Source: Acholeplasma sp. (GTDB lineage: Bacteria; Bacillota_I; Bacilli_A; Acholeplasmatales; UBA5453). From it: DNA of 64,000 nt. The translations under genes and the position numbers were made by a program. The notes under the pieces were generated by a model. It was not told the origin of the DNA. It was given only the letters and a program-made list of their open reading frames with translations, and made no database searches. Below are positions 1-64,000 of the stretch, one piece after another; within the stretch, counting starts at the first letter, position 1; every line of letters starts with the position of its first letter. The DNA lies in assembly GCA_036677365.1 (NCBI GenBank), contig JAVBWN010000012.1:1-64000 (forward strand), in the 5' to 3' direction.

Positions 1-496
1 CTTCAATAAACTCAGAGTCCTTCAAAGAAGTTTATCTAGAAGAATCCAGGGTTCTAGTAACTTTCATAAGAAAGTATTAGAAATCGCCTTATTACATGAA
101 AGAATCAGACATAAACGAGATGACTTTTTACATAAACTATCTAACGCGATAACCAAGCGTTATGATTTGGTAAGTGTAGAAGGTTTGAATCTTAAAGATA
201 TGTCTATAGATAACACTTATTACGCCAAACAGATTTCTAGGTTTGGATGGACGAGATTTGTTTCATTCTTGAAGTACAAGTTAGAAACACAAGGTAAGAC
301 TTTGATGGTGATGGACGAGTGGTATCCATCGTCAAAGACCTGTAGTTGTTGTGGGGACATCAAAACAGATTTGAAGTTATCTGAGAGAGTCTATCATTGT
401 CCAAGTTGTGAGTTACATCTGGATAGAGATCATAACGCAGCGATCAATATCAACAAAGAAGGGTTTAGAAAGTATAAGTTAGCTTTTCAGTTATAA
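1..496 (+). CDS. tnpB: TnpB RNA-guided endonuclease (IS200/IS605 family), 5'-truncated by window edge
   Basis: Frame open from base 2 (FNKLRVLQRSLSRRIQGSSNFHK...DFLHKLS...). RuvC-II VEGL, Zn finger SSKTCSCCG...CPSC, RuvC-III DRDHNAAIN. Confidence 0.95.
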   Translation, partial: FNKLRVLQRSLSRRIQGSSNFHKKVLEIALLHERIRHKRDDFLHKLSNAITKRYDLVSVEGLNLKDMSIDNTYYAKQISRFGWTRFVSFLKYKLETQGKTLMVMDEWYPSSKTCSCCGDIKTDLKLSERVYHCPSCELHLDRDHNAAININKEGFRKYKLAFQL

Positions 497-598
497 ACAA
501 ATAAGAACCGTAGGGACTACGGGGATAGCCTATTGAGTCACTGGTGAAGACTGGTTTGGATAGGAAGCCCCCACTTCTGTAAGTGGTGGGTAGTTCAC
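1..598 (+). mobile_element. IS200/IS605-family element, right part
   Basis: tnpB, then subterminal hairpin CCCCCACTT-ctgt-AAGTGGTGGG (568-590) and terminal TTCAC (594-598), typical of an IS605-group right end. Confidence 0.85.
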
Positions 599-614
599 AA
601 GGTCAAAAACACCA
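497..614 (+). ncRNA. Predicted TnpB omegaRNA (reRNA) scaffold plus flanking guide
   Basis: Hairpin CCGTAG-gga-CTACGG (508-522), CCTAT/ATAGG pairing (529-533/560-564) and the right-end hairpin. Guide would start at 599. 5' boundary approximate. Confidence 0.7.
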
Positions 615-1872
615 CAAGATTCAAGTGATTGTCAGACAAGGTGATGTATTATCCAAAAAAGATTTGTCCGATAATCACATCGAATCGGCCAAATCGATCA
701 TCATATTGGATGATGAACAAAATGATGTCAGTCATCAAAACCATCAAGACATTTTCGCCATCAAGTCATTAATGTTATTAAATCAATTTGATATCCAACC
801 AGAACAAACCATCATCGTTGAAATTAAATCACCCTTATCTAAACACATGATTGATACCTACATATCTAAAAACATGAAGTTATCCAATCAATTGGTTACG
901 ATTTTACCCGATGAATTGATGGGACGATTGATTGCTCAAACCATCTTAATGCCAGCACTTAATGACGTTTACGCAGAATTGTTTTCCTTTAAAGGGGCTG
1001 AGTTTTATACCGTACCTAAAACCAACCCTCTTGAGTTCTTACAAACCCACCCAAAAGCCATCCCAATCTATGCTTTAGATGAAAAGCTATTCGTATTGGC
1101 TGAATCATTAGAAGCGGTCCATCAAAAGAGAAATGAACCATTGTCAGATTATCCAAAAATGGTGTTTAAAACAGACAGCCGGTACAAAGATAGACACTTG
1201 GTGGTCATTGGTAGAAACAATAAACTCAGTTATATTTTGGATTCAATTCAGTACTATGAAAGAGAAAACAACACCAAAGTTTATGTCACCATCATTGAAG
1301 AAATCAGTGTCAAAGACATATTTAAGGCTTTGGAAAAGCTGGAACAAATCGATACCATCCTCATTCTTTCGGATGACGCCTTAGAAGTTAAAGATTACGA
1401 CTCCGATGTCCTCATCACGCTCTTACTCACGCAAGATATTGTTTCTAAACACAAAGCCGAAGTGGTGATTGAGTTGTTGAATCCGAAGCATTACGATATT
1501 GCGAAATGTTATAACGTCACCAACACCATCATCTCAAATGAATACATCAGTAGAATCATCACCCAACTCAGTAAGAACCGTTCATTATACCCACTCTATA
1601 TGGATTTATTAACTTATGATGCAGAAGATGCACAAGAAGAAACCTATGAAGTTTATGCTTATAAAGCAGCCGATATCTTTGAAGGGCCTTATCCAAAACA
1701 TTTTACATCAGCCGCTCAGTTGATTTATGCGTGTTATCAATCCTCTAACCAAGAATTTGTCGTGATTGGTTTATATCAAAATGCGACAAAAACGATATTC
1801 AAAGGTGATTTGGATGTAAAACAAGATATGGTAATTGAACCAAACGATACCATCATCGCGATCTGCAAATAG
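599..1872 (+). pseudogene. C-terminal (RCK-like) part of a CASTOR/POLLUX-related ion channel, interrupted by the IS
   Basis: VIVRQGD...AKSIIIL...AIKSL; IIVEI...GRLIAQ...VYAELFSFKGAEFY; second Rossmann-like unit DSDVLITLL...VVIELL...ISNEYISRIITQ. No TM pore. The tracked GTG start lies inside the IS end. Confidence 0.7.
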
Positions 1873-1875
1873 ATG

Positions 1876-1907
1876 AAAATGCACCCCGTTCAGTGGTGCA
1901 TTTTTTT
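1876..1907 (+). terminator. Intrinsic terminator
   Basis: AAAATGCACC-loop-GGTGCATTTTTTT. Confidence 0.8.
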
Positions 1908-1959
1908 GGTGTCTAATTGCTTTTTATGGTATCTTTGGGTTACATGAGAGGTTTTAAAA

Positions 1960-3282
1960 ATGACTACACTGAAGAAAGAAATAGGCCTGTTTGGTGGCAT
2001 ATCCATCCTCGCAGGCATCATGATTGGTTCTGGTATATTTGTTTTTGGTAGTTCAATCTTAGAACGTACCGGTTATTCTCTAGGCTTGTCCTTGCTCGCT
2101 TGGGTTTTAGGGGGCATTTTAACCTTGGTTTCAGCACTCACTTATGCTGAACTCGGTACGATGTTTCCTGAAACAGGAGGTTATTATGTATATCTTAAAA
2201 AAGCATATGGTAAGAAAGTTGCTTTCCTGAGTGGGTTGATGAACTTTGTTTTATCTTCGAGTGGGTCAATCGCCTTACTCGCTTTAGCCTTCTCTGAGGT
2301 GCTGAGTTATATCGTGCCTTTGGGTGTATTTTATAAATGGGTGGCTGCTTTGGTGATTGTATTATTATCTGTCATCAACTATTTGGGTGTGAAAGCAGGG
2401 ACTTGGGTTCAAAAGATTTTCTTGATTGCGAAAATCATCCCGATTATCGGCATCATCATTGTTGGGTTATTTATGGGAACTGGATCACTAGACCTATCCT
2501 TTAATACGGCTGAACCTGTGGGATTCTTCCAATTACTCACCATGATTGGATTTGGTGTGGTTGGTACCCTTTGGGCATATGAAGGTTGGACCAACCTCAA
2601 TACGGTTGCTGGTGAGATGAAAGATGTTAAAAAAGACTTACCAAAAGCGTTGTCGATCTCAACGATTGGGGTTTCGGTCATTTATGTATTATTCATTTTC
2701 TCTTTGTACCGTATCCTAGGTACAACAACCACCATTTCTTTATCTGAGGGTGGGGCAGTGTTACCAATTCCAGCGATGATGACCCTCTTCGGTGAAACGG
2801 GCATGAGAATTGTATTTTTTTCAATACTCATCTCTATATTTGGGTCATTGAATGGCTCCATCATGGTATTCCCTCGAGTATATTACGCCATGGCAGAGGA
2901 CCAAGTATTCTTTAAAGCATTTAGATCAGTGGATGAGAAATTCAAAACCCCAAGCATCGCTATCCTTGGGTCTGGTTTGATGGCTTTGATTCTGTTGGTA
3001 TTTAATTTCCGAGATTTACTCACCTTTGTTGTGTTTGGTGGATTGATTTTCAACACACTCATATTCTTCTCGATCTATCTATTTAGAAGACGTTCACCTG
3101 AGTTGAATCGACCTTATAAAGTCATTGGATACCCTGTGGTTCCTGCATTAGCCATCTTTGGCATGCTGTTATTGATTGTTTCAACCTTAGTGGAAAGTCT
3201 AGTACCATCCTTGATTGGTTTTGGTGTCTTGATTGCAGGTTATTTCCTATACGATATCTTCCTCAAAGTTAGAAAAGCATAA
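1960..3282 (+). CDS. APC-family (LAT/SteT-like) amino acid permease
   Basis: GIMIGSGIF, YAELGTMFPETGGYY, LWAYEGW...AGE, RPYKVIGYP; about 12 TM; RBS GAGG. Confidence 0.9.
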   Translation: MTTLKKEIGLFGGISILAGIMIGSGIFVFGSSILERTGYSLGLSLLAWVLGGILTLVSALTYAELGTMFPETGGYYVYLKKAYGKKVAFLSGLMNFVLSSSGSIALLALAFSEVLSYIVPLGVFYKWVAALVIVLLSVINYLGVKAGTWVQKIFLIAKIIPIIGIIIVGLFMGTGSLDLSFNTAEPVGFFQLLTMIGFGVVGTLWAYEGWTNLNTVAGEMKDVKKDLPKALSISTIGVSVIYVLFIFSLYRILGTTTTISLSEGGAVLPIPAMMTLFGETGMRIVFFSILISIFGSLNGSIMVFPRVYYAMAEDQVFFKAFRSVDEKFKTPSIAILGSGLMALILLVFNFRDLLTFVVFGGLIFNTLIFFSIYLFRRRSPELNRPYKVIGYPVVPALAIFGMLLLIVSTLVESLVPSLIGFGVLIAGYFLYDIFLKVRKA

Positions 3283-3305
3283 GGCGGAGCTATCCGTCTT
3301 TTTTT
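3281..3305 (+). terminator. Intrinsic terminator
   Basis: AGGCGGA-gcta-TCCGTCT followed by T run. Confidence 0.7.
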
Positions 3306-3400
3306 CTAAATAGAACTAGATTCATAATGTTCTAATAGGCGTATCACACCATGAAAAACATAAATTATCGTATAATGATGAAAAAGGGGATGGATTTTTT

Positions 3401-4612
3401 ATGATCATTAAACCAACACTTAGAAACAATTTATTTTTAAATGCGCACCCGTTGGGTTGTGCTCAATATGTCAAAGATTTATTTACTGAGGCGAAACAAC
3501 TGCCTCATTTCAACGGACCTAAACGCGTCCTCATCATTGGTGGGTCATCTGGGTATGGGTTATCGAGTCGTGTAACATTGGCTCAAAATGCCCAAGCATC
3601 CACGATCAATGTGTCTTATGAATCTAAACCCAAAGATCAAAGAACAGGGACGGCAGGGTATTGGAATAATGTGGCTTTTTTAGAACAGGCCAAGGCTTTA
3701 AATTCAAAACACTTTGACATCATTGGGAATGCCTTTAGTCATCAAACCAAAGCCATCACCATCCAAAAAATCAAAGAAACCTTCGGACAAATCGATTTAC
3801 TGGTGTATTCCTTGGCTTCAGGGGCGAGACCGAACCCAGATACGGGCGAAGTGGTGTACTCAGCCATCAAACCCATTGGGGAAGATTTGAATGGCAAAAC
3901 TGTCGATATCGCATCCAAAGAAATTAGAGATATTTATATTAAAGCAGCGACAAGAGAAGAAATCAAAGGCACCGTTTACGTCATGGGTGGTGAGGATTGG
4001 CAACTTTGGGTAGAAGCACTGGAAGCGGCGGGGTGTATCGCCAAGGGATTTAAAACCATATCCTATTCTTATGTGGGTAGTGGCGCGATGGATCAGATTT
4101 ACCGCAGCGGTACGATTGGTAAAGCCAAAGACCATTTAGAAGATACTGCCTTATCGATGAATACTTGGCTTCAAGACAAATACCAAGGTGAAGCGGTCAT
4201 ATCATCTTCTAAAGCAGTCACGACCAAAGCGAGCGTGTTCATCCCTGGGTTTGTTTCTTATATCTCTTGTTTATTTGAAGTGATGAAACAACTAGGCAAC
4301 CATGAATCCATCCTAGTCCATAAACACCGCTTATTTAAAGATATGGTGTATGGAGACAAACGATTGGTTGACCATAAAAACAGAATTCGGGTCGACCACT
4401 ATGAAATGGAACCAAAGGTACAAGAACAAACCAAACATTTATTAAAACAATACCAAGACGAATCCATATTCAAATTATCAGGCACTCAATTATTTTTAAC
4501 TGAGGTACACCATAACAATGGATTTGGTTATGAAAACATCGATTATGAACAAGATGTATCATTAGAATCTTTAATACCAAAGTTAGACAATTTATTCGAT
4601 TACAACGAATGA
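3401..4612 (+). CDS. fabV: Enoyl-ACP reductase FabV / trans-2-enoyl-CoA reductase
   Basis: NAHPLGC, GPKRVLIIGGSSGYGL, TAGYWN, VYSLA, VMGGEDW, Y...GTIGKAK. Confidence 0.9.
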   Translation: MIIKPTLRNNLFLNAHPLGCAQYVKDLFTEAKQLPHFNGPKRVLIIGGSSGYGLSSRVTLAQNAQASTINVSYESKPKDQRTGTAGYWNNVAFLEQAKALNSKHFDIIGNAFSHQTKAITIQKIKETFGQIDLLVYSLASGARPNPDTGEVVYSAIKPIGEDLNGKTVDIASKEIRDIYIKAATREEIKGTVYVMGGEDWQLWVEALEAAGCIAKGFKTISYSYVGSGAMDQIYRSGTIGKAKDHLEDTALSMNTWLQDKYQGEAVISSSKAVTTKASVFIPGFVSYISCLFEVMKQLGNHESILVHKHRLFKDMVYGDKRLVDHKNRIRVDHYEMEPKVQEQTKHLLKQYQDESIFKLSGTQLFLTEVHHNNGFGYENIDYEQDVSLESLIPKLDNLFDYNE

Positions 4613-4619
4613 TTAAGTA

Positions 4620-4650
4620 AAGAGCCATTGGACACCAATGGTTTTTTCTT
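4620..4650 (+). terminator. Intrinsic terminator
   Basis: GCCATTGG-aca-CCAATGGT plus T run. Confidence 0.75.
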
Positions 4651-4824
4651 TAGAAGACCTATTCAAAGGGGTTATTGGTGTAAAGTTCACATATTGTTCA
4701 CACTTCATTCAAAAAGACATCTGTATAATGTGATACAATGATAAATAAAGTAGGGCATATGAATACTTGACACTATTTTATTAACAAATTCTTGGCTCAA
4801 ATACATATAAAGGGGTATCGTTCT

Positions 4825-7518
4825 ATGAAACAACTGATCAAAAAACCTTGGTTAATAGGCATCGTGATTACAACCATCCTGTCATTGATTTCACTCATCC
4901 ACCTGTGGGTGTTATCGTTGGATTTACTTTCACCCTATGACACTGAAAACTTCTTTTCTTTGGCGAATGACATCGCTAATGGTGGGGTTTTGGTTATTTT
5001 TTCTTTCGTTGTTGTCGTATTGTTTTATGTGTCATTAACAACCATTTTAATCTCGATATTCGGTACCATTCGAAAAACGGCTTGGGGCATGATGCCCTCG
5101 GTATTTTTCTTACTGATATTTGAAAGTGCCTTGATTGTATTCCACGTCATTAATACGTTGCTTTCTACATTCGCACTCGTATTAATCATTACTGGTATTG
5201 TGTTGGTTATTTCGGTGGTGGTTTTACTGGTCTATCGTAAACGACTACTGATTGGAGATACACCCAACGTAAATCCAACTGTTGAAGTCAAACCTTTGGG
5301 TAAAGCCATTTTAAGGGCAGTATTGATCATCGATATCGTTTCAATTCTAGTCTTCATGACGACCTTCATCGTACCACTATACTCCTTAAACGATGTATCA
5401 CCAGATTACCACGCCATCATCATTCGGGCTTTATTCTTTGGGGATACGAATCTCGAAATCATTGGATCCTTCTTAGTCAATTTCACCATTTTATTGGGTG
5501 TGTTCCTCTATTTTTCAGATATTATTTCTCATTATTTCTTCGATCAAGAACGATTCATTCAAAAATCACGTACATTGATCAATGCACTCTTCGTGTCTAC
5601 GTTAATATTCTTCATTGCGGGTTTAGCGCTCAATATCTATTACACCTTAGAAGGCAATGAAGTCGTGACATTCGCCTTCATTCCCATCGCGATGATGGTA
5701 TTTGTCATTTTCGCATTCGCCGTATTAAAAGGAAAATACCACATCGATCACCCAATGACGTATAAGCAGTTTAAATTGAAATACGCTAAAATCGAGCCAT
5801 TGATGTATGTGATTTTACTCACAGCGGTTACAGCATCCTTGTTATTTATGCCAATCATCGTGATGCAAATCACATTCGGAAACTTTGAGTATACCGTCCG
5901 TTTAACCGGCCTCAATATCTTATTAGATTATCCAAATCTAGACCCTGGTTACCGTATGGTGGCTTATGTGTTGGTTGTGATGTTGATCTCCTCAGGGCTC
6001 AGCTTGGTGATTGCTATCAGCAGTTATTTATCGAACTTTAAGCAATTCAATTCGATCGTTAAAATGGCAACCATCGTCAATGTGTTCTTTGTCTTCATCA
6101 TCGCGATTTCGGGGTATTATTTCCAAATCGCTCAAGAAATCAATCAAGCATTGATGCTCGATATGTTTGATTTTTATGGCATCACATTGCCTGAAGGTCT
6201 AGAATATGAATACAACATTGGTACCGATACGATTTATATATTGATTGCTTCTGTTGTGGTACTCATTTTAATGTTTGCGAGAAAAGCATTCGAACAACCA
6301 ACTGAACCGCTTTTCGCAACCCCACTGCCACAATCAGAAGACACAGAAACAGAAGTGGAATCCGCTTCTAATGAACCGACCGAATCAGAAGAAACCGTGA
6401 TCACGTCTTTTGACCCCTGCCCAGCATTTACCGATTTGGATCTTAAAGCAGACCAATTTAAAGCGGACATTGAAAAACGAAACGCTCAAAAAACCAACCA
6501 TACCACACTCAATCAGTTGGTGAATTTCGTTGTAGATTATGCAAAAAATTCCAGACTACATTTATCCTATACCCCAGAAGACATCGCGACATTTGTTGCG
6601 GGGATGGGGGCTTCTAAACTATCGATTTTACAAGGGATGTCAGGGACTGGTAAAACCAGTTTACCGAAGATTTTCGCTGAAGCGGTCTATGGGAACTGTG
6701 ACATCATTGAAGTTGAATCTTCCTGGAAAGATAAAAATGAGCTCTTAGGTTATTACAATGAGTTCTCCATGAAGTATACCCCTAAAAAGTTCACTCAAGC
6801 ACTGTATAAAGCTGCGTTAAACCCAGATATTTTCACATTCATCTTGCTCGATGAAATGAACTTATCGAGAATTGAATATTACTTCTCAGACTTCTTATCC
6901 TTGATGGAAAATGAAGAACACATGAGAGAGATTAAACTCATCAACATCAAGCTTTCAAGAAAAGTAGAAGGACAAGATTTCGATTACCTCGCTTTAAATG
7001 AAGGCCATACCTTAAAGGTACCAAAGAACGTTTGGTTCATTGGTACCGCCAATAGAGATGAATCGACCTTTGTTATTTCCGATAAAGTCTATGACCGAGC
7101 ACACACGATGAACTTCACGAAGCGCGCACCTAAAGTTAGAAACTACGCTGCACCAATGGAAAAACAGTTCTATGATTATGAAACCATGAACCGTTTATTT
7201 GTGGATGCGAAAAAACAAGGCAACTTTGACGCTGAAAACAGTGAATTGATCAAGGCGGTTGAAGTCTTACTTGCTCCATTCAACATATCCTTTGGTAACC
7301 GTATTTTGAAACAAATTGAAGAGTTCGTCAACATTTACCAAGCGTGTTTTGACAAAGAAAATGTCGAAAGTGAAGCCGTTGAAAAAATCCTTTTAAGCAA
7401 GGTTGTTTCTAAACTGGAAACAAAAACATTAGACGACAAAGAAAAACTAGAACAAGAATTTACGAAATTAAAACTACACCAATGTGCCGCCTTCATTCGA
7501 CGTCTCGATAATGACTAA
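4825..7518 (+). CDS. Polytopic membrane protein (about 12 TM) fused to a McrB-like AAA+ NTPase (NxD type)
   Basis: Twelve hydrophobic stretches in the first ~490 aa, then an acidic linker. Walker A GMSGTGKT (6634-6657), LLGYYNEF, Walker B LLDEMNLSRIEYYFSDFLS, IGTANRDEST (N at 7051), KVYDRA. ATG 4825 preferred (AGGGG upstream). Confidence 0.85.
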   Translation: MKQLIKKPWLIGIVITTILSLISLIHLWVLSLDLLSPYDTENFFSLANDIANGGVLVIFSFVVVVLFYVSLTTILISIFGTIRKTAWGMMPSVFFLLIFESALIVFHVINTLLSTFALVLIITGIVLVISVVVLLVYRKRLLIGDTPNVNPTVEVKPLGKAILRAVLIIDIVSILVFMTTFIVPLYSLNDVSPDYHAIIIRALFFGDTNLEIIGSFLVNFTILLGVFLYFSDIISHYFFDQERFIQKSRTLINALFVSTLIFFIAGLALNIYYTLEGNEVVTFAFIPIAMMVFVIFAFAVLKGKYHIDHPMTYKQFKLKYAKIEPLMYVILLTAVTASLLFMPIIVMQITFGNFEYTVRLTGLNILLDYPNLDPGYRMVAYVLVVMLISSGLSLVIAISSYLSNFKQFNSIVKMATIVNVFFVFIIAISGYYFQIAQEINQALMLDMFDFYGITLPEGLEYEYNIGTDTIYILIASVVVLILMFARKAFEQPTEPLFATPLPQSEDTETEVESASNEPTESEETVITSFDPCPAFTDLDLKADQFKADIEKRNAQKTNHTTLNQLVNFVVDYAKNSRLHLSYTPEDIATFVAGMGASKLSILQGMSGTGKTSLPKIFAEAVYGNCDIIEVESSWKDKNELLGYYNEFSMKYTPKKFTQALYKAALNPDIFTFILLDEMNLSRIEYYFSDFLSLMENEEHMREIKLINIKLSRKVEGQDFDYLALNEGHTLKVPKNVWFIGTANRDESTFVISDKVYDRAHTMNFTKRAPKVRNYAAPMEKQFYDYETMNRLFVDAKKQGNFDAENSELIKAVEVLLAPFNISFGNRILKQIEEFVNIYQACFDKENVESEAVEKILLSKVVSKLETKTLDDKEKLEQEFTKLKLHQCAAFIRRLDND

Positions 7519-9083
7519 TGGGTGATGCTATGGATAAAAAACAGCTCGATGCCTATCAGCGATTTTCATCGCTGCTTTCAGGGATTGAAACCTTTGTTGA
7601 AAAACACCCACAACTCACTTATATAGAATTTGATTACTATGTGGTCCACGATATGACCTTGTTTTCGATTGAACCTGAGTTTGATTTTGAACAACTTGAA
7701 CAATCGATTCAAGTGGTTAAAAAATCGATGCCAGCCTCGAAAAGAATTTTTAATAAACCCATCATCGTACTCAAAGATACCGATGATGTTTTACCTGTAG
7801 AAAACACCAGAATCATCAATCAAAATACACTGTTACACCTGGCTAACCATAGCCAACACGTCTCTAATTTAACCAAAACCGGGGTCAGACCGAGAAAGTT
7901 GTTAACTCGTATTTATGAAGATGATTACGCCATTTACGAGAACATTGTTTTTTGTAACTACATCGATGAAGTACTCTATTTCGTCAATAAAAATAGACGT
8001 ATTTTAAACAGTGTCATCTATGCTTCTGACATCATGGAATTCAATTTATTGGAAAAAGCCAATCACTTGAAATACTTTCTTGCCTTGGGTAAATTGCACA
8101 CAGGGTATATCCGCGATTTTAGCCAATATTTCAATTTATCCAAAGCCATGCTGAATGAATTGCTCGGTCTGACCAAAGTCATTCAACCCAGATTGAGTAA
8201 ACCTGTGTATAAAAAGAATAACCACAGGAATCCCAATCTACCACTCAAAAAGACCAACATCTTTTTGATGCAAAAAGACTATAAGATGGTATATAAAACC
8301 TACAAGTACTTACTCAATACCCCAAATAGCACACCTAAAGAATTACAAACAGTGGATTTTGATCGGTTTAGAAAAAACTATATACTATATGTACAACTGT
8401 TATCGATATTCGCAGCTGGTCATTTCAACTTCGTGTTGGATTCAAAAACCAAGATGAAACTGAATGCACTCGATGTGAACTTCACATTTAAAGATTGGAA
8501 ACTCAACATTCAAAACCTCAACAATGAGGCTGTCCTCTTATATTTTAAAAAAGATCAAGCGTATCGTATGATGATTGTGGGATCAGATACCGATGAAGAG
8601 ACCATTCGTGTTCAAAAATTAAGACGTCGCTTACATGAAGTGGTTGTGGTTAATCCTTTAGATGATGACTACAATAAGCGTGAAGATGTGTATGTTAGTA
8701 TGTCTGATATCGACTCCTTCAGACGTTTACAACAAATGCTACTTCGCGGGATGATACATAGCGATACCGAACGTACCGTTTGCCCATTTTGTGGGGGACA
8801 TCTCGAAAAAAATAAGCGACACGAATATCATCAATGCAGTGACTGCTTAACTCAAATCAAAACGGGTGTTTGTCCAGACACCAAACAAGCGTATTTTTAT
8901 ACAGATACACCACATCGAAGAAAACAAATGAATGTGGGGTCACTATCGGCTGAGAATGACCAATGGTACTATGAAAGACAAGTGGAGTCACTCATGTATT
9001 TTAGAAACATCACCAAGATTGACCCAAATGGTAAAATCATTTGTCCACATTGTCATAAAGTACATAAAGAAACCATGTTATAA
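7518..9083 (+). CDS. DUF2357/McrC-like partner with C-terminal Zn-binding Cys clusters
   Basis: TAATG overlap with the McrB-like gene. RPRKLL...DDYAIYENIVF and KKTNIF...DYK motifs resemble DUF2357. C-terminal CPFC, CSDC, CPD, CPHCHKVH. Confidence 0.65.
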   Translation: MGDAMDKKQLDAYQRFSSLLSGIETFVEKHPQLTYIEFDYYVVHDMTLFSIEPEFDFEQLEQSIQVVKKSMPASKRIFNKPIIVLKDTDDVLPVENTRIINQNTLLHLANHSQHVSNLTKTGVRPRKLLTRIYEDDYAIYENIVFCNYIDEVLYFVNKNRRILNSVIYASDIMEFNLLEKANHLKYFLALGKLHTGYIRDFSQYFNLSKAMLNELLGLTKVIQPRLSKPVYKKNNHRNPNLPLKKTNIFLMQKDYKMVYKTYKYLLNTPNSTPKELQTVDFDRFRKNYILYVQLLSIFAAGHFNFVLDSKTKMKLNALDVNFTFKDWKLNIQNLNNEAVLLYFKKDQAYRMMIVGSDTDEETIRVQKLRRRLHEVVVVNPLDDDYNKREDVYVSMSDIDSFRRLQQMLLRGMIHSDTERTVCPFCGGHLEKNKRHEYHQCSDCLTQIKTGVCPDTKQAYFYTDTPHRRKQMNVGSLSAENDQWYYERQVESLMYFRNITKIDPNGKIICPHCHKVHKETML

Positions 9084-9096
9084 GAGGTATATAGTC

Positions 9097-9750
9097 ATGA
9101 AAAAAATCGATATTGAACACTGGGACCGTAAGCAAACTTACGAGTTCTACAAAGATTTTAGTCATCCCATGTTTAGCATCACGGTATCACTCGATGTTAC
9201 CAAACTCTATCAAGCAGTGAAAGAAAAGCACACGTCTTTTTATCTAAGTTTTATGCATCTAGCGATGACAATCCTAAATGAGATAGATGCTTTTAAGTAC
9301 AGATTTGACGGAGATACCCCCGTTATATTCGATACAATTCACCCTTCATTCACTGACCTTATTCCCAACACAGAACGCTTTAAGATAGTCACGATAGACT
9401 ATGTATATAATAGAAATCAATTCATCCTTGAAGCCAAACGAACATCTCATGATCAAGGGGATACATTCATCGATTTGTCCAAAGAAGCAAGGATGGATTT
9501 GGTCTATATATCGACCTTTCCATGGGCTACCTTCACACAGATTACACACGCCAATAATCCAAATTCTAAAGATGCAGTACCTCGATTAACCTGGGGAAAA
9601 TATCAGGAAATCAACGGTACCAAAAGGATACCATTATCGATTGAAGCACACCACGCTTTTGTCGATGGCTATCATGTGGGAAAATTCATCCAACTTTTAC
9701 AAGAAGCACTCCATCAAGAAAAAAGGACTGAACATCCTGAAGAAAATTAA
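9097..9750 (+). CDS. cat: CatA-type chloramphenicol O-acetyltransferase-like protein
   Basis: IDIEHWDRK, ISTFPWATF, PRLTWGKY, catalytic HHAFVDGYH. GAGG RBS before ATG 9097. Confidence 0.85.
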   Translation: MKKIDIEHWDRKQTYEFYKDFSHPMFSITVSLDVTKLYQAVKEKHTSFYLSFMHLAMTILNEIDAFKYRFDGDTPVIFDTIHPSFTDLIPNTERFKIVTIDYVYNRNQFILEAKRTSHDQGDTFIDLSKEARMDLVYISTFPWATFTQITHANNPNSKDAVPRLTWGKYQEINGTKRIPLSIEAHHAFVDGYHVGKFIQLLQEALHQEKRTEHPEEN

Positions 9751-9779
9751 ATCTTCATTTCGTTACAGCCCCTTGGTTG

Positions 9780-10127
9780 TTATAACAACTTATAATCCAT
9801 ATAAAACAATATCCCAATAATGATGGCAGGAACCCCTAGTGTGAGTACAGCTAACCACTCATTAAACCCTTGACCTAGAATCATCCAAAATCCATAGAAT
9901 AGGCCCGCGGTTATAAACACAATAGAACCAACCAAAGGTTTTTTCCAAGAGATGAAGAGTACCATCATTAAAATGAATGCTGGAATGTTATGAATGAGCA
10001 AACCCAACAGTATTTCATACCAAGACGCATCGGATTGAAAAACATCCAATGAAAACATCATCAACAAAGTGATGAGTAAAATCGATAAAATACGGGGAGA
10101 CCAACGAATCAATGTATGGATAGACAT
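9780..10127 (-). CDS. Small 4-TM membrane protein
   Basis: Four hydrophobic segments; RBS GAAGGTG. Confidence 0.75.
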   Translation of the reverse strand: MSIHTLIRWSPRILSILLITLLMMFSLDVFQSDASWYEILLGLLIHNIPAFILMMVLFISWKKPLVGSIVFITAGLFYGFWMILGQGFNEWLAVLTLGVPAIIIGILFYMDYKLL

Positions 10128-10273
10128 GTGTTCACCTTCTCACCCATATTATACCCCCTTTTATTTGAAAGGGTGTTTCGTACAGTATAATAGACAAATT
10201 ACACTAAAAACTTACTTAAATATCTATCATAATAGACGATATACGAAATATTGGAAAAAGTGAGTTTTTCGCA

Positions 10274-10321
10274 TTGACTTATGGAAAAATATCATTATAT
10301 TGAAGGGTACAAGCGCTTTCA
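10274..10321 (+). promoter_or_regulatory. Sigma70-like promoter with downstream cre/LacI-like site
   Basis: TTGACT 10274-10279, TATATT 10296-10301, TACAAGCGCTTTCA 10308-10321. Confidence 0.5.
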
Positions 10322-10343
10322 TATCCAAAGGAGAATATTGTCC

Positions 10344-13300
10344 ATGAAAAAAATCATTACCCTTATTTTCTTCGCATGCATCAGTCTATTTTTGATGGCC
10401 TGTGAAGAGAAAACACCCAATTATGATTCGATCATTCAATCCAGTTTAATCGATATCCCAGAAGAGGTTACAGAGAACATATCCTTACCAACATCCCTCG
10501 AAGTTGAATCTATCGGTTTTGATGTCATTTGGTCATCAAGTCTACCGAATGTCATCAGTTCCTCAGGGGTGGTCAATAGGCCAAATCATACCACTGGTGA
10601 TATTGAAGTCACCCTTACAGCGGTGGTAACAACCACGAATTTCAGTAAAACACTGACGTTTGTGGTGACAGTTAAAGCATTACCGATACCTACATTTACA
10701 GTCACATTTGATGTAGATGGTGGTTCAGCCGTTAGTAATCAGACGGTAAACGCTGGTGCTAAAGTGACAGAACCGATTGTTCCAACCAAAGATAATCATT
10801 CATTTATGGGTTGGTTTACAGATAGCAATCTAACGATGCCATGGGTATTTACAACCGATGTCGTTACATCAAATATAACCCTATATGCAAAATGGGAAGT
10901 CATACCAGAAGTCTATACAGTCACTTTTGAAAATGAAGATGGGTCTGTTTTATCCACTTTAAATATAGAATCAGGTTTAAAAGTAAGTGCACCTACGAGC
11001 TCACCAGAAAAACTAGGGTATACATTCATTGGTTGGAAACATAACGATAGTCTATTTGATTTTGAAACAACCATCCAAGAGAATATCACGTTGAAACCAG
11101 CGTTTGAAATCACAAACTATACCATCAGTTATTGGAAACCTGTGGATTCAACCATCATTGAGATGGGTGATGATATCTATACCATTGAATCACAACCTGT
11201 CCTTAGAAGCATAGAAATGACTGGTATGATTTTTATAGGTTGGTTTACACGCCCAGAAGGTGGTACATTGGTTGAATCGATTCCTCTAGGGTCCACAGGC
11301 AATTATGAATTGTATGGTCGATTTGAACCAGACCCTAGTATCCCAACAGGTACTTTATTATATACCCCACAAGATGTCGTAGACCTCATTACCAACGGGG
11401 CAACCGGTGAAGTGCATTTGATGAACGACATCGATATGACCGGCACAACCCTCACAGGCAGTCCGAATACTTTTGGTGGGATTTTTGATGGTCATGGATA
11501 CACAATTCGTGGCGCAGTCATCAACGCATCCGGCAATAAGATGGGTTTCTTATTCAAAGAAATCTTAAAGGGTGGTGTCATTAAGAACATTCAATTTGCG
11601 GACTCTATCCACAATGGTGGAGGCACCTCTGAATCTTCAGCGTTCATTTCTGCTTTCGCCCAAGGCGGCGCAAGATTTGAAAATATATCCTTTTATAATG
11701 TATCCGTCAGACATTCAGGTTCCTATGCAGCACTCTTATTTGGTGATGTGATCAATGACTCATCTGAAACCACGATTACCATTCGAAACATTACGGTTAT
11801 CAATGATGAAAACCACTGGATTGAAGGTAGTTCTTATGTCGGTGGTTTGATTGGCGCAGCTAGAAAAGCCGTCACCATTGATGTTGAAAATGTCTATTTT
11901 GATTCTAAAGTGGTTGCACCAAACCAAGCAGCTGGTGCCATCATGGGACGTTTAAATGCAGCAGGTATTACATTAACTGTGAGACAAATTGTCGTAAAAG
12001 GTAGTATCTCTTCCGGCAAGAACGTTGGTTCGATTTTAGGTACCAACATTTCTGGGTCTACAGTGATCGCAGATAAAGTATTCATATCAAATATCACCCA
12101 AACTTCTGGTACCAACACCAATAAAATCGGTGCGGGTAACCTACCAAGTGGTTCAACAGCGACATTAACCCATTTATACTATGCAAGTGAAACCACTGTA
12201 TTTATCGTGGGTACAGCACCAATCGCTATGCCTGAAGGTACAGGTTTAACCTCCGCTGAAATCACCCAAGCTTGGTTTGATCAAAGTGGATTTAACGCTA
12301 CATTCTTCAAATATCATAACGGCTCTATTGCAAGACAATCGGAAAATGCAGGTCCAGTTGTAGAAACAGGATTTACCATTTCCACCACACAAGTGAAGAA
12401 GTATTACTTGGTAGGTGAAGAATTAGACTTATCCAACTTGGCTGTATACGCCACATTCTCCGATGGTTCAAGCACATTACTAGAAGCTACTGCTTATCAA
12501 GTCATCACAACCGCCTTTAACAACAGTGTCGCGGGAGAATATAGCATTGAAGTACTATATGGTGGTGAAACCAAGTCATTTAAAGTCGATGTGGTCTCTG
12601 TGACACACGTGCTTGCGGATGATTTGTTGATGAAACAAACCTACACCATCGGATCCACAATCAATACCGATGGTTTGGTGGTAAAAGCGATGTTGACCGA
12701 TGGTGGGTATCTTAAATTAAATCCAAGTGATTATACACTAGATGTTTCTGCAGTGAACTTCAATGCCGCTGGCCATTATCAAGCCAGTATTTCTTATAAG
12801 ACTTTTGATGTGGTACATATCGATATTTATGTTCATGAAATAGATGCTACAAATCCAACGAGTGTTTCGATTTATGTCGATCATGCACACATGGGTTTTG
12901 ATGGTGAAATCATTGAAAATAAGGTCATGTTTACATCAGTTAAATCGGCATTGCAATATTTAGTCAATCAAAACTATCCAAGCAATACGCTAAAACATAT
13001 CTACATCGCCGATGGCATTTACCGTGAAAAGATTACAGTGACCGTTCCAAATTTAGTCATGATTGGTGAAAGTCAAAATAATACCGTGATTACTTATGAT
13101 GCAGCCTCTGGTACTCAACAACCTAATGGTGCAACCTGGGGGACTCAAGGATCAGCGACTGTATCAATCAAGTCTTCAGCTACAGGCTTCATGGCGAAAA
13201 ACATCACTTTCCAAAATGACTTTAATTATAATCAATCCACCATTTCCGATAAACAAGGGGTTGCTTTGGTCAACGAAGCAGACCAAGTCATTTTCTACCA

Positions 13301-13889
13301 AGTCTCCTTTAAAGGGTATCAAGATACGTTATATGCCAAGTCTGGTCGTCAGTATTATTTAAATGTTTATATTGAAGGTGTTGTCGATTTCATTTTTGGT
13401 AATGGGGGTCCAGCCTTCTTTGAAAACTCAGAAATTCGTTCCTTAGCACGTGCTACCGGTGTGATTTCAACCAATAAAGGTTATAATGTTTCAAATACAC
13501 TCTTAATCAGCATGGGTTATGTCTTTTATAACAACACATTTACTTTTGAAAATGGTGTACCTGTAGGTTCTGTCGATTTGGGTAGACCTTGGGATAAGAG
13601 TGCAGCGATTGCCTATATTAACAACACATTTGATGTCCACATCAGCAGTAGAGGTTGGACTGAAATGTCAGGTAACCTACCTCAAGATGCGAGATTCTTC
13701 GAGTATGAAAATAAAGATATCAATCAACAAATTTTAAGCACAACCACCAACGGTAAAACATTGGGTTCAGAATGGGTTGCTTCATTCATCGATAAGTCGG
13801 TGGTGTTTGGTATGAACAATGGTTTGGTCACATTCAACAGTGAATGGTTATATCAAAACGCACTCACCTATTTACAATCTCTACAATAA
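10344..13889 (+). CDS. Multidomain lipoprotein with C-terminal pectin methylesterase (CE8)
   Basis: Lipobox LMAC; Ig-like domain; 3 InlB B-repeats (TFDVDGGS...FMGW...TLYAKW); beta-helix-like region; 2 Big_3-like repeats; CE8 motifs QGVAL, GYQDTLY, DFIFG, LGRPW. Confidence 0.85.
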   Translation: MKKIITLIFFACISLFLMACEEKTPNYDSIIQSSLIDIPEEVTENISLPTSLEVESIGFDVIWSSSLPNVISSSGVVNRPNHTTGDIEVTLTAVVTTTNFSKTLTFVVTVKALPIPTFTVTFDVDGGSAVSNQTVNAGAKVTEPIVPTKDNHSFMGWFTDSNLTMPWVFTTDVVTSNITLYAKWEVIPEVYTVTFENEDGSVLSTLNIESGLKVSAPTSSPEKLGYTFIGWKHNDSLFDFETTIQENITLKPAFEITNYTISYWKPVDSTIIEMGDDIYTIESQPVLRSIEMTGMIFIGWFTRPEGGTLVESIPLGSTGNYELYGRFEPDPSIPTGTLLYTPQDVVDLITNGATGEVHLMNDIDMTGTTLTGSPNTFGGIFDGHGYTIRGAVINASGNKMGFLFKEILKGGVIKNIQFADSIHNGGGTSESSAFISAFAQGGARFENISFYNVSVRHSGSYAALLFGDVINDSSETTITIRNITVINDENHWIEGSSYVGGLIGAARKAVTIDVENVYFDSKVVAPNQAAGAIMGRLNAAGITLTVRQIVVKGSISSGKNVGSILGTNISGSTVIADKVFISNITQTSGTNTNKIGAGNLPSGSTATLTHLYYASETTVFIVGTAPIAMPEGTGLTSAEITQAWFDQSGFNATFFKYHNGSIARQSENAGPVVETGFTISTTQVKKYYLVGEELDLSNLAVYATFSDGSSTLLEATAYQVITTAFNNSVAGEYSIEVLYGGETKSFKVDVVSVTHVLADDLLMKQTYTIGSTINTDGLVVKAMLTDGGYLKLNPSDYTLDVSAVNFNAAGHYQASISYKTFDVVHIDIYVHEIDATNPTSVSIYVDHAHMGFDGEIIENKVMFTSVKSALQYLVNQNYPSNTLKHIYIADGIYREKITVTVPNLVMIGESQNNTVITYDAASGTQQPNGATWGTQGSATVSIKSSATGFMAKNITFQNDFNYNQSTISDKQGVALVNEADQVIFYQVSFKGYQDTLYAKSGRQYYLNVYIEGVVDFIFGNGGPAFFENSEIRSLARATGVISTNKGYNVSNTLLISMGYVFYNNTFTFENGVPVGSVDLGRPWDKSAAIAYINNTFDVHISSRGWTEMSGNLPQDARFFEYENKDINQQILSTTTNGKTLGSEWVASFIDKSVVFGMNNGLVTFNSEWLYQNALTYLQSLQ

Positions 13890-13892
13890 AAC

Positions 13893-13930
13893 AAAGAAGG
13901 TACCTTCAAAATGAGGGTACCTTTATTTTT
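13893..13930. terminator. Bidirectional terminator
   Basis: AAGGTACCTTCA-aaa-TGAGGGTACCTT between convergent genes. Confidence 0.8.
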
Positions 13931-14913
13931 TACCATTTGTGATGAACGAGTGGTTTGATGTATTTAGTATAAATCGCTTCAACCTGTTTCATTTGGACAT
14001 CCGTTAGCGGTGGTAGTGTGGATGCTTTCGCATTCTCTAAAATGTGTTCCGGACGGCTCGCCCCAGGGATTACCGTGCTTACAGCATCAAACATCAAAAT
14101 CCATCTTAAAGCGATGAGGGGTAAGGATTCATTTGGGAAGACTTTTTTCAAGGCTTCCACAGCTTCTAGCCCAGTGTCGTAATCGACACCACTGAAGGTT
14201 TCGCCCATATCAAACTTTTCACCATGACGGTTATAAGTTCTATGGTCATTTGGATTGAACTGTGTGTCTTTTTTGAATTTTCCTGTCAGTAAACCAGAAG
14301 CGAGTGGCACCCTAACAATGATACCAACGTTGTGTTTCTTGGCTTCTGTAAAGAAATGTTCAGCGGGTTTCAACCTAAACATATTGAAGATGATTTCAAT
14401 CGCTTCAACCCCAGGGTATTGAAGGGCTTTTAAACCTTCTTCAACGGTTTCAACACTGACACCATAATGCTTAAATAAACCATCGGCTTTGATGCTATCA
14501 AGGCTCTCAAAGATCTCAGGCATATCGTAAACTTCACTGGGTGGACAGTGTAATAAAACCATATCTAACGCATCTACTTGAAGGTTCTTTATGGATTGTT
14601 TGACGAATCTTCTCAAATTATCCTCATGGTAACCAGCTGCGACGTGTGGGCTTTGAAAACGACCCATTTTAGTGATTACAAAAGGTTTTACATCGAGGGT
14701 TTTTAGATATCTACCAATCGCTCTTTCGGATTCACCGCCCATATAAACGTCTGCGGTATCAAAACAATTGATCCCTTGAGCAGTCGCTGATTTAAGTGTA
14801 TTTAACGCGATTTCCGGGTTGAAAGGTTCACCCCAAACCGCACCGAGTTGCCAACAACCTAAGGCGATTTCACTTACCTTAACGTTGGTTTTACCTAACA
14901 ATCTTTGTTTCAT
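13930..14913 (-). CDS. Aldo/keto reductase
   Basis: LGCWQLG, FDTADVY, LLHCPP, PLASGLLTGK, VIPGASRPEHI. Confidence 0.92.
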   Translation of the reverse strand: MKQRLLGKTNVKVSEIALGCWQLGAVWGEPFNPEIALNTLKSATAQGINCFDTADVYMGGESERAIGRYLKTLDVKPFVITKMGRFQSPHVAAGYHEDNLRRFVKQSIKNLQVDALDMVLLHCPPSEVYDMPEIFESLDSIKADGLFKHYGVSVETVEEGLKALQYPGVEAIEIIFNMFRLKPAEHFFTEAKKHNVGIIVRVPLASGLLTGKFKKDTQFNPNDHRTYNRHGEKFDMGETFSGVDYDTGLEAVEALKKVFPNESLPLIALRWILMFDAVSTVIPGASRPEHILENAKASTLPPLTDVQMKQVEAIYTKYIKPLVHHKW

Positions 14914-14982
14914 AGATATATTACTCCTTTGACTTGATTCATACCCTTATTATACAGTTATCCGTCCATAATCCAAAGCAAG

Positions 14983-15015
14983 AAAAAAAGCCAATGCATG
15001 ATTAGCATGGCTTTT
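14983..15015 (-). terminator. Terminator after the heliorhodopsin gene
   Basis: AAAAGCCA...TGGCTTTT hairpin with an A7 run on + (U tract on -). Confidence 0.7.
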
Positions 15016-15028
15016 GAGAACTAAGTGA

Positions 15029-15856
15029 TTAAGGTTGGAATGCTCCAAATAAAACTAACCAAGTTAAAATGGTCTTCGCTACTAAGGAAAGAATGATATA
15101 ACCTCTTTCACCATAAAGATAATTTTTGAACTTACCTTTTCCTAAGTATTGTAATACCATGTTGACTGGGAAGGTGTTGAAAGCAACAAAGTAAGTCACT
15201 AGAATAGCCCAAACGAATCCTGGAACAGCATCTAGATTAGGGTTAACACCAATGTAGAATGCGATGGCAACCCATGGGGCTAAACCAATGATGGAACCGA
15301 AAATGAATGGCAACCAATTGACTTTTTTACCAACTTTGGATTCACCAGCATTGAGTAATTCCATATCTAAGCCGAATAAGTTCATCGCAGCATTGGCTAA
15401 AGCAATGAGCGCAAATACAGCGACGTCTCTAACGCCAAATAAAGAAGAAATCAATACGATCATCAAAGAAGAAGATAAGGCATATTCATACCATCTGAGC
15501 TTATTGATACCGACTTTAAGGTCAGCGACATATTTGTCTTTATACGGAATAGCAATAATGAAATGGAACAATGCAGATATTAATAAGAAGCTCGCGGTTA
15601 ATGGTAAGAATGGTAATTCAAATAAGGTTTCAGTGGGTGTTAAGACCAAGCCTTGACCTTCAACAAAGTTTAAGTAATTCCCAATGACAGGAATTGTAAA
15701 TGTTTGTGTACCAGTGCCATCCAAATTTGGATAAACTAAAAATGCAAATAGCATCATCAAGACGCCTTGAACGAGGTGAACTGAGCCCATGATTTTATTG
15801 AAGCGAATTAAGCTTTCAAATGCGAGAGGGTCTCTTTTTAACGCTTTTTCAGACAT
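15029..15856 (-). CDS. heR: Heliorhodopsin
   Basis: 7 TM; HLVQG, ALFH, RWYEYALSS, MNLFG, GERGYIILSLVAK (retinal-binding Lys). Confidence 0.95.
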   Translation of the reverse strand: MSEKALKRDPLAFESLIRFNKIMGSVHLVQGVLMMLFAFLVYPNLDGTGTQTFTIPVIGNYLNFVEGQGLVLTPTETLFELPFLPLTASFLLISALFHFIIAIPYKDKYVADLKVGINKLRWYEYALSSSLMIVLISSLFGVRDVAVFALIALANAAMNLFGLDMELLNAGESKVGKKVNWLPFIFGSIIGLAPWVAIAFYIGVNPNLDAVPGFVWAILVTYFVAFNTFPVNMVLQYLGKGKFKNYLYGERGYIILSLVAKTILTWLVLFGAFQP

Positions 15857-15888
15857 GTAAATTCTCCTTTTCTACCTATTGTACCGTT

Positions 15889-15916
15889 ATCATATCACGA
15901 GATATTACGGTTTCAA
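15889..15916 (-). promoter_or_regulatory. Candidate heliorhodopsin promoter
   Basis: Minus strand TTGAAA-N16-TATGAT with TG extension. Confidence 0.5.
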
Positions 15917-16022
15917 AATAGTTTGCGCTTAAAAATGTATTAAAAAAATATAAACACATTTTTTCAAAAAAATACCAATGTTTTATCTAATTAGAGCGTT
16001 AATCATAATGATTTCTAATGCC

Positions 16023-16051
16023 TTGACAGGGTTATGAATCTCCTCTAAAAT
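16023..16051 (+). promoter_or_regulatory. Sigma70 promoter of the deoxynucleoside kinase gene
   Basis: TTGACA-N17-TAAAAT. Confidence 0.75.
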
Positions 16052-16138
16052 AGGAATAAGTGCTTTTAGAAGCATTCAAAAAAATAATGCTCAATCTAAT
16101 AACCAGATTGGAGCATTTTCTATTACAAAGGAGACAAA

Positions 16139-16771
16139 ATGGTGATAGTCATTGGTGGCATGATCGGTCTAGGCAAGACCACAGTTGCGGAAATTTTAGC
16201 AGAACAACTCGGTAGTCAGGTGTTTTATGAATCGGTGGATGATAATCCCATTCTACCGTTATTTTATACATCTTCAAAAGAAGAAATCGAAGCGAAAAGA
16301 TACCCATTTCTTTTACAGCTGTATTTCTTGAACTCTAGATTCAAAACCATCAAGGATGCGTTACAACACGAAAATAACATCATTGATCGCTCCATTTATG
16401 AAGATTGGTACTTCGCGAAAAGAAATCGTGATTTGGGTAGAATTTCATCTTTAGAGTTTGAAATGTATGAAAAACTCCTTAAAAACATGATGGAAGAACT
16501 CACGGGGTTACCAAAGAAGGCTCCAGATTTGATGGTCTATCTCAAAGGTTCATTTGAAACCGTACTTAAACGCATTCAACTCCGTGGTAGAAGTTATGAA
16601 TTAGACCAATCACTAGTGGATTATTACAAATTCTTATGGGAAAACTATGATGATTGGGTCTTAAATCATTATAAAGCCTCTAAAGTGGTCATGATTGATA
16701 TGGACAAATATGATGTCAGAAATGCAAACGATCGACAAGAAGTCATATCACTCATCACACAACAATTATAA
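16139..16771 (+). CDS. Deoxynucleoside kinase (dAK/dGK family)
   Basis: GMIGLGKTT, LQLYFLNSR, DRSIYED, RIQLRGRSYE. Confidence 0.92.
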   Translation: MVIVIGGMIGLGKTTVAEILAEQLGSQVFYESVDDNPILPLFYTSSKEEIEAKRYPFLLQLYFLNSRFKTIKDALQHENNIIDRSIYEDWYFAKRNRDLGRISSLEFEMYEKLLKNMMEELTGLPKKAPDLMVYLKGSFETVLKRIQLRGRSYELDQSLVDYYKFLWENYDDWVLNHYKASKVVMIDMDKYDVRNANDRQEVISLITQQL

Positions 16772-16992
16772 TAATAGATAAAACCGATAGATTACTGATT
16801 AAAGTAGACATGTCAACTAAATTCAGATAATAAAATGACAATTAGCACAATTTGTCACATTAACGTTCTTATAGTTTTTTATAGTTTCAGTAAATTCATA
16901 GATTAATTTTAACATTTTGAAATAATTAAATATTAAATAATATAATATTGACTTATATATATAAAAGTGCTATTATTCAGCTATACTGATGG

Positions 16993-17190
16993 ATGGAGAT
17001 GAATAAAAATATGAAAAAAAATACAAATATCTTTATGATTATAATAGGATTAATAATAATGGTCACAATGTCATTAATGGTTATTATTGATAGTAATGCC
17101 ACCAATCTTGAAGCTAGTGTAGCACCATCAATTCTTGGATCATCGCTATTCTTAGCAGGTTATATCAAGTATGATAAAAATTCTAAATAG
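16993..17190 (+). CDS. Small 2-TM hypothetical protein in AT-rich patch
   Basis: Two hydrophobic segments; TTGACT...TATTAT promoter-like sequence and GGAG nearby; start uncertain. Confidence 0.45.
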   Translation: MEMNKNMKKNTNIFMIIIGLIIMVTMSLMVIIDSNATNLEASVAPSILGSSLFLAGYIKYDKNSK

Positions 17191-17375
17191 AACCAATTTG
17201 TCATCTTTATAAATACATATCAATTAAAAGAAATGATGCTCGTCCATAAATAAAAACACCTCAATAACTTCAATTATAGAGATGTCTTTATGTATAACTT
17301 CACAAAGATGTATGGACTACATCTTTTTTTTGTCTCCTCAATGGAATTTAGTCTAGCGGACTATCGGTTTTGTTA

Positions 17376-17888
17376 TTAGATATATTTGATTTTAAACGCG
17401 ATTTCATTTCGTCTTAAGAACCCAGGTATAAACGGTGGTTGATAACGGAATAGGATACGACCTGAAATGATTTCATAATGGTTTTGATCGATATATTCAC
17501 GTAATTTCAATTCTGCTTTTTTGAAATTCTTTTCGTTCCAGCCCCCATTGAACCGTATCACAGCGTAAATGGCGGTTTCATTTTCTTGAATGAAGACATG
17601 TTCACTGGTTGGTTTAGGTACAGTGGATTTATCATATTTTGAAGGGACATAAAACCCAGTTATTAATTGTTCATCTTCTTCATAGGATACCACCGGGGTG
17701 GTCATCGAGATTTTTTCTTCTTTGTGATTTTCTCCAGAGATATAATTGAATACGTTCATAAAACCCGAATCAAACTGCTTGTTAGACATGGTTTTGGTGG
17801 AGGCGAGAAGAAAGACATCGTATTGTCTAATTTCGATGTTTTTTTCTTTTTTGATCCGTGTGTAACGTATGGTTTCAAAGAAGCCCAT
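17376..17888 (-). CDS. SOUL heme-binding protein
   Basis: EIRQY, YISGEN, ISMTTPV, YQPPFIPGFLRRNEI. Confidence 0.9.
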   Translation of the reverse strand: MGFFETIRYTRIKKEKNIEIRQYDVFLLASTKTMSNKQFDSGFMNVFNYISGENHKEEKISMTTPVVSYEEDEQLITGFYVPSKYDKSTVPKPTSEHVFIQENETAIYAVIRFNGGWNEKNFKKAELKLREYIDQNHYEIISGRILFRYQPPFIPGFLRRNEIAFKIKYI

Positions 17889-18027
17889 GGTATCATCCCC
17901 TAACTATAGTATAGCCCCATTTCTAAATAAAGGTATCAAAATGACTTATTTTTGTGTGTTTTGAGGGTATCTATTGCAAAAAAATGTTCAATGGTATAGA
18001 ATTGATACCAATAAACGAGGTAAGTCT

Positions 18028-19413
18028 ATGTTAGAAAAAAACAAGCTACAAATCTTATTAGAAGCAGCGCTACAAACCGGTGCTGACTTCGCAGAAATCT
18101 TTTTAGAAGATACCGCATCCTCGGTGATCCGAGTCATGAATGGCGAAGTCACCTCCATTGATCGTGGCAATGTCTTCGGTGCGGGTGTGAGACTCATTCA
18201 AAACAACGATGAAGTGTATGGGTTTACCAATGAAGTATCTTATGATGCTATTTTGAATTTGGTTCAAAATTTGCGTGCTTCCTTTTCTGGACCACTACAT
18301 AAAGCAGTACCTTTGGGTGAAGCCAAACCTTATGTGGATAACATCAAACGTCCAATGGAAAGTGTACCCGTCTCTGAAAAGACGGCTAAGCTTCAAAAGT
18401 TATCCAACATCATCAAATCACATGACCCACGCATCGTTCAAGCAATTGCTCAATTGATTGAAACCAGACAAAAAGTTTGGGTAGCCAATTCAGAAGGCGT
18501 GTACCAAGATGATTTAAGAACGTACACACGCGTGGTGATGATGGCGGCATCCTCTGAAAACGGGTTGATGCAACAAGCATCGGAAGGTCCGGGTCGTTAT
18601 ATGGGATTCGAAATATTCGACGCCTTGGATTTAGAAACATTAGCGAAAGAAGTCGCGGTATCGAGTATCACGTTATTATCCGCAGAAGACATGGTACCTC
18701 AAGTCATGCCAGTGGTATTACACAACGGCTTTGGTGGGGTTATTTTCCATGAAGCGTGTGGACACCCATTAGAAGCCACAGCGGTTGCGAAAGGGCTATC
18801 CCCATTCGTTGGTAAGCTGGGTGAAAAGGTCGGTTCTGACAAGGTCACAGCCTATGATGATGGCGATGTTGAATCGGCTTGGGGTAGATTGTCCTTTGAC
18901 GATGAAGGTAAGCAAACCCAAAAGAATCTACTCATTGAAAATGGCGTATTGAAGGGATATCTCATCGATTACCGAAATGCTAGAAAGATGAAGATGACAC
19001 CGACAGGATCAGGTCGTAGACAATCCTATAAGTTCTCACCAACCTCACGTATGAACTCCACCTATATCGCCCCAGGGACAGATAAGTTTGAGGATATTAT
19101 AAAAGATACCAAATATGGTCTATTCGCGAAAAAACTCGGGGGCGGTACCGTCGTACCAGCCACAGGAGAGTTTAATTTCGCTGTTCAAGAAGGGTATTTG
19201 ATTGAGGATGGAAAACTCACGAAGCCAGTCAGAGGCGCGATGCTCATTGGTCAAGGTAAGGACGTTTTATTTAAGATTGACCGTGTGGCTGACAACCTTG
19301 AATTTGGACAAGGCATGTGTGGGTCATTATCGGGTAGTATCCCAGTCGATGTGGGTCAACCAACCATCCGCGTGTCTTCAATGACCGTTGGTGGTGCAGG
19401 AGGTAAGAAATAA
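18028..19413 (+). CDS. tldD: TldD metalloprotease subunit
   Basis: ADFAEIF, FHEACGHPLE, DDEG, RMNSTY, GMCGS...VGQP; GAGG before ATG 18028. Confidence 0.92.
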   Translation: MLEKNKLQILLEAALQTGADFAEIFLEDTASSVIRVMNGEVTSIDRGNVFGAGVRLIQNNDEVYGFTNEVSYDAILNLVQNLRASFSGPLHKAVPLGEAKPYVDNIKRPMESVPVSEKTAKLQKLSNIIKSHDPRIVQAIAQLIETRQKVWVANSEGVYQDDLRTYTRVVMMAASSENGLMQQASEGPGRYMGFEIFDALDLETLAKEVAVSSITLLSAEDMVPQVMPVVLHNGFGGVIFHEACGHPLEATAVAKGLSPFVGKLGEKVGSDKVTAYDDGDVESAWGRLSFDDEGKQTQKNLLIENGVLKGYLIDYRNARKMKMTPTGSGRRQSYKFSPTSRMNSTYIAPGTDKFEDIIKDTKYGLFAKKLGGGTVVPATGEFNFAVQEGYLIEDGKLTKPVRGAMLIGQGKDVLFKIDRVADNLEFGQGMCGSLSGSIPVDVGQPTIRVSSMTVGGAGGKK

Positions 19414-20723
19414 TGTATCAATCGTGGTTAAAGCTTGGGTTAGACAAAGGTATTTCTGACCTTGAAATATATGCAGTAAAGAACCGTAGTTTAAAACTAT
19501 CGGTCTATCAAAACAAATTGGACCAACACGTTCAAAGCCAAGTAACTTCGGTTACCATCCGTGGTATTTATAACAATAAATTATCTACAGTGCGATTTGA
19601 AAACTTATCACAGATCAATGTAGATCAAATGCTGGATCAGTTGATTGAAAATGCCAAAGCACTCACCGTAGTAGAACCAGCCATTATTTTTGAGGGTTCA
19701 AAAAGTTACCCAGTTGTCGAAGAGGACAAGTTTGATTTTACATCCGTACCAGTCACTGAAAAAATAGAACTCTTAAAAAAACTTGAACAAGGGATTCTTT
19801 CAAACCCATCGGTGGCTCAAGTTCAAACGACCCAATACCAAGAAGTCGAATCCGAAACGACATTGGTAAATTCTAAAGGATTAAACTTATCACGTTTTCA
19901 ATCCTATGCCTATGCTTACGCCATTGGTGTATTTAAAAAAGACGAATCGGATATCCAAACCGCCTATGACATCAAGTTAGCGAAGAAGTTCAGTGACTTT
20001 GATGTGGAAAAGATGATTCAAACAACCTTAGCGATGGGATTAGCGAAATTGGGTGGAAAATCATTACCAACCAAAGCATATCCAGTCATCTTCAGCAATG
20101 AAATGTTTTCTGACATCCTCAATGTATTTGGTAGTATTTTTTCTGGGGAAGCCGCTTTTAGAAATATGACCTCACTGAAAAATAAAGTAGGAGAAAAGAT
20201 ATTTGATTCAAAAATCAACCTAGTTAATGACCCACTTCATAAAGAGGCTTTCTTCAAAGTACCATTCGATGATGAAGGTGTGGCATGTAGTCAACGATAT
20301 GTGGTCAAAGAAGGTGTGTTCACAGGCTTCAACCATAACCTTAAAACAGCCAAAATTTTCAACACTGAACCTACCGGCAATGGCTTTGGTGGTGGCATCC
20401 AAATGTCAAACTTTGTGCTACAACCTGGAAATACTTCATTTGAAGACATGATTAAAGGCATTGAAGATGGTGTTTTAATCACAGATTTGATTGGATTACA
20501 TGCAGGGGTAAAAACCATCTCTGGCGAATTTTCTTTACAGGCCTCAGGTCAAAAGATTGAACAAGGTAAAATTGCACACCCAGTGAAGATGATTGTGGTC
20601 TCAGGCAATTTCTTTGAGATGATGAATAAAGTCGTCACCCTAGGTAGCGATTTGAAGTTTAATTTATCCGGGGTTGCGAGCCCTTCAGTTTTAATTGAAT
20701 CATTGATGATCAGTGGTGAATAA
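19413..20723 (+). CDS. pmbA: PmbA/TldE subunit
   Basis: TAATG-coupled to tldD; PFDDEG, GLHAG...SGEFS; no HExxxH. Confidence 0.88.
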   Translation: MYQSWLKLGLDKGISDLEIYAVKNRSLKLSVYQNKLDQHVQSQVTSVTIRGIYNNKLSTVRFENLSQINVDQMLDQLIENAKALTVVEPAIIFEGSKSYPVVEEDKFDFTSVPVTEKIELLKKLEQGILSNPSVAQVQTTQYQEVESETTLVNSKGLNLSRFQSYAYAYAIGVFKKDESDIQTAYDIKLAKKFSDFDVEKMIQTTLAMGLAKLGGKSLPTKAYPVIFSNEMFSDILNVFGSIFSGEAAFRNMTSLKNKVGEKIFDSKINLVNDPLHKEAFFKVPFDDEGVACSQRYVVKEGVFTGFNHNLKTAKIFNTEPTGNGFGGGIQMSNFVLQPGNTSFEDMIKGIEDGVLITDLIGLHAGVKTISGEFSLQASGQKIEQGKIAHPVKMIVVSGNFFEMMNKVVTLGSDLKFNLSGVASPSVLIESLMISGE

Positions 20724-20749
20724 ACAACAAAACGGCCATATTAGCCGTT

Positions 20750-21205
20750 TTATTCTTGATACACCACTTCGAAATCCTCAAACACAACTTTCATATCTTC
20801 ACTGAACGTATATCCGAGTTCTTTACCTTCATTGGTGAAAAACTTCGTGTGACCTGTTCGCCAGGATTCTAAATTGTCATCTTCGCCTTCTCGTTTTACG
20901 ATGTCGAAGGTGAACTCTTTGAATAGGCGGATGGTGATTTGTTTGGTTTCTACCACACACCTTGGATTACCTGCAAAATCTGTGATGATATTCAAATCAC
21001 CCACTTTTGGGAGAGGTTCATTCCCGATGATGAAAGCTTCATAACTGGATGCTGTGGCTTTCTTTTGTCCGATGAGCACCAGTCTCAACAGTTCATTGGC
21101 CCAGTATTCAGTCAGTTCAAAGTGATATACATCCATATAAGTTGTGTTTTTGTCTCGATGGGTTTTTTGGATGAATCTTGTAAAGAATTCGTTAATCTTA
21201 TCCAT
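20750..21205 (-). CDS. ASCH domain protein
   Basis: LVLIGQKKATAS, PKVGD, EGEDD, W..GH..FF, VVFEDF. Confidence 0.88.
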   Translation of the reverse strand: MDKINEFFTRFIQKTHRDKNTTYMDVYHFELTEYWANELLRLVLIGQKKATASSYEAFIIGNEPLPKVGDLNIITDFAGNPRCVVETKQITIRLFKEFTFDIVKREGEDDNLESWRTGHTKFFTNEGKELGYTFSEDMKVVFEDFEVVYQE

Positions 21206-21280
21206 GAAATCACCTCAAGAATTATTATATCATTTATAAATAAGTATAACGATGTTACAATGTCTATAGGAGTTGATCAT

Positions 21281-21742
21281 ATGATCAGTTTAAGAGAAAT
21301 CAACGAAGATAATTTTAGAACTATTATCCAACTATCGGATACGTTAGATGAATCTCAAAAAAAGTCAGTCGCCCCCAATGTTGTATCGATTGCACAAGCC
21401 TATGTGAATCAAGAACGCGCATGGCCAAGAGCGATTTATTTCAATGAAGAACCGGTTGGATTTGTCATGATTGCTTTACAGGATGATGATATCCCCGAAG
21501 CGGATCAACCTGCCTATTTTCTTTGGCGCCTCATGATATCAAAACCAAATCAAAATCGAGGTTTTGGTAGACAGGTGATTGAAATAATCAAACAAAAAGC
21601 CTTGCAAGACGGCATGAAGTATTTGTACGTGACCTGTACCATGCACGATGTGATGCCATATCAATTTTACATCGATTGTGGCTTTGAAGACACCCATGAA
21701 ATGGATGACGATGAGCAAATCTTAAAGATGAAATTATCATAA
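21281..21742 (+). CDS. GNAT N-acetyltransferase (spermidine/diamine acetyltransferase-like)
   Basis: VAPNVVSIAQAY, WRLMI...QNRGFG, FY..GF; AGGAG before ATG 21281. Confidence 0.88.
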   Translation: MISLREINEDNFRTIIQLSDTLDESQKKSVAPNVVSIAQAYVNQERAWPRAIYFNEEPVGFVMIALQDDDIPEADQPAYFLWRLMISKPNQNRGFGRQVIEIIKQKALQDGMKYLYVTCTMHDVMPYQFYIDCGFEDTHEMDDDEQILKMKLS

Positions 21743-21922
21743 TTACGCCAATATAGGCGGTTTTATTACAAAAATCTTAATTTGTTCGAAATACTTTGAA
21801 GTCATAAGTATTTTGATTAAACGATTCTTAAGTTTATCGTATAATAATTTAGTATAAGAAATGTTATGAATTATAGTGCACACTAAACAGGTGTTTAGTC
21901 ACAGAAATGGTGGTGGATTCAC

Positions 21923-22888
21923 ATGAAAAGTTTATTGACCAACGAAGTAATCACATACCAAAACTTCGAGATGCTTATGAAAGACATTTTGGATTTAGCA
22001 TCACAAATCATGCCAGAAAATACCATTTATATCAATTCCTTGAATGACATTACTCAAGTGACACTGAAAGTAGCGAATAACGACCGTAACATTCGATTGA
22101 ACGAAGGTACGACGATACCGGTTGAGAATGCCATCTGTAATCGAATCGATTATCAAGCAGGCAAACCATTGATTTTTGAAAATATCCGTGAAGCAACCGG
22201 TCTAGAATCGGTTCAATCCACCATTGAATCAATCAATATGGGTGCTTACTTAGGTATCCCTATCGCACTCAAGAATGGCAGTCGATTCGGAACACTGTGT
22301 GCTGCCAATAGTCAAGCTCACCCATTTGACTCAAAAAGTGTGGAACTCTTACAAAAACTAGCTAAGATGTTTGCTTACTATTTAGAACTTGAACATTTGG
22401 CTTATCGTGATTCCTTGACAGGCATTGCTAATCGTCAACAACTATTGAAGTTTTTTGATGACGCACCTTATGAATATGGTACGATGCTGTTGATGGATTT
22501 GGATAATTTCAAAAAAGTCAACGATACCTATGGTCACGATGTCGGTAACCTTGTTTTACAGGAATTCAGTCAAAAGCTGGATGAGTTTGCTAAACAAACC
22601 AAGTATGGGTATCCGATTAGACTAGGTGGGGATGAGTTTGTTGTTATGTTACCACTATGTAACGATATCCAGTTGGTCAATGAAATGACACAACAACTTT
22701 TGGATTCATTAAAGACATGGAACACACCAATCGGTGAGATTCAATTAACGGCCAGTGTTGGTGGCATATTATACAAAAAGGATAAGAGTACACCAATTAA
22801 AAACCTATTGAAACAAGCAGATTTAGCCCTTTATGAAGCGAAAAGAATGGGTAAGAACACCTATAGAATTGTGAATCATAACCTATAA
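21923..22888 (+). CDS. GAF-GGDEF diguanylate cyclase
   Basis: GAF (YLGIPI...FGTLCA); DSLTG, DLDNFKKVNDTYGHDVG, RLGGDEF, ADLALYEAK. Confidence 0.92.
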   Translation: MKSLLTNEVITYQNFEMLMKDILDLASQIMPENTIYINSLNDITQVTLKVANNDRNIRLNEGTTIPVENAICNRIDYQAGKPLIFENIREATGLESVQSTIESINMGAYLGIPIALKNGSRFGTLCAANSQAHPFDSKSVELLQKLAKMFAYYLELEHLAYRDSLTGIANRQQLLKFFDDAPYEYGTMLLMDLDNFKKVNDTYGHDVGNLVLQEFSQKLDEFAKQTKYGYPIRLGGDEFVVMLPLCNDIQLVNEMTQQLLDSLKTWNTPIGEIQLTASVGGILYKKDKSTPIKNLLKQADLALYEAKRMGKNTYRIVNHNL

Positions 22889-23000
22889 AAATGCATAAAA
22901 AATGCGTACAATTGTATGCATTTTTTTATATATCATAAAGGCTACGATGTATTCGATTTGTCGAACTTAGTGTATAATATCATTGGAGCGTTTATAAAAT

Positions 23001-23792
23001 ATGAAAATGATTATTGCTGATTTAGACGGTACTTTGGTCTATAAAAAAGAGATGTCTGAACAAACATGGAATACCATCCAAAAACTTCAACAAAACGGGT
23101 ATTTATTTACCCTCGCTACAGGTCGTCATAAAGACGCCACCAAAGCGATGGTTGAAAAACTACAAGTAAAGCTACCTGTCATCTGTACCAATGGGGCTTT
23201 TATTTATGATTTTGAAAAAGAACACGTGATTCATCAGGATGTGATTGATGAAACGATCGCTTTGAAAGTCATGTCAATACTAGAAGCATCCCAAACCGAT
23301 TATTTGTTATATACGACGCAATCGATTGTTTCAACCAAACAAGCGAAAATAAGACTAGAAGCACGCATCGGGCCTTTCGATTCGATTACCGTAGAAAGTC
23401 ATGCACTAACATCCTATGTATCCTTAGGACTACTGAAAATCCTCATCATTGAAACAGACTCAGTCAAATTTGATCAATTGAGACAAACCTTAAGCCAAAT
23501 TGAAGCGGTTTATGTATTATCTAGCCAAGCATCGTTTATTGATGTTGGTAATAAAATCGCCTCAAAAGGTAGAGCACTTGAAATCTTATGTCAGTATTTA
23601 AGTGTTCCATTGGATCAAGTCTTAGCGATAGGTGACCAAGAAAACGACTTAACCATGGTTCAAAAGGCAGGTCTCGGCATCGCGATGGGCGATGGCGAAG
23701 ACGCGCTAAAACTACAAGCAAAATTTGTCACCAAACCCTTCAAAGAAGAGGGGTTTACACACGCAATTAACACATTCATATTCAAAGACTAA
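23001..23792 (+). CDS. Cof-type HAD-IIB hydrolase
   Basis: DLDGTL, ATGR, SKGRAL, GDQEND. Confidence 0.92.
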   Translation: MKMIIADLDGTLVYKKEMSEQTWNTIQKLQQNGYLFTLATGRHKDATKAMVEKLQVKLPVICTNGAFIYDFEKEHVIHQDVIDETIALKVMSILEASQTDYLLYTTQSIVSTKQAKIRLEARIGPFDSITVESHALTSYVSLGLLKILIIETDSVKFDQLRQTLSQIEAVYVLSSQASFIDVGNKIASKGRALEILCQYLSVPLDQVLAIGDQENDLTMVQKAGLGIAMGDGEDALKLQAKFVTKPFKEEGFTHAINTFIFKD

Positions 23793-23874
23793 ACACGGCT
23801 ATCAACGGTGCTATAAAAAGTGTCGTTGATAAAAATGTGTCCGCATATATAAACAGTGTTTACAAATTAAAAAA

Positions 23875-23907
23875 TGTGGTAAAATAGTATTGATGCAAGC
23901 GGTTACG
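23875..23907 (+). promoter_or_regulatory. Extended -10 plus cre/LacI-like operator of the uxaE operon
   Basis: TGgTAAAAT (23877-23885); TGCAAGCGGTTACG (23894-23907). Confidence 0.55.
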
Positions 23908-23980
23908 CATGCCTCATTTGACAAACTTATGTTAAGCAAGCCTATTTCTTAGGAAATATATACATACGAGGAGAAAAGAT

Positions 23981-25462
23981 ATGTCAAACAAAAAAGTAGA
24001 TTTTTTAAAGGATTTATCCGGATTACAGGGTGTACACGTTTCCAATGTATATCCGAAATCCATCCAAAAAGTAGAAGATACTTGGGTGTTTATGCAAGCT
24101 TCAAAAGACGCAGACGAATTGGTCGCTTACGGCAGATTAGCGTTACAGTTCAAAGGCGTTCAATCTGAAGTTTTAGGGTTACCTGTGGTGATTGCACCAC
24201 TCACCTTTGAAAATGGTCAAGTCTTGAGAAGATTATTCCCTTTCACCAAACCAATCCCTGTTTTAAACAAACAAAGAAGTTTTGGTTTAGGTGACCGCTT
24301 AGGTCTAGCAACCCCAGGCCATGCACGAGTATTTGAACAATACGACGCTTATCCGATTTTCGCTCAACAATCCATCAGAGAACTCACATTAACCCATAGA
24401 ACCTATGAAGATGTTTTAGATGCTGCATCCTTTGGGGCATTTAAGGTTGGATTTACCAGAGGCTTTGGTGCCGATGGGGACCACTTAAAGAAACCAGAAG
24501 ATATCCAATATGCATTATCACTAGGGTTCACCATGATTACGTTAGACGCGAGTGATTACATTCGAAATGACGTCAATCATATGACCGATGAACAAGTCCG
24601 TAGTGAAGTTCAACTCGATGATATGCTCAAAAAGCGTTACATCGGTCACCCGATTCAAATTGAACACAGCGTGGTAGATTTTACTGAAAATGAACTCAAC
24701 CGTTGTGTCTTGGTGTATGGTAAAGCGATTGAATTTGCTGCGAAGATTTATCAAACTTTCTTTATTGATCAAAAAGCGGAAGCGAACTTCGAATTATCGA
24801 TCGATGAAACAGCCACACCTACTACCCCAGTTCAACATTATTTTGTTGCCAATGAGTTAAAGCTTAGAGGGGTTAAATTAGATACATTAGCGCCACGATT
24901 CTGCGGCGAATTCCAAAAAGGCATCGACTATGTGGGTGATATCAAACAGTTTGAAGCTGAACTCATGATCCACGCAGCGATTGCGAGACATTTTGGATAT
25001 AAATTATCGATCCACTCTGGTTCCGATAAATTCTCCATATTTACTTTAATTGGTAAACACACGAGAGGGCATTTCCATGTAAAAACGGCCGGTACGAACT
25101 GGTTAGAAGCGATGCGTGTGGTATCTGCGAAAGCACCAAAACTATATCGTGAGATTCACGCATACGCCATCAGTATGTTTGGTGAAGCACAGAAGTTTTA
25201 TCATGTGACGACCGATTTAAATCGTATACCAAAATTAGAATCACTCAAAGATTCAGAACTACCAGAATTATTCCATAACAATGACGCAAGACAATTGATT
25301 CACATCACTTATGGGTTCATCTTAAACCATAAAGATGCTCAGGGGCAATTCGTCTTTAGAAACCAATTGTTCGCGTTGTGGAGAGTTGAAGCACAAACCT
25401 ATAGCGATATGCTTTATGCCCACATCGGCAAGCATTTAGAGCTTTTATACAAAGGATTTTAG
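23981..25462 (+). CDS. uxaE: Tagaturonate/fructuronate epimerase
   Basis: SFGLGDRLGLATPGH, AQQSIRE, GADGDHLK, ELSIDET, KLSIHSGSDK, HVKTAGTNWLEA. Confidence 0.92.
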   Translation: MSNKKVDFLKDLSGLQGVHVSNVYPKSIQKVEDTWVFMQASKDADELVAYGRLALQFKGVQSEVLGLPVVIAPLTFENGQVLRRLFPFTKPIPVLNKQRSFGLGDRLGLATPGHARVFEQYDAYPIFAQQSIRELTLTHRTYEDVLDAASFGAFKVGFTRGFGADGDHLKKPEDIQYALSLGFTMITLDASDYIRNDVNHMTDEQVRSEVQLDDMLKKRYIGHPIQIEHSVVDFTENELNRCVLVYGKAIEFAAKIYQTFFIDQKAEANFELSIDETATPTTPVQHYFVANELKLRGVKLDTLAPRFCGEFQKGIDYVGDIKQFEAELMIHAAIARHFGYKLSIHSGSDKFSIFTLIGKHTRGHFHVKTAGTNWLEAMRVVSAKAPKLYREIHAYAISMFGEAQKFYHVTTDLNRIPKLESLKDSELPELFHNNDARQLIHITYGFILNHKDAQGQFVFRNQLFALWRVEAQTYSDMLYAHIGKHLELLYKGF

Positions 25463-25483
25463 TATTTTAGGGGAGATTATCAT

Positions 25484-26557
25484 ATGAAATTCAGAGCACA
25501 TAGCAAATACGCACTTGTATCACCATCGTCTATGGGGGTTAGAATTACCCCGATTGATAGACAACCAGTCCATACATCAAGCCTCTTTCAGATGCAAGCC
25601 ACATCGGCTGAAACCAATGTTTTAAGCATCTCTGCAGCGCTTGGACTTAAAACCAAAGTATTGACCAAATTCGTTAAAGATAGCCCCATCGCCTTGCTCA
25701 TTAAAAATGATTTAAGACGTCGTGGGATTGATTTTGAAGGTAAAGAAATCGAACAAGGTGGCCCTTGGGGTTACCGTCACCAATTCAACATCGCCGATAG
25801 TGGCTATGGGATGCGTGGACCACGCGTTCAAAACGACCGCGCTGGTGAAGTTGGAAGAACGATTGCTTTAGAAGACTTTGACTTAAACCGTATTTTTAAA
25901 GAAGAAGGGGTACAGTTATTACATCTGTCTGGACTCATTGTCGCGTTATCCAAAGAAACCAGTGCGTTCTGTTTAGAACTGGCGAGATTTGCGAAAGCCA
26001 ATGGTACAGTGATTTCATTTGATTTAAACTACCGTGCTTCTTTCTGGAAAAACAGAAAAGAAGAACTATCAAAAGTCTTCAAAGAAATTGCCTCATTAAC
26101 CGATATCTTAATTGGTAATGAAGAAGACTTCCAACTGGCTTTAGATGTCCATGGACCTGAAGCTGGTGGTAAAGATATTTCAAAACAAATTGACAGTTTC
26201 AAAGGTTTGATTGATAATGTTAAGAAAGCATTCCCAAACGCATCCACTTACGCAACCACCCTTAGACAAGTTGAAGATGCGAATGAACATTATTGGGGAG
26301 CGATATTGAATCAAGGTTCTGAATGGGTCGTGGTTGAACCAAGACGCATTCGTGTTTTAGACCGCATTGGGGGCGGCGACGGGTTCGTCGGTGGCCTCTT
26401 ATATGGACTTTTAAAAGGATTTTCTTTAGAAAACTGTGCACATTTCGCCTGGGCGAGCGGTGCTTATGTTACAACTATAGTAGAGGACTTCGGTTTGCCT
26501 GCAGATGAAGAAGTCATTTGGAGTATCTATGAAGGCAACGCTAGAGTGAAGCGTTAA
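25484..26557 (+). CDS. PfkB/KdgK-like sugar-acid kinase
   Basis: SFDLNYR, GNEED, DRIGGGDGF. Confidence 0.85.
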   Translation: MKFRAHSKYALVSPSSMGVRITPIDRQPVHTSSLFQMQATSAETNVLSISAALGLKTKVLTKFVKDSPIALLIKNDLRRRGIDFEGKEIEQGGPWGYRHQFNIADSGYGMRGPRVQNDRAGEVGRTIALEDFDLNRIFKEEGVQLLHLSGLIVALSKETSAFCLELARFAKANGTVISFDLNYRASFWKNRKEELSKVFKEIASLTDILIGNEEDFQLALDVHGPEAGGKDISKQIDSFKGLIDNVKKAFPNASTYATTLRQVEDANEHYWGAILNQGSEWVVVEPRRIRVLDRIGGGDGFVGGLLYGLLKGFSLENCAHFAWASGAYVTTIVEDFGLPADEEVIWSIYEGNARVKR

Positions 26558-26568
26558 AGGAGAACATT

Positions 26569-28023
26569 ATGGAAAAACTATCAGACATTGGATTAACCGG
26601 ACTTGCCGTGATGGGGGAAAACCTCGTACTGAATATGGCGTCCAAAGGGTTTCAAGTCACTGCACATGCTCGTCAACAAAGCCGTGTCGATGAATTCTTG
26701 AATACCCGTGCCAAAGGACTACCAATCATCGGGACATCCGATTTAAAAACATTGGTACAATCCTTGAAAAAACCTAGAAAAGTCATGATGATGATCAAGG
26801 CAGGGGACCCTGTCGATCAAGTCATTGAACAATTATTACCGTTATTAGAACCAGGCGATATCATCATCGATGGTGGGAACTCCCACTATCCAGACACCGT
26901 GAGAAGAACCAAATATGTCGAATCCAAAGGGTTCTTATACATTGGTACAGGGGTATCTGGTGGTGAAGAAGGGGCTTTACTCGGACCTTCCATCATGCCA
27001 GGGGGATCCCCTCAAGCATGGCCAACTGTCAAACCAATCTTCCAAGCCATCGCAGCCAAAGTCGCTGATGGATCGGTATGTTGTGACTGGGTGGGCGAAG
27101 ATGGCGCAGGTCATTTCGTTAAAATGGTCCATAACGGGATTGAGTATGGTGACATCCAACTCATCACCGAAGCCTATCATTTGATGAGAAACGTTTTAGG
27201 CATGTCTGCCGATGAAATGGCGGATGTCTTTAAAGCGTGGAACAAGACTGAACTAGACAGTTATTTAATTGAAATCACAGGAGAAATCCTCTCCTTTAAA
27301 GATGAAGATGGTCAACCACTCATCGATAAAATTTTAGACACCGCAGGTCAAAAAGGGACTGGTAAGTGGACGGCAGTACAATCCTTAGAAGATTCAGTAC
27401 CACTAACCCTCATCACTGAGGCTGTGTATGCCCGTTTCATCTCTGCGATGAAAGATGAACGCTTGGTCGCATCTAAAGCGTTTAAAGCTGTACCAATCAC
27501 TTTTAAAGGCGATAAAAAAGCCTTCATTGAAGACATTAAAAAAGCCTTATACGCAGCGAAGATTGTTTCATACGCTCAAGGGTATGCTTTGATGAGAGCG
27601 GCTGCGAAAACCAACAACTGGAATTTAAACTATGGTGGTATCGCATTGATGTGGCGTGGTGGATGTATCATTCGTTCTGTGTTCTTGGGTAAGATCAAAG
27701 AAGCGTTTGAACAAAACCCAAATCTAGCCAATCTATTGTTAGACCCATACTTTAAAGATGTTGTAGAAAACATGACCGGGGCTTGGCGTAATGTCATCTC
27801 CACAGCAGTTTTAAATGGGATTCCTACCCCTGCAATGTCAGCAGCCTTAAACTATTTTGACTCTTATCGAACCGATAAATTGCCAGCCAACTTATTACAA
27901 GCTCAAAGAGATTTCTTTGGTGCCCATACCTATGAAAGAACCGACAAGCCAAGAGGCGAATTCTTCCATACCAATTGGACCGGTCGTGGTGGTAAAACAT
28001 CCTCAACGACTTACAACGTGTAG
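26569..28023 (+). CDS. gnd: 6-phosphogluconate dehydrogenase (decarboxylating)
   Basis: GLAVMG, VSGGEEGA, KMVHNGIEY, QKGTGKW, QAQRDFFGAH. Confidence 0.96.
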   Translation: MEKLSDIGLTGLAVMGENLVLNMASKGFQVTAHARQQSRVDEFLNTRAKGLPIIGTSDLKTLVQSLKKPRKVMMMIKAGDPVDQVIEQLLPLLEPGDIIIDGGNSHYPDTVRRTKYVESKGFLYIGTGVSGGEEGALLGPSIMPGGSPQAWPTVKPIFQAIAAKVADGSVCCDWVGEDGAGHFVKMVHNGIEYGDIQLITEAYHLMRNVLGMSADEMADVFKAWNKTELDSYLIEITGEILSFKDEDGQPLIDKILDTAGQKGTGKWTAVQSLEDSVPLTLITEAVYARFISAMKDERLVASKAFKAVPITFKGDKKAFIEDIKKALYAAKIVSYAQGYALMRAAAKTNNWNLNYGGIALMWRGGCIIRSVFLGKIKEAFEQNPNLANLLLDPYFKDVVENMTGAWRNVISTAVLNGIPTPAMSAALNYFDSYRTDKLPANLLQAQRDFFGAHTYERTDKPRGEFFHTNWTGRGGKTSSTTYNV

Positions 28024-28032
28024 GGGGATTGT

Positions 28033-28884
28033 ATGAGCTATCCATTAAACTTTGATTTATCGAATAAAGTCGTCGTCGTTACTGGTGGCGCAGGTGTTTT
28101 AGGCACAGAATTTTCAAAAGCGTGTGCACAAGCTGGCGGTAAAGTCGTCATTTTGGGCAGAAGTTTAGAAAAAGCAGAAAAACTCGCTGCTGAAATTAGA
28201 AGTTTAGGTCAACAAGCTTTAGCAGTATCCGCAGACGTTTTATCTAAAAGCTCGATTGAACAAGCCCATGAGCTCATCAAAAACACCTTTGGACCTGTGG
28301 ACATTTTAATCAATGGTGCAGGTGGTAATGACCCTAAAGCAACCACATCCGATGAGTATTTCAACCCTCAAGCTTTAGAGACCGAAGGGGCGAAACACTT
28401 TTTCAACATGGATTTAGATGGGTTTAATTATGTTTTTGGACTCAATTTCACAGGATCGTTGATTCCTTCACAAGTCTTTGGCAAAGACATGGTGGGCAGA
28501 AGCGGTTGTAGCATTTTAAATATCTCTTCGATGAGTGCGTTTAACCCACTCACCAAAATCCCAGCGTATAGCGCAGCGAAAGCCGCAATCAATAACTTTA
28601 CCCAATGGATGGCTGTGCATTTCGCCAAAGAAGGCATCCGTGTGAATGCATTAGCGCCAGGGTTCTTCATCACAGAACAAAACCGTAACCTATTGGTGAA
28701 AGCCGATGGTTCTTATAGCGACCGTGCCCATAAAATTGTATCGGCTACACCCATGAAACGCTTTGGTGAACCAGGTGAACTCATCGGTACATTGTTATGG
28801 CTCATCGACCCGAAACAATCCCAGTTTGTTACTGGGGTGGTCGTCCCTGTCGATGGTGGATTTAATGCCTATTCTGGGGTATAA
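28033..28884 (+). CDS. SDR oxidoreductase, probable D-mannonate/fructuronate oxidoreductase
   Basis: TGGAGVLG, NGAGGN, PLTKIPAYSAAKAA, VDGGFNAYSGV; hexuronate context. Confidence 0.82.
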   Translation: MSYPLNFDLSNKVVVVTGGAGVLGTEFSKACAQAGGKVVILGRSLEKAEKLAAEIRSLGQQALAVSADVLSKSSIEQAHELIKNTFGPVDILINGAGGNDPKATTSDEYFNPQALETEGAKHFFNMDLDGFNYVFGLNFTGSLIPSQVFGKDMVGRSGCSILNISSMSAFNPLTKIPAYSAAKAAINNFTQWMAVHFAKEGIRVNALAPGFFITEQNRNLLVKADGSYSDRAHKIVSATPMKRFGEPGELIGTLLWLIDPKQSQFVTGVVVPVDGGFNAYSGV

Positions 28885-28886
28885 CC

Positions 28887-30152
28887 ATGGAGTTATTTTT
28901 TAGAGAACAAAACCCTGAAGGGTTATCCAAAGCAGAAATTCTAGAAGGACTCAAACAGTCCATTCAAGGCAAATCCCTTAAAAAAGTACTATTAATCCCA
29001 CCCGATTTTACCCGTTTTCACTCCAATGCAGGGTTGATTACGAACCTATATTATCATTTACTCAAAGACCACGCTCAAGTAGACATTTTGCCTGCTTTAG
29101 GTACCCATGAACCAATGAGTGCACCTGAACTGGATGAAATGTATGGAGATATTCCTCATGACAGATTCATTGTCCACAACTGGCGTGAAGACATTGTCCA
29201 TGTGGGTGAAGTGCCCGGCGAGTATATCTCATCGATTACCGATGGGTTATGGGACAAAGGCGTCGGGATGGAAGTCAATAGACTCATCATGGACCCAAGC
29301 TATGATTTGATTGTTTCGATTGGTCAAGTGGTACCCCATGAAGTCATTGGTATGGCGAACCACGCCAAAAATGTGTTTGTGGGTTGTGGCGGGAAAACCA
29401 CCATCAACCAATCGCACATGATTGGTGCGGTTTATGGTATGGAACGGATGATGGGTAAAGATTTTACCCCTGTCCGTAAAGTACTTGATTACGCCTTAGA
29501 ACACTTTTTAAAAGAACGTCCACTCATCTTCGTACTCACAGTGACCACCGCACCTAAAAATGTCATCAAGACCCATGGTTTATTCATCGGGGATACCCGT
29601 AAAGTGTTAGAAGCAGCGATTGAAGTCTCACAACAAAAAAACATCAACTTCTTAGACCGTGGGATTAAAAAGTGTGTTGTATACTTAGACCCGAAAGAAT
29701 TCAAATCGACTTGGTTAGGCAATAAATCGGTATACCGTACCCGTATGGCCATCCAAGATGGTGGAGAATTGATTGTCTTAGCGGCAGGTGTCACCAAATT
29801 TGGTGAAGACCAACGCATCGATCAACTCATTCGTAAGTATGGGTATTGTGGCAGACTCAATGTCTTAGAATTATTCAAACAAAATGAAGATTTACAAAAG
29901 AATATGGGTGCAGCAGCACACTTAATTCACAGTTCATCGGATGGCCGATTCAACATCACATACGCCGTTAAAAACATCACCAAAGACGAAGTTCGTGGGG
30001 TGCATTTTAACGCGGCAGATTACGATGAAGTCGTGAAAAAATATGACCCAACCACATTAGAACCAGGTTGGAATACCTTGAGTGATGGCGAAGAGATTTT
30101 CTTCATTCCTAACCCAGCCTTGGGTTTATGGATTGATAAGAATCGCTTCTAG
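28887..30152 (+). CDS. LarA-superfamily epimerase, probable D-mannonate/D-gluconate 2-epimerase (GntE-like)
   Basis: PPDFTR, PALGTH, VVPHEVIG, GNKSVYRTRMAI.DGGELI; context. Confidence 0.75.
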   Translation: MELFFREQNPEGLSKAEILEGLKQSIQGKSLKKVLLIPPDFTRFHSNAGLITNLYYHLLKDHAQVDILPALGTHEPMSAPELDEMYGDIPHDRFIVHNWREDIVHVGEVPGEYISSITDGLWDKGVGMEVNRLIMDPSYDLIVSIGQVVPHEVIGMANHAKNVFVGCGGKTTINQSHMIGAVYGMERMMGKDFTPVRKVLDYALEHFLKERPLIFVLTVTTAPKNVIKTHGLFIGDTRKVLEAAIEVSQQKNINFLDRGIKKCVVYLDPKEFKSTWLGNKSVYRTRMAIQDGGELIVLAAGVTKFGEDQRIDQLIRKYGYCGRLNVLELFKQNEDLQKNMGAAAHLIHSSSDGRFNITYAVKNITKDEVRGVHFNAADYDEVVKKYDPTTLEPGWNTLSDGEEIFFIPNPALGLWIDKNRF

Positions 30153-30179
30153 ATATCACAGATTGAAAGCGAGTATAAC

Positions 30180-30722
30180 ATGCAAAAGAGTCCATTATTG
30201 CCCCTGGTATTATCGAGTTTGATGATTGCTTTAGGGGTTGTATTACCGTTTTTAACTGCTTCAAACCCAGCGTTGGGTTCCGTATTTTTATTGATGCACA
30301 TCCCTGCTTTAGTCACAGGTTTGATCCTCGGACCTAAGTATGGTTTATTGGTTGGGTTGGTAACGCCAATCCTTAGAAGTGTGTTGGTTTCTATGCCACC
30401 ATTATACCCACAAGCTTTGGTCATGGCCTTTGAAATTGGGGCGTATGGATTATTTGCTGGTTTAGCCAAACAACTACTACCAAAGAAAGATGTATTCGCT
30501 GTTGTTTCTCTCATCTTAGGGATGTTACTAGGTCGTGCAGTGTGGGGATTAGGGGCAGCCATTTTCTACCCACTAGCAGGTCTTAATTTCAGTATAAACA
30601 TCTTCATTAAAGCCGCTTTTATCACTGGTTTACCAGGTATTGGTATACAACTGGTTTTAATCCCTGCTTTGTATTTTAGTTTGAAGAAAACTCACATACT
30701 GGATGCATTAGAAAGAGCCTAA
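30180..30722 (+). CDS. ECF transporter S component
   Basis: LMHIPAL...LGPKYG...TP...MPP...MAFE; about 6 TM. Confidence 0.85.
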
Positions 30723-30791
30723 AGGCGAACATATGAATAAAACGAAAAAGGCTATGATTAGCCTTTTTAAGTTAATGAAGGGGATGTTGAA

Positions 30792-31556
30792 GTGATGAAT
30801 TCAAACACAGCATTGGATAAATTTGGTTTTACACTGGTGTATCAAAAAGGTCATCATTATGGATATGATATACAGGAAAAAGGTGATTTTTATCTTTCTA
30901 AAAAGACACTATCACGCTTGGTCGAATCTTCAATCATGACCATTCAACCAACAAAGGAAAACATAGACTTTGTCGTGGTTAATCGGTACACCCATAACCT
31001 ATTAAAAATATTGACTAAAATCGAAGAAATGATGGATAAAGAACAGGAAATTTGGGTGGCCATTGATGGTTATGCAGGTGCTGGAAAAACCACACTGGCC
31101 AATCAACTCGGTTTAGTATTGGATGCGCAAGTATTTCACACAGATGACTTCTTTACAAAACCAGTGGTGGACTTAACGAAACCTTTCTCTTCATATGGCT
31201 CAAACATTGATTACAACAAAATCAATGAATCAATCTTTAAACCAGTCAGTCTTAAGCGATCGGTTCATTATCGACCATTTGATTTTAAGACACATCAACA
31301 TTTAAATGCTATCGAGATACCCCATCGAAACATTCACATCATTGAAGGGGCATTTGCATTACACCCATATATGAAGCAAACCTATGATTTAAAAGTGTTT
31401 TATCACAAATCTTTGATTAAGCAATACATCGATATCTATCGTAGAAATGGTCTAAAAAGACTATGGAAATTTATGACTAAATGGATACCAAACGAAAGAA
31501 AATACGTCAATGATTTGGGTATCATTCGTCAATGTAATATTATTATTCATTCATAA
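30792..31556 (+). CDS. Uridine kinase-like P-loop kinase
   Basis: IDGYAGAGKTT, HTDDFF, IIEG, WIPNERKY. Confidence 0.75.
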   Translation: MMNSNTALDKFGFTLVYQKGHHYGYDIQEKGDFYLSKKTLSRLVESSIMTIQPTKENIDFVVVNRYTHNLLKILTKIEEMMDKEQEIWVAIDGYAGAGKTTLANQLGLVLDAQVFHTDDFFTKPVVDLTKPFSSYGSNIDYNKINESIFKPVSLKRSVHYRPFDFKTHQHLNAIEIPHRNIHIIEGAFALHPYMKQTYDLKVFYHKSLIKQYIDIYRRNGLKRLWKFMTKWIPNERKYVNDLGIIRQCNIIIHS

Positions 31557-31635
31557 TAAGTAGCCATCTAATATTGATCACGCATTTGTGGTATAGAATT
31601 AGATGGTTTTGTTATATTTACGCGTCAGTTCATAA

Positions 31636-31702
31636 AAACATATGAAAATACACTTTCAAAAGATTGCTTAAATACAAACATATGAAAATACACTTACAAA
31701 AG
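31636..31702 (+). repeat. 27-bp direct repeat x2 (40-bp period)
   Basis: AAACATATGAAAATACACTTTCAAAAG (31636-31662) and AAACATATGAAAATACACTTACAAAAG (31676-31702). Confidence 0.9.
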
Positions 31703-31749
31703 TTGAAATTTATTAAAACTAGTTGTATAATGTAATTGAGGTGAGGAAG

Positions 31750-32970
31750 ATGAACCAAAATTGGATAAAGAGAATGAGTTATTTGGAACAACTCATTCAA
31801 TGGAAAGATCATAAAGTAGTCAAAGTAATTACTGGTATAAGACGTTCGGGCAAGTCGACTTTACTTAACAACCTATTTACATCATACTTATTAAGTCATG
31901 GCGTACGCGAAAGTCAGATTATCTCCATTAATTTGGAATCCATAGATAATGAGCATCTCTATAATTATAAAAGTCTATATGAGCATATTACGGATAGATT
32001 AAAACCAAATGAGATGAACTATGTTATCATCGATGAGGTTCAAAATGCTACTAATTTTCAGAAAGCAATCGATAGTCTTTATATCAAAGATAATGTAGAT
32101 ATTTATATTACGGGTTCAAATGCATTTATGTTGTCAGGTGAATTAGCTACCTTACTATCCGGGCGATATGTCACGATTGAAGTTCTACCTTTATCTTTTA
32201 GTGAATATTTATCATCTTTAGATGCTACATATAATATCGATGTGGCTTATCGTGACTATATCAAATGGGGTGGTTTTCCATACGTCACCCAACTGAATAA
32301 AAATGAGGCTTCAATTCGACAGTATCTCGAGGGTATTTATAACACCATTTTGAAAAAAGATATCATCATTCGCAACAGAGTATCAGATATTTTTGTACTA
32401 GAAGATGTGATTAGATATGTATTTGATAATATTGGTAATATTCTCTCATCCAAAAAAATTAGTGATACACTGACATCAAGCGGTAAAAAAATCTCAAGAC
32501 CAACCATTGACACATATTTGGGTTATTTGATTAATGGGTATGCTGTCTACAAAGTACAAAGATATGACATTAAAGGTAAAGAGTATTTGAAATCACTTGA
32601 GAAGTATTATGTGACAGATATTGGACTAAGACATTATTTGCTTGGGTTTAGAAACATAGATCATGGACATCTTCTTGAAAATATCGTCTTTCTTGAACTT
32701 AAAAGAAGAGGTTTTGAAATTTATATCGGTAAATATGATAACAAAGAAATTGATTTCGTTGCTAAAGACAGCAAGAGGATTATATATATTCAAGTGGTTG
32801 AATCCATGAAATCGATCGAGGCTATGGAACGAGAACTTTCACCCCTTAAAATGATTAGAGACTATAATCCAAGGGTTGTTTTGACAAGAGATTATGATTT
32901 AAATGCCTCCTATGATGGAATTCAAGTATTGAATGTTCTAGAATGGCTAACAAACGAAATAGATTTTTAA
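31750..32970 (+). CDS. AAA_14 / DUF4143 ATP-binding protein
   Basis: GIRRSGKST, IDEVQ, TGSNA, PLSFSE, GGFP, D.GLR, LENIV, EIDFV, IQV. Confidence 0.9.
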   Translation: MNQNWIKRMSYLEQLIQWKDHKVVKVITGIRRSGKSTLLNNLFTSYLLSHGVRESQIISINLESIDNEHLYNYKSLYEHITDRLKPNEMNYVIIDEVQNATNFQKAIDSLYIKDNVDIYITGSNAFMLSGELATLLSGRYVTIEVLPLSFSEYLSSLDATYNIDVAYRDYIKWGGFPYVTQLNKNEASIRQYLEGIYNTILKKDIIIRNRVSDIFVLEDVIRYVFDNIGNILSSKKISDTLTSSGKKISRPTIDTYLGYLINGYAVYKVQRYDIKGKEYLKSLEKYYVTDIGLRHYLLGFRNIDHGHLLENIVFLELKRRGFEIYIGKYDNKEIDFVAKDSKRIIYIQVVESMKSIEAMERELSPLKMIRDYNPRVVLTRDYDLNASYDGIQVLNVLEWLTNEIDF

Positions 32971-32990
32971 TGATTCGTTCATGAAATAGT

Positions 32991-33027
32991 AACCCTTTTG
33001 ACATACTGAGCTGTCAAAAGGGTTTTT
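32991..33027 (+). terminator. Intrinsic terminator
   Basis: 13-bp stem AACCCTTTTGACA/TGTCAAAAGGGTT plus T run. Confidence 0.85.
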
Positions 33028-33208
33028 GTTTATAAAAAAATGATTAATCACAAGCAACATAACATCGCTAGGATTGAATATACAAAATTAATCGATAACA
33101 ACATGTAAAGTTAATTTAGACCTGTTTTATTTGTATTATAGGTGTTATAATTATAAATATAATAATACGATGTAGTTGTAAAAACTAAAGTATGGAAAGG
33201 TTATATTT

Positions 33209-34822
33209 ATGAAGAAAATCTTTGTAGTATTCATGTTCTTCTTATTCACCATGAGTGGATGTCAAGCAGCAACCATGTATCACGCCAATGAACTTCAAAA
33301 GAAATTGGATGCTTTTCAAGAAAACCACAATCAGTTTTCGTTTGAACTGAACACCCATATGCAAGTCACATACGACAAAATGACAACAACAGATAAACAA
33401 ACATTTCAAGGTAGATTCCAACCAGATATCGAATACTTTGAAATGACGAGTGGTGATATAACCACAGTAGAACAAGTCAAAGGGAACGAGCTATATCGAT
33501 ATAGTATCCATAAAAATGATATGGTGAATGGCGTACAATTCTATACATTAGAAAAAGTCTTTTACAACGAAGATGAAGCATATGTCTCACCCATGGTTGA
33601 AACCAAAATAGACATCCGTGGTATTCAGATTACCAATGAGGATGGTATTTATGTTATTAAAGGCAAAGTATCTGATTTTTTACCGAAAGAAACCTATGAA
33701 GAAATTAAAACTTTATATGAAGAGGCAGATTTAGATATTCGCGTATTGGAAAAATCACCGATTACCATCGAAATTGAGTTTCAGGATGAATCCATGAATC
33801 AAAAGATGACCATGGAGCTAGATATGGATGACATCAGTTTGACTATTAGTGTGGATCTCCATATCGTTTACGCTACATTTTCAATCATCGATTTTAGCAA
33901 TACCAATAAATATATTCAAAGTAATTCTAGAGAACCACTAGAAATATCACTCAATAAACCCATCTATTATAAGTCTCAAAACCCAGGAAAAGGGGTATAT
34001 ACCGCTTATTTTGAGGTAGGCAAATACGCAGTTCAATCCAATGTGTTTGGTGTTTCTAATATGATTGAATATGACATATATGATGGCAACAATCTCAACA
34101 GTTTACGTGTTTTAAACAACAGCGACAATCATCTTAGACGTTTATTTGAGGTAAAGAAAGCGGGTTACTATACATTTGAAATGAATTATGAAATAGCAAA
34201 TTTTACCTATGAAACGAGAATCCGCAAATTATACTATGAAACCGATGGTTTCGAAGAAATCTCTTACAGTATTTCTGAATCCACTTCAATAAACTATGCT
34301 ATAGAGCATGAATATGACATTATTTCAATAGAGTTGAAAACATCGGAAAGAACGATGATTCTCTTTGATAACAATCAATTGGTCGACTATAGATTTGCTT
34401 CTCAAGGTAGTTTTGAAAAGTATTTTTATCTTCATAACGCGACTAGAACAGTTTATATGTATAGACCTCTTGGCGCAGTTCAAGGGTTACTCAACATTAA
34501 ATACGTCGCCCTCGATGCCCATGGTAGAACTTACAATGACCCACAAATGAAAACCATGAATGATCAATTCTCATTGCCTATAGTGCCTGAAGAAGCACAC
34601 ATGATGAAAATCGTAGTCAATGAAACACAAACATTTAAAGTTGAATTTGATATTTGGCTAGGATATAAAGATTGGATTGTGTATGACATTGTCTATGGGA
34701 CTACAAACGCCAAAGTTTCCATTTACAATGATCAAGTGACATTAACGCCGGGCACTTATTATTTTAAACCAAATTTAGATGATCAATTGGTTTATAGGGT
34801 TCGCATGGTTCCAATCAACTAA
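33209..34822 (+). CDS. Hypothetical beta-rich lipoprotein
   Basis: Lipobox MSGC; repeated GxY beta-sandwich-like units. Confidence 0.75.
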   Translation: MKKIFVVFMFFLFTMSGCQAATMYHANELQKKLDAFQENHNQFSFELNTHMQVTYDKMTTTDKQTFQGRFQPDIEYFEMTSGDITTVEQVKGNELYRYSIHKNDMVNGVQFYTLEKVFYNEDEAYVSPMVETKIDIRGIQITNEDGIYVIKGKVSDFLPKETYEEIKTLYEEADLDIRVLEKSPITIEIEFQDESMNQKMTMELDMDDISLTISVDLHIVYATFSIIDFSNTNKYIQSNSREPLEISLNKPIYYKSQNPGKGVYTAYFEVGKYAVQSNVFGVSNMIEYDIYDGNNLNSLRVLNNSDNHLRRLFEVKKAGYYTFEMNYEIANFTYETRIRKLYYETDGFEEISYSISESTSINYAIEHEYDIISIELKTSERTMILFDNNQLVDYRFASQGSFEKYFYLHNATRTVYMYRPLGAVQGLLNIKYVALDAHGRTYNDPQMKTMNDQFSLPIVPEEAHMMKIVVNETQTFKVEFDIWLGYKDWIVYDIVYGTTNAKVSIYNDQVTLTPGTYYFKPNLDDQLVYRVRMVPIN

Positions 34823-34826
34823 AACA

Positions 34827-34855
34827 AAGCCCACATTCTCGTTGAATGTGGGCTT
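34827..34855. terminator. Hairpin between convergent genes
   Basis: AAGCCCACATTC-tcgtt-GAATGTGGGCTT. Confidence 0.8.
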
Positions 34856-34860
34856 ATATA

Positions 34861-35046
34861 TTAACTGAATAGGATGAGAACAACAATCACTGCAAAAACA
34901 AACAATAAACCGAGTATCGTACCAGTCCAAGAACTGCGTTTCATTTTTTCAGAACCTTCGATGCCATCTTTTTGATCGGCGTCGCTATTATCCCAAAGCT
35001 GACGCATTTGTACATTGTCTTGACGGTTGATTTTCAATGAAATCAT
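34861..35046 (-). CDS. Small protein with C-terminal TM anchor
   Basis: AAGGAG RBS, upstream TGATATAAT, one C-terminal hydrophobic helix. Confidence 0.65.
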   Translation of the reverse strand: MISLKINRQDNVQMRQLWDNSDADQKDGIEGSEKMKRSSWTGTILGLLFVFAVIVVLILFS

Positions 35047-35089
35047 CTCCTTAGTTTTCTAAGGTTATTATATCATGAATATATAAAAA

Positions 35090-35662
35090 TTACAAAGAAT
35101 TATTTTGAATCATTCTGATAAAGCATTCATGAACCGTTGTATCATGTGTGAGTTCAGGGTGGAATGCAGTGACGAGCATGTTGTTTTGTCTTCCCGCAAT
35201 CACCTTCCCTTGATAAGATGCTAAAACTTCAAAATCCTTACCATATTGATCGATATAGGGTGCTCGAATGAATACCATTGGAATGACTTTACCATCAAAG
35301 GTATGGTCAATTTGAAAACTCCCCAGTTGACGACCATAAGCATTTCGTTTGGTATGGACATTAAGTAATCCAAAATGAGATGTAGAATGATCATCAATCG
35401 ATTTTGACAACAATATTAATCCAGCACAGGTACCAAATACCGGTAACCCTAGCTGGATTTTTTCTTTGATAGGTTCATATAGCTTTAAGTCTTTTAATAA
35501 TTTACCCATGGCGGTGGATTCTCCCCCCGGCAGAATCAAACCGTCCATGGGGCCTTGCAAGTCAGTTAAGTTTCGGATTTGAAAGGATGAAACTCCCAAT
35601 TTATCCAACATCTGTTGGTGCTCAATGAAAGCCCCTTGTAAAGCCAGTACACCAATCCTCAT
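35090..35662 (-). CDS. pdxT: PLP synthase glutaminase subunit
   Basis: GVLALQG, PGGEST, GTCAG, FIRAP, FHPE. Confidence 0.96.
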   Translation of the reverse strand: MRIGVLALQGAFIEHQQMLDKLGVSSFQIRNLTDLQGPMDGLILPGGESTAMGKLLKDLKLYEPIKEKIQLGLPVFGTCAGLILLSKSIDDHSTSHFGLLNVHTKRNAYGRQLGSFQIDHTFDGKVIPMVFIRAPYIDQYGKDFEVLASYQGKVIAGRQNNMLVTAFHPELTHDTTVHECFIRMIQNNSL

Positions 35663-36537
35663 TACTTGCCTCGTTCAGCCATCAATAAAGCAATCTCAGA
35701 TTCATTGATGCCAACCATGGCTTCGCCTAAATCTGTGGAGATTTCGGCCAATATTTTCGGATTGTTATAGTTTGTCACCGCTTTGACAATCGCTTGAGCA
35801 CGTTTTTCTGGGTTACCAGATTTAAATATACCAGAACCCACGAACACACCTTCCGCACCCAGCTGCATCATCAGTGCAGCGTCCGCTGGGGTTGCGACGC
35901 CACCCGCTGCGAACTGAACGACTGGGAGCTTGCCATGTTCGTGAACATATTCGATTAAGTCTAAAGAGACCCCTAAGTCTTTTTGTAACACATAGAGTTC
36001 ATCTTTTTTTAAAGATTGGATGCGTCTGATTTCTTTTTGAATTTCACGCATGTGTCTCACCGCTTGAATGACATCCCCTGTCCCAGGTTCGCCTTTGGTA
36101 CGAATCATTGAAGCCCCTTCACTGATGCGTCTTAAGGCTTCACCTAAGTTCTTAGCCCCACAGACAAAGGGTACTTGAAATGCTTTTTTATCGATATGGT
36201 GAACATCATCTGCTGGAGACAATACTTCAGATTCATCGATGTAGTCGATTTCTAAAGCTTCTAAGATTTGCGCTTCAACGAAGTGTCCAATGCGAACTTT
36301 CGCCATCACTGGAATTGTCACAGCATCTTGGATTTCTTTAATCAATTTAGGGTCACTCATTCTAGAAACCCCACCCACAGCACGAATATCGGCTGGGATC
36401 CTTTCTAACGCCATCACAGCGACAGCCCCTGCTTTTTCAGCTATTTTGGCTTGTTCAGCATTCATGACATCCATGATGACGCCACCTTTTAACATTTGTG
36501 CGAGTGCTTTATTGAGTACATAACGATCATTTGACAT
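35662..36537 (-). CDS. pdxS: PLP synthase lyase subunit
   Basis: [40 protein letters not shown]. Confidence 0.97.
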
Positions 36538-36558
36538 AATGATACCTCCATAGGTTGT

Positions 36559-36626
36559 ATACCAAATATTTTAAATGGAAAACTGGTATAATAAAATAAC
36601 CAGTAATGAGGATAATTACCATACCA
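36559..36626. promoter_or_regulatory. MocR/GabR-type operator repeats
   Basis: ATACCA 36559-36564, TGGTAT 36584-36589, AACCAG 36598-36603, ATACCA 36621-36626 between divergent pdxS and the regulator. Confidence 0.65.
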
Positions 36627-36638
36627 GATGGAGGATAT

Positions 36639-38000
36639 ATGAAAACAAAATCACAATCCATATATGAAGAATTGAAACGATTGATCTTAGAAGGCAAATA
36701 CAAGCCAAATGAAAAACTACCTTCAAAAAGAAAACTGTCATACGCTTCTCAAGTCTCAATATTTACAATTCAAAATGCTTATGACCAACTTTTAATGGAA
36801 GGGTACATCTACACCAAAGAAAAGGTGGGTTATTTTGTGAGTGAGGGCATCACACCGATTCAAATGAAAACAACCCAACCCATCTATAAACCAGAGATTC
36901 TACCACAATCCAAATATGATATATCCTTTAAGACGAATGTGGTCGATAATGTTTTATTCCCACTAAACACCTGGACCAAACTGTCTAGAGAAGTCCTTTC
37001 ATCGAGCATTTATCCTTTGATGAATATCACACCACCTGAAGGTGTGTTAGAACTGAGAATGGAAATCGTGAAGTATTTAGAAATCTATCGTCACATCAAA
37101 GTTAAACCAGAACAAATCATTTTGGGTTCTGGGTCACAACCCCTCCTCAATTTATTGGTAGAACTATTAGGCAGACACCATACGTATGCTTTAGAAAACC
37201 CAGGGTACCCAAGAATTTATCAAACATTGAAGGGTTTAGGTGTTTCTATTAAACCCATTCAGATGGATGAGGCTGGTGTGAAGATAGAGGATTTACAATC
37301 ATCATCAGCTTCAGTCCTCCACATCACCCCAGCCCATCAGTTCCCCACAGGCATTGTGATGCCAATCCAAAGACGTTTAGCTTTATTACAGTGGGTGATG
37401 ATGGGGGATAGATATATCATTGAAGATGACTACGACAGTGAATTTAGATTTGGTGGGTCTCCAGTATCGACCATTTTTGGATTAACCAAAGAACCCAAGG
37501 TGATTTACATGAATTCCTTTACCAAGAGTTTAGGACCTGCTTTTAAGATGGGTTATATCGTTTTACCGTTAGAATTATTACCCAAATATCAAGAAATCAA
37601 AAGCCATCACAGTTGTACTGTACCAAACTTTGAGCAGTATATTTTATATAAATTCATGAATGAAGGCCATTTTGACCGACATTTGAATCGAACCAGACTC
37701 ATCTATCAGAAAAAACTCCAAATCATTCAGTCTGTGATTAAAGCGTATCCAATGCTTGAAATGAAAGGGAATGAAGCAGGACTTCATTTCATTTTGAAGG
37801 TCCATACGAAGATGTCTGAATCTGATTTGGTTCAAGCCTTAAGAACACACAAAATCGATATTAAAGGACTTCATGAGTTTGATATTGAATCCACAGAAGC
37901 TAAAACACCCTGCTTGGTTATTGGGTATTCAGGCATCCCATTAGATGATATTGAATCTACCTTTCAAACCCTATTCAAGTGGATTATTAGTATCCAATAA
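36639..38000 (+). CDS. pdxR: MocR/GabR-family PLP-dependent regulator
   Basis: GntR HTH (LPSKR), TPAHQFPTG, EDDYDSEF, SFTKS; divergent from pdxST; GGAGG before ATG 36639. Confidence 0.88.
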   Translation: MKTKSQSIYEELKRLILEGKYKPNEKLPSKRKLSYASQVSIFTIQNAYDQLLMEGYIYTKEKVGYFVSEGITPIQMKTTQPIYKPEILPQSKYDISFKTNVVDNVLFPLNTWTKLSREVLSSSIYPLMNITPPEGVLELRMEIVKYLEIYRHIKVKPEQIILGSGSQPLLNLLVELLGRHHTYALENPGYPRIYQTLKGLGVSIKPIQMDEAGVKIEDLQSSSASVLHITPAHQFPTGIVMPIQRRLALLQWVMMGDRYIIEDDYDSEFRFGGSPVSTIFGLTKEPKVIYMNSFTKSLGPAFKMGYIVLPLELLPKYQEIKSHHSCTVPNFEQYILYKFMNEGHFDRHLNRTRLIYQKKLQIIQSVIKAYPMLEMKGNEAGLHFILKVHTKMSESDLVQALRTHKIDIKGLHEFDIESTEAKTPCLVIGYSGIPLDDIESTFQTLFKWIISIQ

Positions 38001-38099
38001 AGTCCAAAGCCTCTATTTATAAATCTTTTGGAAGGAAACAAAACGGCAACAACTTTCCTATGATATACTGAAGTATGCAGTAAAATATGGAGGTTTTTC

Positions 38100-40814
38100 A
38101 TGTTTAAAAAGAGATGGCTCATGGTTTTAATCCTTACATTGCTTTTACTTTCAGGGTGTAAACCCAAATCCAACATACCAGAGGATGAGGATGAAGTCTT
38201 ACCAAAGTCAATCGAATCGATTAACGGCTTAGAAGACATCACCATCACTCAAAATCAATACTTTCACCCACTACAAGGGGTAGAAGTGCTCAATGAACAA
38301 GACGAAAACATTTCGTATTTGTTTGAAGTGACTGGCCATGTGAACTATGGTAAACTCGGTGAACAAACCTTGTCTTATAAGCTTAATTATGGCGATGAAT
38401 CGATCGATAAAACCCGTAAAGTCACTGTGGTTGCGGGAACGATCACAAGACCAAGTGTCAGTAGAAATCAGTTATCACAACCTCAAGTGAATTTAGAAGC
38501 GGGTTCATATAGAGTGGGTACCGCTGCTGAACTCACCCACCCAGTCAATCCTCAATTCATTAACCCAGAACTGTTAAACCAAGCTGTACCTTCTAATGGT
38601 TGGTGGACATCTTTACTCGTTCAAAACTATGGCGGCAGTAATGGGATTTATACGAATCCTCTCAGAAGTTCTTTTTCGAATTTAGGGGCAGAAATCACGA
38701 ACCCGGGTGCTGGTTTTGTTCAATACTGGAACCCAGGTGGATTCAACACCATGGCGAATTTCTCCTTGGTATTACCAGACATGTATTTAAAGACATCCTC
38801 ACTCAATGAAGGGTATCAAACCTATGTGGTGGATTACTCACAATCCTCTGTCAGTGTCGCGATGCGCAATGTCTCACAACCACAAGACCATATGGTACTG
38901 ACCTATAATCAAGGTTCTCCTTATGTATTCGCGGAAGTGATGAATAACAGTAACCCTTATATCAATGTCGTTCCAGCAGGGGCGTCAGGGATTGAATTCT
39001 ATAACCTCGATGGACAAGCAGTGACTGGCACACACCATGGGGATGCATTGATTGTAAAATATGCTCAAAAGCACATTGGCTATCAAACCAGTCGTCCAGC
39101 CCAAGTGGGACAACCCATCTTTGGTGATCGTTTCTTCTTAATCTCCACCACCGAAGGCAGTAGTTTTTCAATCACCAACAACCGAATCAATTTAAGCTTA
39201 AGTGATAACTATTTCACAGTCGCTGCGATACAAAGTCTATCCGAAGCACAGTTTTATCATGACCACGCCTTTGTTAAATCGATTAAAGGTGAAGTCACGT
39301 ATGAAGTGAATCATAAGACTTCCGTGGTTGAAACGACGTATCATAACGCGGTTCAGTATATTCAAGACGATTCAGACAAGTCCGTTCAATTCTTATTACC
39401 ACACCACTATTTAAACAGCGATGTGGAAATACTCGATTATGAGTTTGAAACGGTTCGTGGTAAACTCAAACTCATTGAAGGCAATACCTTTAAAACACAG
39501 TTATCCTTTTATGGTTTATTACCAGCGATGACCAAACCAACCAATGGTGAATTCAGTAAAGATACCATGAACGATTATTTGGCTGATTTAAGCCAAAGAA
39601 CACTGGTCTCTGATAAAGATAACTTCTTAAATGATGAAGGCCCGTATTGGAACAGTAAAGCCATTTATCCACTGGCTCAAGGGATCATCATTGCCGACCA
39701 AATCGGCAATGATTCGATGAAAGACGATTTAATCTTAAGATTACGATATGTCTTATCCGATTGGTATACCTACTCAGGGTCTACAGATAAACGTTATTTA
39801 AACTACAACGAGCGTTGGGGCAGTGTGTATTATTCTAATAATGACTTTAATACCGCGAGTGAATTATCAGACCACGCGTTCACGCATGGCTATCTGATTT
39901 ACGCGTCTGCGGTATTAGCGATGTATGATCAATCCTTCGTTACCGACTTTGGTGGTGTGGTGGACACACTGCTTGCTGATTATATGACACCGACCAAAGG
40001 CGATTATCATTATGCCTATTTAAGATCCTTTGACACTTGGGCAGGTCATACATGGGCTCATGGGTTCGGGACCTTCGCAGAAGGGAACAACATCGAATCC
40101 TCGAGTGAAGCGATTCAATCTTGGGTCGGTGGTTATTTATGGGCTTTACAAAAAGGCGATAAAGAACTTAGAGACGCTGCAATCTACGGTTTTGTGCATG
40201 AGTTATCGAGTGCGAAAACCTATATGTTTGATTATGAAGGCGTCGTCTTTAAAGACAACTATAAACAATACGCCGCAGTCGCTGGTATGATCTGGGGCGG
40301 TAAGTACGATTACGCTACTTGGTTTGGTGCGAACCCAACCTTTATATACGGGATTCAGTGGTTGCCAAACGGTGAGTATATTTCAAACTATGCTGTAACA
40401 CCAGAAGAAAAGACCAAACTCAATACGATTTATCAAACGTATATGTCCGCTAAAAATAATACTTTAGATACTTGGTTCGCCAACATGTGGAGCATTCAAG
40501 CGTTGATCAATCCATCACTCGCCATTTCACAATTTGACGCCAATAAGATACTCAATGACGATTATCCAAGTGATCTATCTCAAACCTATTATTTAATCCA
40601 TGGGCTACAAACCTATGGTACGAGAAGTAGTGATTACATCATGGAAATCCATAAGCGTGTATCCTCATCCATCTATACCAAGGATGGCAGTGTATATGCC
40701 TTAGTATGGAACCCATCGGATAGTACTCAAACCATTGTATTCCATGGACCGAATGATTCGAGTATCACCAAAACGGTTAAAGCCAATACATTTGTTTCCA
40801 TTAAGCTAAAATAG
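38100..40814 (+). CDS. GH81 endo-beta-1,3-glucanase lipoprotein
   Basis: Lipobox LSGC; Ig-like domain; PSNGWW, DHAFTHGY, GHTWAHG, NIESSSEA, GIQWLP. Confidence 0.85.
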   Translation: MFKKRWLMVLILTLLLLSGCKPKSNIPEDEDEVLPKSIESINGLEDITITQNQYFHPLQGVEVLNEQDENISYLFEVTGHVNYGKLGEQTLSYKLNYGDESIDKTRKVTVVAGTITRPSVSRNQLSQPQVNLEAGSYRVGTAAELTHPVNPQFINPELLNQAVPSNGWWTSLLVQNYGGSNGIYTNPLRSSFSNLGAEITNPGAGFVQYWNPGGFNTMANFSLVLPDMYLKTSSLNEGYQTYVVDYSQSSVSVAMRNVSQPQDHMVLTYNQGSPYVFAEVMNNSNPYINVVPAGASGIEFYNLDGQAVTGTHHGDALIVKYAQKHIGYQTSRPAQVGQPIFGDRFFLISTTEGSSFSITNNRINLSLSDNYFTVAAIQSLSEAQFYHDHAFVKSIKGEVTYEVNHKTSVVETTYHNAVQYIQDDSDKSVQFLLPHHYLNSDVEILDYEFETVRGKLKLIEGNTFKTQLSFYGLLPAMTKPTNGEFSKDTMNDYLADLSQRTLVSDKDNFLNDEGPYWNSKAIYPLAQGIIIADQIGNDSMKDDLILRLRYVLSDWYTYSGSTDKRYLNYNERWGSVYYSNNDFNTASELSDHAFTHGYLIYASAVLAMYDQSFVTDFGGVVDTLLADYMTPTKGDYHYAYLRSFDTWAGHTWAHGFGTFAEGNNIESSSEAIQSWVGGYLWALQKGDKELRDAAIYGFVHELSSAKTYMFDYEGVVFKDNYKQYAAVAGMIWGGKYDYATWFGANPTFIYGIQWLPNGEYISNYAVTPEEKTKLNTIYQTYMSAKNNTLDTWFANMWSIQALINPSLAISQFDANKILNDDYPSDLSQTYYLIHGLQTYGTRSSDYIMEIHKRVSSSIYTKDGSVYALVWNPSDSTQTIVFHGPNDSSITKTVKANTFVSIKLK

Positions 40815-40847
40815 TATTACAATAGCATTAAAGAGGTAACCATTCAA

Positions 40848-41474
40848 ATGACATCGAACAAATTCAAAAGCATCGCGCTTTATGCTGGTATTTTAGGTTT
40901 TATGGCTTATGTGCTACACGATATCTTAGGAAGTATACTATACGATGGCTATAACCCTTTATCTCAAGCGGTGAGTGATTTAAGTGCTCTGGATTCTCCT
41001 GTGAGATTCATCACCATCCCCTTATCCATGTTGTATGGGTTATGTAGCGTCATAGTGATGCTCACGGTGGTTTATATATTACACAAACACCCATCTAAAA
41101 CATTGAAACAAGCGATATTTAGTTTCTTAGGGATGCACCTCATATCGTTTGTTGGGTATGGTTTGTTTCCGTTATCCGAATCAGGACAACCAACTACCTT
41201 CACAGACATCATGCACATCTACGTAGTTACGATACCTGTTGTATTGTTGTCCATCTATGCTTTGGTTTGTTTCATCCTTTTTGGACATAAAAACAAAACA
41301 CATACTGAGTTGAAGTATGTATCTGCATTTTTCCTATGGATGATGTTTCTTGGTGCGATGTTATCGAATCTAGTACACCCGAGTATATTTGGTGTATTTG
41401 AACGATTCAGTACTTACAGTGCTGTGCTATTCACAGCGTATTTAGGCATCTACGTGAAACACAAAATGATATAA
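40848..41474 (+). CDS. DUF998-like membrane protein
   Basis: GYNPLSQAVSDLSA, MH, GVFERF. Confidence 0.75.
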   Translation: MTSNKFKSIALYAGILGFMAYVLHDILGSILYDGYNPLSQAVSDLSALDSPVRFITIPLSMLYGLCSVIVMLTVVYILHKHPSKTLKQAIFSFLGMHLISFVGYGLFPLSESGQPTTFTDIMHIYVVTIPVVLLSIYALVCFILFGHKNKTHTELKYVSAFFLWMMFLGAMLSNLVHPSIFGVFERFSTYSAVLFTAYLGIYVKHKMI

Positions 41475-41490
41475 ACAACTTAATCCTTTT

Positions 41491-41526
41491 GACACCTACA
41501 AGTGGACCCTTGCAGGTGTTTTATTT
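41491..41526 (+). terminator. Intrinsic terminator
   Basis: GACACCTACAAG...CTTGCAGGTGTT plus T run. Confidence 0.7.
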
Positions 41527-41714
41527 CGTCCTAAAGCCATTTCGAGTTTTGATTAACTTAGTCTCATAAGTATTTGTAAACATTATCAAACCATTCAACC
41601 AAAGTACTGGTAAAAAAAATCTAAAAATTAATCTATTGTTTTTTTCTAATGGTGTTATAATGATTGTGTAACTTATCGCATGGTTTGAATCATTTTTTTA
41701 GGAGGATTCAACAG

Positions 41715-42410
41715 ATGAAGAAATGGATGATGTTGATAATACTATTCGGTATGATGACGCTTTCTGGTTGTATCCGAAGTGATTTTTCAAAATCAAAAAA
41801 ATACTTCGTTCATGTCTACTATTATGAAGACGTGATGTCTAGACCTTACACAGTGTATGAGAACGAAACGCTAGAAGAAGCGTTAAGAATCCCTAACAAA
41901 CCATTTCATCGATTCTTATATTGGGAAACACCAGCAGGAGAAAAATATTACCCAGAAGATACCATCCATCAAAATCTATTCTTGACACCAATTTATGAAG
42001 AAATTCTTCATTTAGTGACATTTGAAACCAATGGTGGTACACCCATAGAACAAGTATGGGCCAGGGAAGGTACTTTTTATGAACCCCCTACACCTACCAA
42101 AGAAGACTACGTGTTTTACCGCTGGTGTACAGATATACACTTAAACCATGCATATCAGCCTTATGAACCATTAAAGTCATCTGTGACTCTATATGCTCAT
42201 TGGGTTAGACGTAATTACATCATCACTTTCTATTTTTCTGAAATAGTGTATTATGTATATTCAGCAAATTCAACTCAACCTTTTCCAATCATAGATACAA
42301 GCCGTTATAATAATTTCTCTTATTGGTATGAAAAAGATCCAAATGTACCATTTGTCATCCCAGAAACCATGATTAAAAGAGACATTGTTTTGTATGCGAA
42401 ATATAATTAA
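41715..42410 (+). CDS. InlB B-repeat lipoprotein
   Basis: LSGC; TFETNGG...PTKEDYVF..W...TLYAHW; GGAGG RBS. Confidence 0.82.
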   Translation: MKKWMMLIILFGMMTLSGCIRSDFSKSKKYFVHVYYYEDVMSRPYTVYENETLEEALRIPNKPFHRFLYWETPAGEKYYPEDTIHQNLFLTPIYEEILHLVTFETNGGTPIEQVWAREGTFYEPPTPTKEDYVFYRWCTDIHLNHAYQPYEPLKSSVTLYAHWVRRNYIITFYFSEIVYYVYSANSTQPFPIIDTSRYNNFSYWYEKDPNVPFVIPETMIKRDIVLYAKYN

Positions 42411-42433
42411 TAACAAAGAAAGAAGGTAATAAA

Positions 42434-42961
42434 ATGAAAAAAGTGTTTGTTCTATTTGTTTTACTCAATTTGGGATTTCTATTGATGGGTTGTCAAACCA
42501 ATGTAGACAATGAACCAGATCCTTCTGAAATGGTCAAAATATCAATTTTTTTACCAAACGATCAATATAAGGCTTCATTATCTTATCAAGTACCTAAAGA
42601 TGTTCGTTTCCTACCACTGATACCAACCACTGAAATCGAAGGCTACACTTTTGTTGGCTATGAAGATTACCGAGGTTATCCAATCACAGAATACACTACC
42701 TCAAGTGATACGATGGCCATTTACGCGATTTATACGGTCAATGAACATACCTTATACTTTCATGTGAATGGTGGTGTAGAGATATCACCAATGACTTTTA
42801 AATACAGTGAAACCATTGAAACCAATGATTTTATTCCAACCAAAGAAAACCACACGTTTCTAGGGTGGTTTAAAGATGAGACACTGACTCAACCAATCGG
42901 TATATTCTTCGCAGAAGACAAGGATGTCCACATCTATGCGAAGTGGACATTAAACGAGTAA
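42434..42961 (+). CDS. InlB B-repeat lipoprotein
   Basis: LMGC; FHVNGG...PTKENHTFLGWF...IYAKW. Confidence 0.82.
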   Translation: MKKVFVLFVLLNLGFLLMGCQTNVDNEPDPSEMVKISIFLPNDQYKASLSYQVPKDVRFLPLIPTTEIEGYTFVGYEDYRGYPITEYTTSSDTMAIYAIYTVNEHTLYFHVNGGVEISPMTFKYSETIETNDFIPTKENHTFLGWFKDETLTQPIGIFFAEDKDVHIYAKWTLNE

Positions 42962-42989
42962 AAATCAGACATCGAAAGAAGGCAAGATA

Positions 42990-44678
42990 ATGAAGCAGTT
43001 TACTTGGATTATATTTCTCTTATTAAGCATCACTTTGGGCGGTTGTGTTGAAACAAACATCACGAATGGCCCTACCCAAGACCCTTACAAATACACCTAT
43101 GATTTGACAATAAACAATTTTACCGACCACATGGATTTTAGTCATCGTCAAGTGGCTATTGAAGGTGGTAATAAAAAACAAGAAGTATTGTTTGAAATGA
43201 AATACCCAGATGGTATCCTCATGGATGTTCAAGTAAAAGTACTTTTACAAACCCAAGTGCTCACCTTAGGCAATACGATTTATAGTGATGAATTCTCTTA
43301 TAATTTCACCAAAAAAACATCATCTACAGGGTATTTAACCTACCCAGCGATGAGGGATTTGTTCTTAATCACGATCACAGAAATATCTGGTAAAGTCTTG
43401 ACGAATGATGAAACCATTGAGAATGCGAAACAAGCCGCTATACATGCGAAACAAGGGTTAGATCAAATGCTTGAAAAATTCCTTCAACCATTTAACACCC
43501 TATCCACAGAAAGTTATATCCACATGACTGTAAATGGCGAAACCACGACCAGTTTTGTCAAACAAGCTTTCCGTAATGACCCCTATTATAACGAGACGAT
43601 ATATTCCGATAACCGTGGTGTTTTAATGAAAGAAAACAGTGATGGTAACATAGATGTGTTTTCAATCCAAGAATATCAGCTCAAAACTTATATTGAAAAA
43701 GAATTAATCATTCTTAGTGAAGACATCGATAAAGTGAGCAACGATGAGATGTTTGAATTAAAGGATTCATGGACTTATCGTGTTGAAAATGGGGATTACT
43801 TGGTCAGTGGATCGAGTAAAGAGCTATTTAATGTCCTATTTACCGATGATGAAACCATAAGACAATGGAATAACACCATCCGTAATAAAACAATCGAAAT
43901 CGTGTTTGCTGATCTAGGTACGAGGTTGCTTGTATCGGTAGAGTTGATGGTAGGGTTAAGTCAAGTCAAGATTGAAACGTATTATACCTTTAATTCATTG
44001 AATGCGTTGGATTTATCTCAAGTGATTGAACTACCTCCAAAACACCCCGATTTGGCTTATCAAGTCACGGATTTGAGTCAAACAAAAGAAGGCTTTATGT
44101 TACCCAATGTAAGTTATTTTTATCAAATAGAAGTGACAGGAGGGACGTATGTCTTTGATGTATCATACCCAGTCAATGTAGAACTCTTAGATGAGTTTAG
44201 AAATCCAATTGAACCAGAAGCATGGGTAACATTCGATCACCTGTTAGGTTCGTTAGACCGTAAGTATTCATTAGAAGCTGGGATTTATTACGTTAAGATG
44301 AATCACAATCGTGACTCGATGATTAATTTTTCCATTACCATGCATCATCTTGAGGATTTATATGATACCATCGGCTCACCAAATGATGACATTTTACTCG
44401 TCGATTGGTTTGAACTGAGTATTGAAGGTGAATACGATGAGGTATATGTATACTATGAATCATTTGAAGAAGGTTATATCGTATTGACTCATACAAACCA
44501 AACACCATTAAACCTCATGTATGTGTACAATGATTCGCTATTAAATAACCAGTTTGCATATACAACCAATGGTGAATTACGTATTCAAGTGGTTGTAGGC
44601 ATTAATTTATTAAGATTCAACGCACCAGAGGCTTTAAATGCCGCCCTCAGTGTGACATTCGTAAAATTGATTGACTAA
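42990..44678 (+). CDS. Hypothetical lipoprotein, distant paralogue of 33209-34822
   Basis: LGGC; shared ordered motifs AG(I)YY, Y(E/D)TxG, IExEYD. Confidence 0.75.
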   Translation: MKQFTWIIFLLLSITLGGCVETNITNGPTQDPYKYTYDLTINNFTDHMDFSHRQVAIEGGNKKQEVLFEMKYPDGILMDVQVKVLLQTQVLTLGNTIYSDEFSYNFTKKTSSTGYLTYPAMRDLFLITITEISGKVLTNDETIENAKQAAIHAKQGLDQMLEKFLQPFNTLSTESYIHMTVNGETTTSFVKQAFRNDPYYNETIYSDNRGVLMKENSDGNIDVFSIQEYQLKTYIEKELIILSEDIDKVSNDEMFELKDSWTYRVENGDYLVSGSSKELFNVLFTDDETIRQWNNTIRNKTIEIVFADLGTRLLVSVELMVGLSQVKIETYYTFNSLNALDLSQVIELPPKHPDLAYQVTDLSQTKEGFMLPNVSYFYQIEVTGGTYVFDVSYPVNVELLDEFRNPIEPEAWVTFDHLLGSLDRKYSLEAGIYYVKMNHNRDSMINFSITMHHLEDLYDTIGSPNDDILLVDWFELSIEGEYDEVYVYYESFEEGYIVLTHTNQTPLNLMYVYNDSLLNNQFAYTTNGELRIQVVVGINLLRFNAPEALNAALSVTFVKLID

Positions 44679-44702
44679 TAATGAGAGATAAGAGGTATAG
44701 CA

Positions 44703-45386
44703 ATGAAGAAACTAGCAATATTAATACTGGTATTTGTGCTGATGGGTTGTCAATCGAAACCTAAAGAAGAAAACATTCAAGTACATTTCATAAATGAGAT
44801 TGTACCTTTTTCAACAACATCGATTGACATCATTAAAGGAAAATCCATAGGTGATCAATGGTTTGAACCTGAAATGCCTGGATATACATTCATCGAATGG
44901 AAAACACTTGAAAATGAATCTGTGACTGAACAAACTATATTCAGTAAAAATACATGGTTGTATCCAGTTTATAATGAAAATATGTATCTTGTAACATTCA
45001 ATACCAATGGTGGTGAACCCATTGAACCCGCCATGTTGAGTTTTTCAAATTTTGATCAGGCACAGTTTGTTACAAGTCAACCGTGGCATGCTTTTGTGGG
45101 TTGGTATTACGATGCTGCCTTTACCAGAAGTGTAGATCCATCAACTAAGTTGGTAGAAGACATCACTGTGTATGGGAAATGGGAACCTAAATCCTACAAG
45201 TTAACCTACCATTTGACAGGTACAACCGTGATTGAAGTGTATTTTAATGCAGGTGATAAAGTTGTCCCATATGTCCTAACTTATCCAGAAAACTTTATAG
45301 GATGGTCAGAACTTTCTAAGAATACACTATTTAATTTTAACAGTATGCCCAGTAGGCACGTTGATGTTTATATCAAGACATCCTAA
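44703..45386 (+). CDS. InlB B-repeat lipoprotein
   Basis: LMGC; TFNTNGG...FVGWY...DITVYGKW. Confidence 0.82.
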   Translation: MKKLAILILVFVLMGCQSKPKEENIQVHFINEIVPFSTTSIDIIKGKSIGDQWFEPEMPGYTFIEWKTLENESVTEQTIFSKNTWLYPVYNENMYLVTFNTNGGEPIEPAMLSFSNFDQAQFVTSQPWHAFVGWYYDAAFTRSVDPSTKLVEDITVYGKWEPKSYKLTYHLTGTTVIEVYFNAGDKVVPYVLTYPENFIGWSELSKNTLFNFNSMPSRHVDVYIKTS

Positions 45387-45651
45387 GTACAATCAATGAC
45401 GTTTAAAAGGTCAGTCGTTTTTCGACTGACCTTACCATGTAATGATTAAAATATTATTCTTTCGGTAGTATAATTATTTTTTTCTAATGGACAAAAGATG
45501 CAAATTATTCGTTTTATTATATGTATGGGATTATTAATGAAAAAGCTTATTACATGGATGAGGATACAGAATAATCATAACTCAATTGTTTGTGATAATG
45601 ATTTGGATGATTAATAGTTAACAATTAACTCAATCACAATGGAGGAATACC

Positions 45652-48084
45652 ATGTTAATTTTAAAAAACATTTCAAAAACATATGAGTCAAGAAAGGGCG
45701 TTTTCGTCAATGCACTTAAAGAAACAACCCTTCATTTTTCCAATAAAGGGATGGTTTTTATTCTTGGAAAAAGCGGATCAGGAAAAACGACCCTTTTAAA
45801 TCTCATTGGAGGATTAGATAAGCCAAGTCATGGTGATATTCTTATTCATGGACATTCCATTGGTAACATACCACTCACTTTTGATGTGTATCGAAATGAA
45901 TATATCGGATTCATTTTTCAAGAGTTCAATTTACTTGAAACTGAAACTGTTTATAAAAACATGGAGTTTCCCTTATTGTTACAAAAACAAAATAATAATT
46001 CACAAAAAATAAAAGAGGTTTTAAAGTACGTTGATTTGGAAGGTCATGAAAATAGATTTCCAAGTGAGTTATCTGGTGGACAAAAACAAAGAATTGCGAT
46101 TGGTAGAGCATTGATTAAACAATCATCCATTCTTTTAGCTGATGAGCCTACAGGTAACTTAGATAGCGAAACAGCTGAATCTATCATGAATCTACTCAAA
46201 GATATATCTAAGAAACAATTAGTCATTGTGGTTACGCATGACCGTGAATATGCGAATACGTATGCCGATAGAATCATCGAAATAAAAGATGGCATTGTTA
46301 TTTTAGACTCCAAACCTGAAAAAAACAACATTTCAGAAACCATTTTGACATTTAAATCGTTAACTTTTCCTACAGTATATGCGTTCAAAATGGGATTTCA
46401 CAATTTGCTAAAGAAAAAAGCAAAGACGTTTATCAATCTCATCATTTCCACACTCAGTATATTTTTAATTGCTTTTTCCCAAATCTTGTTGATGTATTCC
46501 CCTGAGGATGCATTAGCTCAAACATTGAGTGATAACAATGTTGAACGCATCCAATTGTTTCAAAACAGGTTTGATTCTTATGTTGTACCTTCATCTATGG
46601 AACTACCTTTGAACCCGTCTATTTATAATGGAAGCTTAGAAGATTATAATTACATTCAAGTCGTTAATGGGTATTACATCATTACCAGTGCAGAAGATGT
46701 TCTTAGTTTAGGTTTTATGTTTCATGATTATCAAGAAATTACTGACGAATCCAGATATGTTACAGACTATTTTATTGACATGATGATAGGCAACTTAGAA
46801 ATATCTAATGATGGTATCAACTTTGATACCTATTCAACAAGTCAAGTTGATTACAGTGATTTTGTAGGTAAATACATTAGGAATTCTTTTAGTCCACAAA
46901 CTGTGTATTTGATTGCAGGCATCATTAAAACAGACTATCTAACCTATATGAACGTTGATTTCACATTTAAAAGTGTTGCACCGATAGACTACTTTGAACC
47001 TAAAGTTTTCTTTGCTTACCAACGCTATAATCAATCTTTTTACGAGGCCATTTACATAACGGAAAATCAATTGCGGAAGATAGATCATTCGATACGACTT
47101 CAAGCTGAAAGAAATCAAACAACTATTATAAGCGATAAAACGTTCATCATTCAAGGCTTTGATGTGGTGGATATTGTACAATTAAATGCTCAAGTGATTG
47201 CTTTAGCTGGTGATAACTTGACAGTTGGTCAAGTCAATGTATTAGCCAATGAAATTTACATAACTTCAGATTTATATAATAAGCTATTTGCAGAACAGAT
47301 AAGTTTTTCAGAGTATCTTCAATATAACATGATGACAGATACCTATACAGTATTAAAATATCCAAACAACATAGGAAAACCAATACAATTAAATGTATTT
47401 GATTTGGAGTCCAAAAACTTAGTCGATAAAACATTTACGCTTAAAGGTGTAATCATGGATCCATTTGCATTTGGTTCTAGTAACTTCAGAATTTACGCCA
47501 ATGATACAGATATCGAATCCATGGTTCATGTAGATTTTGTCAATAATCTAACGATTTTGAAGTTAACTGGTTCTTTATCAAAAGATAAAGTGTTGCTAAA
47601 TGAGCTGCGAAAAAATAATAATATTGCAGTTAATCACTTCTATTCAATACCGATTTATGATAACGAGCAGTTTCAACGAAACCTGGGAACAACATTTTTA
47701 ATATTTGGAATCATATCAGGCGTTGTTACAGTGTTAGTAACTATGAATTTCATTCACTACTCTATTGTGGATCAAAAACATGAAATTGGCATTTTAAGAT
47801 CACTAGGATCTCGAGTTATTGATGTAATGAAAATATATATATTTGAAACTTTCATAGTATCTTTGATGATTTTTATGAGTACGACTTTGATTATGTACCT
47901 ACTTGTTTATTACAACAATTTGTCAATGTCGAAAATATCATATCCTAACATGACATATTTACTTGTAGAACCTATTACAATCGGTGTTGCTTTTCTAGCA
48001 TCTATTGTATTGGTTAATGTATTCACTATTTTACCAATTTCCAAAATTGGACGTTTGAAACCAATAGAGGCTATCAGAAAGTAA
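45652..48084 (+). CDS. MacB/FtsX-type ABC ATPase-permease fusion
   Basis: GKSGSGKTT, LSGGQKQR, ADEPTGNLD, VTHD; TM, large loop, 3 TM with EIGILRSLG. Confidence 0.9.
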   Translation: MLILKNISKTYESRKGVFVNALKETTLHFSNKGMVFILGKSGSGKTTLLNLIGGLDKPSHGDILIHGHSIGNIPLTFDVYRNEYIGFIFQEFNLLETETVYKNMEFPLLLQKQNNNSQKIKEVLKYVDLEGHENRFPSELSGGQKQRIAIGRALIKQSSILLADEPTGNLDSETAESIMNLLKDISKKQLVIVVTHDREYANTYADRIIEIKDGIVILDSKPEKNNISETILTFKSLTFPTVYAFKMGFHNLLKKKAKTFINLIISTLSIFLIAFSQILLMYSPEDALAQTLSDNNVERIQLFQNRFDSYVVPSSMELPLNPSIYNGSLEDYNYIQVVNGYYIITSAEDVLSLGFMFHDYQEITDESRYVTDYFIDMMIGNLEISNDGINFDTYSTSQVDYSDFVGKYIRNSFSPQTVYLIAGIIKTDYLTYMNVDFTFKSVAPIDYFEPKVFFAYQRYNQSFYEAIYITENQLRKIDHSIRLQAERNQTTIISDKTFIIQGFDVVDIVQLNAQVIALAGDNLTVGQVNVLANEIYITSDLYNKLFAEQISFSEYLQYNMMTDTYTVLKYPNNIGKPIQLNVFDLESKNLVDKTFTLKGVIMDPFAFGSSNFRIYANDTDIESMVHVDFVNNLTILKLTGSLSKDKVLLNELRKNNNIAVNHFYSIPIYDNEQFQRNLGTTFLIFGIISGVVTVLVTMNFIHYSIVDQKHEIGILRSLGSRVIDVMKIYIFETFIVSLMIFMSTTLIMYLLVYYNNLSMSKISYPNMTYLLVEPITIGVAFLASIVLVNVFTILPISKIGRLKPIEAIRK

Positions 48085-48098
48085 TTATGAGGTCATAA

Positions 48099-48800
48099 AT
48101 GAGAAAAATAATTGTATTACTCATTGTTTTACTCCTAAGTGGTTGTAATAACAACACAAGTGGAAGTAAGGAAAAAATAACCATTCATTTCAGTAATGAG
48201 TCATTAAACTTTGTTCCAAAAGATATTGAAATTTATCGTGGAGATGCCTTGGGAGAATTTTTATACAGACCCACTCTACCTGGTTATGATTTTACAGAAT
48301 GGAAAACAAATCAAGAATTATCCGTTAACGAAAATACTATTTTTACGGAAGAAACCTGGTTATTTCCTGTATTTGAAGAAAAGTCTTTTGAGATTCAGTT
48401 TGTTACAAATGGCGACACTACCATTGAACCAGTAAGTATTTTGCACACACAATCACTTATTTTGCCAGATTATACACCTGAAAAGGAAGGTTATGATTTT
48501 GTAGGTTGGTATTTTGATGTAGAGTTTACTCAAAGAGCTGATCAAGTTACGCTGTTAACTAGGGATATTACTTTATATGGGGATTGGACACCTAAAATAT
48601 ACAAACTAACATTCTATATATCAGAATCCACTCAAATCATGGTCAATTTCAAGGCAGGAGATACAGTCATTCCATATGAACCGCTTTATCCTCAAGACTT
48701 CATTGGATGGGTCGAAGCGGATTCAGATATTTTATTCGATTTTAGCAGTATGCCACAAAGAGATGTTACAGTTTATATGAAAACTGGAACAAACGAATAA
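48099..48800 (+). CDS. InlB B-repeat lipoprotein, paralogue of 44703-45386
   Basis: LSGC; collinear end-to-end similarity. Confidence 0.82.
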   Translation: MRKIIVLLIVLLLSGCNNNTSGSKEKITIHFSNESLNFVPKDIEIYRGDALGEFLYRPTLPGYDFTEWKTNQELSVNENTIFTEETWLFPVFEEKSFEIQFVTNGDTTIEPVSILHTQSLILPDYTPEKEGYDFVGWYFDVEFTQRADQVTLLTRDITLYGDWTPKIYKLTFYISESTQIMVNFKAGDTVIPYEPLYPQDFIGWVEADSDILFDFSSMPQRDVTVYMKTGTNE

Positions 48801-48828
48801 GTTCAATTTTGTAAAAAAGAAAAGACCA

Positions 48829-49800
48829 TCACTGGTCTTTTTTCGTACTATTTTGATGGATAAATCGTTGGTATTCATCATTATTTGGTATAGATGACAT
48901 ACCACCAAATTTGGTTGTTGTCAAAGCTGCTTTTGCATTAGCGACTATAAGCGCGTCCTCAACATGACTGGTTGAAAAGTCTAGGTTTCTTTTAATCATC
49001 TCTGCTAAAAATGTGCCAATGAATGCATCACCAGCCCCTGTGGTATCTACCACTTGAACTTTAAATGCAGGCACATCGACATGATTTCCCGATTTAAAGA
49101 AAAATGTAGAACCTTGGCTTCCTCGAGTGATGATGACATATTTTACATGACCAATAAACAAGGATTTTATAGCTGATGTTTCATCTGATATGCCTGTGAT
49201 AAATGACATTTCATCATTCGATATTTTGAGGAGATCTGCTTTAGGTATGAAAGATTGTATGACATCTCTATACGCATTGTGGTCTTTCCATAGTGATAAT
49301 CGTAGGTTAGGGTCAAAACTGATGAACCCACCCTGAAGTCTGGCACTGTCGATGGCTTTTATGTGAGCATCTCTAATTGGATAATCACATAAACTTACAG
49401 AACAAAAATGAAATACACAATCTTTTAGAATGCTTTCTTCAACTTGATCAGCATGAAGTAACTGATCTGCTGAAGGGTCTCGATAGAAGATGAAATCCCG
49501 TTCACCAGCATCCGATAGTGTCACGTAAGCCAAAGCCGTGTTGGCTAAACTAGATTGATACAAGTAATCACACGATACCCCTTCATCTTTTAGACAATCG
49601 ACTAGGTAATCACCGAAAGCGTCTTTACCTACCTGTCCGATGAAGTAACTCGAGATACCCGATTTTACACCTGCAACAGCCACATTGGCTGGTGCGCCAC
49701 CTGGGTATTTTGTAAACCCGGTGACCTCTTTCAATTTACGTCCTTTTTCTAAAGGGATAAAGTCAATCAATAATTCACCCATGGTGACTAAGTGTTTCAT
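48829..49800 (-). CDS. Fructokinase (PfkB family)
   Basis: GELLIDF, GGAPANVA, SFDPNLR, DTTGAGDAF; fructan context. Confidence 0.88.
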   Translation of the reverse strand: MKHLVTMGELLIDFIPLEKGRKLKEVTGFTKYPGGAPANVAVAGVKSGISSYFIGQVGKDAFGDYLVDCLKDEGVSCDYLYQSSLANTALAYVTLSDAGERDFIFYRDPSADQLLHADQVEESILKDCVFHFCSVSLCDYPIRDAHIKAIDSARLQGGFISFDPNLRLSLWKDHNAYRDVIQSFIPKADLLKISNDEMSFITGISDETSAIKSLFIGHVKYVIITRGSQGSTFFFKSGNHVDVPAFKVQVVDTTGAGDAFIGTFLAEMIKRNLDFSTSHVEDALIVANAKAALTTTKFGGMSSIPNNDEYQRFIHQNSTKKDQ

Positions 49801-49808
49801 AAAGACCT

Positions 49809-51320
49809 CTACTTATATTTCTTTAAATTGCTGATGGTCACGTTGCTATTGAGACCATAAAAACCAAAATTGGTTTGTTCTACTCTAAACATCCGTGCTG
49901 TGAGTGCCGTTTGTCCTTCCATGTATAAAGTAACAATGGACCCATCAGCGTCTAAAGCTTCTTCAAATAACAATGTAAACTTGAGTTGGTTGCTGGTATT
50001 GTAAAATGTATTGACGGTATACAAACGATCTGTCGTTCGTTGCGTAAAGTGTCCTCGATAGAAGGATATTCGCTGTAAATCAGCATTGAAATCATAATGA
50101 TAGGAAGCTTCACCTTCGCGATAGTCAAAGAATAATCCAAAGTAGCCATCAATTGAATCTATGTCTAAATAGCCCTCAATTTTAGTGATTCCTTCCAAAT
50201 CATTGAAGGTCACGTATTGATACTGACTGATGCTTGAAAAGGTGATTTTTTTGGTTGTAGCATTGGAGATGTTTGAATCGGTAATCTCCAACAATTGTGG
50301 GTGACTGATGGTTTCATCTATGGTGGATATGATATCTACATATAAGGTACCATTGGCGTTTTGTTTCAATTCATGGGCGATAAAATTACCACCCCAACCA
50401 AATTCATTGGTACGGTTGAAATCATGGGAAACCCAACCCCCTAAAATCATCTGTGAATCGCTCGCTGCGACTTTTCCGGCATATAAACCTTTACCATCAA
50501 AGCGATTCATCGATGGTTTAATCCATTCGTCAGAGAAATTCTTTTTGTATAGGTAATGGGTTTGTCTGCTTGGCCACTGGTCTGAAAATGTTAAGTACCA
50601 ATACCCATTGAAGTACCATAAGGTTGGACATTCTAAATTAGAATCGATTTGTCCAGTGCCTGTGGTTGCGTTATTTAAAAAGTAGATACCATTGGATTCT
50701 TTAGTCCAAGTAAGTAAATCATCGGATACCAAGTAACCAATAGCACCACGACCTAAGTATCGTGTTGTAAATAACATATAATACTGATTTAATTCTGGGA
50801 TGAACACGACATGAGGGTCTCTGAAATCATAGACATCAAAGCCGTAATCTCTGGGGTCTATGACCAAAGCCTGTTTTGTCCAGGTTTGCATGTTGTTTGT
50901 GGAAATCGACAACATGAACATTTCTTTTGGAACTAGACGGCCATTGTGTGCCGTATAGAATGCATAGAATGTGCCATCCTTCTCTATCACAGACCCAGTC
51001 CCTAGAGCGAGCTCTTGAGATTGGGTATCATGAATGACAGGAATGACTTCACCATGGTCTTCGAATTCAGTAAAGTTTGTGGTAGATAATCGATACCAAG
51101 GGTGAAAACCAGGTTTTGGTGCCGAATCATGTAAGTAGAAGAAGTGCCAAACCCCATCATGATAAAATGGCATGACATCTCCAATATTCCCGGATTGTTG
51201 TTTCGTAAATAGTGTCATATGGTCTTGGTTGACTATTTCATATTCAATTGGTGGGTTGGTTGTGCAGGCAGACAACGTGACGCCTAAGATTCCAACCAGG
51301 GCGAGTATGAATTTCTTCAC
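49809..51320 (-). CDS. Divergent GH32 lipoprotein (endo-levanase-like)
   Basis: LSAC; GDVMPFY, GTGS, FRDP, LECP, YAGK. Confidence 0.75.
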   Translation of the reverse strand: MKKFILALVGILGVTLSACTTNPPIEYEIVNQDHMTLFTKQQSGNIGDVMPFYHDGVWHFFYLHDSAPKPGFHPWYRLSTTNFTEFEDHGEVIPVIHDTQSQELALGTGSVIEKDGTFYAFYTAHNGRLVPKEMFMLSISTNNMQTWTKQALVIDPRDYGFDVYDFRDPHVVFIPELNQYYMLFTTRYLGRGAIGYLVSDDLLTWTKESNGIYFLNNATTGTGQIDSNLECPTLWYFNGYWYLTFSDQWPSRQTHYLYKKNFSDEWIKPSMNRFDGKGLYAGKVAASDSQMILGGWVSHDFNRTNEFGWGGNFIAHELKQNANGTLYVDIISTIDETISHPQLLEITDSNISNATTKKITFSSISQYQYVTFNDLEGITKIEGYLDIDSIDGYFGLFFDYREGEASYHYDFNADLQRISFYRGHFTQRTTDRLYTVNTFYNTSNQLKFTLLFEEALDADGSIVTLYMEGQTALTARMFRVEQTNFGFYGLNSNVTISNLKKYK

Positions 51321-52703
51321 CTATTTGCTCAACTCCTTTAAAGTAAGATTATGCATGGTTTGTGAGTCGATTTCGATATCCAATAATGCCTCATCAAAAT
51401 AGACCCTTGTTGTGATGGTTTTGTCTAATCCATGAATGAACAATTCTAAAGATGAATTATCCATAACAAGCGTAAATTGAACTTCTTTTTGTTGATGGCT
51501 GAGAGATCTTGCTTCCAATGGAAATAGTGTGGTACCACTGGTATCTAAAGTGATACAACCCTCATCAAAGGATAAAATGAAATGATTATAATGATGACCA
51601 AATCGAAGGTTTGTTTTTGAATGGGTATTTAAACGGCCAGTCAACACGAAATATTTGCTGGTTTGTGCGTTACTTATATGTGTTAAATCTCGAATTTCTT
51701 TTACATATTGATCTAAACATACCGGGGTTTGAATCAAACGACTGTTGACGATAGACAATGTACGCGGTAGTGTCATCGCCCCAGCCCAGGCATGATTGGA
51801 AAGCGCTGTATAGTAAGGTTTTCCCCACATCTCCATCCATGCGACAGATACTCTGGTATTATCTTTTAACAAGGTTTGCGGGGCGTAATAATGGTGACCC
51901 GCATCGATTTCATCGACGTGTTCAAAATGAAACATTCCTGTTTCGATATCGAATTGTCCAATAGCATAGAGTGAACTATTCACATTCTTAAAACGGTGAT
52001 CATTGGCTTTTAGATTGGTTGCTGAAAATAATAATACATGTTTCCCATCTAATTCGAATAAATCTGGGCATTCAGCAATCTCTCCAAACAGTGGGTGTAA
52101 AATGGCATTTTTATAATGGAATGTTTTAAAATCATCGGTTTGATAGACGAGGATTTGACCATGTTTGTCCTTCGTAGAAGAACCGATCAAGATGAAGTGT
52201 ATCCCACCAATCGTGACTGGGTTTGGGTCTCTAAAATCTATCTTTGAAGCATCCTCTGGCAAGTCTTCGATGGTGATCACTGGGACAGGTCCTTTTTTAA
52301 AGTGAATACCATCATTGGATATAGCCAAACTTTGTTCTTGTCTTTGAAATGCTTGATGGTAATGCGAGGTATACATCAAATACAGTTTACCATTAAATTC
52401 GGTGGCACCACCAGAGAAACAACCATCTTCATGTGCTAAATCTGGTGCAAGCGCAACAGGTAAATGTTCCCAATCGATTAAGTTTTTCGATCTGGCGTGG
52501 CCCCAATGCATTGGACCCCATTTGGCTTCATAAGGATAAAACTGGTAAAACAGGTGATAATAGCCTTGATAATAGATAAACCCATTGGGGTCATTCATCC
52601 AGCCCACTTCGGGCATCAAGTGGAATCGATGACGGTGTTTGGAATTCACCTTTTCAAGGTTTTGTTTGATATATTCATTGGCTTTGATGACTGTATAGTT
52701 CAT
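51321..52703 (-). CDS. Cytoplasmic GH32 beta-fructofuranosidase / sucrose-6-phosphate hydrolase
   Basis: WMNDPNG, FSG, FRDP, ECPD; no signal peptide. Confidence 0.9.
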   Translation of the reverse strand: MNYTVIKANEYIKQNLEKVNSKHRHRFHLMPEVGWMNDPNGFIYYQGYYHLFYQFYPYEAKWGPMHWGHARSKNLIDWEHLPVALAPDLAHEDGCFSGGATEFNGKLYLMYTSHYHQAFQRQEQSLAISNDGIHFKKGPVPVITIEDLPEDASKIDFRDPNPVTIGGIHFILIGSSTKDKHGQILVYQTDDFKTFHYKNAILHPLFGEIAECPDLFELDGKHVLLFSATNLKANDHRFKNVNSSLYAIGQFDIETGMFHFEHVDEIDAGHHYYAPQTLLKDNTRVSVAWMEMWGKPYYTALSNHAWAGAMTLPRTLSIVNSRLIQTPVCLDQYVKEIRDLTHISNAQTSKYFVLTGRLNTHSKTNLRFGHHYNHFILSFDEGCITLDTSGTTLFPLEARSLSHQQKEVQFTLVMDNSSLELFIHGLDKTITTRVYFDEALLDIEIDSQTMHNLTLKELSK

Positions 52704-52716
52704 ATCGATCCCATCC

Positions 52717-54783
52717 TTAATTGACAATGATGTCATATTTATTGAGTGTGGTTATGGTTGCGTTACCACCCGTAGCGTAAAAAGCAATCCCAATGTCATC
52801 GCTGTTTGGAAATACCACCGATGTCATGGTTTTTAAACCATCCTGAATGAAAATTTCAACTGAAGATACATCCAAGAAAATACGTAGTTTTAGTGTGTTA
52901 TTCTTTAAATCGATTTGAGTGGTTCGCGTGGAGGTGTTGAGTTCTTGACCGCGAATGGGTCTACCTGATTGACTGCGGTCAAACACCAACGTCTGACTGG
53001 CTTTATCATAGGTTATGAGCGTTCGATTTTCAGTGCCCTTGAACAACTCAATGCCCACGGAATTGGCCGTACCCATATCGATTTCAACTTCAAGTTCCAA
53101 TGTCTTACCGGAAACACCTGCGATTTGTAAAGGTACATCATTGACTAAAGCGACATTTTCAAGTTGGATTGGATTTTGTCGATAGTTTTCGATTTCACGC
53201 ACCGGTACTTGATAGAGTGAACCATCTTTAAATGATAACTCTCTTGGTAATGTGAACGCCCCTGCCCAACCATCGACTGCCGTAGGCATGGTGCGGTCCC
53301 ACATTTGCATCCAAGCGATCATAATCGTTCTGCCATCTGGGTGTTTGGCTGTTTGTGCTGCGTAGAAGTCAAATCCCCCATCGAGTTCATAAAAGCCTTC
53401 ATGATGGAATCTACCTGTACTGTAATCGAGGTTACCTTCCATGTAAACGACGGAATGTAGGTTCTCATAGTCATGGTTCTCTTTAGGTAATCTCATCGGA
53501 GATGAAATGAGGATTTGTTTTCCATCTACGATGAAGAAATCTGGACATTCATAGATGCCACCGGTTAAACGGTGGTAACCCGGTTGGTTGGGGTCATTGT
53601 TATTGAGCAATTCACCCACATATTCGAAGTAAACCAAGTCCATACTTTTATACAATAACAATTGACCCACACCATTGGTTTTTCCCCCAATGATGACATA
53701 ATACGTATCGTTGTGTTTGAATACTTTAGGGTCTCTGAAGTCGGAACTGTTCGCGTTACTTGGTAAATCCAATACACCGATGACAGGGTTGTTTCGATCT
53801 TTTTGGAAAGTGATCCCCCCATCTTCTGAATAAGCGATGGCCTGTTGTTGTAAACCATTGGAAACCGATGTATACATCAAATAGAGTTTGCCATCTTTTT
53901 CAATGGCTGACCCAGAAAATGCACCTAAATCTTTATCATAGGTTTTGTCTGGGGCGAGCGCCACTGGTAGGTGTTCCCATCGGATGAAATCGGTCGTTAC
54001 TTGGTGACCCCAATGCATGGGTCCCCAGTTCGATGCGTAGGGGTTATGTTGATAAAATAGATGAAATTGGCCATTGTACCAAATGACACCATTGGGATCG
54101 TTGGCCCAATTGTAACGACTCATGGCGTGGTAAGTTAATCGGTACCTTGGATTGATTTTTGATTCATTATCCGCTATGTATTTGTTCGCTTTAATGACAG
54201 CGGGGCTTTCATCGTATGGGCCTTGGAAGTTCACGATAAAGTCATCGACATTGATGTAGTTATACCCATCATTAAAGGTATCCAAATCCACCACTTTAAC
54301 GCGGATTTTTTCATCTAGATAATCACTTAAATCGACACTCATACGAAACATTTGGTCGGTATCGTTAAAGTTTTCATTACCAACACGAATGAGTTCTTCC
54401 CCGTGTTCGTTTATAAAGCTCACATACGTTAATGTGGGGTCTTCACCGGCCCCGACGAGAAAACCGATGATCCCATTGCCTTTAAGCACAAAAGATTCAG
54501 AAATCATTTGACCTGTGAGTTGTCCTAAACCACCTTTACCCCCATGGTAAAAGTAGATGCCTTGTTGACGGTATTCAAGTTGATTGGCATCTCTTTTTTG
54601 AAATGAGATGAAGGATGGATTGAACGCTTCGCCTGTGGTGGTCCAACCCTCGAGATTCCCGGATTCAAAATCGCCATTGGTGAAACTGTATGGCGTTTGG
54701 ACATCGAGGTTATCTTTAGATTTTGTACAAGCAGATAGCGTGAATAATACGCTTAGGACAAATAACAAATACATTTTTTTCAT
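52717..54783 (-). CDS. GH32 lipoprotein with N-terminal CBM-like module
   Basis: LSAC; NGDFESG...WTTTGEAF...YINVDDF module; WANDPNG, FRDP, YECP. Confidence 0.88.
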   Translation of the reverse strand: MKKMYLLFVLSVLFTLSACTKSKDNLDVQTPYSFTNGDFESGNLEGWTTTGEAFNPSFISFQKRDANQLEYRQQGIYFYHGGKGGLGQLTGQMISESFVLKGNGIIGFLVGAGEDPTLTYVSFINEHGEELIRVGNENFNDTDQMFRMSVDLSDYLDEKIRVKVVDLDTFNDGYNYINVDDFIVNFQGPYDESPAVIKANKYIADNESKINPRYRLTYHAMSRYNWANDPNGVIWYNGQFHLFYQHNPYASNWGPMHWGHQVTTDFIRWEHLPVALAPDKTYDKDLGAFSGSAIEKDGKLYLMYTSVSNGLQQQAIAYSEDGGITFQKDRNNPVIGVLDLPSNANSSDFRDPKVFKHNDTYYVIIGGKTNGVGQLLLYKSMDLVYFEYVGELLNNNDPNQPGYHRLTGGIYECPDFFIVDGKQILISSPMRLPKENHDYENLHSVVYMEGNLDYSTGRFHHEGFYELDGGFDFYAAQTAKHPDGRTIMIAWMQMWDRTMPTAVDGWAGAFTLPRELSFKDGSLYQVPVREIENYRQNPIQLENVALVNDVPLQIAGVSGKTLELEVEIDMGTANSVGIELFKGTENRTLITYDKASQTLVFDRSQSGRPIRGQELNTSTRTTQIDLKNNTLKLRIFLDVSSVEIFIQDGLKTMTSVVFPNSDDIGIAFYATGGNATITTLNKYDIIVN

Positions 54784-54854
54784 AAATGATGACTCCTTGT
54801 GTAGTCATGAAGGGAAGCCAAATAGTGGACTTGACTTCCCTTATGACAAATGGG

Positions 54855-56582
54855 TTAGGCTAATTCAATGATGGTAATTGAATCGATATAAATGATGGCT
54901 TCGCCTGTATTGAATGATCCAAATTGGAACAATAATTCGATGTTTTCACTGAAGGATTGTAGGTTTGGTGTTTCGTAACTGAATGTTTGAGGGGTTGTTG
55001 TCAATTCAAACATCGTGGTGACTTTTGGATTCCATTGACCCATTGGGTTCACTGCGAAGAATCCACTGATTGTCTTCGATGCGTGTGCAACAAATTCAAT
55101 TCTATATTTTGAACCGTCGTTGAATACGACATTTTCTAGATAAACTTTGTTGTACCAGTCGGTATCACCAAATACGGATACATCATAAACCAATTTACCC
55201 GATTCAACATCGACATATAGGTTGGCTGCTGCAGGTGCATTTTCGAAGCTTGCGAAACCTTCAGGTAGACCAGAGAAGCGTGTGACTGTTTCTGAAAAAC
55301 CGTCGTATTGGGTTAAAACAACATTGGAAATGGTAATGACAACAGCAGTCGCTTGTCCACCAAATTGGAAGAACATATCAAAATCATTGATATCTACTGC
55401 GTTGGTTGTGAATGTATGATTGACCACTCTGGTTTCATCTTTGCCTAAGTTTGGTCCGGACCAAATATAGTTTTCATCACGACCACCCGATTGTTGTGAA
55501 CGGGTTCTTGCGATGTATTCATAACGAATCGCTTCGGTAGCGTGAATGGTATAGGTAAGCTTATATACTTTGTTCGCTTGAAGTTGTAGTGGTTCATGGT
55601 ATAGTTTTTGTTCCCAAATACCAGCCACAGGGTCAGTGATATCAATCACAACTTTGCCATCGACAGCACTTGCGGAAGATGTGCCTTTATCATTGACATA
55701 AACCCAACCATCGCCACCAGCGGTGATGTCCGTAAAGCCAATCGATGTGCTTTGTGGATTGCTGTTAGCAACCACGGTTAAACGGCTGATGTGAACAGAA
55801 TAATCGGCTGCGCCTTGACCACCGACATTGAACATCAATTCAGCGGCTTCGTTGGTAACATCCACAGCGAATGTGTGAGAATAAGTACGGTATTCAGTAC
55901 CGACTTCTTGTCCCCACATGCCCGCATATGGGTCCCATGAACCTGGGGTTTTACCATTGATGACAAATGCGACACCAGTAAGTGTTCTGGAGGCTTTAGC
56001 TTCTAAGCTGATGGTATATGTTGTACCCGCTTGAAGGTTTAATAATTTGAATATTTGGTTATCGCCATCCCCATTACCTGAGGTAATCGGGGTATAAACC
56101 AATGCGCCATTAGATACGCTTAAAGCATTGACTTCTTGACCAGCTTCCTTAGAAACAAATCCCTTTAAAGCAGAAGCAGCGATAGAATTGAATTCATATA
56201 CCACACGGCTCTTTTCTGTAACAACTAAGTTTTCTAATACATCCAAGAATAAAGTAGCGGTTGCTTTTAAAGTGGCGTCTTTAGGATCGGTTGCGGTGAG
56301 GGTAACCAAGTAAGAACCGGGTTCTTGTGGGGTAACCACACCATTAACGATGGTTGCTGTCGATGGGTCTGTGGTAACCACGATTTGATTGGTGATATCC
56401 ACATTACCATGAGCAATCGCTGTGACACCTTCTAAAACGTTGATCGATTCACCTTCGGTAATTTCTGCCGTAGGTGGTAAGCCAGTGATGACTGGTTTTG
56501 TTCTCTCTTCGGATGTGCCATTACATGCGATGAGGACCAGTGCAATCACCAATACAAGCATTGTACTGAGTAATTTCTTCAT
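54855..56582 (-). CDS. Non-catalytic carbohydrate-binding lipoprotein (Ig plus three CBM4/9-like modules)
   Basis: LIAC; three repeats of Y.I...A.A....F..L.F(Q/N).G. Confidence 0.7.
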   Translation of the reverse strand: MKKLLSTMLVLVIALVLIACNGTSEERTKPVITGLPPTAEITEGESINVLEGVTAIAHGNVDITNQIVVTTDPSTATIVNGVVTPQEPGSYLVTLTATDPKDATLKATATLFLDVLENLVVTEKSRVVYEFNSIAASALKGFVSKEAGQEVNALSVSNGALVYTPITSGNGDGDNQIFKLLNLQAGTTYTISLEAKASRTLTGVAFVINGKTPGSWDPYAGMWGQEVGTEYRTYSHTFAVDVTNEAAELMFNVGGQGAADYSVHISRLTVVANSNPQSTSIGFTDITAGGDGWVYVNDKGTSSASAVDGKVVIDITDPVAGIWEQKLYHEPLQLQANKVYKLTYTIHATEAIRYEYIARTRSQQSGGRDENYIWSGPNLGKDETRVVNHTFTTNAVDINDFDMFFQFGGQATAVVITISNVVLTQYDGFSETVTRFSGLPEGFASFENAPAAANLYVDVESGKLVYDVSVFGDTDWYNKVYLENVVFNDGSKYRIEFVAHASKTISGFFAVNPMGQWNPKVTTMFELTTTPQTFSYETPNLQSFSENIELLFQFGSFNTGEAIIYIDSITIIELA

Positions 56583-57151
56583 ATTTTTTCTCCTTTTTCT
56601 CTCTTATCTTTTTCAATCTGTAGAGCCTTACTTGAAATGAAACTGATCGATTGAAGCCACGGTACCACGAGAATTAGTGCCCATATGGCGTAAATCGATA
56701 GGTAAACCATGAGGATGCTCAACAACAACATCAAAGCCGTTGACTTGTATTGTACGAGCATCAAGTATAGGGTGTTTCGAATGAGTTCTTTGAATGTGAC
56801 ACGCATTTTTATCAAGATCATCGGTGGATACATCACCAAACTGAGGATGGATAAACCTAGGATGACTAAGACAAATCGGTTGAACCAAAATAGAATGCCA
56901 GTCTCACGAATTTGAAGTAACAACAAAATCATCAAACCGAAAAACAAAACCATCACGGATAAGAGAACGATGTGTTTGAGATTCTCTTTAATCACTTTAA
57001 CCATCGATTTGAATTGTTCATTCTCATAAAAAGCAATCACAGAAACGACCATAGCGTAGAGCGGTATCACCAAGATACCTGCGATAAATAATAGTAAGCT
57101 TAGAAACAAGTAATCGAACAAATAGTTCCCAATCTTAATGTAGAGTTTCAA
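56579..57151 (-). CDS. YesL/DUF624-like membrane protein
   Basis: Hydrophobic throughout; typical position after a sugar ABC binding protein. Confidence 0.6.
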   Translation of the reverse strand: MKLYIKIGNYLFDYLFLSLLLFIAGILVIPLYAMVVSVIAFYENEQFKSMVKVIKENLKHIVLLSVMVLFFGLMILLLLQIRETGILFWFNRFVLVILGLSILSLVMYPPMILIKMRVTFKELIRNTLYLMLVQYKSTALMLLLSILMVYLSIYAIWALILVVPWLQSISFISSKALQIEKDKREKGEKI

Positions 57152-57153
57152 GG

Positions 57154-58875
57154 TTATTCGTACCTGTCATATGCACTTTGATAAGCACGGATCATGTCAT
57201 TTAATTTCATTTGGTTTAACTTACTAACGTAAGCATTCCATTCACTATCGGTCACACCACCATTGAGTAACCAACCGGTTGTAGACTGATATACATAAGA
57301 ATAAATGTCAGTACCATACCGATTGATGGTGTTCATTTCCGATAAATTAAAACTCACATTTGGGTATTGCCTTACACCTTCCATGATGTAGGGTTTGATA
57401 TAAACATCGAGTAAAGCCAAACGTAATCTGGCACGGTATTCCATCACCAACGTATTTTCCCATTGTTCGTAGGATAAGTAGATGACACCCATCGGTGCGT
57501 TTTTAAGTCTGAGTTCATCGGCAGTCATGCCATCCGGGATTGGTTTTTGAATGAGTAAGCCATCTGGGTTTAATTCTTCTTCATAAGCAATACCAATTGG
57601 GCCATAATTGATTTGAGCTGAGATGACAGGGTCGTAGAATCGGTCAATCCAAGTCAGAAGGATTTCAGGGTTTTGTGCTTTAGAGAATACAACGAAGTTA
57701 CCCTTAGAGATTTCTTGGTTATTTGAAACCCCAATATTTTGTTTACCATCCGGTCCAATGAGCGGTGGTAAAGCGACATATTGAGATTGCCATTCAGGTT
57801 TGATGACAGTTTCCTTTTCCCACCAGTAGAAGGAACCTAAACGTGGGTTGGAGCCTTTACCTTTGGCTAACAAATCAAATTCGCCTTGGGTTAATACATC
57901 TTTTTCGATTAAGCCTTCTTCAATCCAACCTGCAAAGAAGTTGGTTGCTTGTTTGTATTTATCGAGTGCTGCAGTGAAAGTGACTTGGTCATTGACGACG
58001 GTTAAATGGTCAATATTTTCAGGTACCCCAAAAGCACCATATAAATCGGATTGGTTCCCTTGCCAGCCACCAAATCTGAAGGTGAGTGGGATGAGGTTTG
58101 CAGACGTGAGTAAGGAAGCGTTATTCTTCATAGCACGTAGGATTGCTTCATATTGTGCGAGTGTGAATCCATTGACCACTTGATCATTGACGGTAATGAC
58201 CAATGGTTTTAATTGGATATTTGATTCAGTTGAAGTATCTTCTAAGTTTCCACCTTCAATGGAAACACGTAAAGCTTGTCCATTGAGTGAAATGAGGTTT
58301 TGACTGGAGAGTAGATTCACCCAATCTTTATTGATGAATAGAATGTTAGGGTGTTGTAATAGACCCATTTCTTCCACACGTGGTAAGGCATAGATATGAC
58401 CATCTGGGGCTGTGATGACTTTTTGTATGTCTGGTCTTTCTTCTAAGATCTTTTTGAAGTTAGGCATATTATCGAGATATTGATCTAACGCGATGATCGT
58501 ACCTGCAGCCGAATATTGAATGATATCTCTGTCTGAGAAGCCTGCATGATACATCGCATCGGGTAGATTTCTCGTATCTTGAATGATCATTTGTTTGGTG
58601 GTCGAAAAGGTCTCTTCTGACAAGTTGTTCCACTTGATTTTTACATTCGTATCTTCAAACATCTTTTTGAAGATATCCATATCGTTATAATTGATTGCTA
58701 GAGCATTCTTAGGCGATATGATGGTATACTCAACCACTTCTTGAACAATCGGTAAACCATTGGGATTATACCCGAGTTCATCTAATGTTTTTGTTGGACC
58801 ACTTGGCTTTTGTCCACACGCGACCAAGGCGAGTGAGACCAAAGCGATGGTTAATAATCCAAACCATTTTTTCAT
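57154..58875 (-). CDS. Carbohydrate ABC transporter solute-binding lipoprotein
   Basis: LVAC; GLPIV, TNVKIKW, PDGHIYALP. Confidence 0.88.
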   Translation of the reverse strand: MKKWFGLLTIALVSLALVACGQKPSGPTKTLDELGYNPNGLPIVQEVVEYTIISPKNALAINYNDMDIFKKMFEDTNVKIKWNNLSEETFSTTKQMIIQDTRNLPDAMYHAGFSDRDIIQYSAAGTIIALDQYLDNMPNFKKILEERPDIQKVITAPDGHIYALPRVEEMGLLQHPNILFINKDWVNLLSSQNLISLNGQALRVSIEGGNLEDTSTESNIQLKPLVITVNDQVVNGFTLAQYEAILRAMKNNASLLTSANLIPLTFRFGGWQGNQSDLYGAFGVPENIDHLTVVNDQVTFTAALDKYKQATNFFAGWIEEGLIEKDVLTQGEFDLLAKGKGSNPRLGSFYWWEKETVIKPEWQSQYVALPPLIGPDGKQNIGVSNNQEISKGNFVVFSKAQNPEILLTWIDRFYDPVISAQINYGPIGIAYEEELNPDGLLIQKPIPDGMTADELRLKNAPMGVIYLSYEQWENTLVMEYRARLRLALLDVYIKPYIMEGVRQYPNVSFNLSEMNTINRYGTDIYSYVYQSTTGWLLNGGVTDSEWNAYVSKLNQMKLNDMIRAYQSAYDRYE

Positions 58876-58890
58876 GTAATGTATTTCCTC

Positions 58891-59793
58891 CTATTTAAAG
58901 CTTCCAACTAGGAAACCTTCTTTGAAAAATCGTTGTACTAATGGGTAAATCAAGATGATTGGTAAGCTTGAAACAATGATGACACCATATTTGATTTGGT
59001 TGGCTAAACGTAAACGTTCATAGATGTCTTCGCCGGTAATACCGCCAGAGGCATTGTCGTTCACAATCAAGATATTTCTTAACACGATTTGAAGTGGGTA
59101 TAACTCTTCACTTCGAATGAATACCATCGCGTCAAAGTATGAGTTCCATCGACCCACCGCGTAGAATAGAATCATGACGGCGATGATGGGTTTAGATATC
59201 GGTAGAATCACAGACCAGAAGGTTCTAAATTGACTCGCCCCATCGACTTGTGCGGCTTCAATCAATTCGATTGATATGTTGGATTCATAATAAGCTTTGA
59301 CCATGAACATATTCCAAACGCTCAAACCTTGTGGGATGATCAATACCCAAAAGGAATCAATCATGCCTAAATTAGATATCAAGAAGTAGAATGGGATGAG
59401 TCCACCACCGAAGAACATCGTGATGATGAAGAACCACATGATGTACTTACGATATGGTAAGTTGGGTCTCGATAACGCATACCCTGCTGGGATGGTTAAG
59501 ATGATGTTTAAAGTGGTACCAACCAGCGTGTATAAGATGGTATTCTTATAACCAGTCCATATTTGAGGGTCAGCGAATATCTTCGCATACCCACTGAAAT
59601 CAATCGTATCTGGCCATAACCAGACTTCGCCATTGAGTACGGCATCGGGATTCGATACCGAAGCAATCACCATAAACCACAGTGGGTATAAGATGAGGAT
59701 GGCAAACAGCGTCATGAGTGCAATCACGCCATAGTGAAACAGTTGATCGCCTTTAGATTCCATCGAGTGTCGCTTTTTGATTTGTTTTACCAT
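58891..59793 (-). CDS. Carbohydrate ABC permease
   Basis: TMFFGGGLIP, EAAQVDGA, RWNSYF, YPLQ. Confidence 0.92.
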   Translation of the reverse strand: MVKQIKKRHSMESKGDQLFHYGVIALMTLFAILILYPLWFMVIASVSNPDAVLNGEVWLWPDTIDFSGYAKIFADPQIWTGYKNTILYTLVGTTLNIILTIPAGYALSRPNLPYRKYIMWFFIITMFFGGGLIPFYFLISNLGMIDSFWVLIIPQGLSVWNMFMVKAYYESNISIELIEAAQVDGASQFRTFWSVILPISKPIIAVMILFYAVGRWNSYFDAMVFIRSEELYPLQIVLRNILIVNDNASGGITGEDIYERLRLANQIKYGVIIVSSLPIILIYPLVQRFFKEGFLVGSFK

Positions 59794-60728
59794 AAGCTAT
59801 TCTCCGAGAAGCGTTTTGCGCTATAGTTTGCGATGATGAGCAAGACAACATTGATTAATGCGTTGAATAATCCAATGGCTGCTGCATATCCTGGTTCACT
59901 GAATCCAGTTAAACCGATTTTATACACATACGTAGAGATGATTTCTGAGGTTTGTAAGTTTGTCCCCGTCTGCATCAACAAGACTTTTTCATAACCCACG
60001 GATAGTAAACTACCAATCGATAGGATGAGAATGATTGAAATGGTTGGGAATATGGCAGGGAAGTCAATGTGGATGATCCTTTTGAAACGACTCGCACCAT
60101 CGATCTTCGCGGCTTCATGTAGCTGTGGGTCTACCCCAGCCAGTGCAGCCAAATAGATGATCGATGACCATCCGGTTTCTTGCCAGTTCCCTGATCCGAT
60201 GAAGAGCGGTCTAAACCAGGAGGATTCCAAGAAGAAGGATATGCGCTCTCCACCGAAAGCAAGTACTAAGCTATTGATGATGCCATATTCACCAAAGAAT
60301 AGGAATAACATCCCAACGAGAACAACCACGGAGATGAAATGTGGTGCGTTGAATATGGTTTGAAATATGCCTTTGAGTTTGGTGCTTCGTAACGTATTTA
60401 ATAATAACGCGACGATGATGGGTAATGGAAAACCAATAATGAATCCTAAGAAGCTAACCAAGAAGGTATTGACCATTAGATTTTGAAATTGATAGCTTTC
60501 AAAGAATCGGAAGAAGTTATCCAAACCAATGTATGGCGACCCACCAATACCCAACGCTGGATTATATTCTTGGAAGGCAATCAATATGCCATACATCGGT
60601 ATATACGCAAAAATCGCTGTGAACACCACGGCACCTGATAGCATCGCTAATAGTTGCCAGTTCCGTTTCACACCGTATTGTGTATAACTCTTCGTTTGTT
60701 TTTTCTGCTTGTTTACTGAGTCTGTCAT
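59787..60728 (-). CDS. Carbohydrate ABC permease
   Basis: YIPMYG, PHFISVVV, EAAKIDGA; GGAGGA RBS favours ATG 60728. Confidence 0.92.
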   Translation of the reverse strand: MTDSVNKQKKQTKSYTQYGVKRNWQLLAMLSGAVVFTAIFAYIPMYGILIAFQEYNPALGIGGSPYIGLDNFFRFFESYQFQNLMVNTFLVSFLGFIIGFPLPIIVALLLNTLRSTKLKGIFQTIFNAPHFISVVVLVGMLFLFFGEYGIINSLVLAFGGERISFFLESSWFRPLFIGSGNWQETGWSSIIYLAALAGVDPQLHEAAKIDGASRFKRIIHIDFPAIFPTISIILILSIGSLLSVGYEKVLLMQTGTNLQTSEIISTYVYKIGLTGFSEPGYAAAIGLFNALINVVLLIIANYSAKRFSENSLW

Positions 60729-60795
60729 GGTCATCCTCCGTTTTCACTCTCATTTTATAAGCAACCCTATTTGATGTCAACATTTAAACAAAAAT

Positions 60796-60847
60796 TGTGC
60801 AAACGTAAATGTAACCGCTTTACAAATGTGCATTTGCGTATTATAAT
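60796..60847. promoter_or_regulatory. Divergent control region: lacI promoter and operator-like sites
   Basis: TTTACA(60819)-N17-TATAAT(60842); TGTAACCGCTTTAC 60810-60823; near-palindrome CAAATGTGCATTTG 60823-60836. Confidence 0.6.
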
Positions 60848-60863
60848 ATCGTTGGTGATACAA

Positions 60864-61889
60864 ATGAACGATAAAGCTTCTATACAACAAATTGCAGATG
60901 CACTGGGTTTATCCCGAAATACGGTCTCTAAGGTAATCAACAATAAACCCGTTCCTGATAATACCAGAGAACGGGTCATTAACAAAGCCATAGAACTAGG
61001 GTATAAAGGATTCAATCAAGTCAAACATGTCGAAGTTAGAAAACTTAAGCTATTGTTACTCGCAGGTAAACCACTGAGTAACCTGGATTTCTTTATTTCC
61101 TTGGTCAGAGGGGTTGAAAACCTCGTGACCAATTTAAACATCGACTTTTTTCAGTATACCATTAATTCGAATACATCCTTTGAACAATTGCACAACTACA
61201 TGACCAATTTGAATATTGATGGCGTCATCGGGATTGAATTGTATGACGATGATTTCTTGAAGAAAATCTTGAGTTTGAAAATCCCAGTCACATTCATCGA
61301 CGCGGCTTATGGCTTAAAAGACTATGAAGGTAATTTTGATGCGATACTCATGGAAAGTAGAGACCCCATCTATAAAATATCCAAAGCATTCATTCAAAGT
61401 GGTATAAATCGAATCATTTATTGTGGAGACCACAAACACTGTCAAGGTTTCTATGAACGTTTTCTAGGTTTAAGAGACGCCATCGCTGATATCCCCCATC
61501 GCATGGATTTGAGTCAACAACTTATACTACCGGATGATTCACCGTTTGGTGATTCATCGTGGTTAGCCAAGAAAATCAATGCGTTACAAATGGTGCCACA
61601 AGCGATTGTTTGTGCGAATGATTTTATTGCTATCAATGTGTGTCAAGCCATTAAAAAGATTGGTTTACGCATTCCAGAAGACATTCAAGTGGTTGGTTTT
61701 GATAACGTAGTTGATTCGAACTTCTACATTCCTTCGATAACCACAGTCAATGTAGATAAAGAGTTATTGGGACAAGAAGCACTGTATATGCTTTTAGATC
61801 GAATCAATCGTCCGAAAACACCGACGAGGATGATCTACTTTAAAACTCAACTCATCGTACGTAACTCAACACGCGTACGCATACATTAG
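60864..61889 (+). CDS. LacI-family transcriptional regulator
   Basis: SIQQIADALGLSRNTVSKVIN, CANDFIA, IPEDIQVVGFDN, ITTV. Confidence 0.92.
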   Translation: MNDKASIQQIADALGLSRNTVSKVINNKPVPDNTRERVINKAIELGYKGFNQVKHVEVRKLKLLLLAGKPLSNLDFFISLVRGVENLVTNLNIDFFQYTINSNTSFEQLHNYMTNLNIDGVIGIELYDDDFLKKILSLKIPVTFIDAAYGLKDYEGNFDAILMESRDPIYKISKAFIQSGINRIIYCGDHKHCQGFYERFLGLRDAIADIPHRMDLSQQLILPDDSPFGDSSWLAKKINALQMVPQAIVCANDFIAINVCQAIKKIGLRIPEDIQVVGFDNVVDSNFYIPSITTVNVDKELLGQEALYMLLDRINRPKTPTRMIYFKTQLIVRNSTRVRIH

Positions 61890-61896
61890 TATAAAT

Positions 61897-61927
61897 AAAG
61901 GTCAACTAGAAAACAGTTGATCTTTTT
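61897..61927 (+). terminator. Intrinsic terminator
   Basis: AAAGGTCAACT...AGTTGATCTTTTT. Confidence 0.75.
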
Positions 61928-62058
61928 AAACAAATTTATAAAAGAAGACAAAATTTGTTAAAATATAGATAATACGTACGGTTCATTAATTTAAACAAAT
62001 AAGACTATATGCCATCCATTGATTTTCAAACGTTTATCTGAAAGGGTAGGATCCATGA

Positions 62059-64000
62059 ATGAATGACATTCAACCATCAGTACTTAATGAAGCTGAAGTT
62101 CATCGTTTTTTTAAGTTTGGAATCAGGAAACTAAATGAGATATTGACAGATGATACACATCATGAAGACATTAACTTAATTCAAATAGAACTGGTTCGAG
62201 ATTGTTTTTATGACACAGATTATGTTTTGGAACTGTTTCTCAATGATCCAAAAACACTTGAGGAAAATGCACTCAAAAAATCAAAAGTCATTAAGCGTGA
62301 AATACAATCAGTGGTCGATTTTTTATATGCCGTATTGAATCATGACATGGATATAAAGTCGGATGACCTTTTACATCATTTGATCAATGACAATCATCCT
62401 TACTTTCAACAGGCATTAAACATCATTAGGAATCATCCACTATTTTCAGTGAATGATGATAAACAAGTAGAGATTAATCAAAATATGTTAATGGTTATCC
62501 ATCAAGAACATCCGATTCATAAAGTCATGGAATCTAATCCAGTGCTTAAGGAAATCAACAGCCGAAGAACACGAAACTTCGTTATTTTTGATAATCCAAA
62601 TCATCAAGTCATTTTTGATGTGTATGGATCTGAAATCAAACTAAATACAAAGATACCATTTTCTGATTTTGAACACGACACGAATCGAACATTCGCTGAA
62701 AAAGTGATTGCTGAGCTGCTATTTGACTTTGATAACAGAAAAAAACATTACATTAAACTGCTCTCAAAAAACAAAAAAGTGTATCAAAGAGAAATCGACA
62801 TTTTATCGGGTTTTTACACACCTACTAAGGATGAAGTGTTGGTATTGTTATCGGTATTAGGTAGATTACAACAACAAAATGACATGGGACCGATCATGAC
62901 ATTTAGAGATGAAAAACTCTTACCATCCAAAGTATTTAACCATCAAACGACACTCACATATATGGAAAGTACCGTCTATACATGGGTAGAGTTTAATCGT
63001 GATTTGTTATGTAATAAAACCACACTCGAATTACCATTTGGTAAGTTTGAATCCATAAAGAAATCTATAGAGGACACGAATACAACTCAACCTAAGTTTT
63101 TATTAGAGATGAAGGATGGGTTATTGCCAGAAGGTAAGTCTACTGTATCCACAAATTACATTAAAGGAAATGTGGAAAGTCCAAATTATCTTGAAGCCTT
63201 TTTCCGAAAAATCGTCAATTTGCCTAAATATAAAAATGTTATACCTTATTTTGATTATGAAACGATTAAAGATTTGACTAAGTTCTCTAAACGACATAAA
63301 GGACCGGTCGATCAAAAAGATTTCGTTATTGCTGCTAAGATTCGAGGCATTATGATGGAAAATAGTCCTATTGAAATTGAAACATCCATCCATCAAGTGT
63401 TTGAAGCATCCAGGTTTAACACATACAGTAAAATCGTATCCGAACATTTGATTACATTTGGCGGTGATATCATAAGAGAGTTTTATCGATTATTCTTCCT
63501 ATTTAATCGCCATATTGAAACTGAAAAAGCCAATTTCGTGAATGAAAAACACGAAGTTGAACCAAGTAGTTATAGCGATTCCTATTTATCTATTGCGTCT
63601 GACATGCATTTTAACGATTTTAATCACTATGAAAAGTCCAATTTTTCTAATCAGTTCAATATCATAGCAGGTGACTTTGTTGACAACTTATTCCATCGTG
63701 CAAATGTCGCTTTAACTGGTCATATGGGAATCTCAGGTGTGGGTGTATTAGGAAATCACGATGTCTTTCTTGAAAACACCCCGACTCGTGATTTAAGAAA
63801 AGAGATCAAAAGCAATTATATAAGGTCAATACAAAACACTAATCGTCATTTTCCTAATATTAAGGTCTTAAATGATGAAATCTATTATAAAGATGGTTAT
63901 GCCATCATTGGCATGACACTTGTCTATGACGAGCATGATGGCATCAGAACCTTTTTCGCAAATGCGGATTGGGATAAAATGTTCAGTCAGGATAACTATA
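62059..64000 (+). CDS. Large protein with calcineurin-like metallophosphoesterase domain, 3'-truncated (not in ORF track)
   Basis: Hand translation is open from ATG 62059 (MNDIQPSVL...) to the window end. ASDMH (D at 63601), AGDFVD (G at 63670), LGNHD (G at 63751). Confidence 0.82.
   Translation, partial: MNDIQPSVLNEAEVHRFFKFGIRKLNEILTDDTHHEDINLIQIELVRDCFYDTDYVLELFLNDPKTLEENALKKSKVIKREIQSVVDFLYAVLNHDMDIKSDDLLHHLINDNHPYFQQALNIIRNHPLFSVNDDKQVEINQNMLMVIHQEHPIHKVMESNPVLKEINSRRTRNFVIFDNPNHQVIFDVYGSEIKLNTKIPFSDFEHDTNRTFAEKVIAELLFDFDNRKKHYIKLLSKNKKVYQREIDILSGFYTPTKDEVLVLLSVLGRLQQQNDMGPIMTFRDEKLLPSKVFNHQTTLTYMESTVYTWVEFNRDLLCNKTTLELPFGKFESIKKSIEDTNTTQPKFLLEMKDGLLPEGKSTVSTNYIKGNVESPNYLEAFFRKIVNLPKYKNVIPYFDYETIKDLTKFSKRHKGPVDQKDFVIAAKIRGIMMENSPIEIETSIHQVFEASRFNTYSKIVSEHLITFGGDIIREFYRLFFLFNRHIETEKANFVNEKHEVEPSSYSDSYLSIASDMHFNDFNHYEKSNFSNQFNIIAGDFVDNLFHRANVALTGHMGISGVGVLGNHDVFLENTPTRDLRKEIKSNYIRSIQNTNRHFPNIKVLNDEIYYKDGYAIIGMTLVYDEHDGIRTFFANADWDKMFSQDNY

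Follow-up and report, generated by a model that had tools for sequence, protein, structure and literature searches.

The McrBC system of E. coli (6hz4, 6ut6, 7vsr) is a type IV restriction system encoded by a two-gene operon, in which the B gene precedes the C gene with overlapping stop and start codons, and its McrB protein carries an N-terminal DNA-reading domain. Other McrBC systems, among them CoCoNuT with its CnuB and CnuC proteins, have an NxD signature followed by Glu, as set out in the part of PMC11090510 on which we draw here. According to the same part of that paper, a terminal Zn ribbon and an inactivated nuclease fold are features of some CnuC proteins, and CoCoPALM, in which a coiled coil and a single FtsB-like TM helix are joined to an NxD McrB, is a system named but not yet detailed.

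Here, we analyzed a stretch of 64,000 nucleotides of Acholeplasma sp. DNA (hereafter, the window) with two overlapping plus-strand genes: gene A (4825..7518; 897 aa), which codes for a polytopic membrane domain, an acidic linker and an NxD McrB-type AAA+ NTPase, and gene B (7518..9083; 521 aa), which codes for an McrC-like partner. The pair is a variant of NxD McrBC with a new architecture. Our main reading, that the two genes form an operon for an NxD-branch McrBC that is integral to the membrane, is held tentatively, with a probability of about 0.45. The sequence features listed in an earlier note on this DNA were all recovered at their positions, and its view that this is not an already characterized system agrees with our literature searches, in which no paper describing this fusion was found.

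Organization of the gene pair

The open reading frame of gene A spans positions 4792-7518; its likely start is the ATG at 4825, where the protein opens with MK.(L/M)FKK, as do its homologues. By direct reading, a Shine-Dalgarno-like AAAGGGG (4809..4815, plus strand) lies 9 nt 5′ of this codon. The TAA of A (7516-7518) runs over the ATG of B (7518-7520) in a TAATG (7516..7520, plus strand), and a second in-frame ATG of B is found at 7530. The overlap, from which translational coupling had been proposed, is thus real; it matches the B-then-C arrangement with stop/start overlap of E. coli McrBC, and is the same in one other public assembly (L001), with a 5-nt gap in its place in another (L002). 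A hairpin followed by a T-run (CCATTGG-ACA-CCAATGG, then TTTTTT; 4625..4648, plus strand, the scan listing this stem on the minus one) lies 3′ of a trans-2-enoyl reductase gene of the fabV type (3401-4612) and divides it from the A-B operon; downstream of the pair is a gene for a CAT-family acetyltransferase (9097-9750). The flanks are therefore fabV and cat, as the earlier note had it, and no methylase, helicase or HEPN domain occurs beside the pair.

Profile searches favor an McrB-type AAA+ domain in A

The AAA+ domain of A (residues 540-897; 6442..7515, plus strand) carries, intact and on the plus strand, a Walker A motif, GMSGTGKT (residues 604-611; 6634-6657), a Walker B motif, FILLDEMN (residues 672-679; 6838-6861), the NxD signature within GTANRDE (residues 740-746; 7042-7062) and VYDRA (residues 755-759; 7087-7101). 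It is very strongly conserved, with a column identity of 0.66-0.89 at residues 571-780 and 811-870, and of 0.46-0.47 at residues 541-570 and 781-810; the predicted topology (see below) places it on the cytoplasmic side. The domain is detectably homologous to that of E. coli McrB, with Walker A, Walker B and the Asn/Asp signature in the same place, but the signature is NxD in A and NxxD in E. coli. The one-residue spacer is found in 141 of 144 aligned AAA+ domains, E. coli McrB (NTAD) being one of the three exceptions, and the NxD of A is followed by Glu, as the part of PMC11090510 used here describes for CnuB-CnuC and other NxD systems.

A could alternatively be a MoxR-type chaperone ATPase, fused by chance to a membrane protein and lying beside an unrelated zinc-finger gene, with no kinship to McrBC. 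All Foldseek matches of the AAA+ domain were AAA+ proteins of the helix-2-insert type, including McrB (6hz4_E and 6ut6_A), and the MoxR-like 2r44 (E 5.4e-6), which was the top match, scored slightly above McrB (3.3e-5); NorQ and CbbQ matched too, and the homologue P0055 is named a 'MoxR-like ATPase' by one source. However, a PDB profile search with the AAA+ domain gave E. coli McrB as its best match (E 1.7e-7), with MoxR chains absent from the matches at E<=1, and hhalign aligned the domain with E. coli McrB at 97.7% (E 1.6e-12). Moreover, A carries the McrB-specific Nx(x)D motif, B aligns to DUF2357 proteins and not to a VWA protein, and a VWA gene was not found near the pair. The MoxR-type reading is thus already disfavored and we consider it very improbable; the profiles support an McrB-type, and not a MoxR-type, domain, which goes against the grouping with MoxR/dynein-like ATPases that the earlier note had named as evidence against its reading. 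In Pfam, A falls short of the cut-off for AAA (19.5 bits against 21.2) and of that for AAA_5 (18.2 bits against 22).

A also matches the PADLOC model PDC-M26A (E 1.2e-53), but only through its AAA+ part, the best stretch pairing residues 555-707 with positions 292-442 of the 724 in the profile; all 15 of the A relatives tested, with or without a membrane domain, matched this model at a similar level. No PDC-M26 model was matched by B, and our literature search found no paper on PDC-M26.

A membrane domain in the slot of the N-terminal module

Within residues 11-485 of A, a Kyte-Doolittle scan picked out 12 hydrophobic segments, and these correspond to helices in an AlphaFold2 model (mean pLDDT 84.8), bearing out the 12 TM helices claimed before. 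In sequence comparisons the domain looks like three tandem four-helix repeats, all on the plus strand: repeat 1 (residues 1-150, TM1-4; 4825..5274), repeat 2 (residues 155-310, TM5-8; 5287..5754), with an invariant P184 and a nearly invariant P287, and repeat 3 (residues 318-490, TM9-12; 5776..6294), with a β-hairpin outside the membrane at residues 343-361. For repeat 3, the secondary structure was taken from the AlphaFold2 model, and loop charges were considered as well. Repeat 3 aligned with repeat 2 at 91.6% (E 8.3e-7) in hhalign, and repeat 1 with repeats 2 and 3 at 81.7% and 85.1%, respectively, against 1.9-20.9% for controls with reversed repeats. Family members with 8 TM helices lack repeat 1, and the shorter relatives of A align only from about residue 163 of the query. 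K/R-rich loops alternate with acidic ones, and an N-in/C-in topology, with both ends cytoplasmic, is predicted. Column identity in the membrane domain is 0.27-0.47, and only P184, G266, P287, L326, G362, A380, G430 and Y432 are conserved at 80% or more. Since conserved polar residues are nearly absent, we read the domain as a scaffold or sensor, and as neither a transporter nor an enzyme.

An acidic tether (residues 491-528; 6295..6408, plus strand) follows, its 38 residues including 10 D/E and no K/R, in line with the acidic linker described earlier. It is predicted to be disordered (pLDDT <50 at residues 495-526), and is the least conserved part of A, with 40.8% identity to L002 as compared to 84% for the AAA+ domain. 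Next comes a junction motif, FDPCPAFTDLD (residues 529-539; 6409..6441, plus strand), conserved in the membrane-fused family, with D539 invariant and D530, C532, P533 and F535 conserved at 90% or more. In relatives with other N-terminal modules the junction can be recognized as (F/C)P.L..ID. Because the membrane domain occupies the same slot as those modules, 5′ of a common junction motif, the proposal that a specificity module was replaced is a fair reading.

The 12 helices of A stand where E. coli McrB has its DNA-reading domain. No TM helix is predicted for the nearest relatives of A, which share 40-49% identity with it in the AAA+ domain, and coiled-coil-like stretches are found at the N-terminus of three of the 18 that were aligned; unlike CoCoNuT, A has no coiled coil, and Pfam gives no HEPN, CSD, YTH or other nuclease in tandem for the pair. 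A is, like CoCoPALM, a membrane-attached NxD McrB, but it is polytopic (8-12 TM in the family) and lacks the coiled coil, and signal-peptidase or pilus genes were not found near the pair. Relatives with 1-4 TM helices, in some cases followed by coiled-coil-like stretches, form their own clade (8 rows, support 100), and their TM segments are unrelated to the four-helix repeat of A (0.3-9% in hhalign). In the tree, built with FastTree only, the membrane forms make one group (support of the key branch, 85), except for four 8-TM rows that lie outside it in a polytomy.

Gene B, an McrC-like partner

The helical N-terminal part of B (residues 58-331; 7689..8510, plus strand) is DUF2357-like. This claim of the earlier note holds by profile-profile comparison only: hhalign aligned the B family with two plasmid DUF2357 proteins at 96.7% (E 3.4e-10) and 96.1% (E 3.7e-9), but Pfam gives no DUF2357 match for B, and DUF2357 is absent among the 25 commonest Pfam families listed for 44 B relatives. 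Both plasmid proteins have DUF2357 above the Pfam cut-off, and each is encoded behind an AAA_5 gene whose motif reads GTANHD or GTANTD. A tblastn search of plasmids with B returned five records, three of them annotated DUF2357, and the same five plasmids are the top five matches of the AAA+ domain of A. Within the DUF2357-like domain lies an invariant-rich segment, PRKLLTRIYEDDYAIYEN (7890-7943), which is of low confidence in the monomer model (pLDDT <50 at residues 107-140).

A compact β/α domain follows (residues 312-415; 8451..8762, plus strand; blocks mostly with pLDDT >90), which may be a degenerate PD-(D/E)xK remnant: conservation in the family gives no D...(D/E)xK nuclease triad, Foldseek found no match for B at E<=1e-3 in PDB or BFVD, and the Atlas offers a weak lead only, to PDDEXK_7 (score 0.82). 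The Cys-rich Zn-ribbon region at the end of B (residues 420-516; 8775..9065, plus strand) has the pattern CPFC...CSDC, then C452...CPHC..H, with C422, C425, C440, C443, C452, C509, C512 and H516 invariant, and all 44 members of the B family match Pfam Zn_ribbon_IS1595 (best E 2.4e-6). Judged from sequence, then, B consists of a DUF2357-type McrC N-domain, a β/α domain without a recognizable nuclease triad, and terminal Zn ribbons. In hhalign no similarity between B and E. coli McrC could be detected (<1%, 0.1%), and B lacks a conserved D...DxK triad. B resembles CnuC, as described in the part of PMC11090510 used here, in joining a DUF2357-like region to a terminal Zn ribbon, with a nuclease fold that is maybe inactivated; the N-terminal Ig-like β-sandwich of CnuC is absent from the model of B.

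With no recognizable nuclease active site in B, another effector would be needed; the 12-helix domain itself might kill, as in abortive infection, if a signal sensed through B led to an NTP-driven movement of the ring that opened or rearranged the ~72 helices of a putative hexamer and depolarized the cell. It fits this idea that 8-12 helices are kept throughout the family, though one would do as an anchor, and that the membrane domain is weakly constrained in sequence. Weak constraint of this kind is common in pore-forming effectors. However, a disordered tether of about 40-50 residues is a poor transmitter of force from the ring to the membrane domain, the helices have no conserved charged or polar lining residues, and it would be unusual for a suicide module to be kept vertically across a lineage among metabolic genes. 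We regard this possibility as improbable.

Distribution and inheritance of the pair

The fused form constitutes a family of about 70 representatives at 50% identity, whose named members come only from Acholeplasmatales, Izemoplasmatales or unclassified Tenericutes, Bacilli and Bacillota genomes; across the first two orders it occurs at 55-63% full-length identity and with a near-constant length. The full-length fusion and the same partner occur in L001 and L002 (92% and 74% identity, respectively, over the best tblastn segment; full-length identity, 92.7% and 73.8%), and the fusion recurs in dozens of the representatives, so neither chance nor an assembly artefact, the latter a concern of the earlier note, is the explanation. 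In the window, as in L001 and L002, the two genes lie next to each other, and their locus tags are consecutive in three additional assemblies; they travel together and appear to be inherited along with Acholeplasma-like genomes. Identity to L001 is 92.7% for A and 93.7% for B, as compared to 91.1-95.5% for the flanking genes and 80% for a DUF7670 gene. In codon usage the pair does not stand out in the window (distance ranks 6 and 10 among 47 genes, counted from the closest), and there is no GC break. The pair looks to be inherited with the lineage rather than borne on an island. Synteny is already gone in L002. Split or truncated relatives exist, one of them in the complete genome of Mariniplasma anaerobium; the pair is therefore probably dispensable in some lineages.

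Genomic context and possible roles

The surroundings of the pair are metabolic over the 64 kb of the window, in which no defence island or mobile genes were seen; PADLOC found nothing above the generic level within ~20 kb, and the fused form did not occur on any of 72,556 plasmids or in any of 50,697 phage records. In this, the pair, chromosomal and conserved in its lineage, differs from CoCoNuT systems in defence-associated neighborhoods. Of the alternatives that the earlier note had offered, a defence system thus receives no support from context, and the pair agrees with a repurposed membrane machine no less than with a mobile defence system, given the metabolic setting, the neighbor-like codon use and divergence, the lack of plasmid or phage copies and the lineage-wide family. 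An McrBC-derived, NTP-driven and membrane-tethered ring may have been recruited to the physiology of the wall-less Mollicutes, its old nuclease inactivated, with membrane-linked handling of chromosome or RNA, membrane remodeling or quality control as possible roles. The strong constraint on the AAA+ domain, the near-constant length and 55-63% identity of the family and the missing triad in B would fit such a machine as well. Yet the roles characterized or predicted for McrBC relatives are, as far as we know and in the part of PMC11090510 used here, all conflict-related, the closest HMM outside Pfam is that of a candidate defence protein (PDC-M26A), synteny is lost at 74% identity, and the split and truncated copies argue against essentiality. 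We consider a non-defence machine possible though rather unlikely.

Under our main reading, a membrane-integral NxD McrBC, A would form a hexameric ring beneath the membrane, and the conserved PRK...EDDY..YEN segment of B would enter the ring and turn on the hydrolysis of NTP, probably GTP; both steps are modeled on E. coli McrBC and on the part of PMC11090510 cited above. The anatomy of A suggests that the target-reading head was exchanged for a membrane module at the conserved junction motif, so that the NTPase cycle would be coupled to the membrane, through localization or sensing, instead of to a modified base. On the inner side of the membrane, the Zn-ribbon end of B would be the putative contact with nucleic acid. 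The pair could then survey nucleic acid as it comes in through the membrane of a cell that lacks a wall, as an immune module fixed in the lineage; this role is our leading guess and the weakest step, ranked by a narrow margin above a non-defence role. Models for a membrane-tethered ring or sensor exist, as functional analogies only: FtsH is an AAA+ hexamer kept under the membrane by TM helices, and in Zorya and Kiwa a membrane component is coupled to a cytoplasmic effector directed at nucleic acids.

Organization of the A–B gene pair

The A–B region is made up of two open reading frames in the same orientation. Gene A (4825–7518, + strand; 897 aa) most likely starts at the ATG at 4825, since the sequence AAAGGGG, read directly from the DNA, lies 9 nt upstream on the same strand and homologues of A share the same opening, MK.(L/M)FKK; its stop codon is the TAA at 7516–7518. 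Gene B (+ strand; 521 aa) starts with the ATG at 7518–7520 and ends at 9083, the first nucleotide of its start codon being the last of the stop codon of A, which is the TAATG coupling described in the earlier note; position 7530 holds another ATG in the same frame. The upstream gene is followed by a hairpin and a run of T residues (4625–4648, + strand), which suggests that A and B form their own transcription unit. A promoter scan performed no better than chance (21 found, 22.8 expected), and an Rfam search of the whole 64 kb gave no match reaching the gathering score, including tRNA, rRNA and riboswitch models.

The motor domain of A

The AAA+ domain of A carries a Walker A motif, GMSGTGKT, at residues 604–611, a Walker B motif, FILLDEMN, at residues 672–679 and GTANRDE at residues 740–746; the latter is the NxD variant of the McrB signature, with a one-residue spacer, and not the two-residue NxxD form. 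The motifs of the intact, McrB-type NxD domain first noticed in the sequence are present. As a single sequence, A remains below the Pfam cut-offs (AAA, 19.5 bits; AAA_5, 18.2 bits against 22) and matches Escherichia coli McrB with an E-value of only 0.037; the AAA_5 cut-off is reached by 10 of the 20 relatives scanned (22.6–30.7 bits). A profile of the AAA+ region of A and 17 relatives, used in an hmmsearch against the PDB, retrieved E. coli McrB as the best match (E = 1.7e-7), the next AAA+ protein being at 0.012, and alignment of the A motor to E. coli McrB with hhalign gave 97.7% (E = 1.6e-12, 247 columns).

That the domain might instead group with MoxR/dynein-like ATPases had been named in advance as a reason to abandon the McrB assignment. 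Foldseek, run with the AlphaFold2 model of A, places the AAA+ fold in the helix-2-insert group, with matches to MoxR-like, MCM, dynein, NorQ and McrB chains (E = 5e-6 to 1e-4); a MoxR-like chain comes marginally first, so that McrB and MoxR cannot be told apart by the modelled fold by itself. The sequence profiles pick McrB, and the reading of A as a MoxR AAA+ chaperone is disfavoured, as no MoxR chain appeared at E ≤ 1 in the AAA+ profile search of the PDB and no VWA domain was found by Pfam in B or in the neighbouring gene products. The one-residue NxD spacer is found in 141 of 144 aligned AAA+ domains, E. coli McrB having NTAD and two rows being off-pattern; the alignment comprises 140 of the 150 best representatives (10 were left out for lack of a Walker A match or because they were too short), the window protein, E. 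coli McrB and two plasmid proteins. NxD, usually followed by Glu or Asp, marks a large, uncharacterised branch of McrB GTPases, according to the CoCoNuT census (PMC11090510). On sequence grounds, A belongs to this NxD branch.

The membrane domain of A and its junction with the motor

A hydropathy scan detects 12 hydrophobic segments within residues 11–485, and these correspond to helices in the AlphaFold2 model of A (mean pLDDT 84.8; input of 62 family sequences), in agreement with the 12 TM helices originally counted. Across the family, loops 0, 2, 8 and 10 and the linker following TM12 are rich in Lys/Arg (means of 2.0, 2.6, 4.6, 1.7 and 5.1, respectively), and the alternate loops are acidic or Lys/Arg-poor. 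Loops rich in Lys/Arg lie on the cytoplasmic side under the positive-inside rule; the membrane domain is thus predicted to be N-in/C-in, with a cytoplasmic AAA+ domain. The membrane part is weakly conserved (column identity of 0.27–0.47), and the only positions conserved in at least 80% of the family are P184, G266, P287, L326, G362, A380, G430 and Y432, none of them charged. Because conserved polar residues are lacking, the domain is unlikely to be a transporter or an enzyme.

When TM1–4, TM5–8 and TM9–12 were compared pairwise by profile–profile alignment, the probabilities were 81.7–91.6% over 102–138 columns, above those of reversed-sequence controls (1.9–20.9%) and of the unrelated TM N-termini of four relatives aligned to the repeats (0.3–9.3%). 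We therefore read the membrane domain as three tandem repeats of four helices, a candidate new membrane fold. Family members with about eight TM helices align only from around residue 163 of A onwards and so are without repeat 1. Residues 1–490 gave no match in Pfam, the PDB or the Atlas, and no nucleic-acid-reading domain was found at the N-terminus; in the Foldseek search of the PDB with the A model, the matches listed were all AAA+ proteins, none to the membrane domain. With the 490-residue membrane domain alone as the query, a search whose scoring was limited to the 8000 candidates with most words in common returned 10 proteins, each a partial or truncated member of this family, and no stand-alone relative. 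The best ESM Atlas scores for this domain (0.81–0.82, to clusters without names) were at the level of shuffled sequences. BILF1, LMBD1 and serotonin receptors, retrieved when the PDB was searched with a profile of the full-length alignment, were discarded as compositional matches of the membrane part, and the search was redone with the AAA+ part only.

The membrane domain is followed by an acidic linker, as had been noted from the sequence: residues 491–528 contain 10 Asp/Glu and no Lys/Arg. Residues 495–526 are predicted to be disordered in the AlphaFold2 model, and the linker is the fastest-evolving part of A, with 40.8% identity to its counterpart in L002 (a locus of another public assembly, bearing the 74% relatives) against 69.6% for the membrane domain and 84% for the AAA+ domain. 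Directly after it, residues 529–539 form the motif FDPCPAFTDLD, which is 90–100% conserved in the family and aligns with (F/C)P.L..ID in relatives bearing other N-terminal modules, either coiled-coil-looking stretches or one to four TM helices. As the motif is common to the two sets of proteins, the variable head joins the motor at a homologous junction, and the proposal that a specificity module has been replaced takes the form of a head swapped at this conserved motif. Four cytoplasmic cysteines of A, at positions 532 (the Cys of FDPCPAF), 625, 841 and 887, each reach a conservation of 90% or more in the family; no tool suggested a function for them.

The partner protein B

The earlier note described B as a DUF2357-like partner. 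Pfam DUF2357 (PF09823) does not match B at E ≤ 5, Pfam showing weak zinc ribbons only, and of the 78 families matched by 44 B-family members at E ≤ 5, the 25 most frequent do not include DUF2357; B has no sequence match in the PDB and no similarity to E. coli McrC. A tblastn search of 72,556 plasmids with B, however, found five records (E = 2e-7 to 2e-4, covering B residues ~43–306), three of which carry a DUF2357 annotation, and the same five plasmids are the five best for the AAA+ domain of A (34–38% identity). In both plasmid regions examined, L004 and L005, Pfam DUF2357 is over its cut-off (L004:4716–6542 and L005:4545–6719), and each DUF2357 gene is directly preceded by one for an AAA_5 protein, 788 or 796 aa in length, that carries GTANHD or GTANTD. 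By hhalign, the B family aligns with the L004 protein at 96.7% (E = 3.4e-10, B residues 76–331) and with the L005 protein at 96.1% (E = 3.7e-9, B residues 58–308), and a PRK.L.R..EDDY.IYEN segment is common to the B family and both plasmid proteins. The likeness to DUF2357 proteins thus stands at the level of these alignments, and the Pfam domain itself is not found in B.

The model of B has a pLDDT of 73.1 and a pTM of 0.72. The conserved PRK...EDDY segment falls in a low-confidence stretch, residues 107–140, which would fit a segment that becomes ordered only when bound. Residues 312–415 form a confident beta/alpha domain, and residues 420–516 contain invariant Cys/His with the spacing of a zinc ribbon, an end of the protein that, from its anatomy, is likely to be a nucleic-acid contact. 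An acidic residue at position 346 and E374 are conserved, and position 376 is Val, Ile, Met, Lys or Pro among the rows shown, so that the Lys of (D/E)xK is not conserved. The C-terminal half of B reached at most 12.5% in hhalign against the plasmid partners and E. coli McrC. We lean towards a nuclease site that is inactivated or non-canonical. Foldseek with the B model gave nothing at E ≤ 1e-3 against the PDB and BFVD; Bax1, EcoT38I, Nt.BspD6I and Card1 occur as weak nuclease-like rows that we do not take as evidence, and PDDEXK_7, found in the Atlas at 0.82, is a weak lead only.

Comparison with described systems

The CoCoNuT systems (CnuBC) have a long coiled coil on the NxD GTPase, whereas the A model has TM helices and a disordered linker but no coiled coil, and the nuclease tandems of CoCoNuT operons (HEPN and others) have no Pfam counterpart in A, B or the neighbouring genes; A–B is therefore not a CoCoNuT. 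CoCoPALM has an FtsB-like single TM segment with a coiled coil and is accompanied by signal-peptidase/pilus genes. A has instead 12 TM segments and no coiled coil, the TM segments of relatives with one to four of them are unrelated to its membrane domain, and the pair has fabV, CAT-like and DUF7670 genes as neighbours, with no pilus genes nearby, so this identity was also rejected. The PADLOC model PDC-M26 is matched by A in its motor half, over the AAA+ part only (E = 1.2e-53), but not in any component by B, whose sole PADLOC match is LmuB (E = 0.003); with the B component missing, a full PDC-M26 identity does not hold.

No paper on PDC-M26 was found. Literature searches for McrB with DUF2357 or TM helices and defence yielded little beyond the CoCoNuT paper and the preprint of it, which are also, among the relevant papers, the only ones to name CoCoPALM; those for McrBC and membranes in Acholeplasma returned nothing relevant. 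A polytopic-membrane McrB is described neither in the literature found nor in the available portions of the CoCoNuT text and supplementary files (PMC11090510), and those portions of the supplementary files make no mention of Acholeplasma, Tenericutes, Mycoplasmatota, membrane or transmembrane. The possibility, raised at the outset, that the architecture had already been characterised thus found no support in these sources.

Distribution and phylogeny of the family

A search with A of 1.84 billion 50%-identity representatives gave 7848 matches at E ≤ 1e-3. Full-length homologues number in the hundreds at 90% clustering, and none of the best 120 falls below 55% identity, almost all of them being 858–916 aa long; for B, there are 553 matches at E ≤ 1e-3, the best 120 being 55–81% identical and 514–536 aa long. 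Among the 140 representatives kept for the AAA+ alignment, TM helices number at least 10 in 55, five to nine in 18, one to four in 12 and none in 55; these last match A over the AAA+ domain only, at 40–49% identity. In a FastTree phylogeny built from the AAA+ domains, with the root placed on the E. coli branch, which is very long, one group of 73 rows (support 85, not starred) is formed by 56 proteins with at least 10 TM helices, 14 with five to nine and three fragments, and four other 8-TM rows lie in a basal polytomy; a single origin of the polytopic fusion is accordingly likely, if not proven. Eight rows with one to four TM helices form a separate clade (support 100), nested among forms without TM helices.

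The named sources are Acholeplasma vituli, Paracholeplasma morum, Mariniplasma anaerobium, Acholeplasma sp., Acholeplasmataceae, Izemoplasmatales, HGW-Tenericutes-1 and -5, Tenericutes MO-XQ and metagenome-assembled genomes labelled 'Bacilli' or 'Bacillota'; all those classified belong to the Mollicutes orders Acholeplasmatales and Izemoplasmatales. A search of genome contigs with protein A returned two loci. The genes are adjacent in the window, in L001 (a second assembly, with the 92% relatives) and in L002, and have consecutive locus tags in three further assemblies. The full-length fusion itself recurs in L001 and L002 and is thus not an assembly artefact. Some copies are irregular. That of M. 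anaerobium (P0422) ends before Walker B, and of two split pairs (P0397 with P0399, and P0419 with P0418) the first breaks precisely where the membrane part meets the AAA+ part, both pieces lying on a single 143,795-bp contig, and the second inside the AAA+ domain. Truncated and split copies could be pseudogenes or sequencing errors; the pair split between membrane and AAA+ parts could also be a genuine two-gene form.

Genomic neighbourhood and possible role

As first noted, a fabV-type enoyl reductase gene lies upstream of the pair and a CAT-family acetyltransferase gene downstream. The latter (9097–9750, + strand) begins 14 nt past gene B, and its product scores 135.9 bits against the NCBIfam cut-off of 270 for true CatA, so it is best called CatA-like; as the gene follows the pair in L001 and not in L002, it is probably not part of the system. 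The remaining 55 kb hold genes for sugar metabolism, transporters, vitamin B6 synthesis, TldD/PmbA, a heliorhodopsin and surface proteins. In the 48 window ORFs scanned, Pfam detected no domain of an integrase, a transposase or a restriction-modification system, and PADLOC gave only generic matches within ~20 kb of the pair. The flanks are common to the window and L001, and not to L002; identity to L001 is 92.7% for A and 93.7% for B, and 91.1%, 93.2% and 95.5% for the flanking RCK-channel-like, permease and fabV genes. There is no break in GC content at the pair, and A and B rank 6th and 10th of 47 genes in closeness to the mean codon usage of the window. None of 260 matching plasmid records, and neither of two matching phage records, covers more than the AAA+ part of A, which is weak evidence, as few records from this lineage are likely to be present.

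The accepted picture of McrBC is of a soluble machine in which a small N-terminal domain reads modified DNA, or perhaps RNA in the NxD branch. In A–B, this motor and its activator are combined with a large integral membrane domain without detectable relatives. The analysis supports the homology of motor and activator domain, the tight pairing, the predicted topology, the head swap and the conservation across the lineage. By analogy with McrBC biology, A would form a ring, which the conserved segment of B would enter to turn on hydrolysis; the membrane domain may localise this ring or sense something at the membrane, and the zinc-ribbon end of B probably touches nucleic acid. The role that we place slightly ahead of its rivals, with a probability of about 0.45, is an immune one: surveillance at the membrane that has become fixed in the lineage. 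If so, the pair would be an McrBC-based addition to the few defence systems known to operate at or across the membrane, in organisms for which that membrane is the sole barrier. That the pair acts as a membrane-permeabilising effector of abortive infection seems to us improbable.

The pair is kept across a wall-less lineage amid ordinary metabolic genes, and a role outside defence, for which we would not give even odds, would make it a clear case in which cell biology has co-opted a restriction-type motor. A tentative and rather unlikely version joins several elements: an NTP-driven ring derived from McrBC, domesticated as a conserved membrane machine of wall-less Acholeplasmatales and Izemoplasmatales, with a previously unseen 3×4-helix membrane domain as its head and an McrC whose nuclease activity is lost, and serving physiology rather than immunity. 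Coupling of nucleic acid to the membrane and membrane remodelling are candidate jobs, and such a machine would give the McrBC family its first role outside conflict. The order of the three role readings (surveillance, a non-defence function, permeabilisation) could easily change; whichever holds, the pair opens the function of the uncharacterised NxD GTPases to testing.

Other genes of the region

L001 has a family-2 glycosyl hydrolase gene (2252–3970) between the RCK-channel-like and permease genes, and an RCC1-repeat surface protein gene with a 162-aa ORF (11915–14714) between the CAT-like and DUF7670 genes. All three are absent from the corresponding places in the window, so that the neighbourhood gains or loses genes while A–B stays in place. 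At a distance of 23 kb, an AAA_14 + DUF4143 ATPase gene (31723–32970, + strand) gives the only strong defence-library match among the ORFs tested, to PDC-S01, a PADLOC candidate for defence by a single gene (E = 2.6e-152). The product of 21923–22888 (+ strand) is a GAF-GGDEF diguanylate cyclase, and its weak PADLOC 'Cas10' matches (~E 1e-7) are explained by the shared palm domain and not by CRISPR. The heliorhodopsin gene of this Acholeplasma-like genome (15029–15856, − strand; PF18761, E = 8.5e-83) lies 6 kb downstream of the pair. The gene at 10281–13889 (+ strand) codes for a 1202-aa surface protein with pectinesterase, Listeria-Bacteroides repeats and Big_3, and four small Listeria-Bacteroides-repeat proteins are encoded within 41664–48800, around a fused ABC/FtsX transporter gene (45652–48084).
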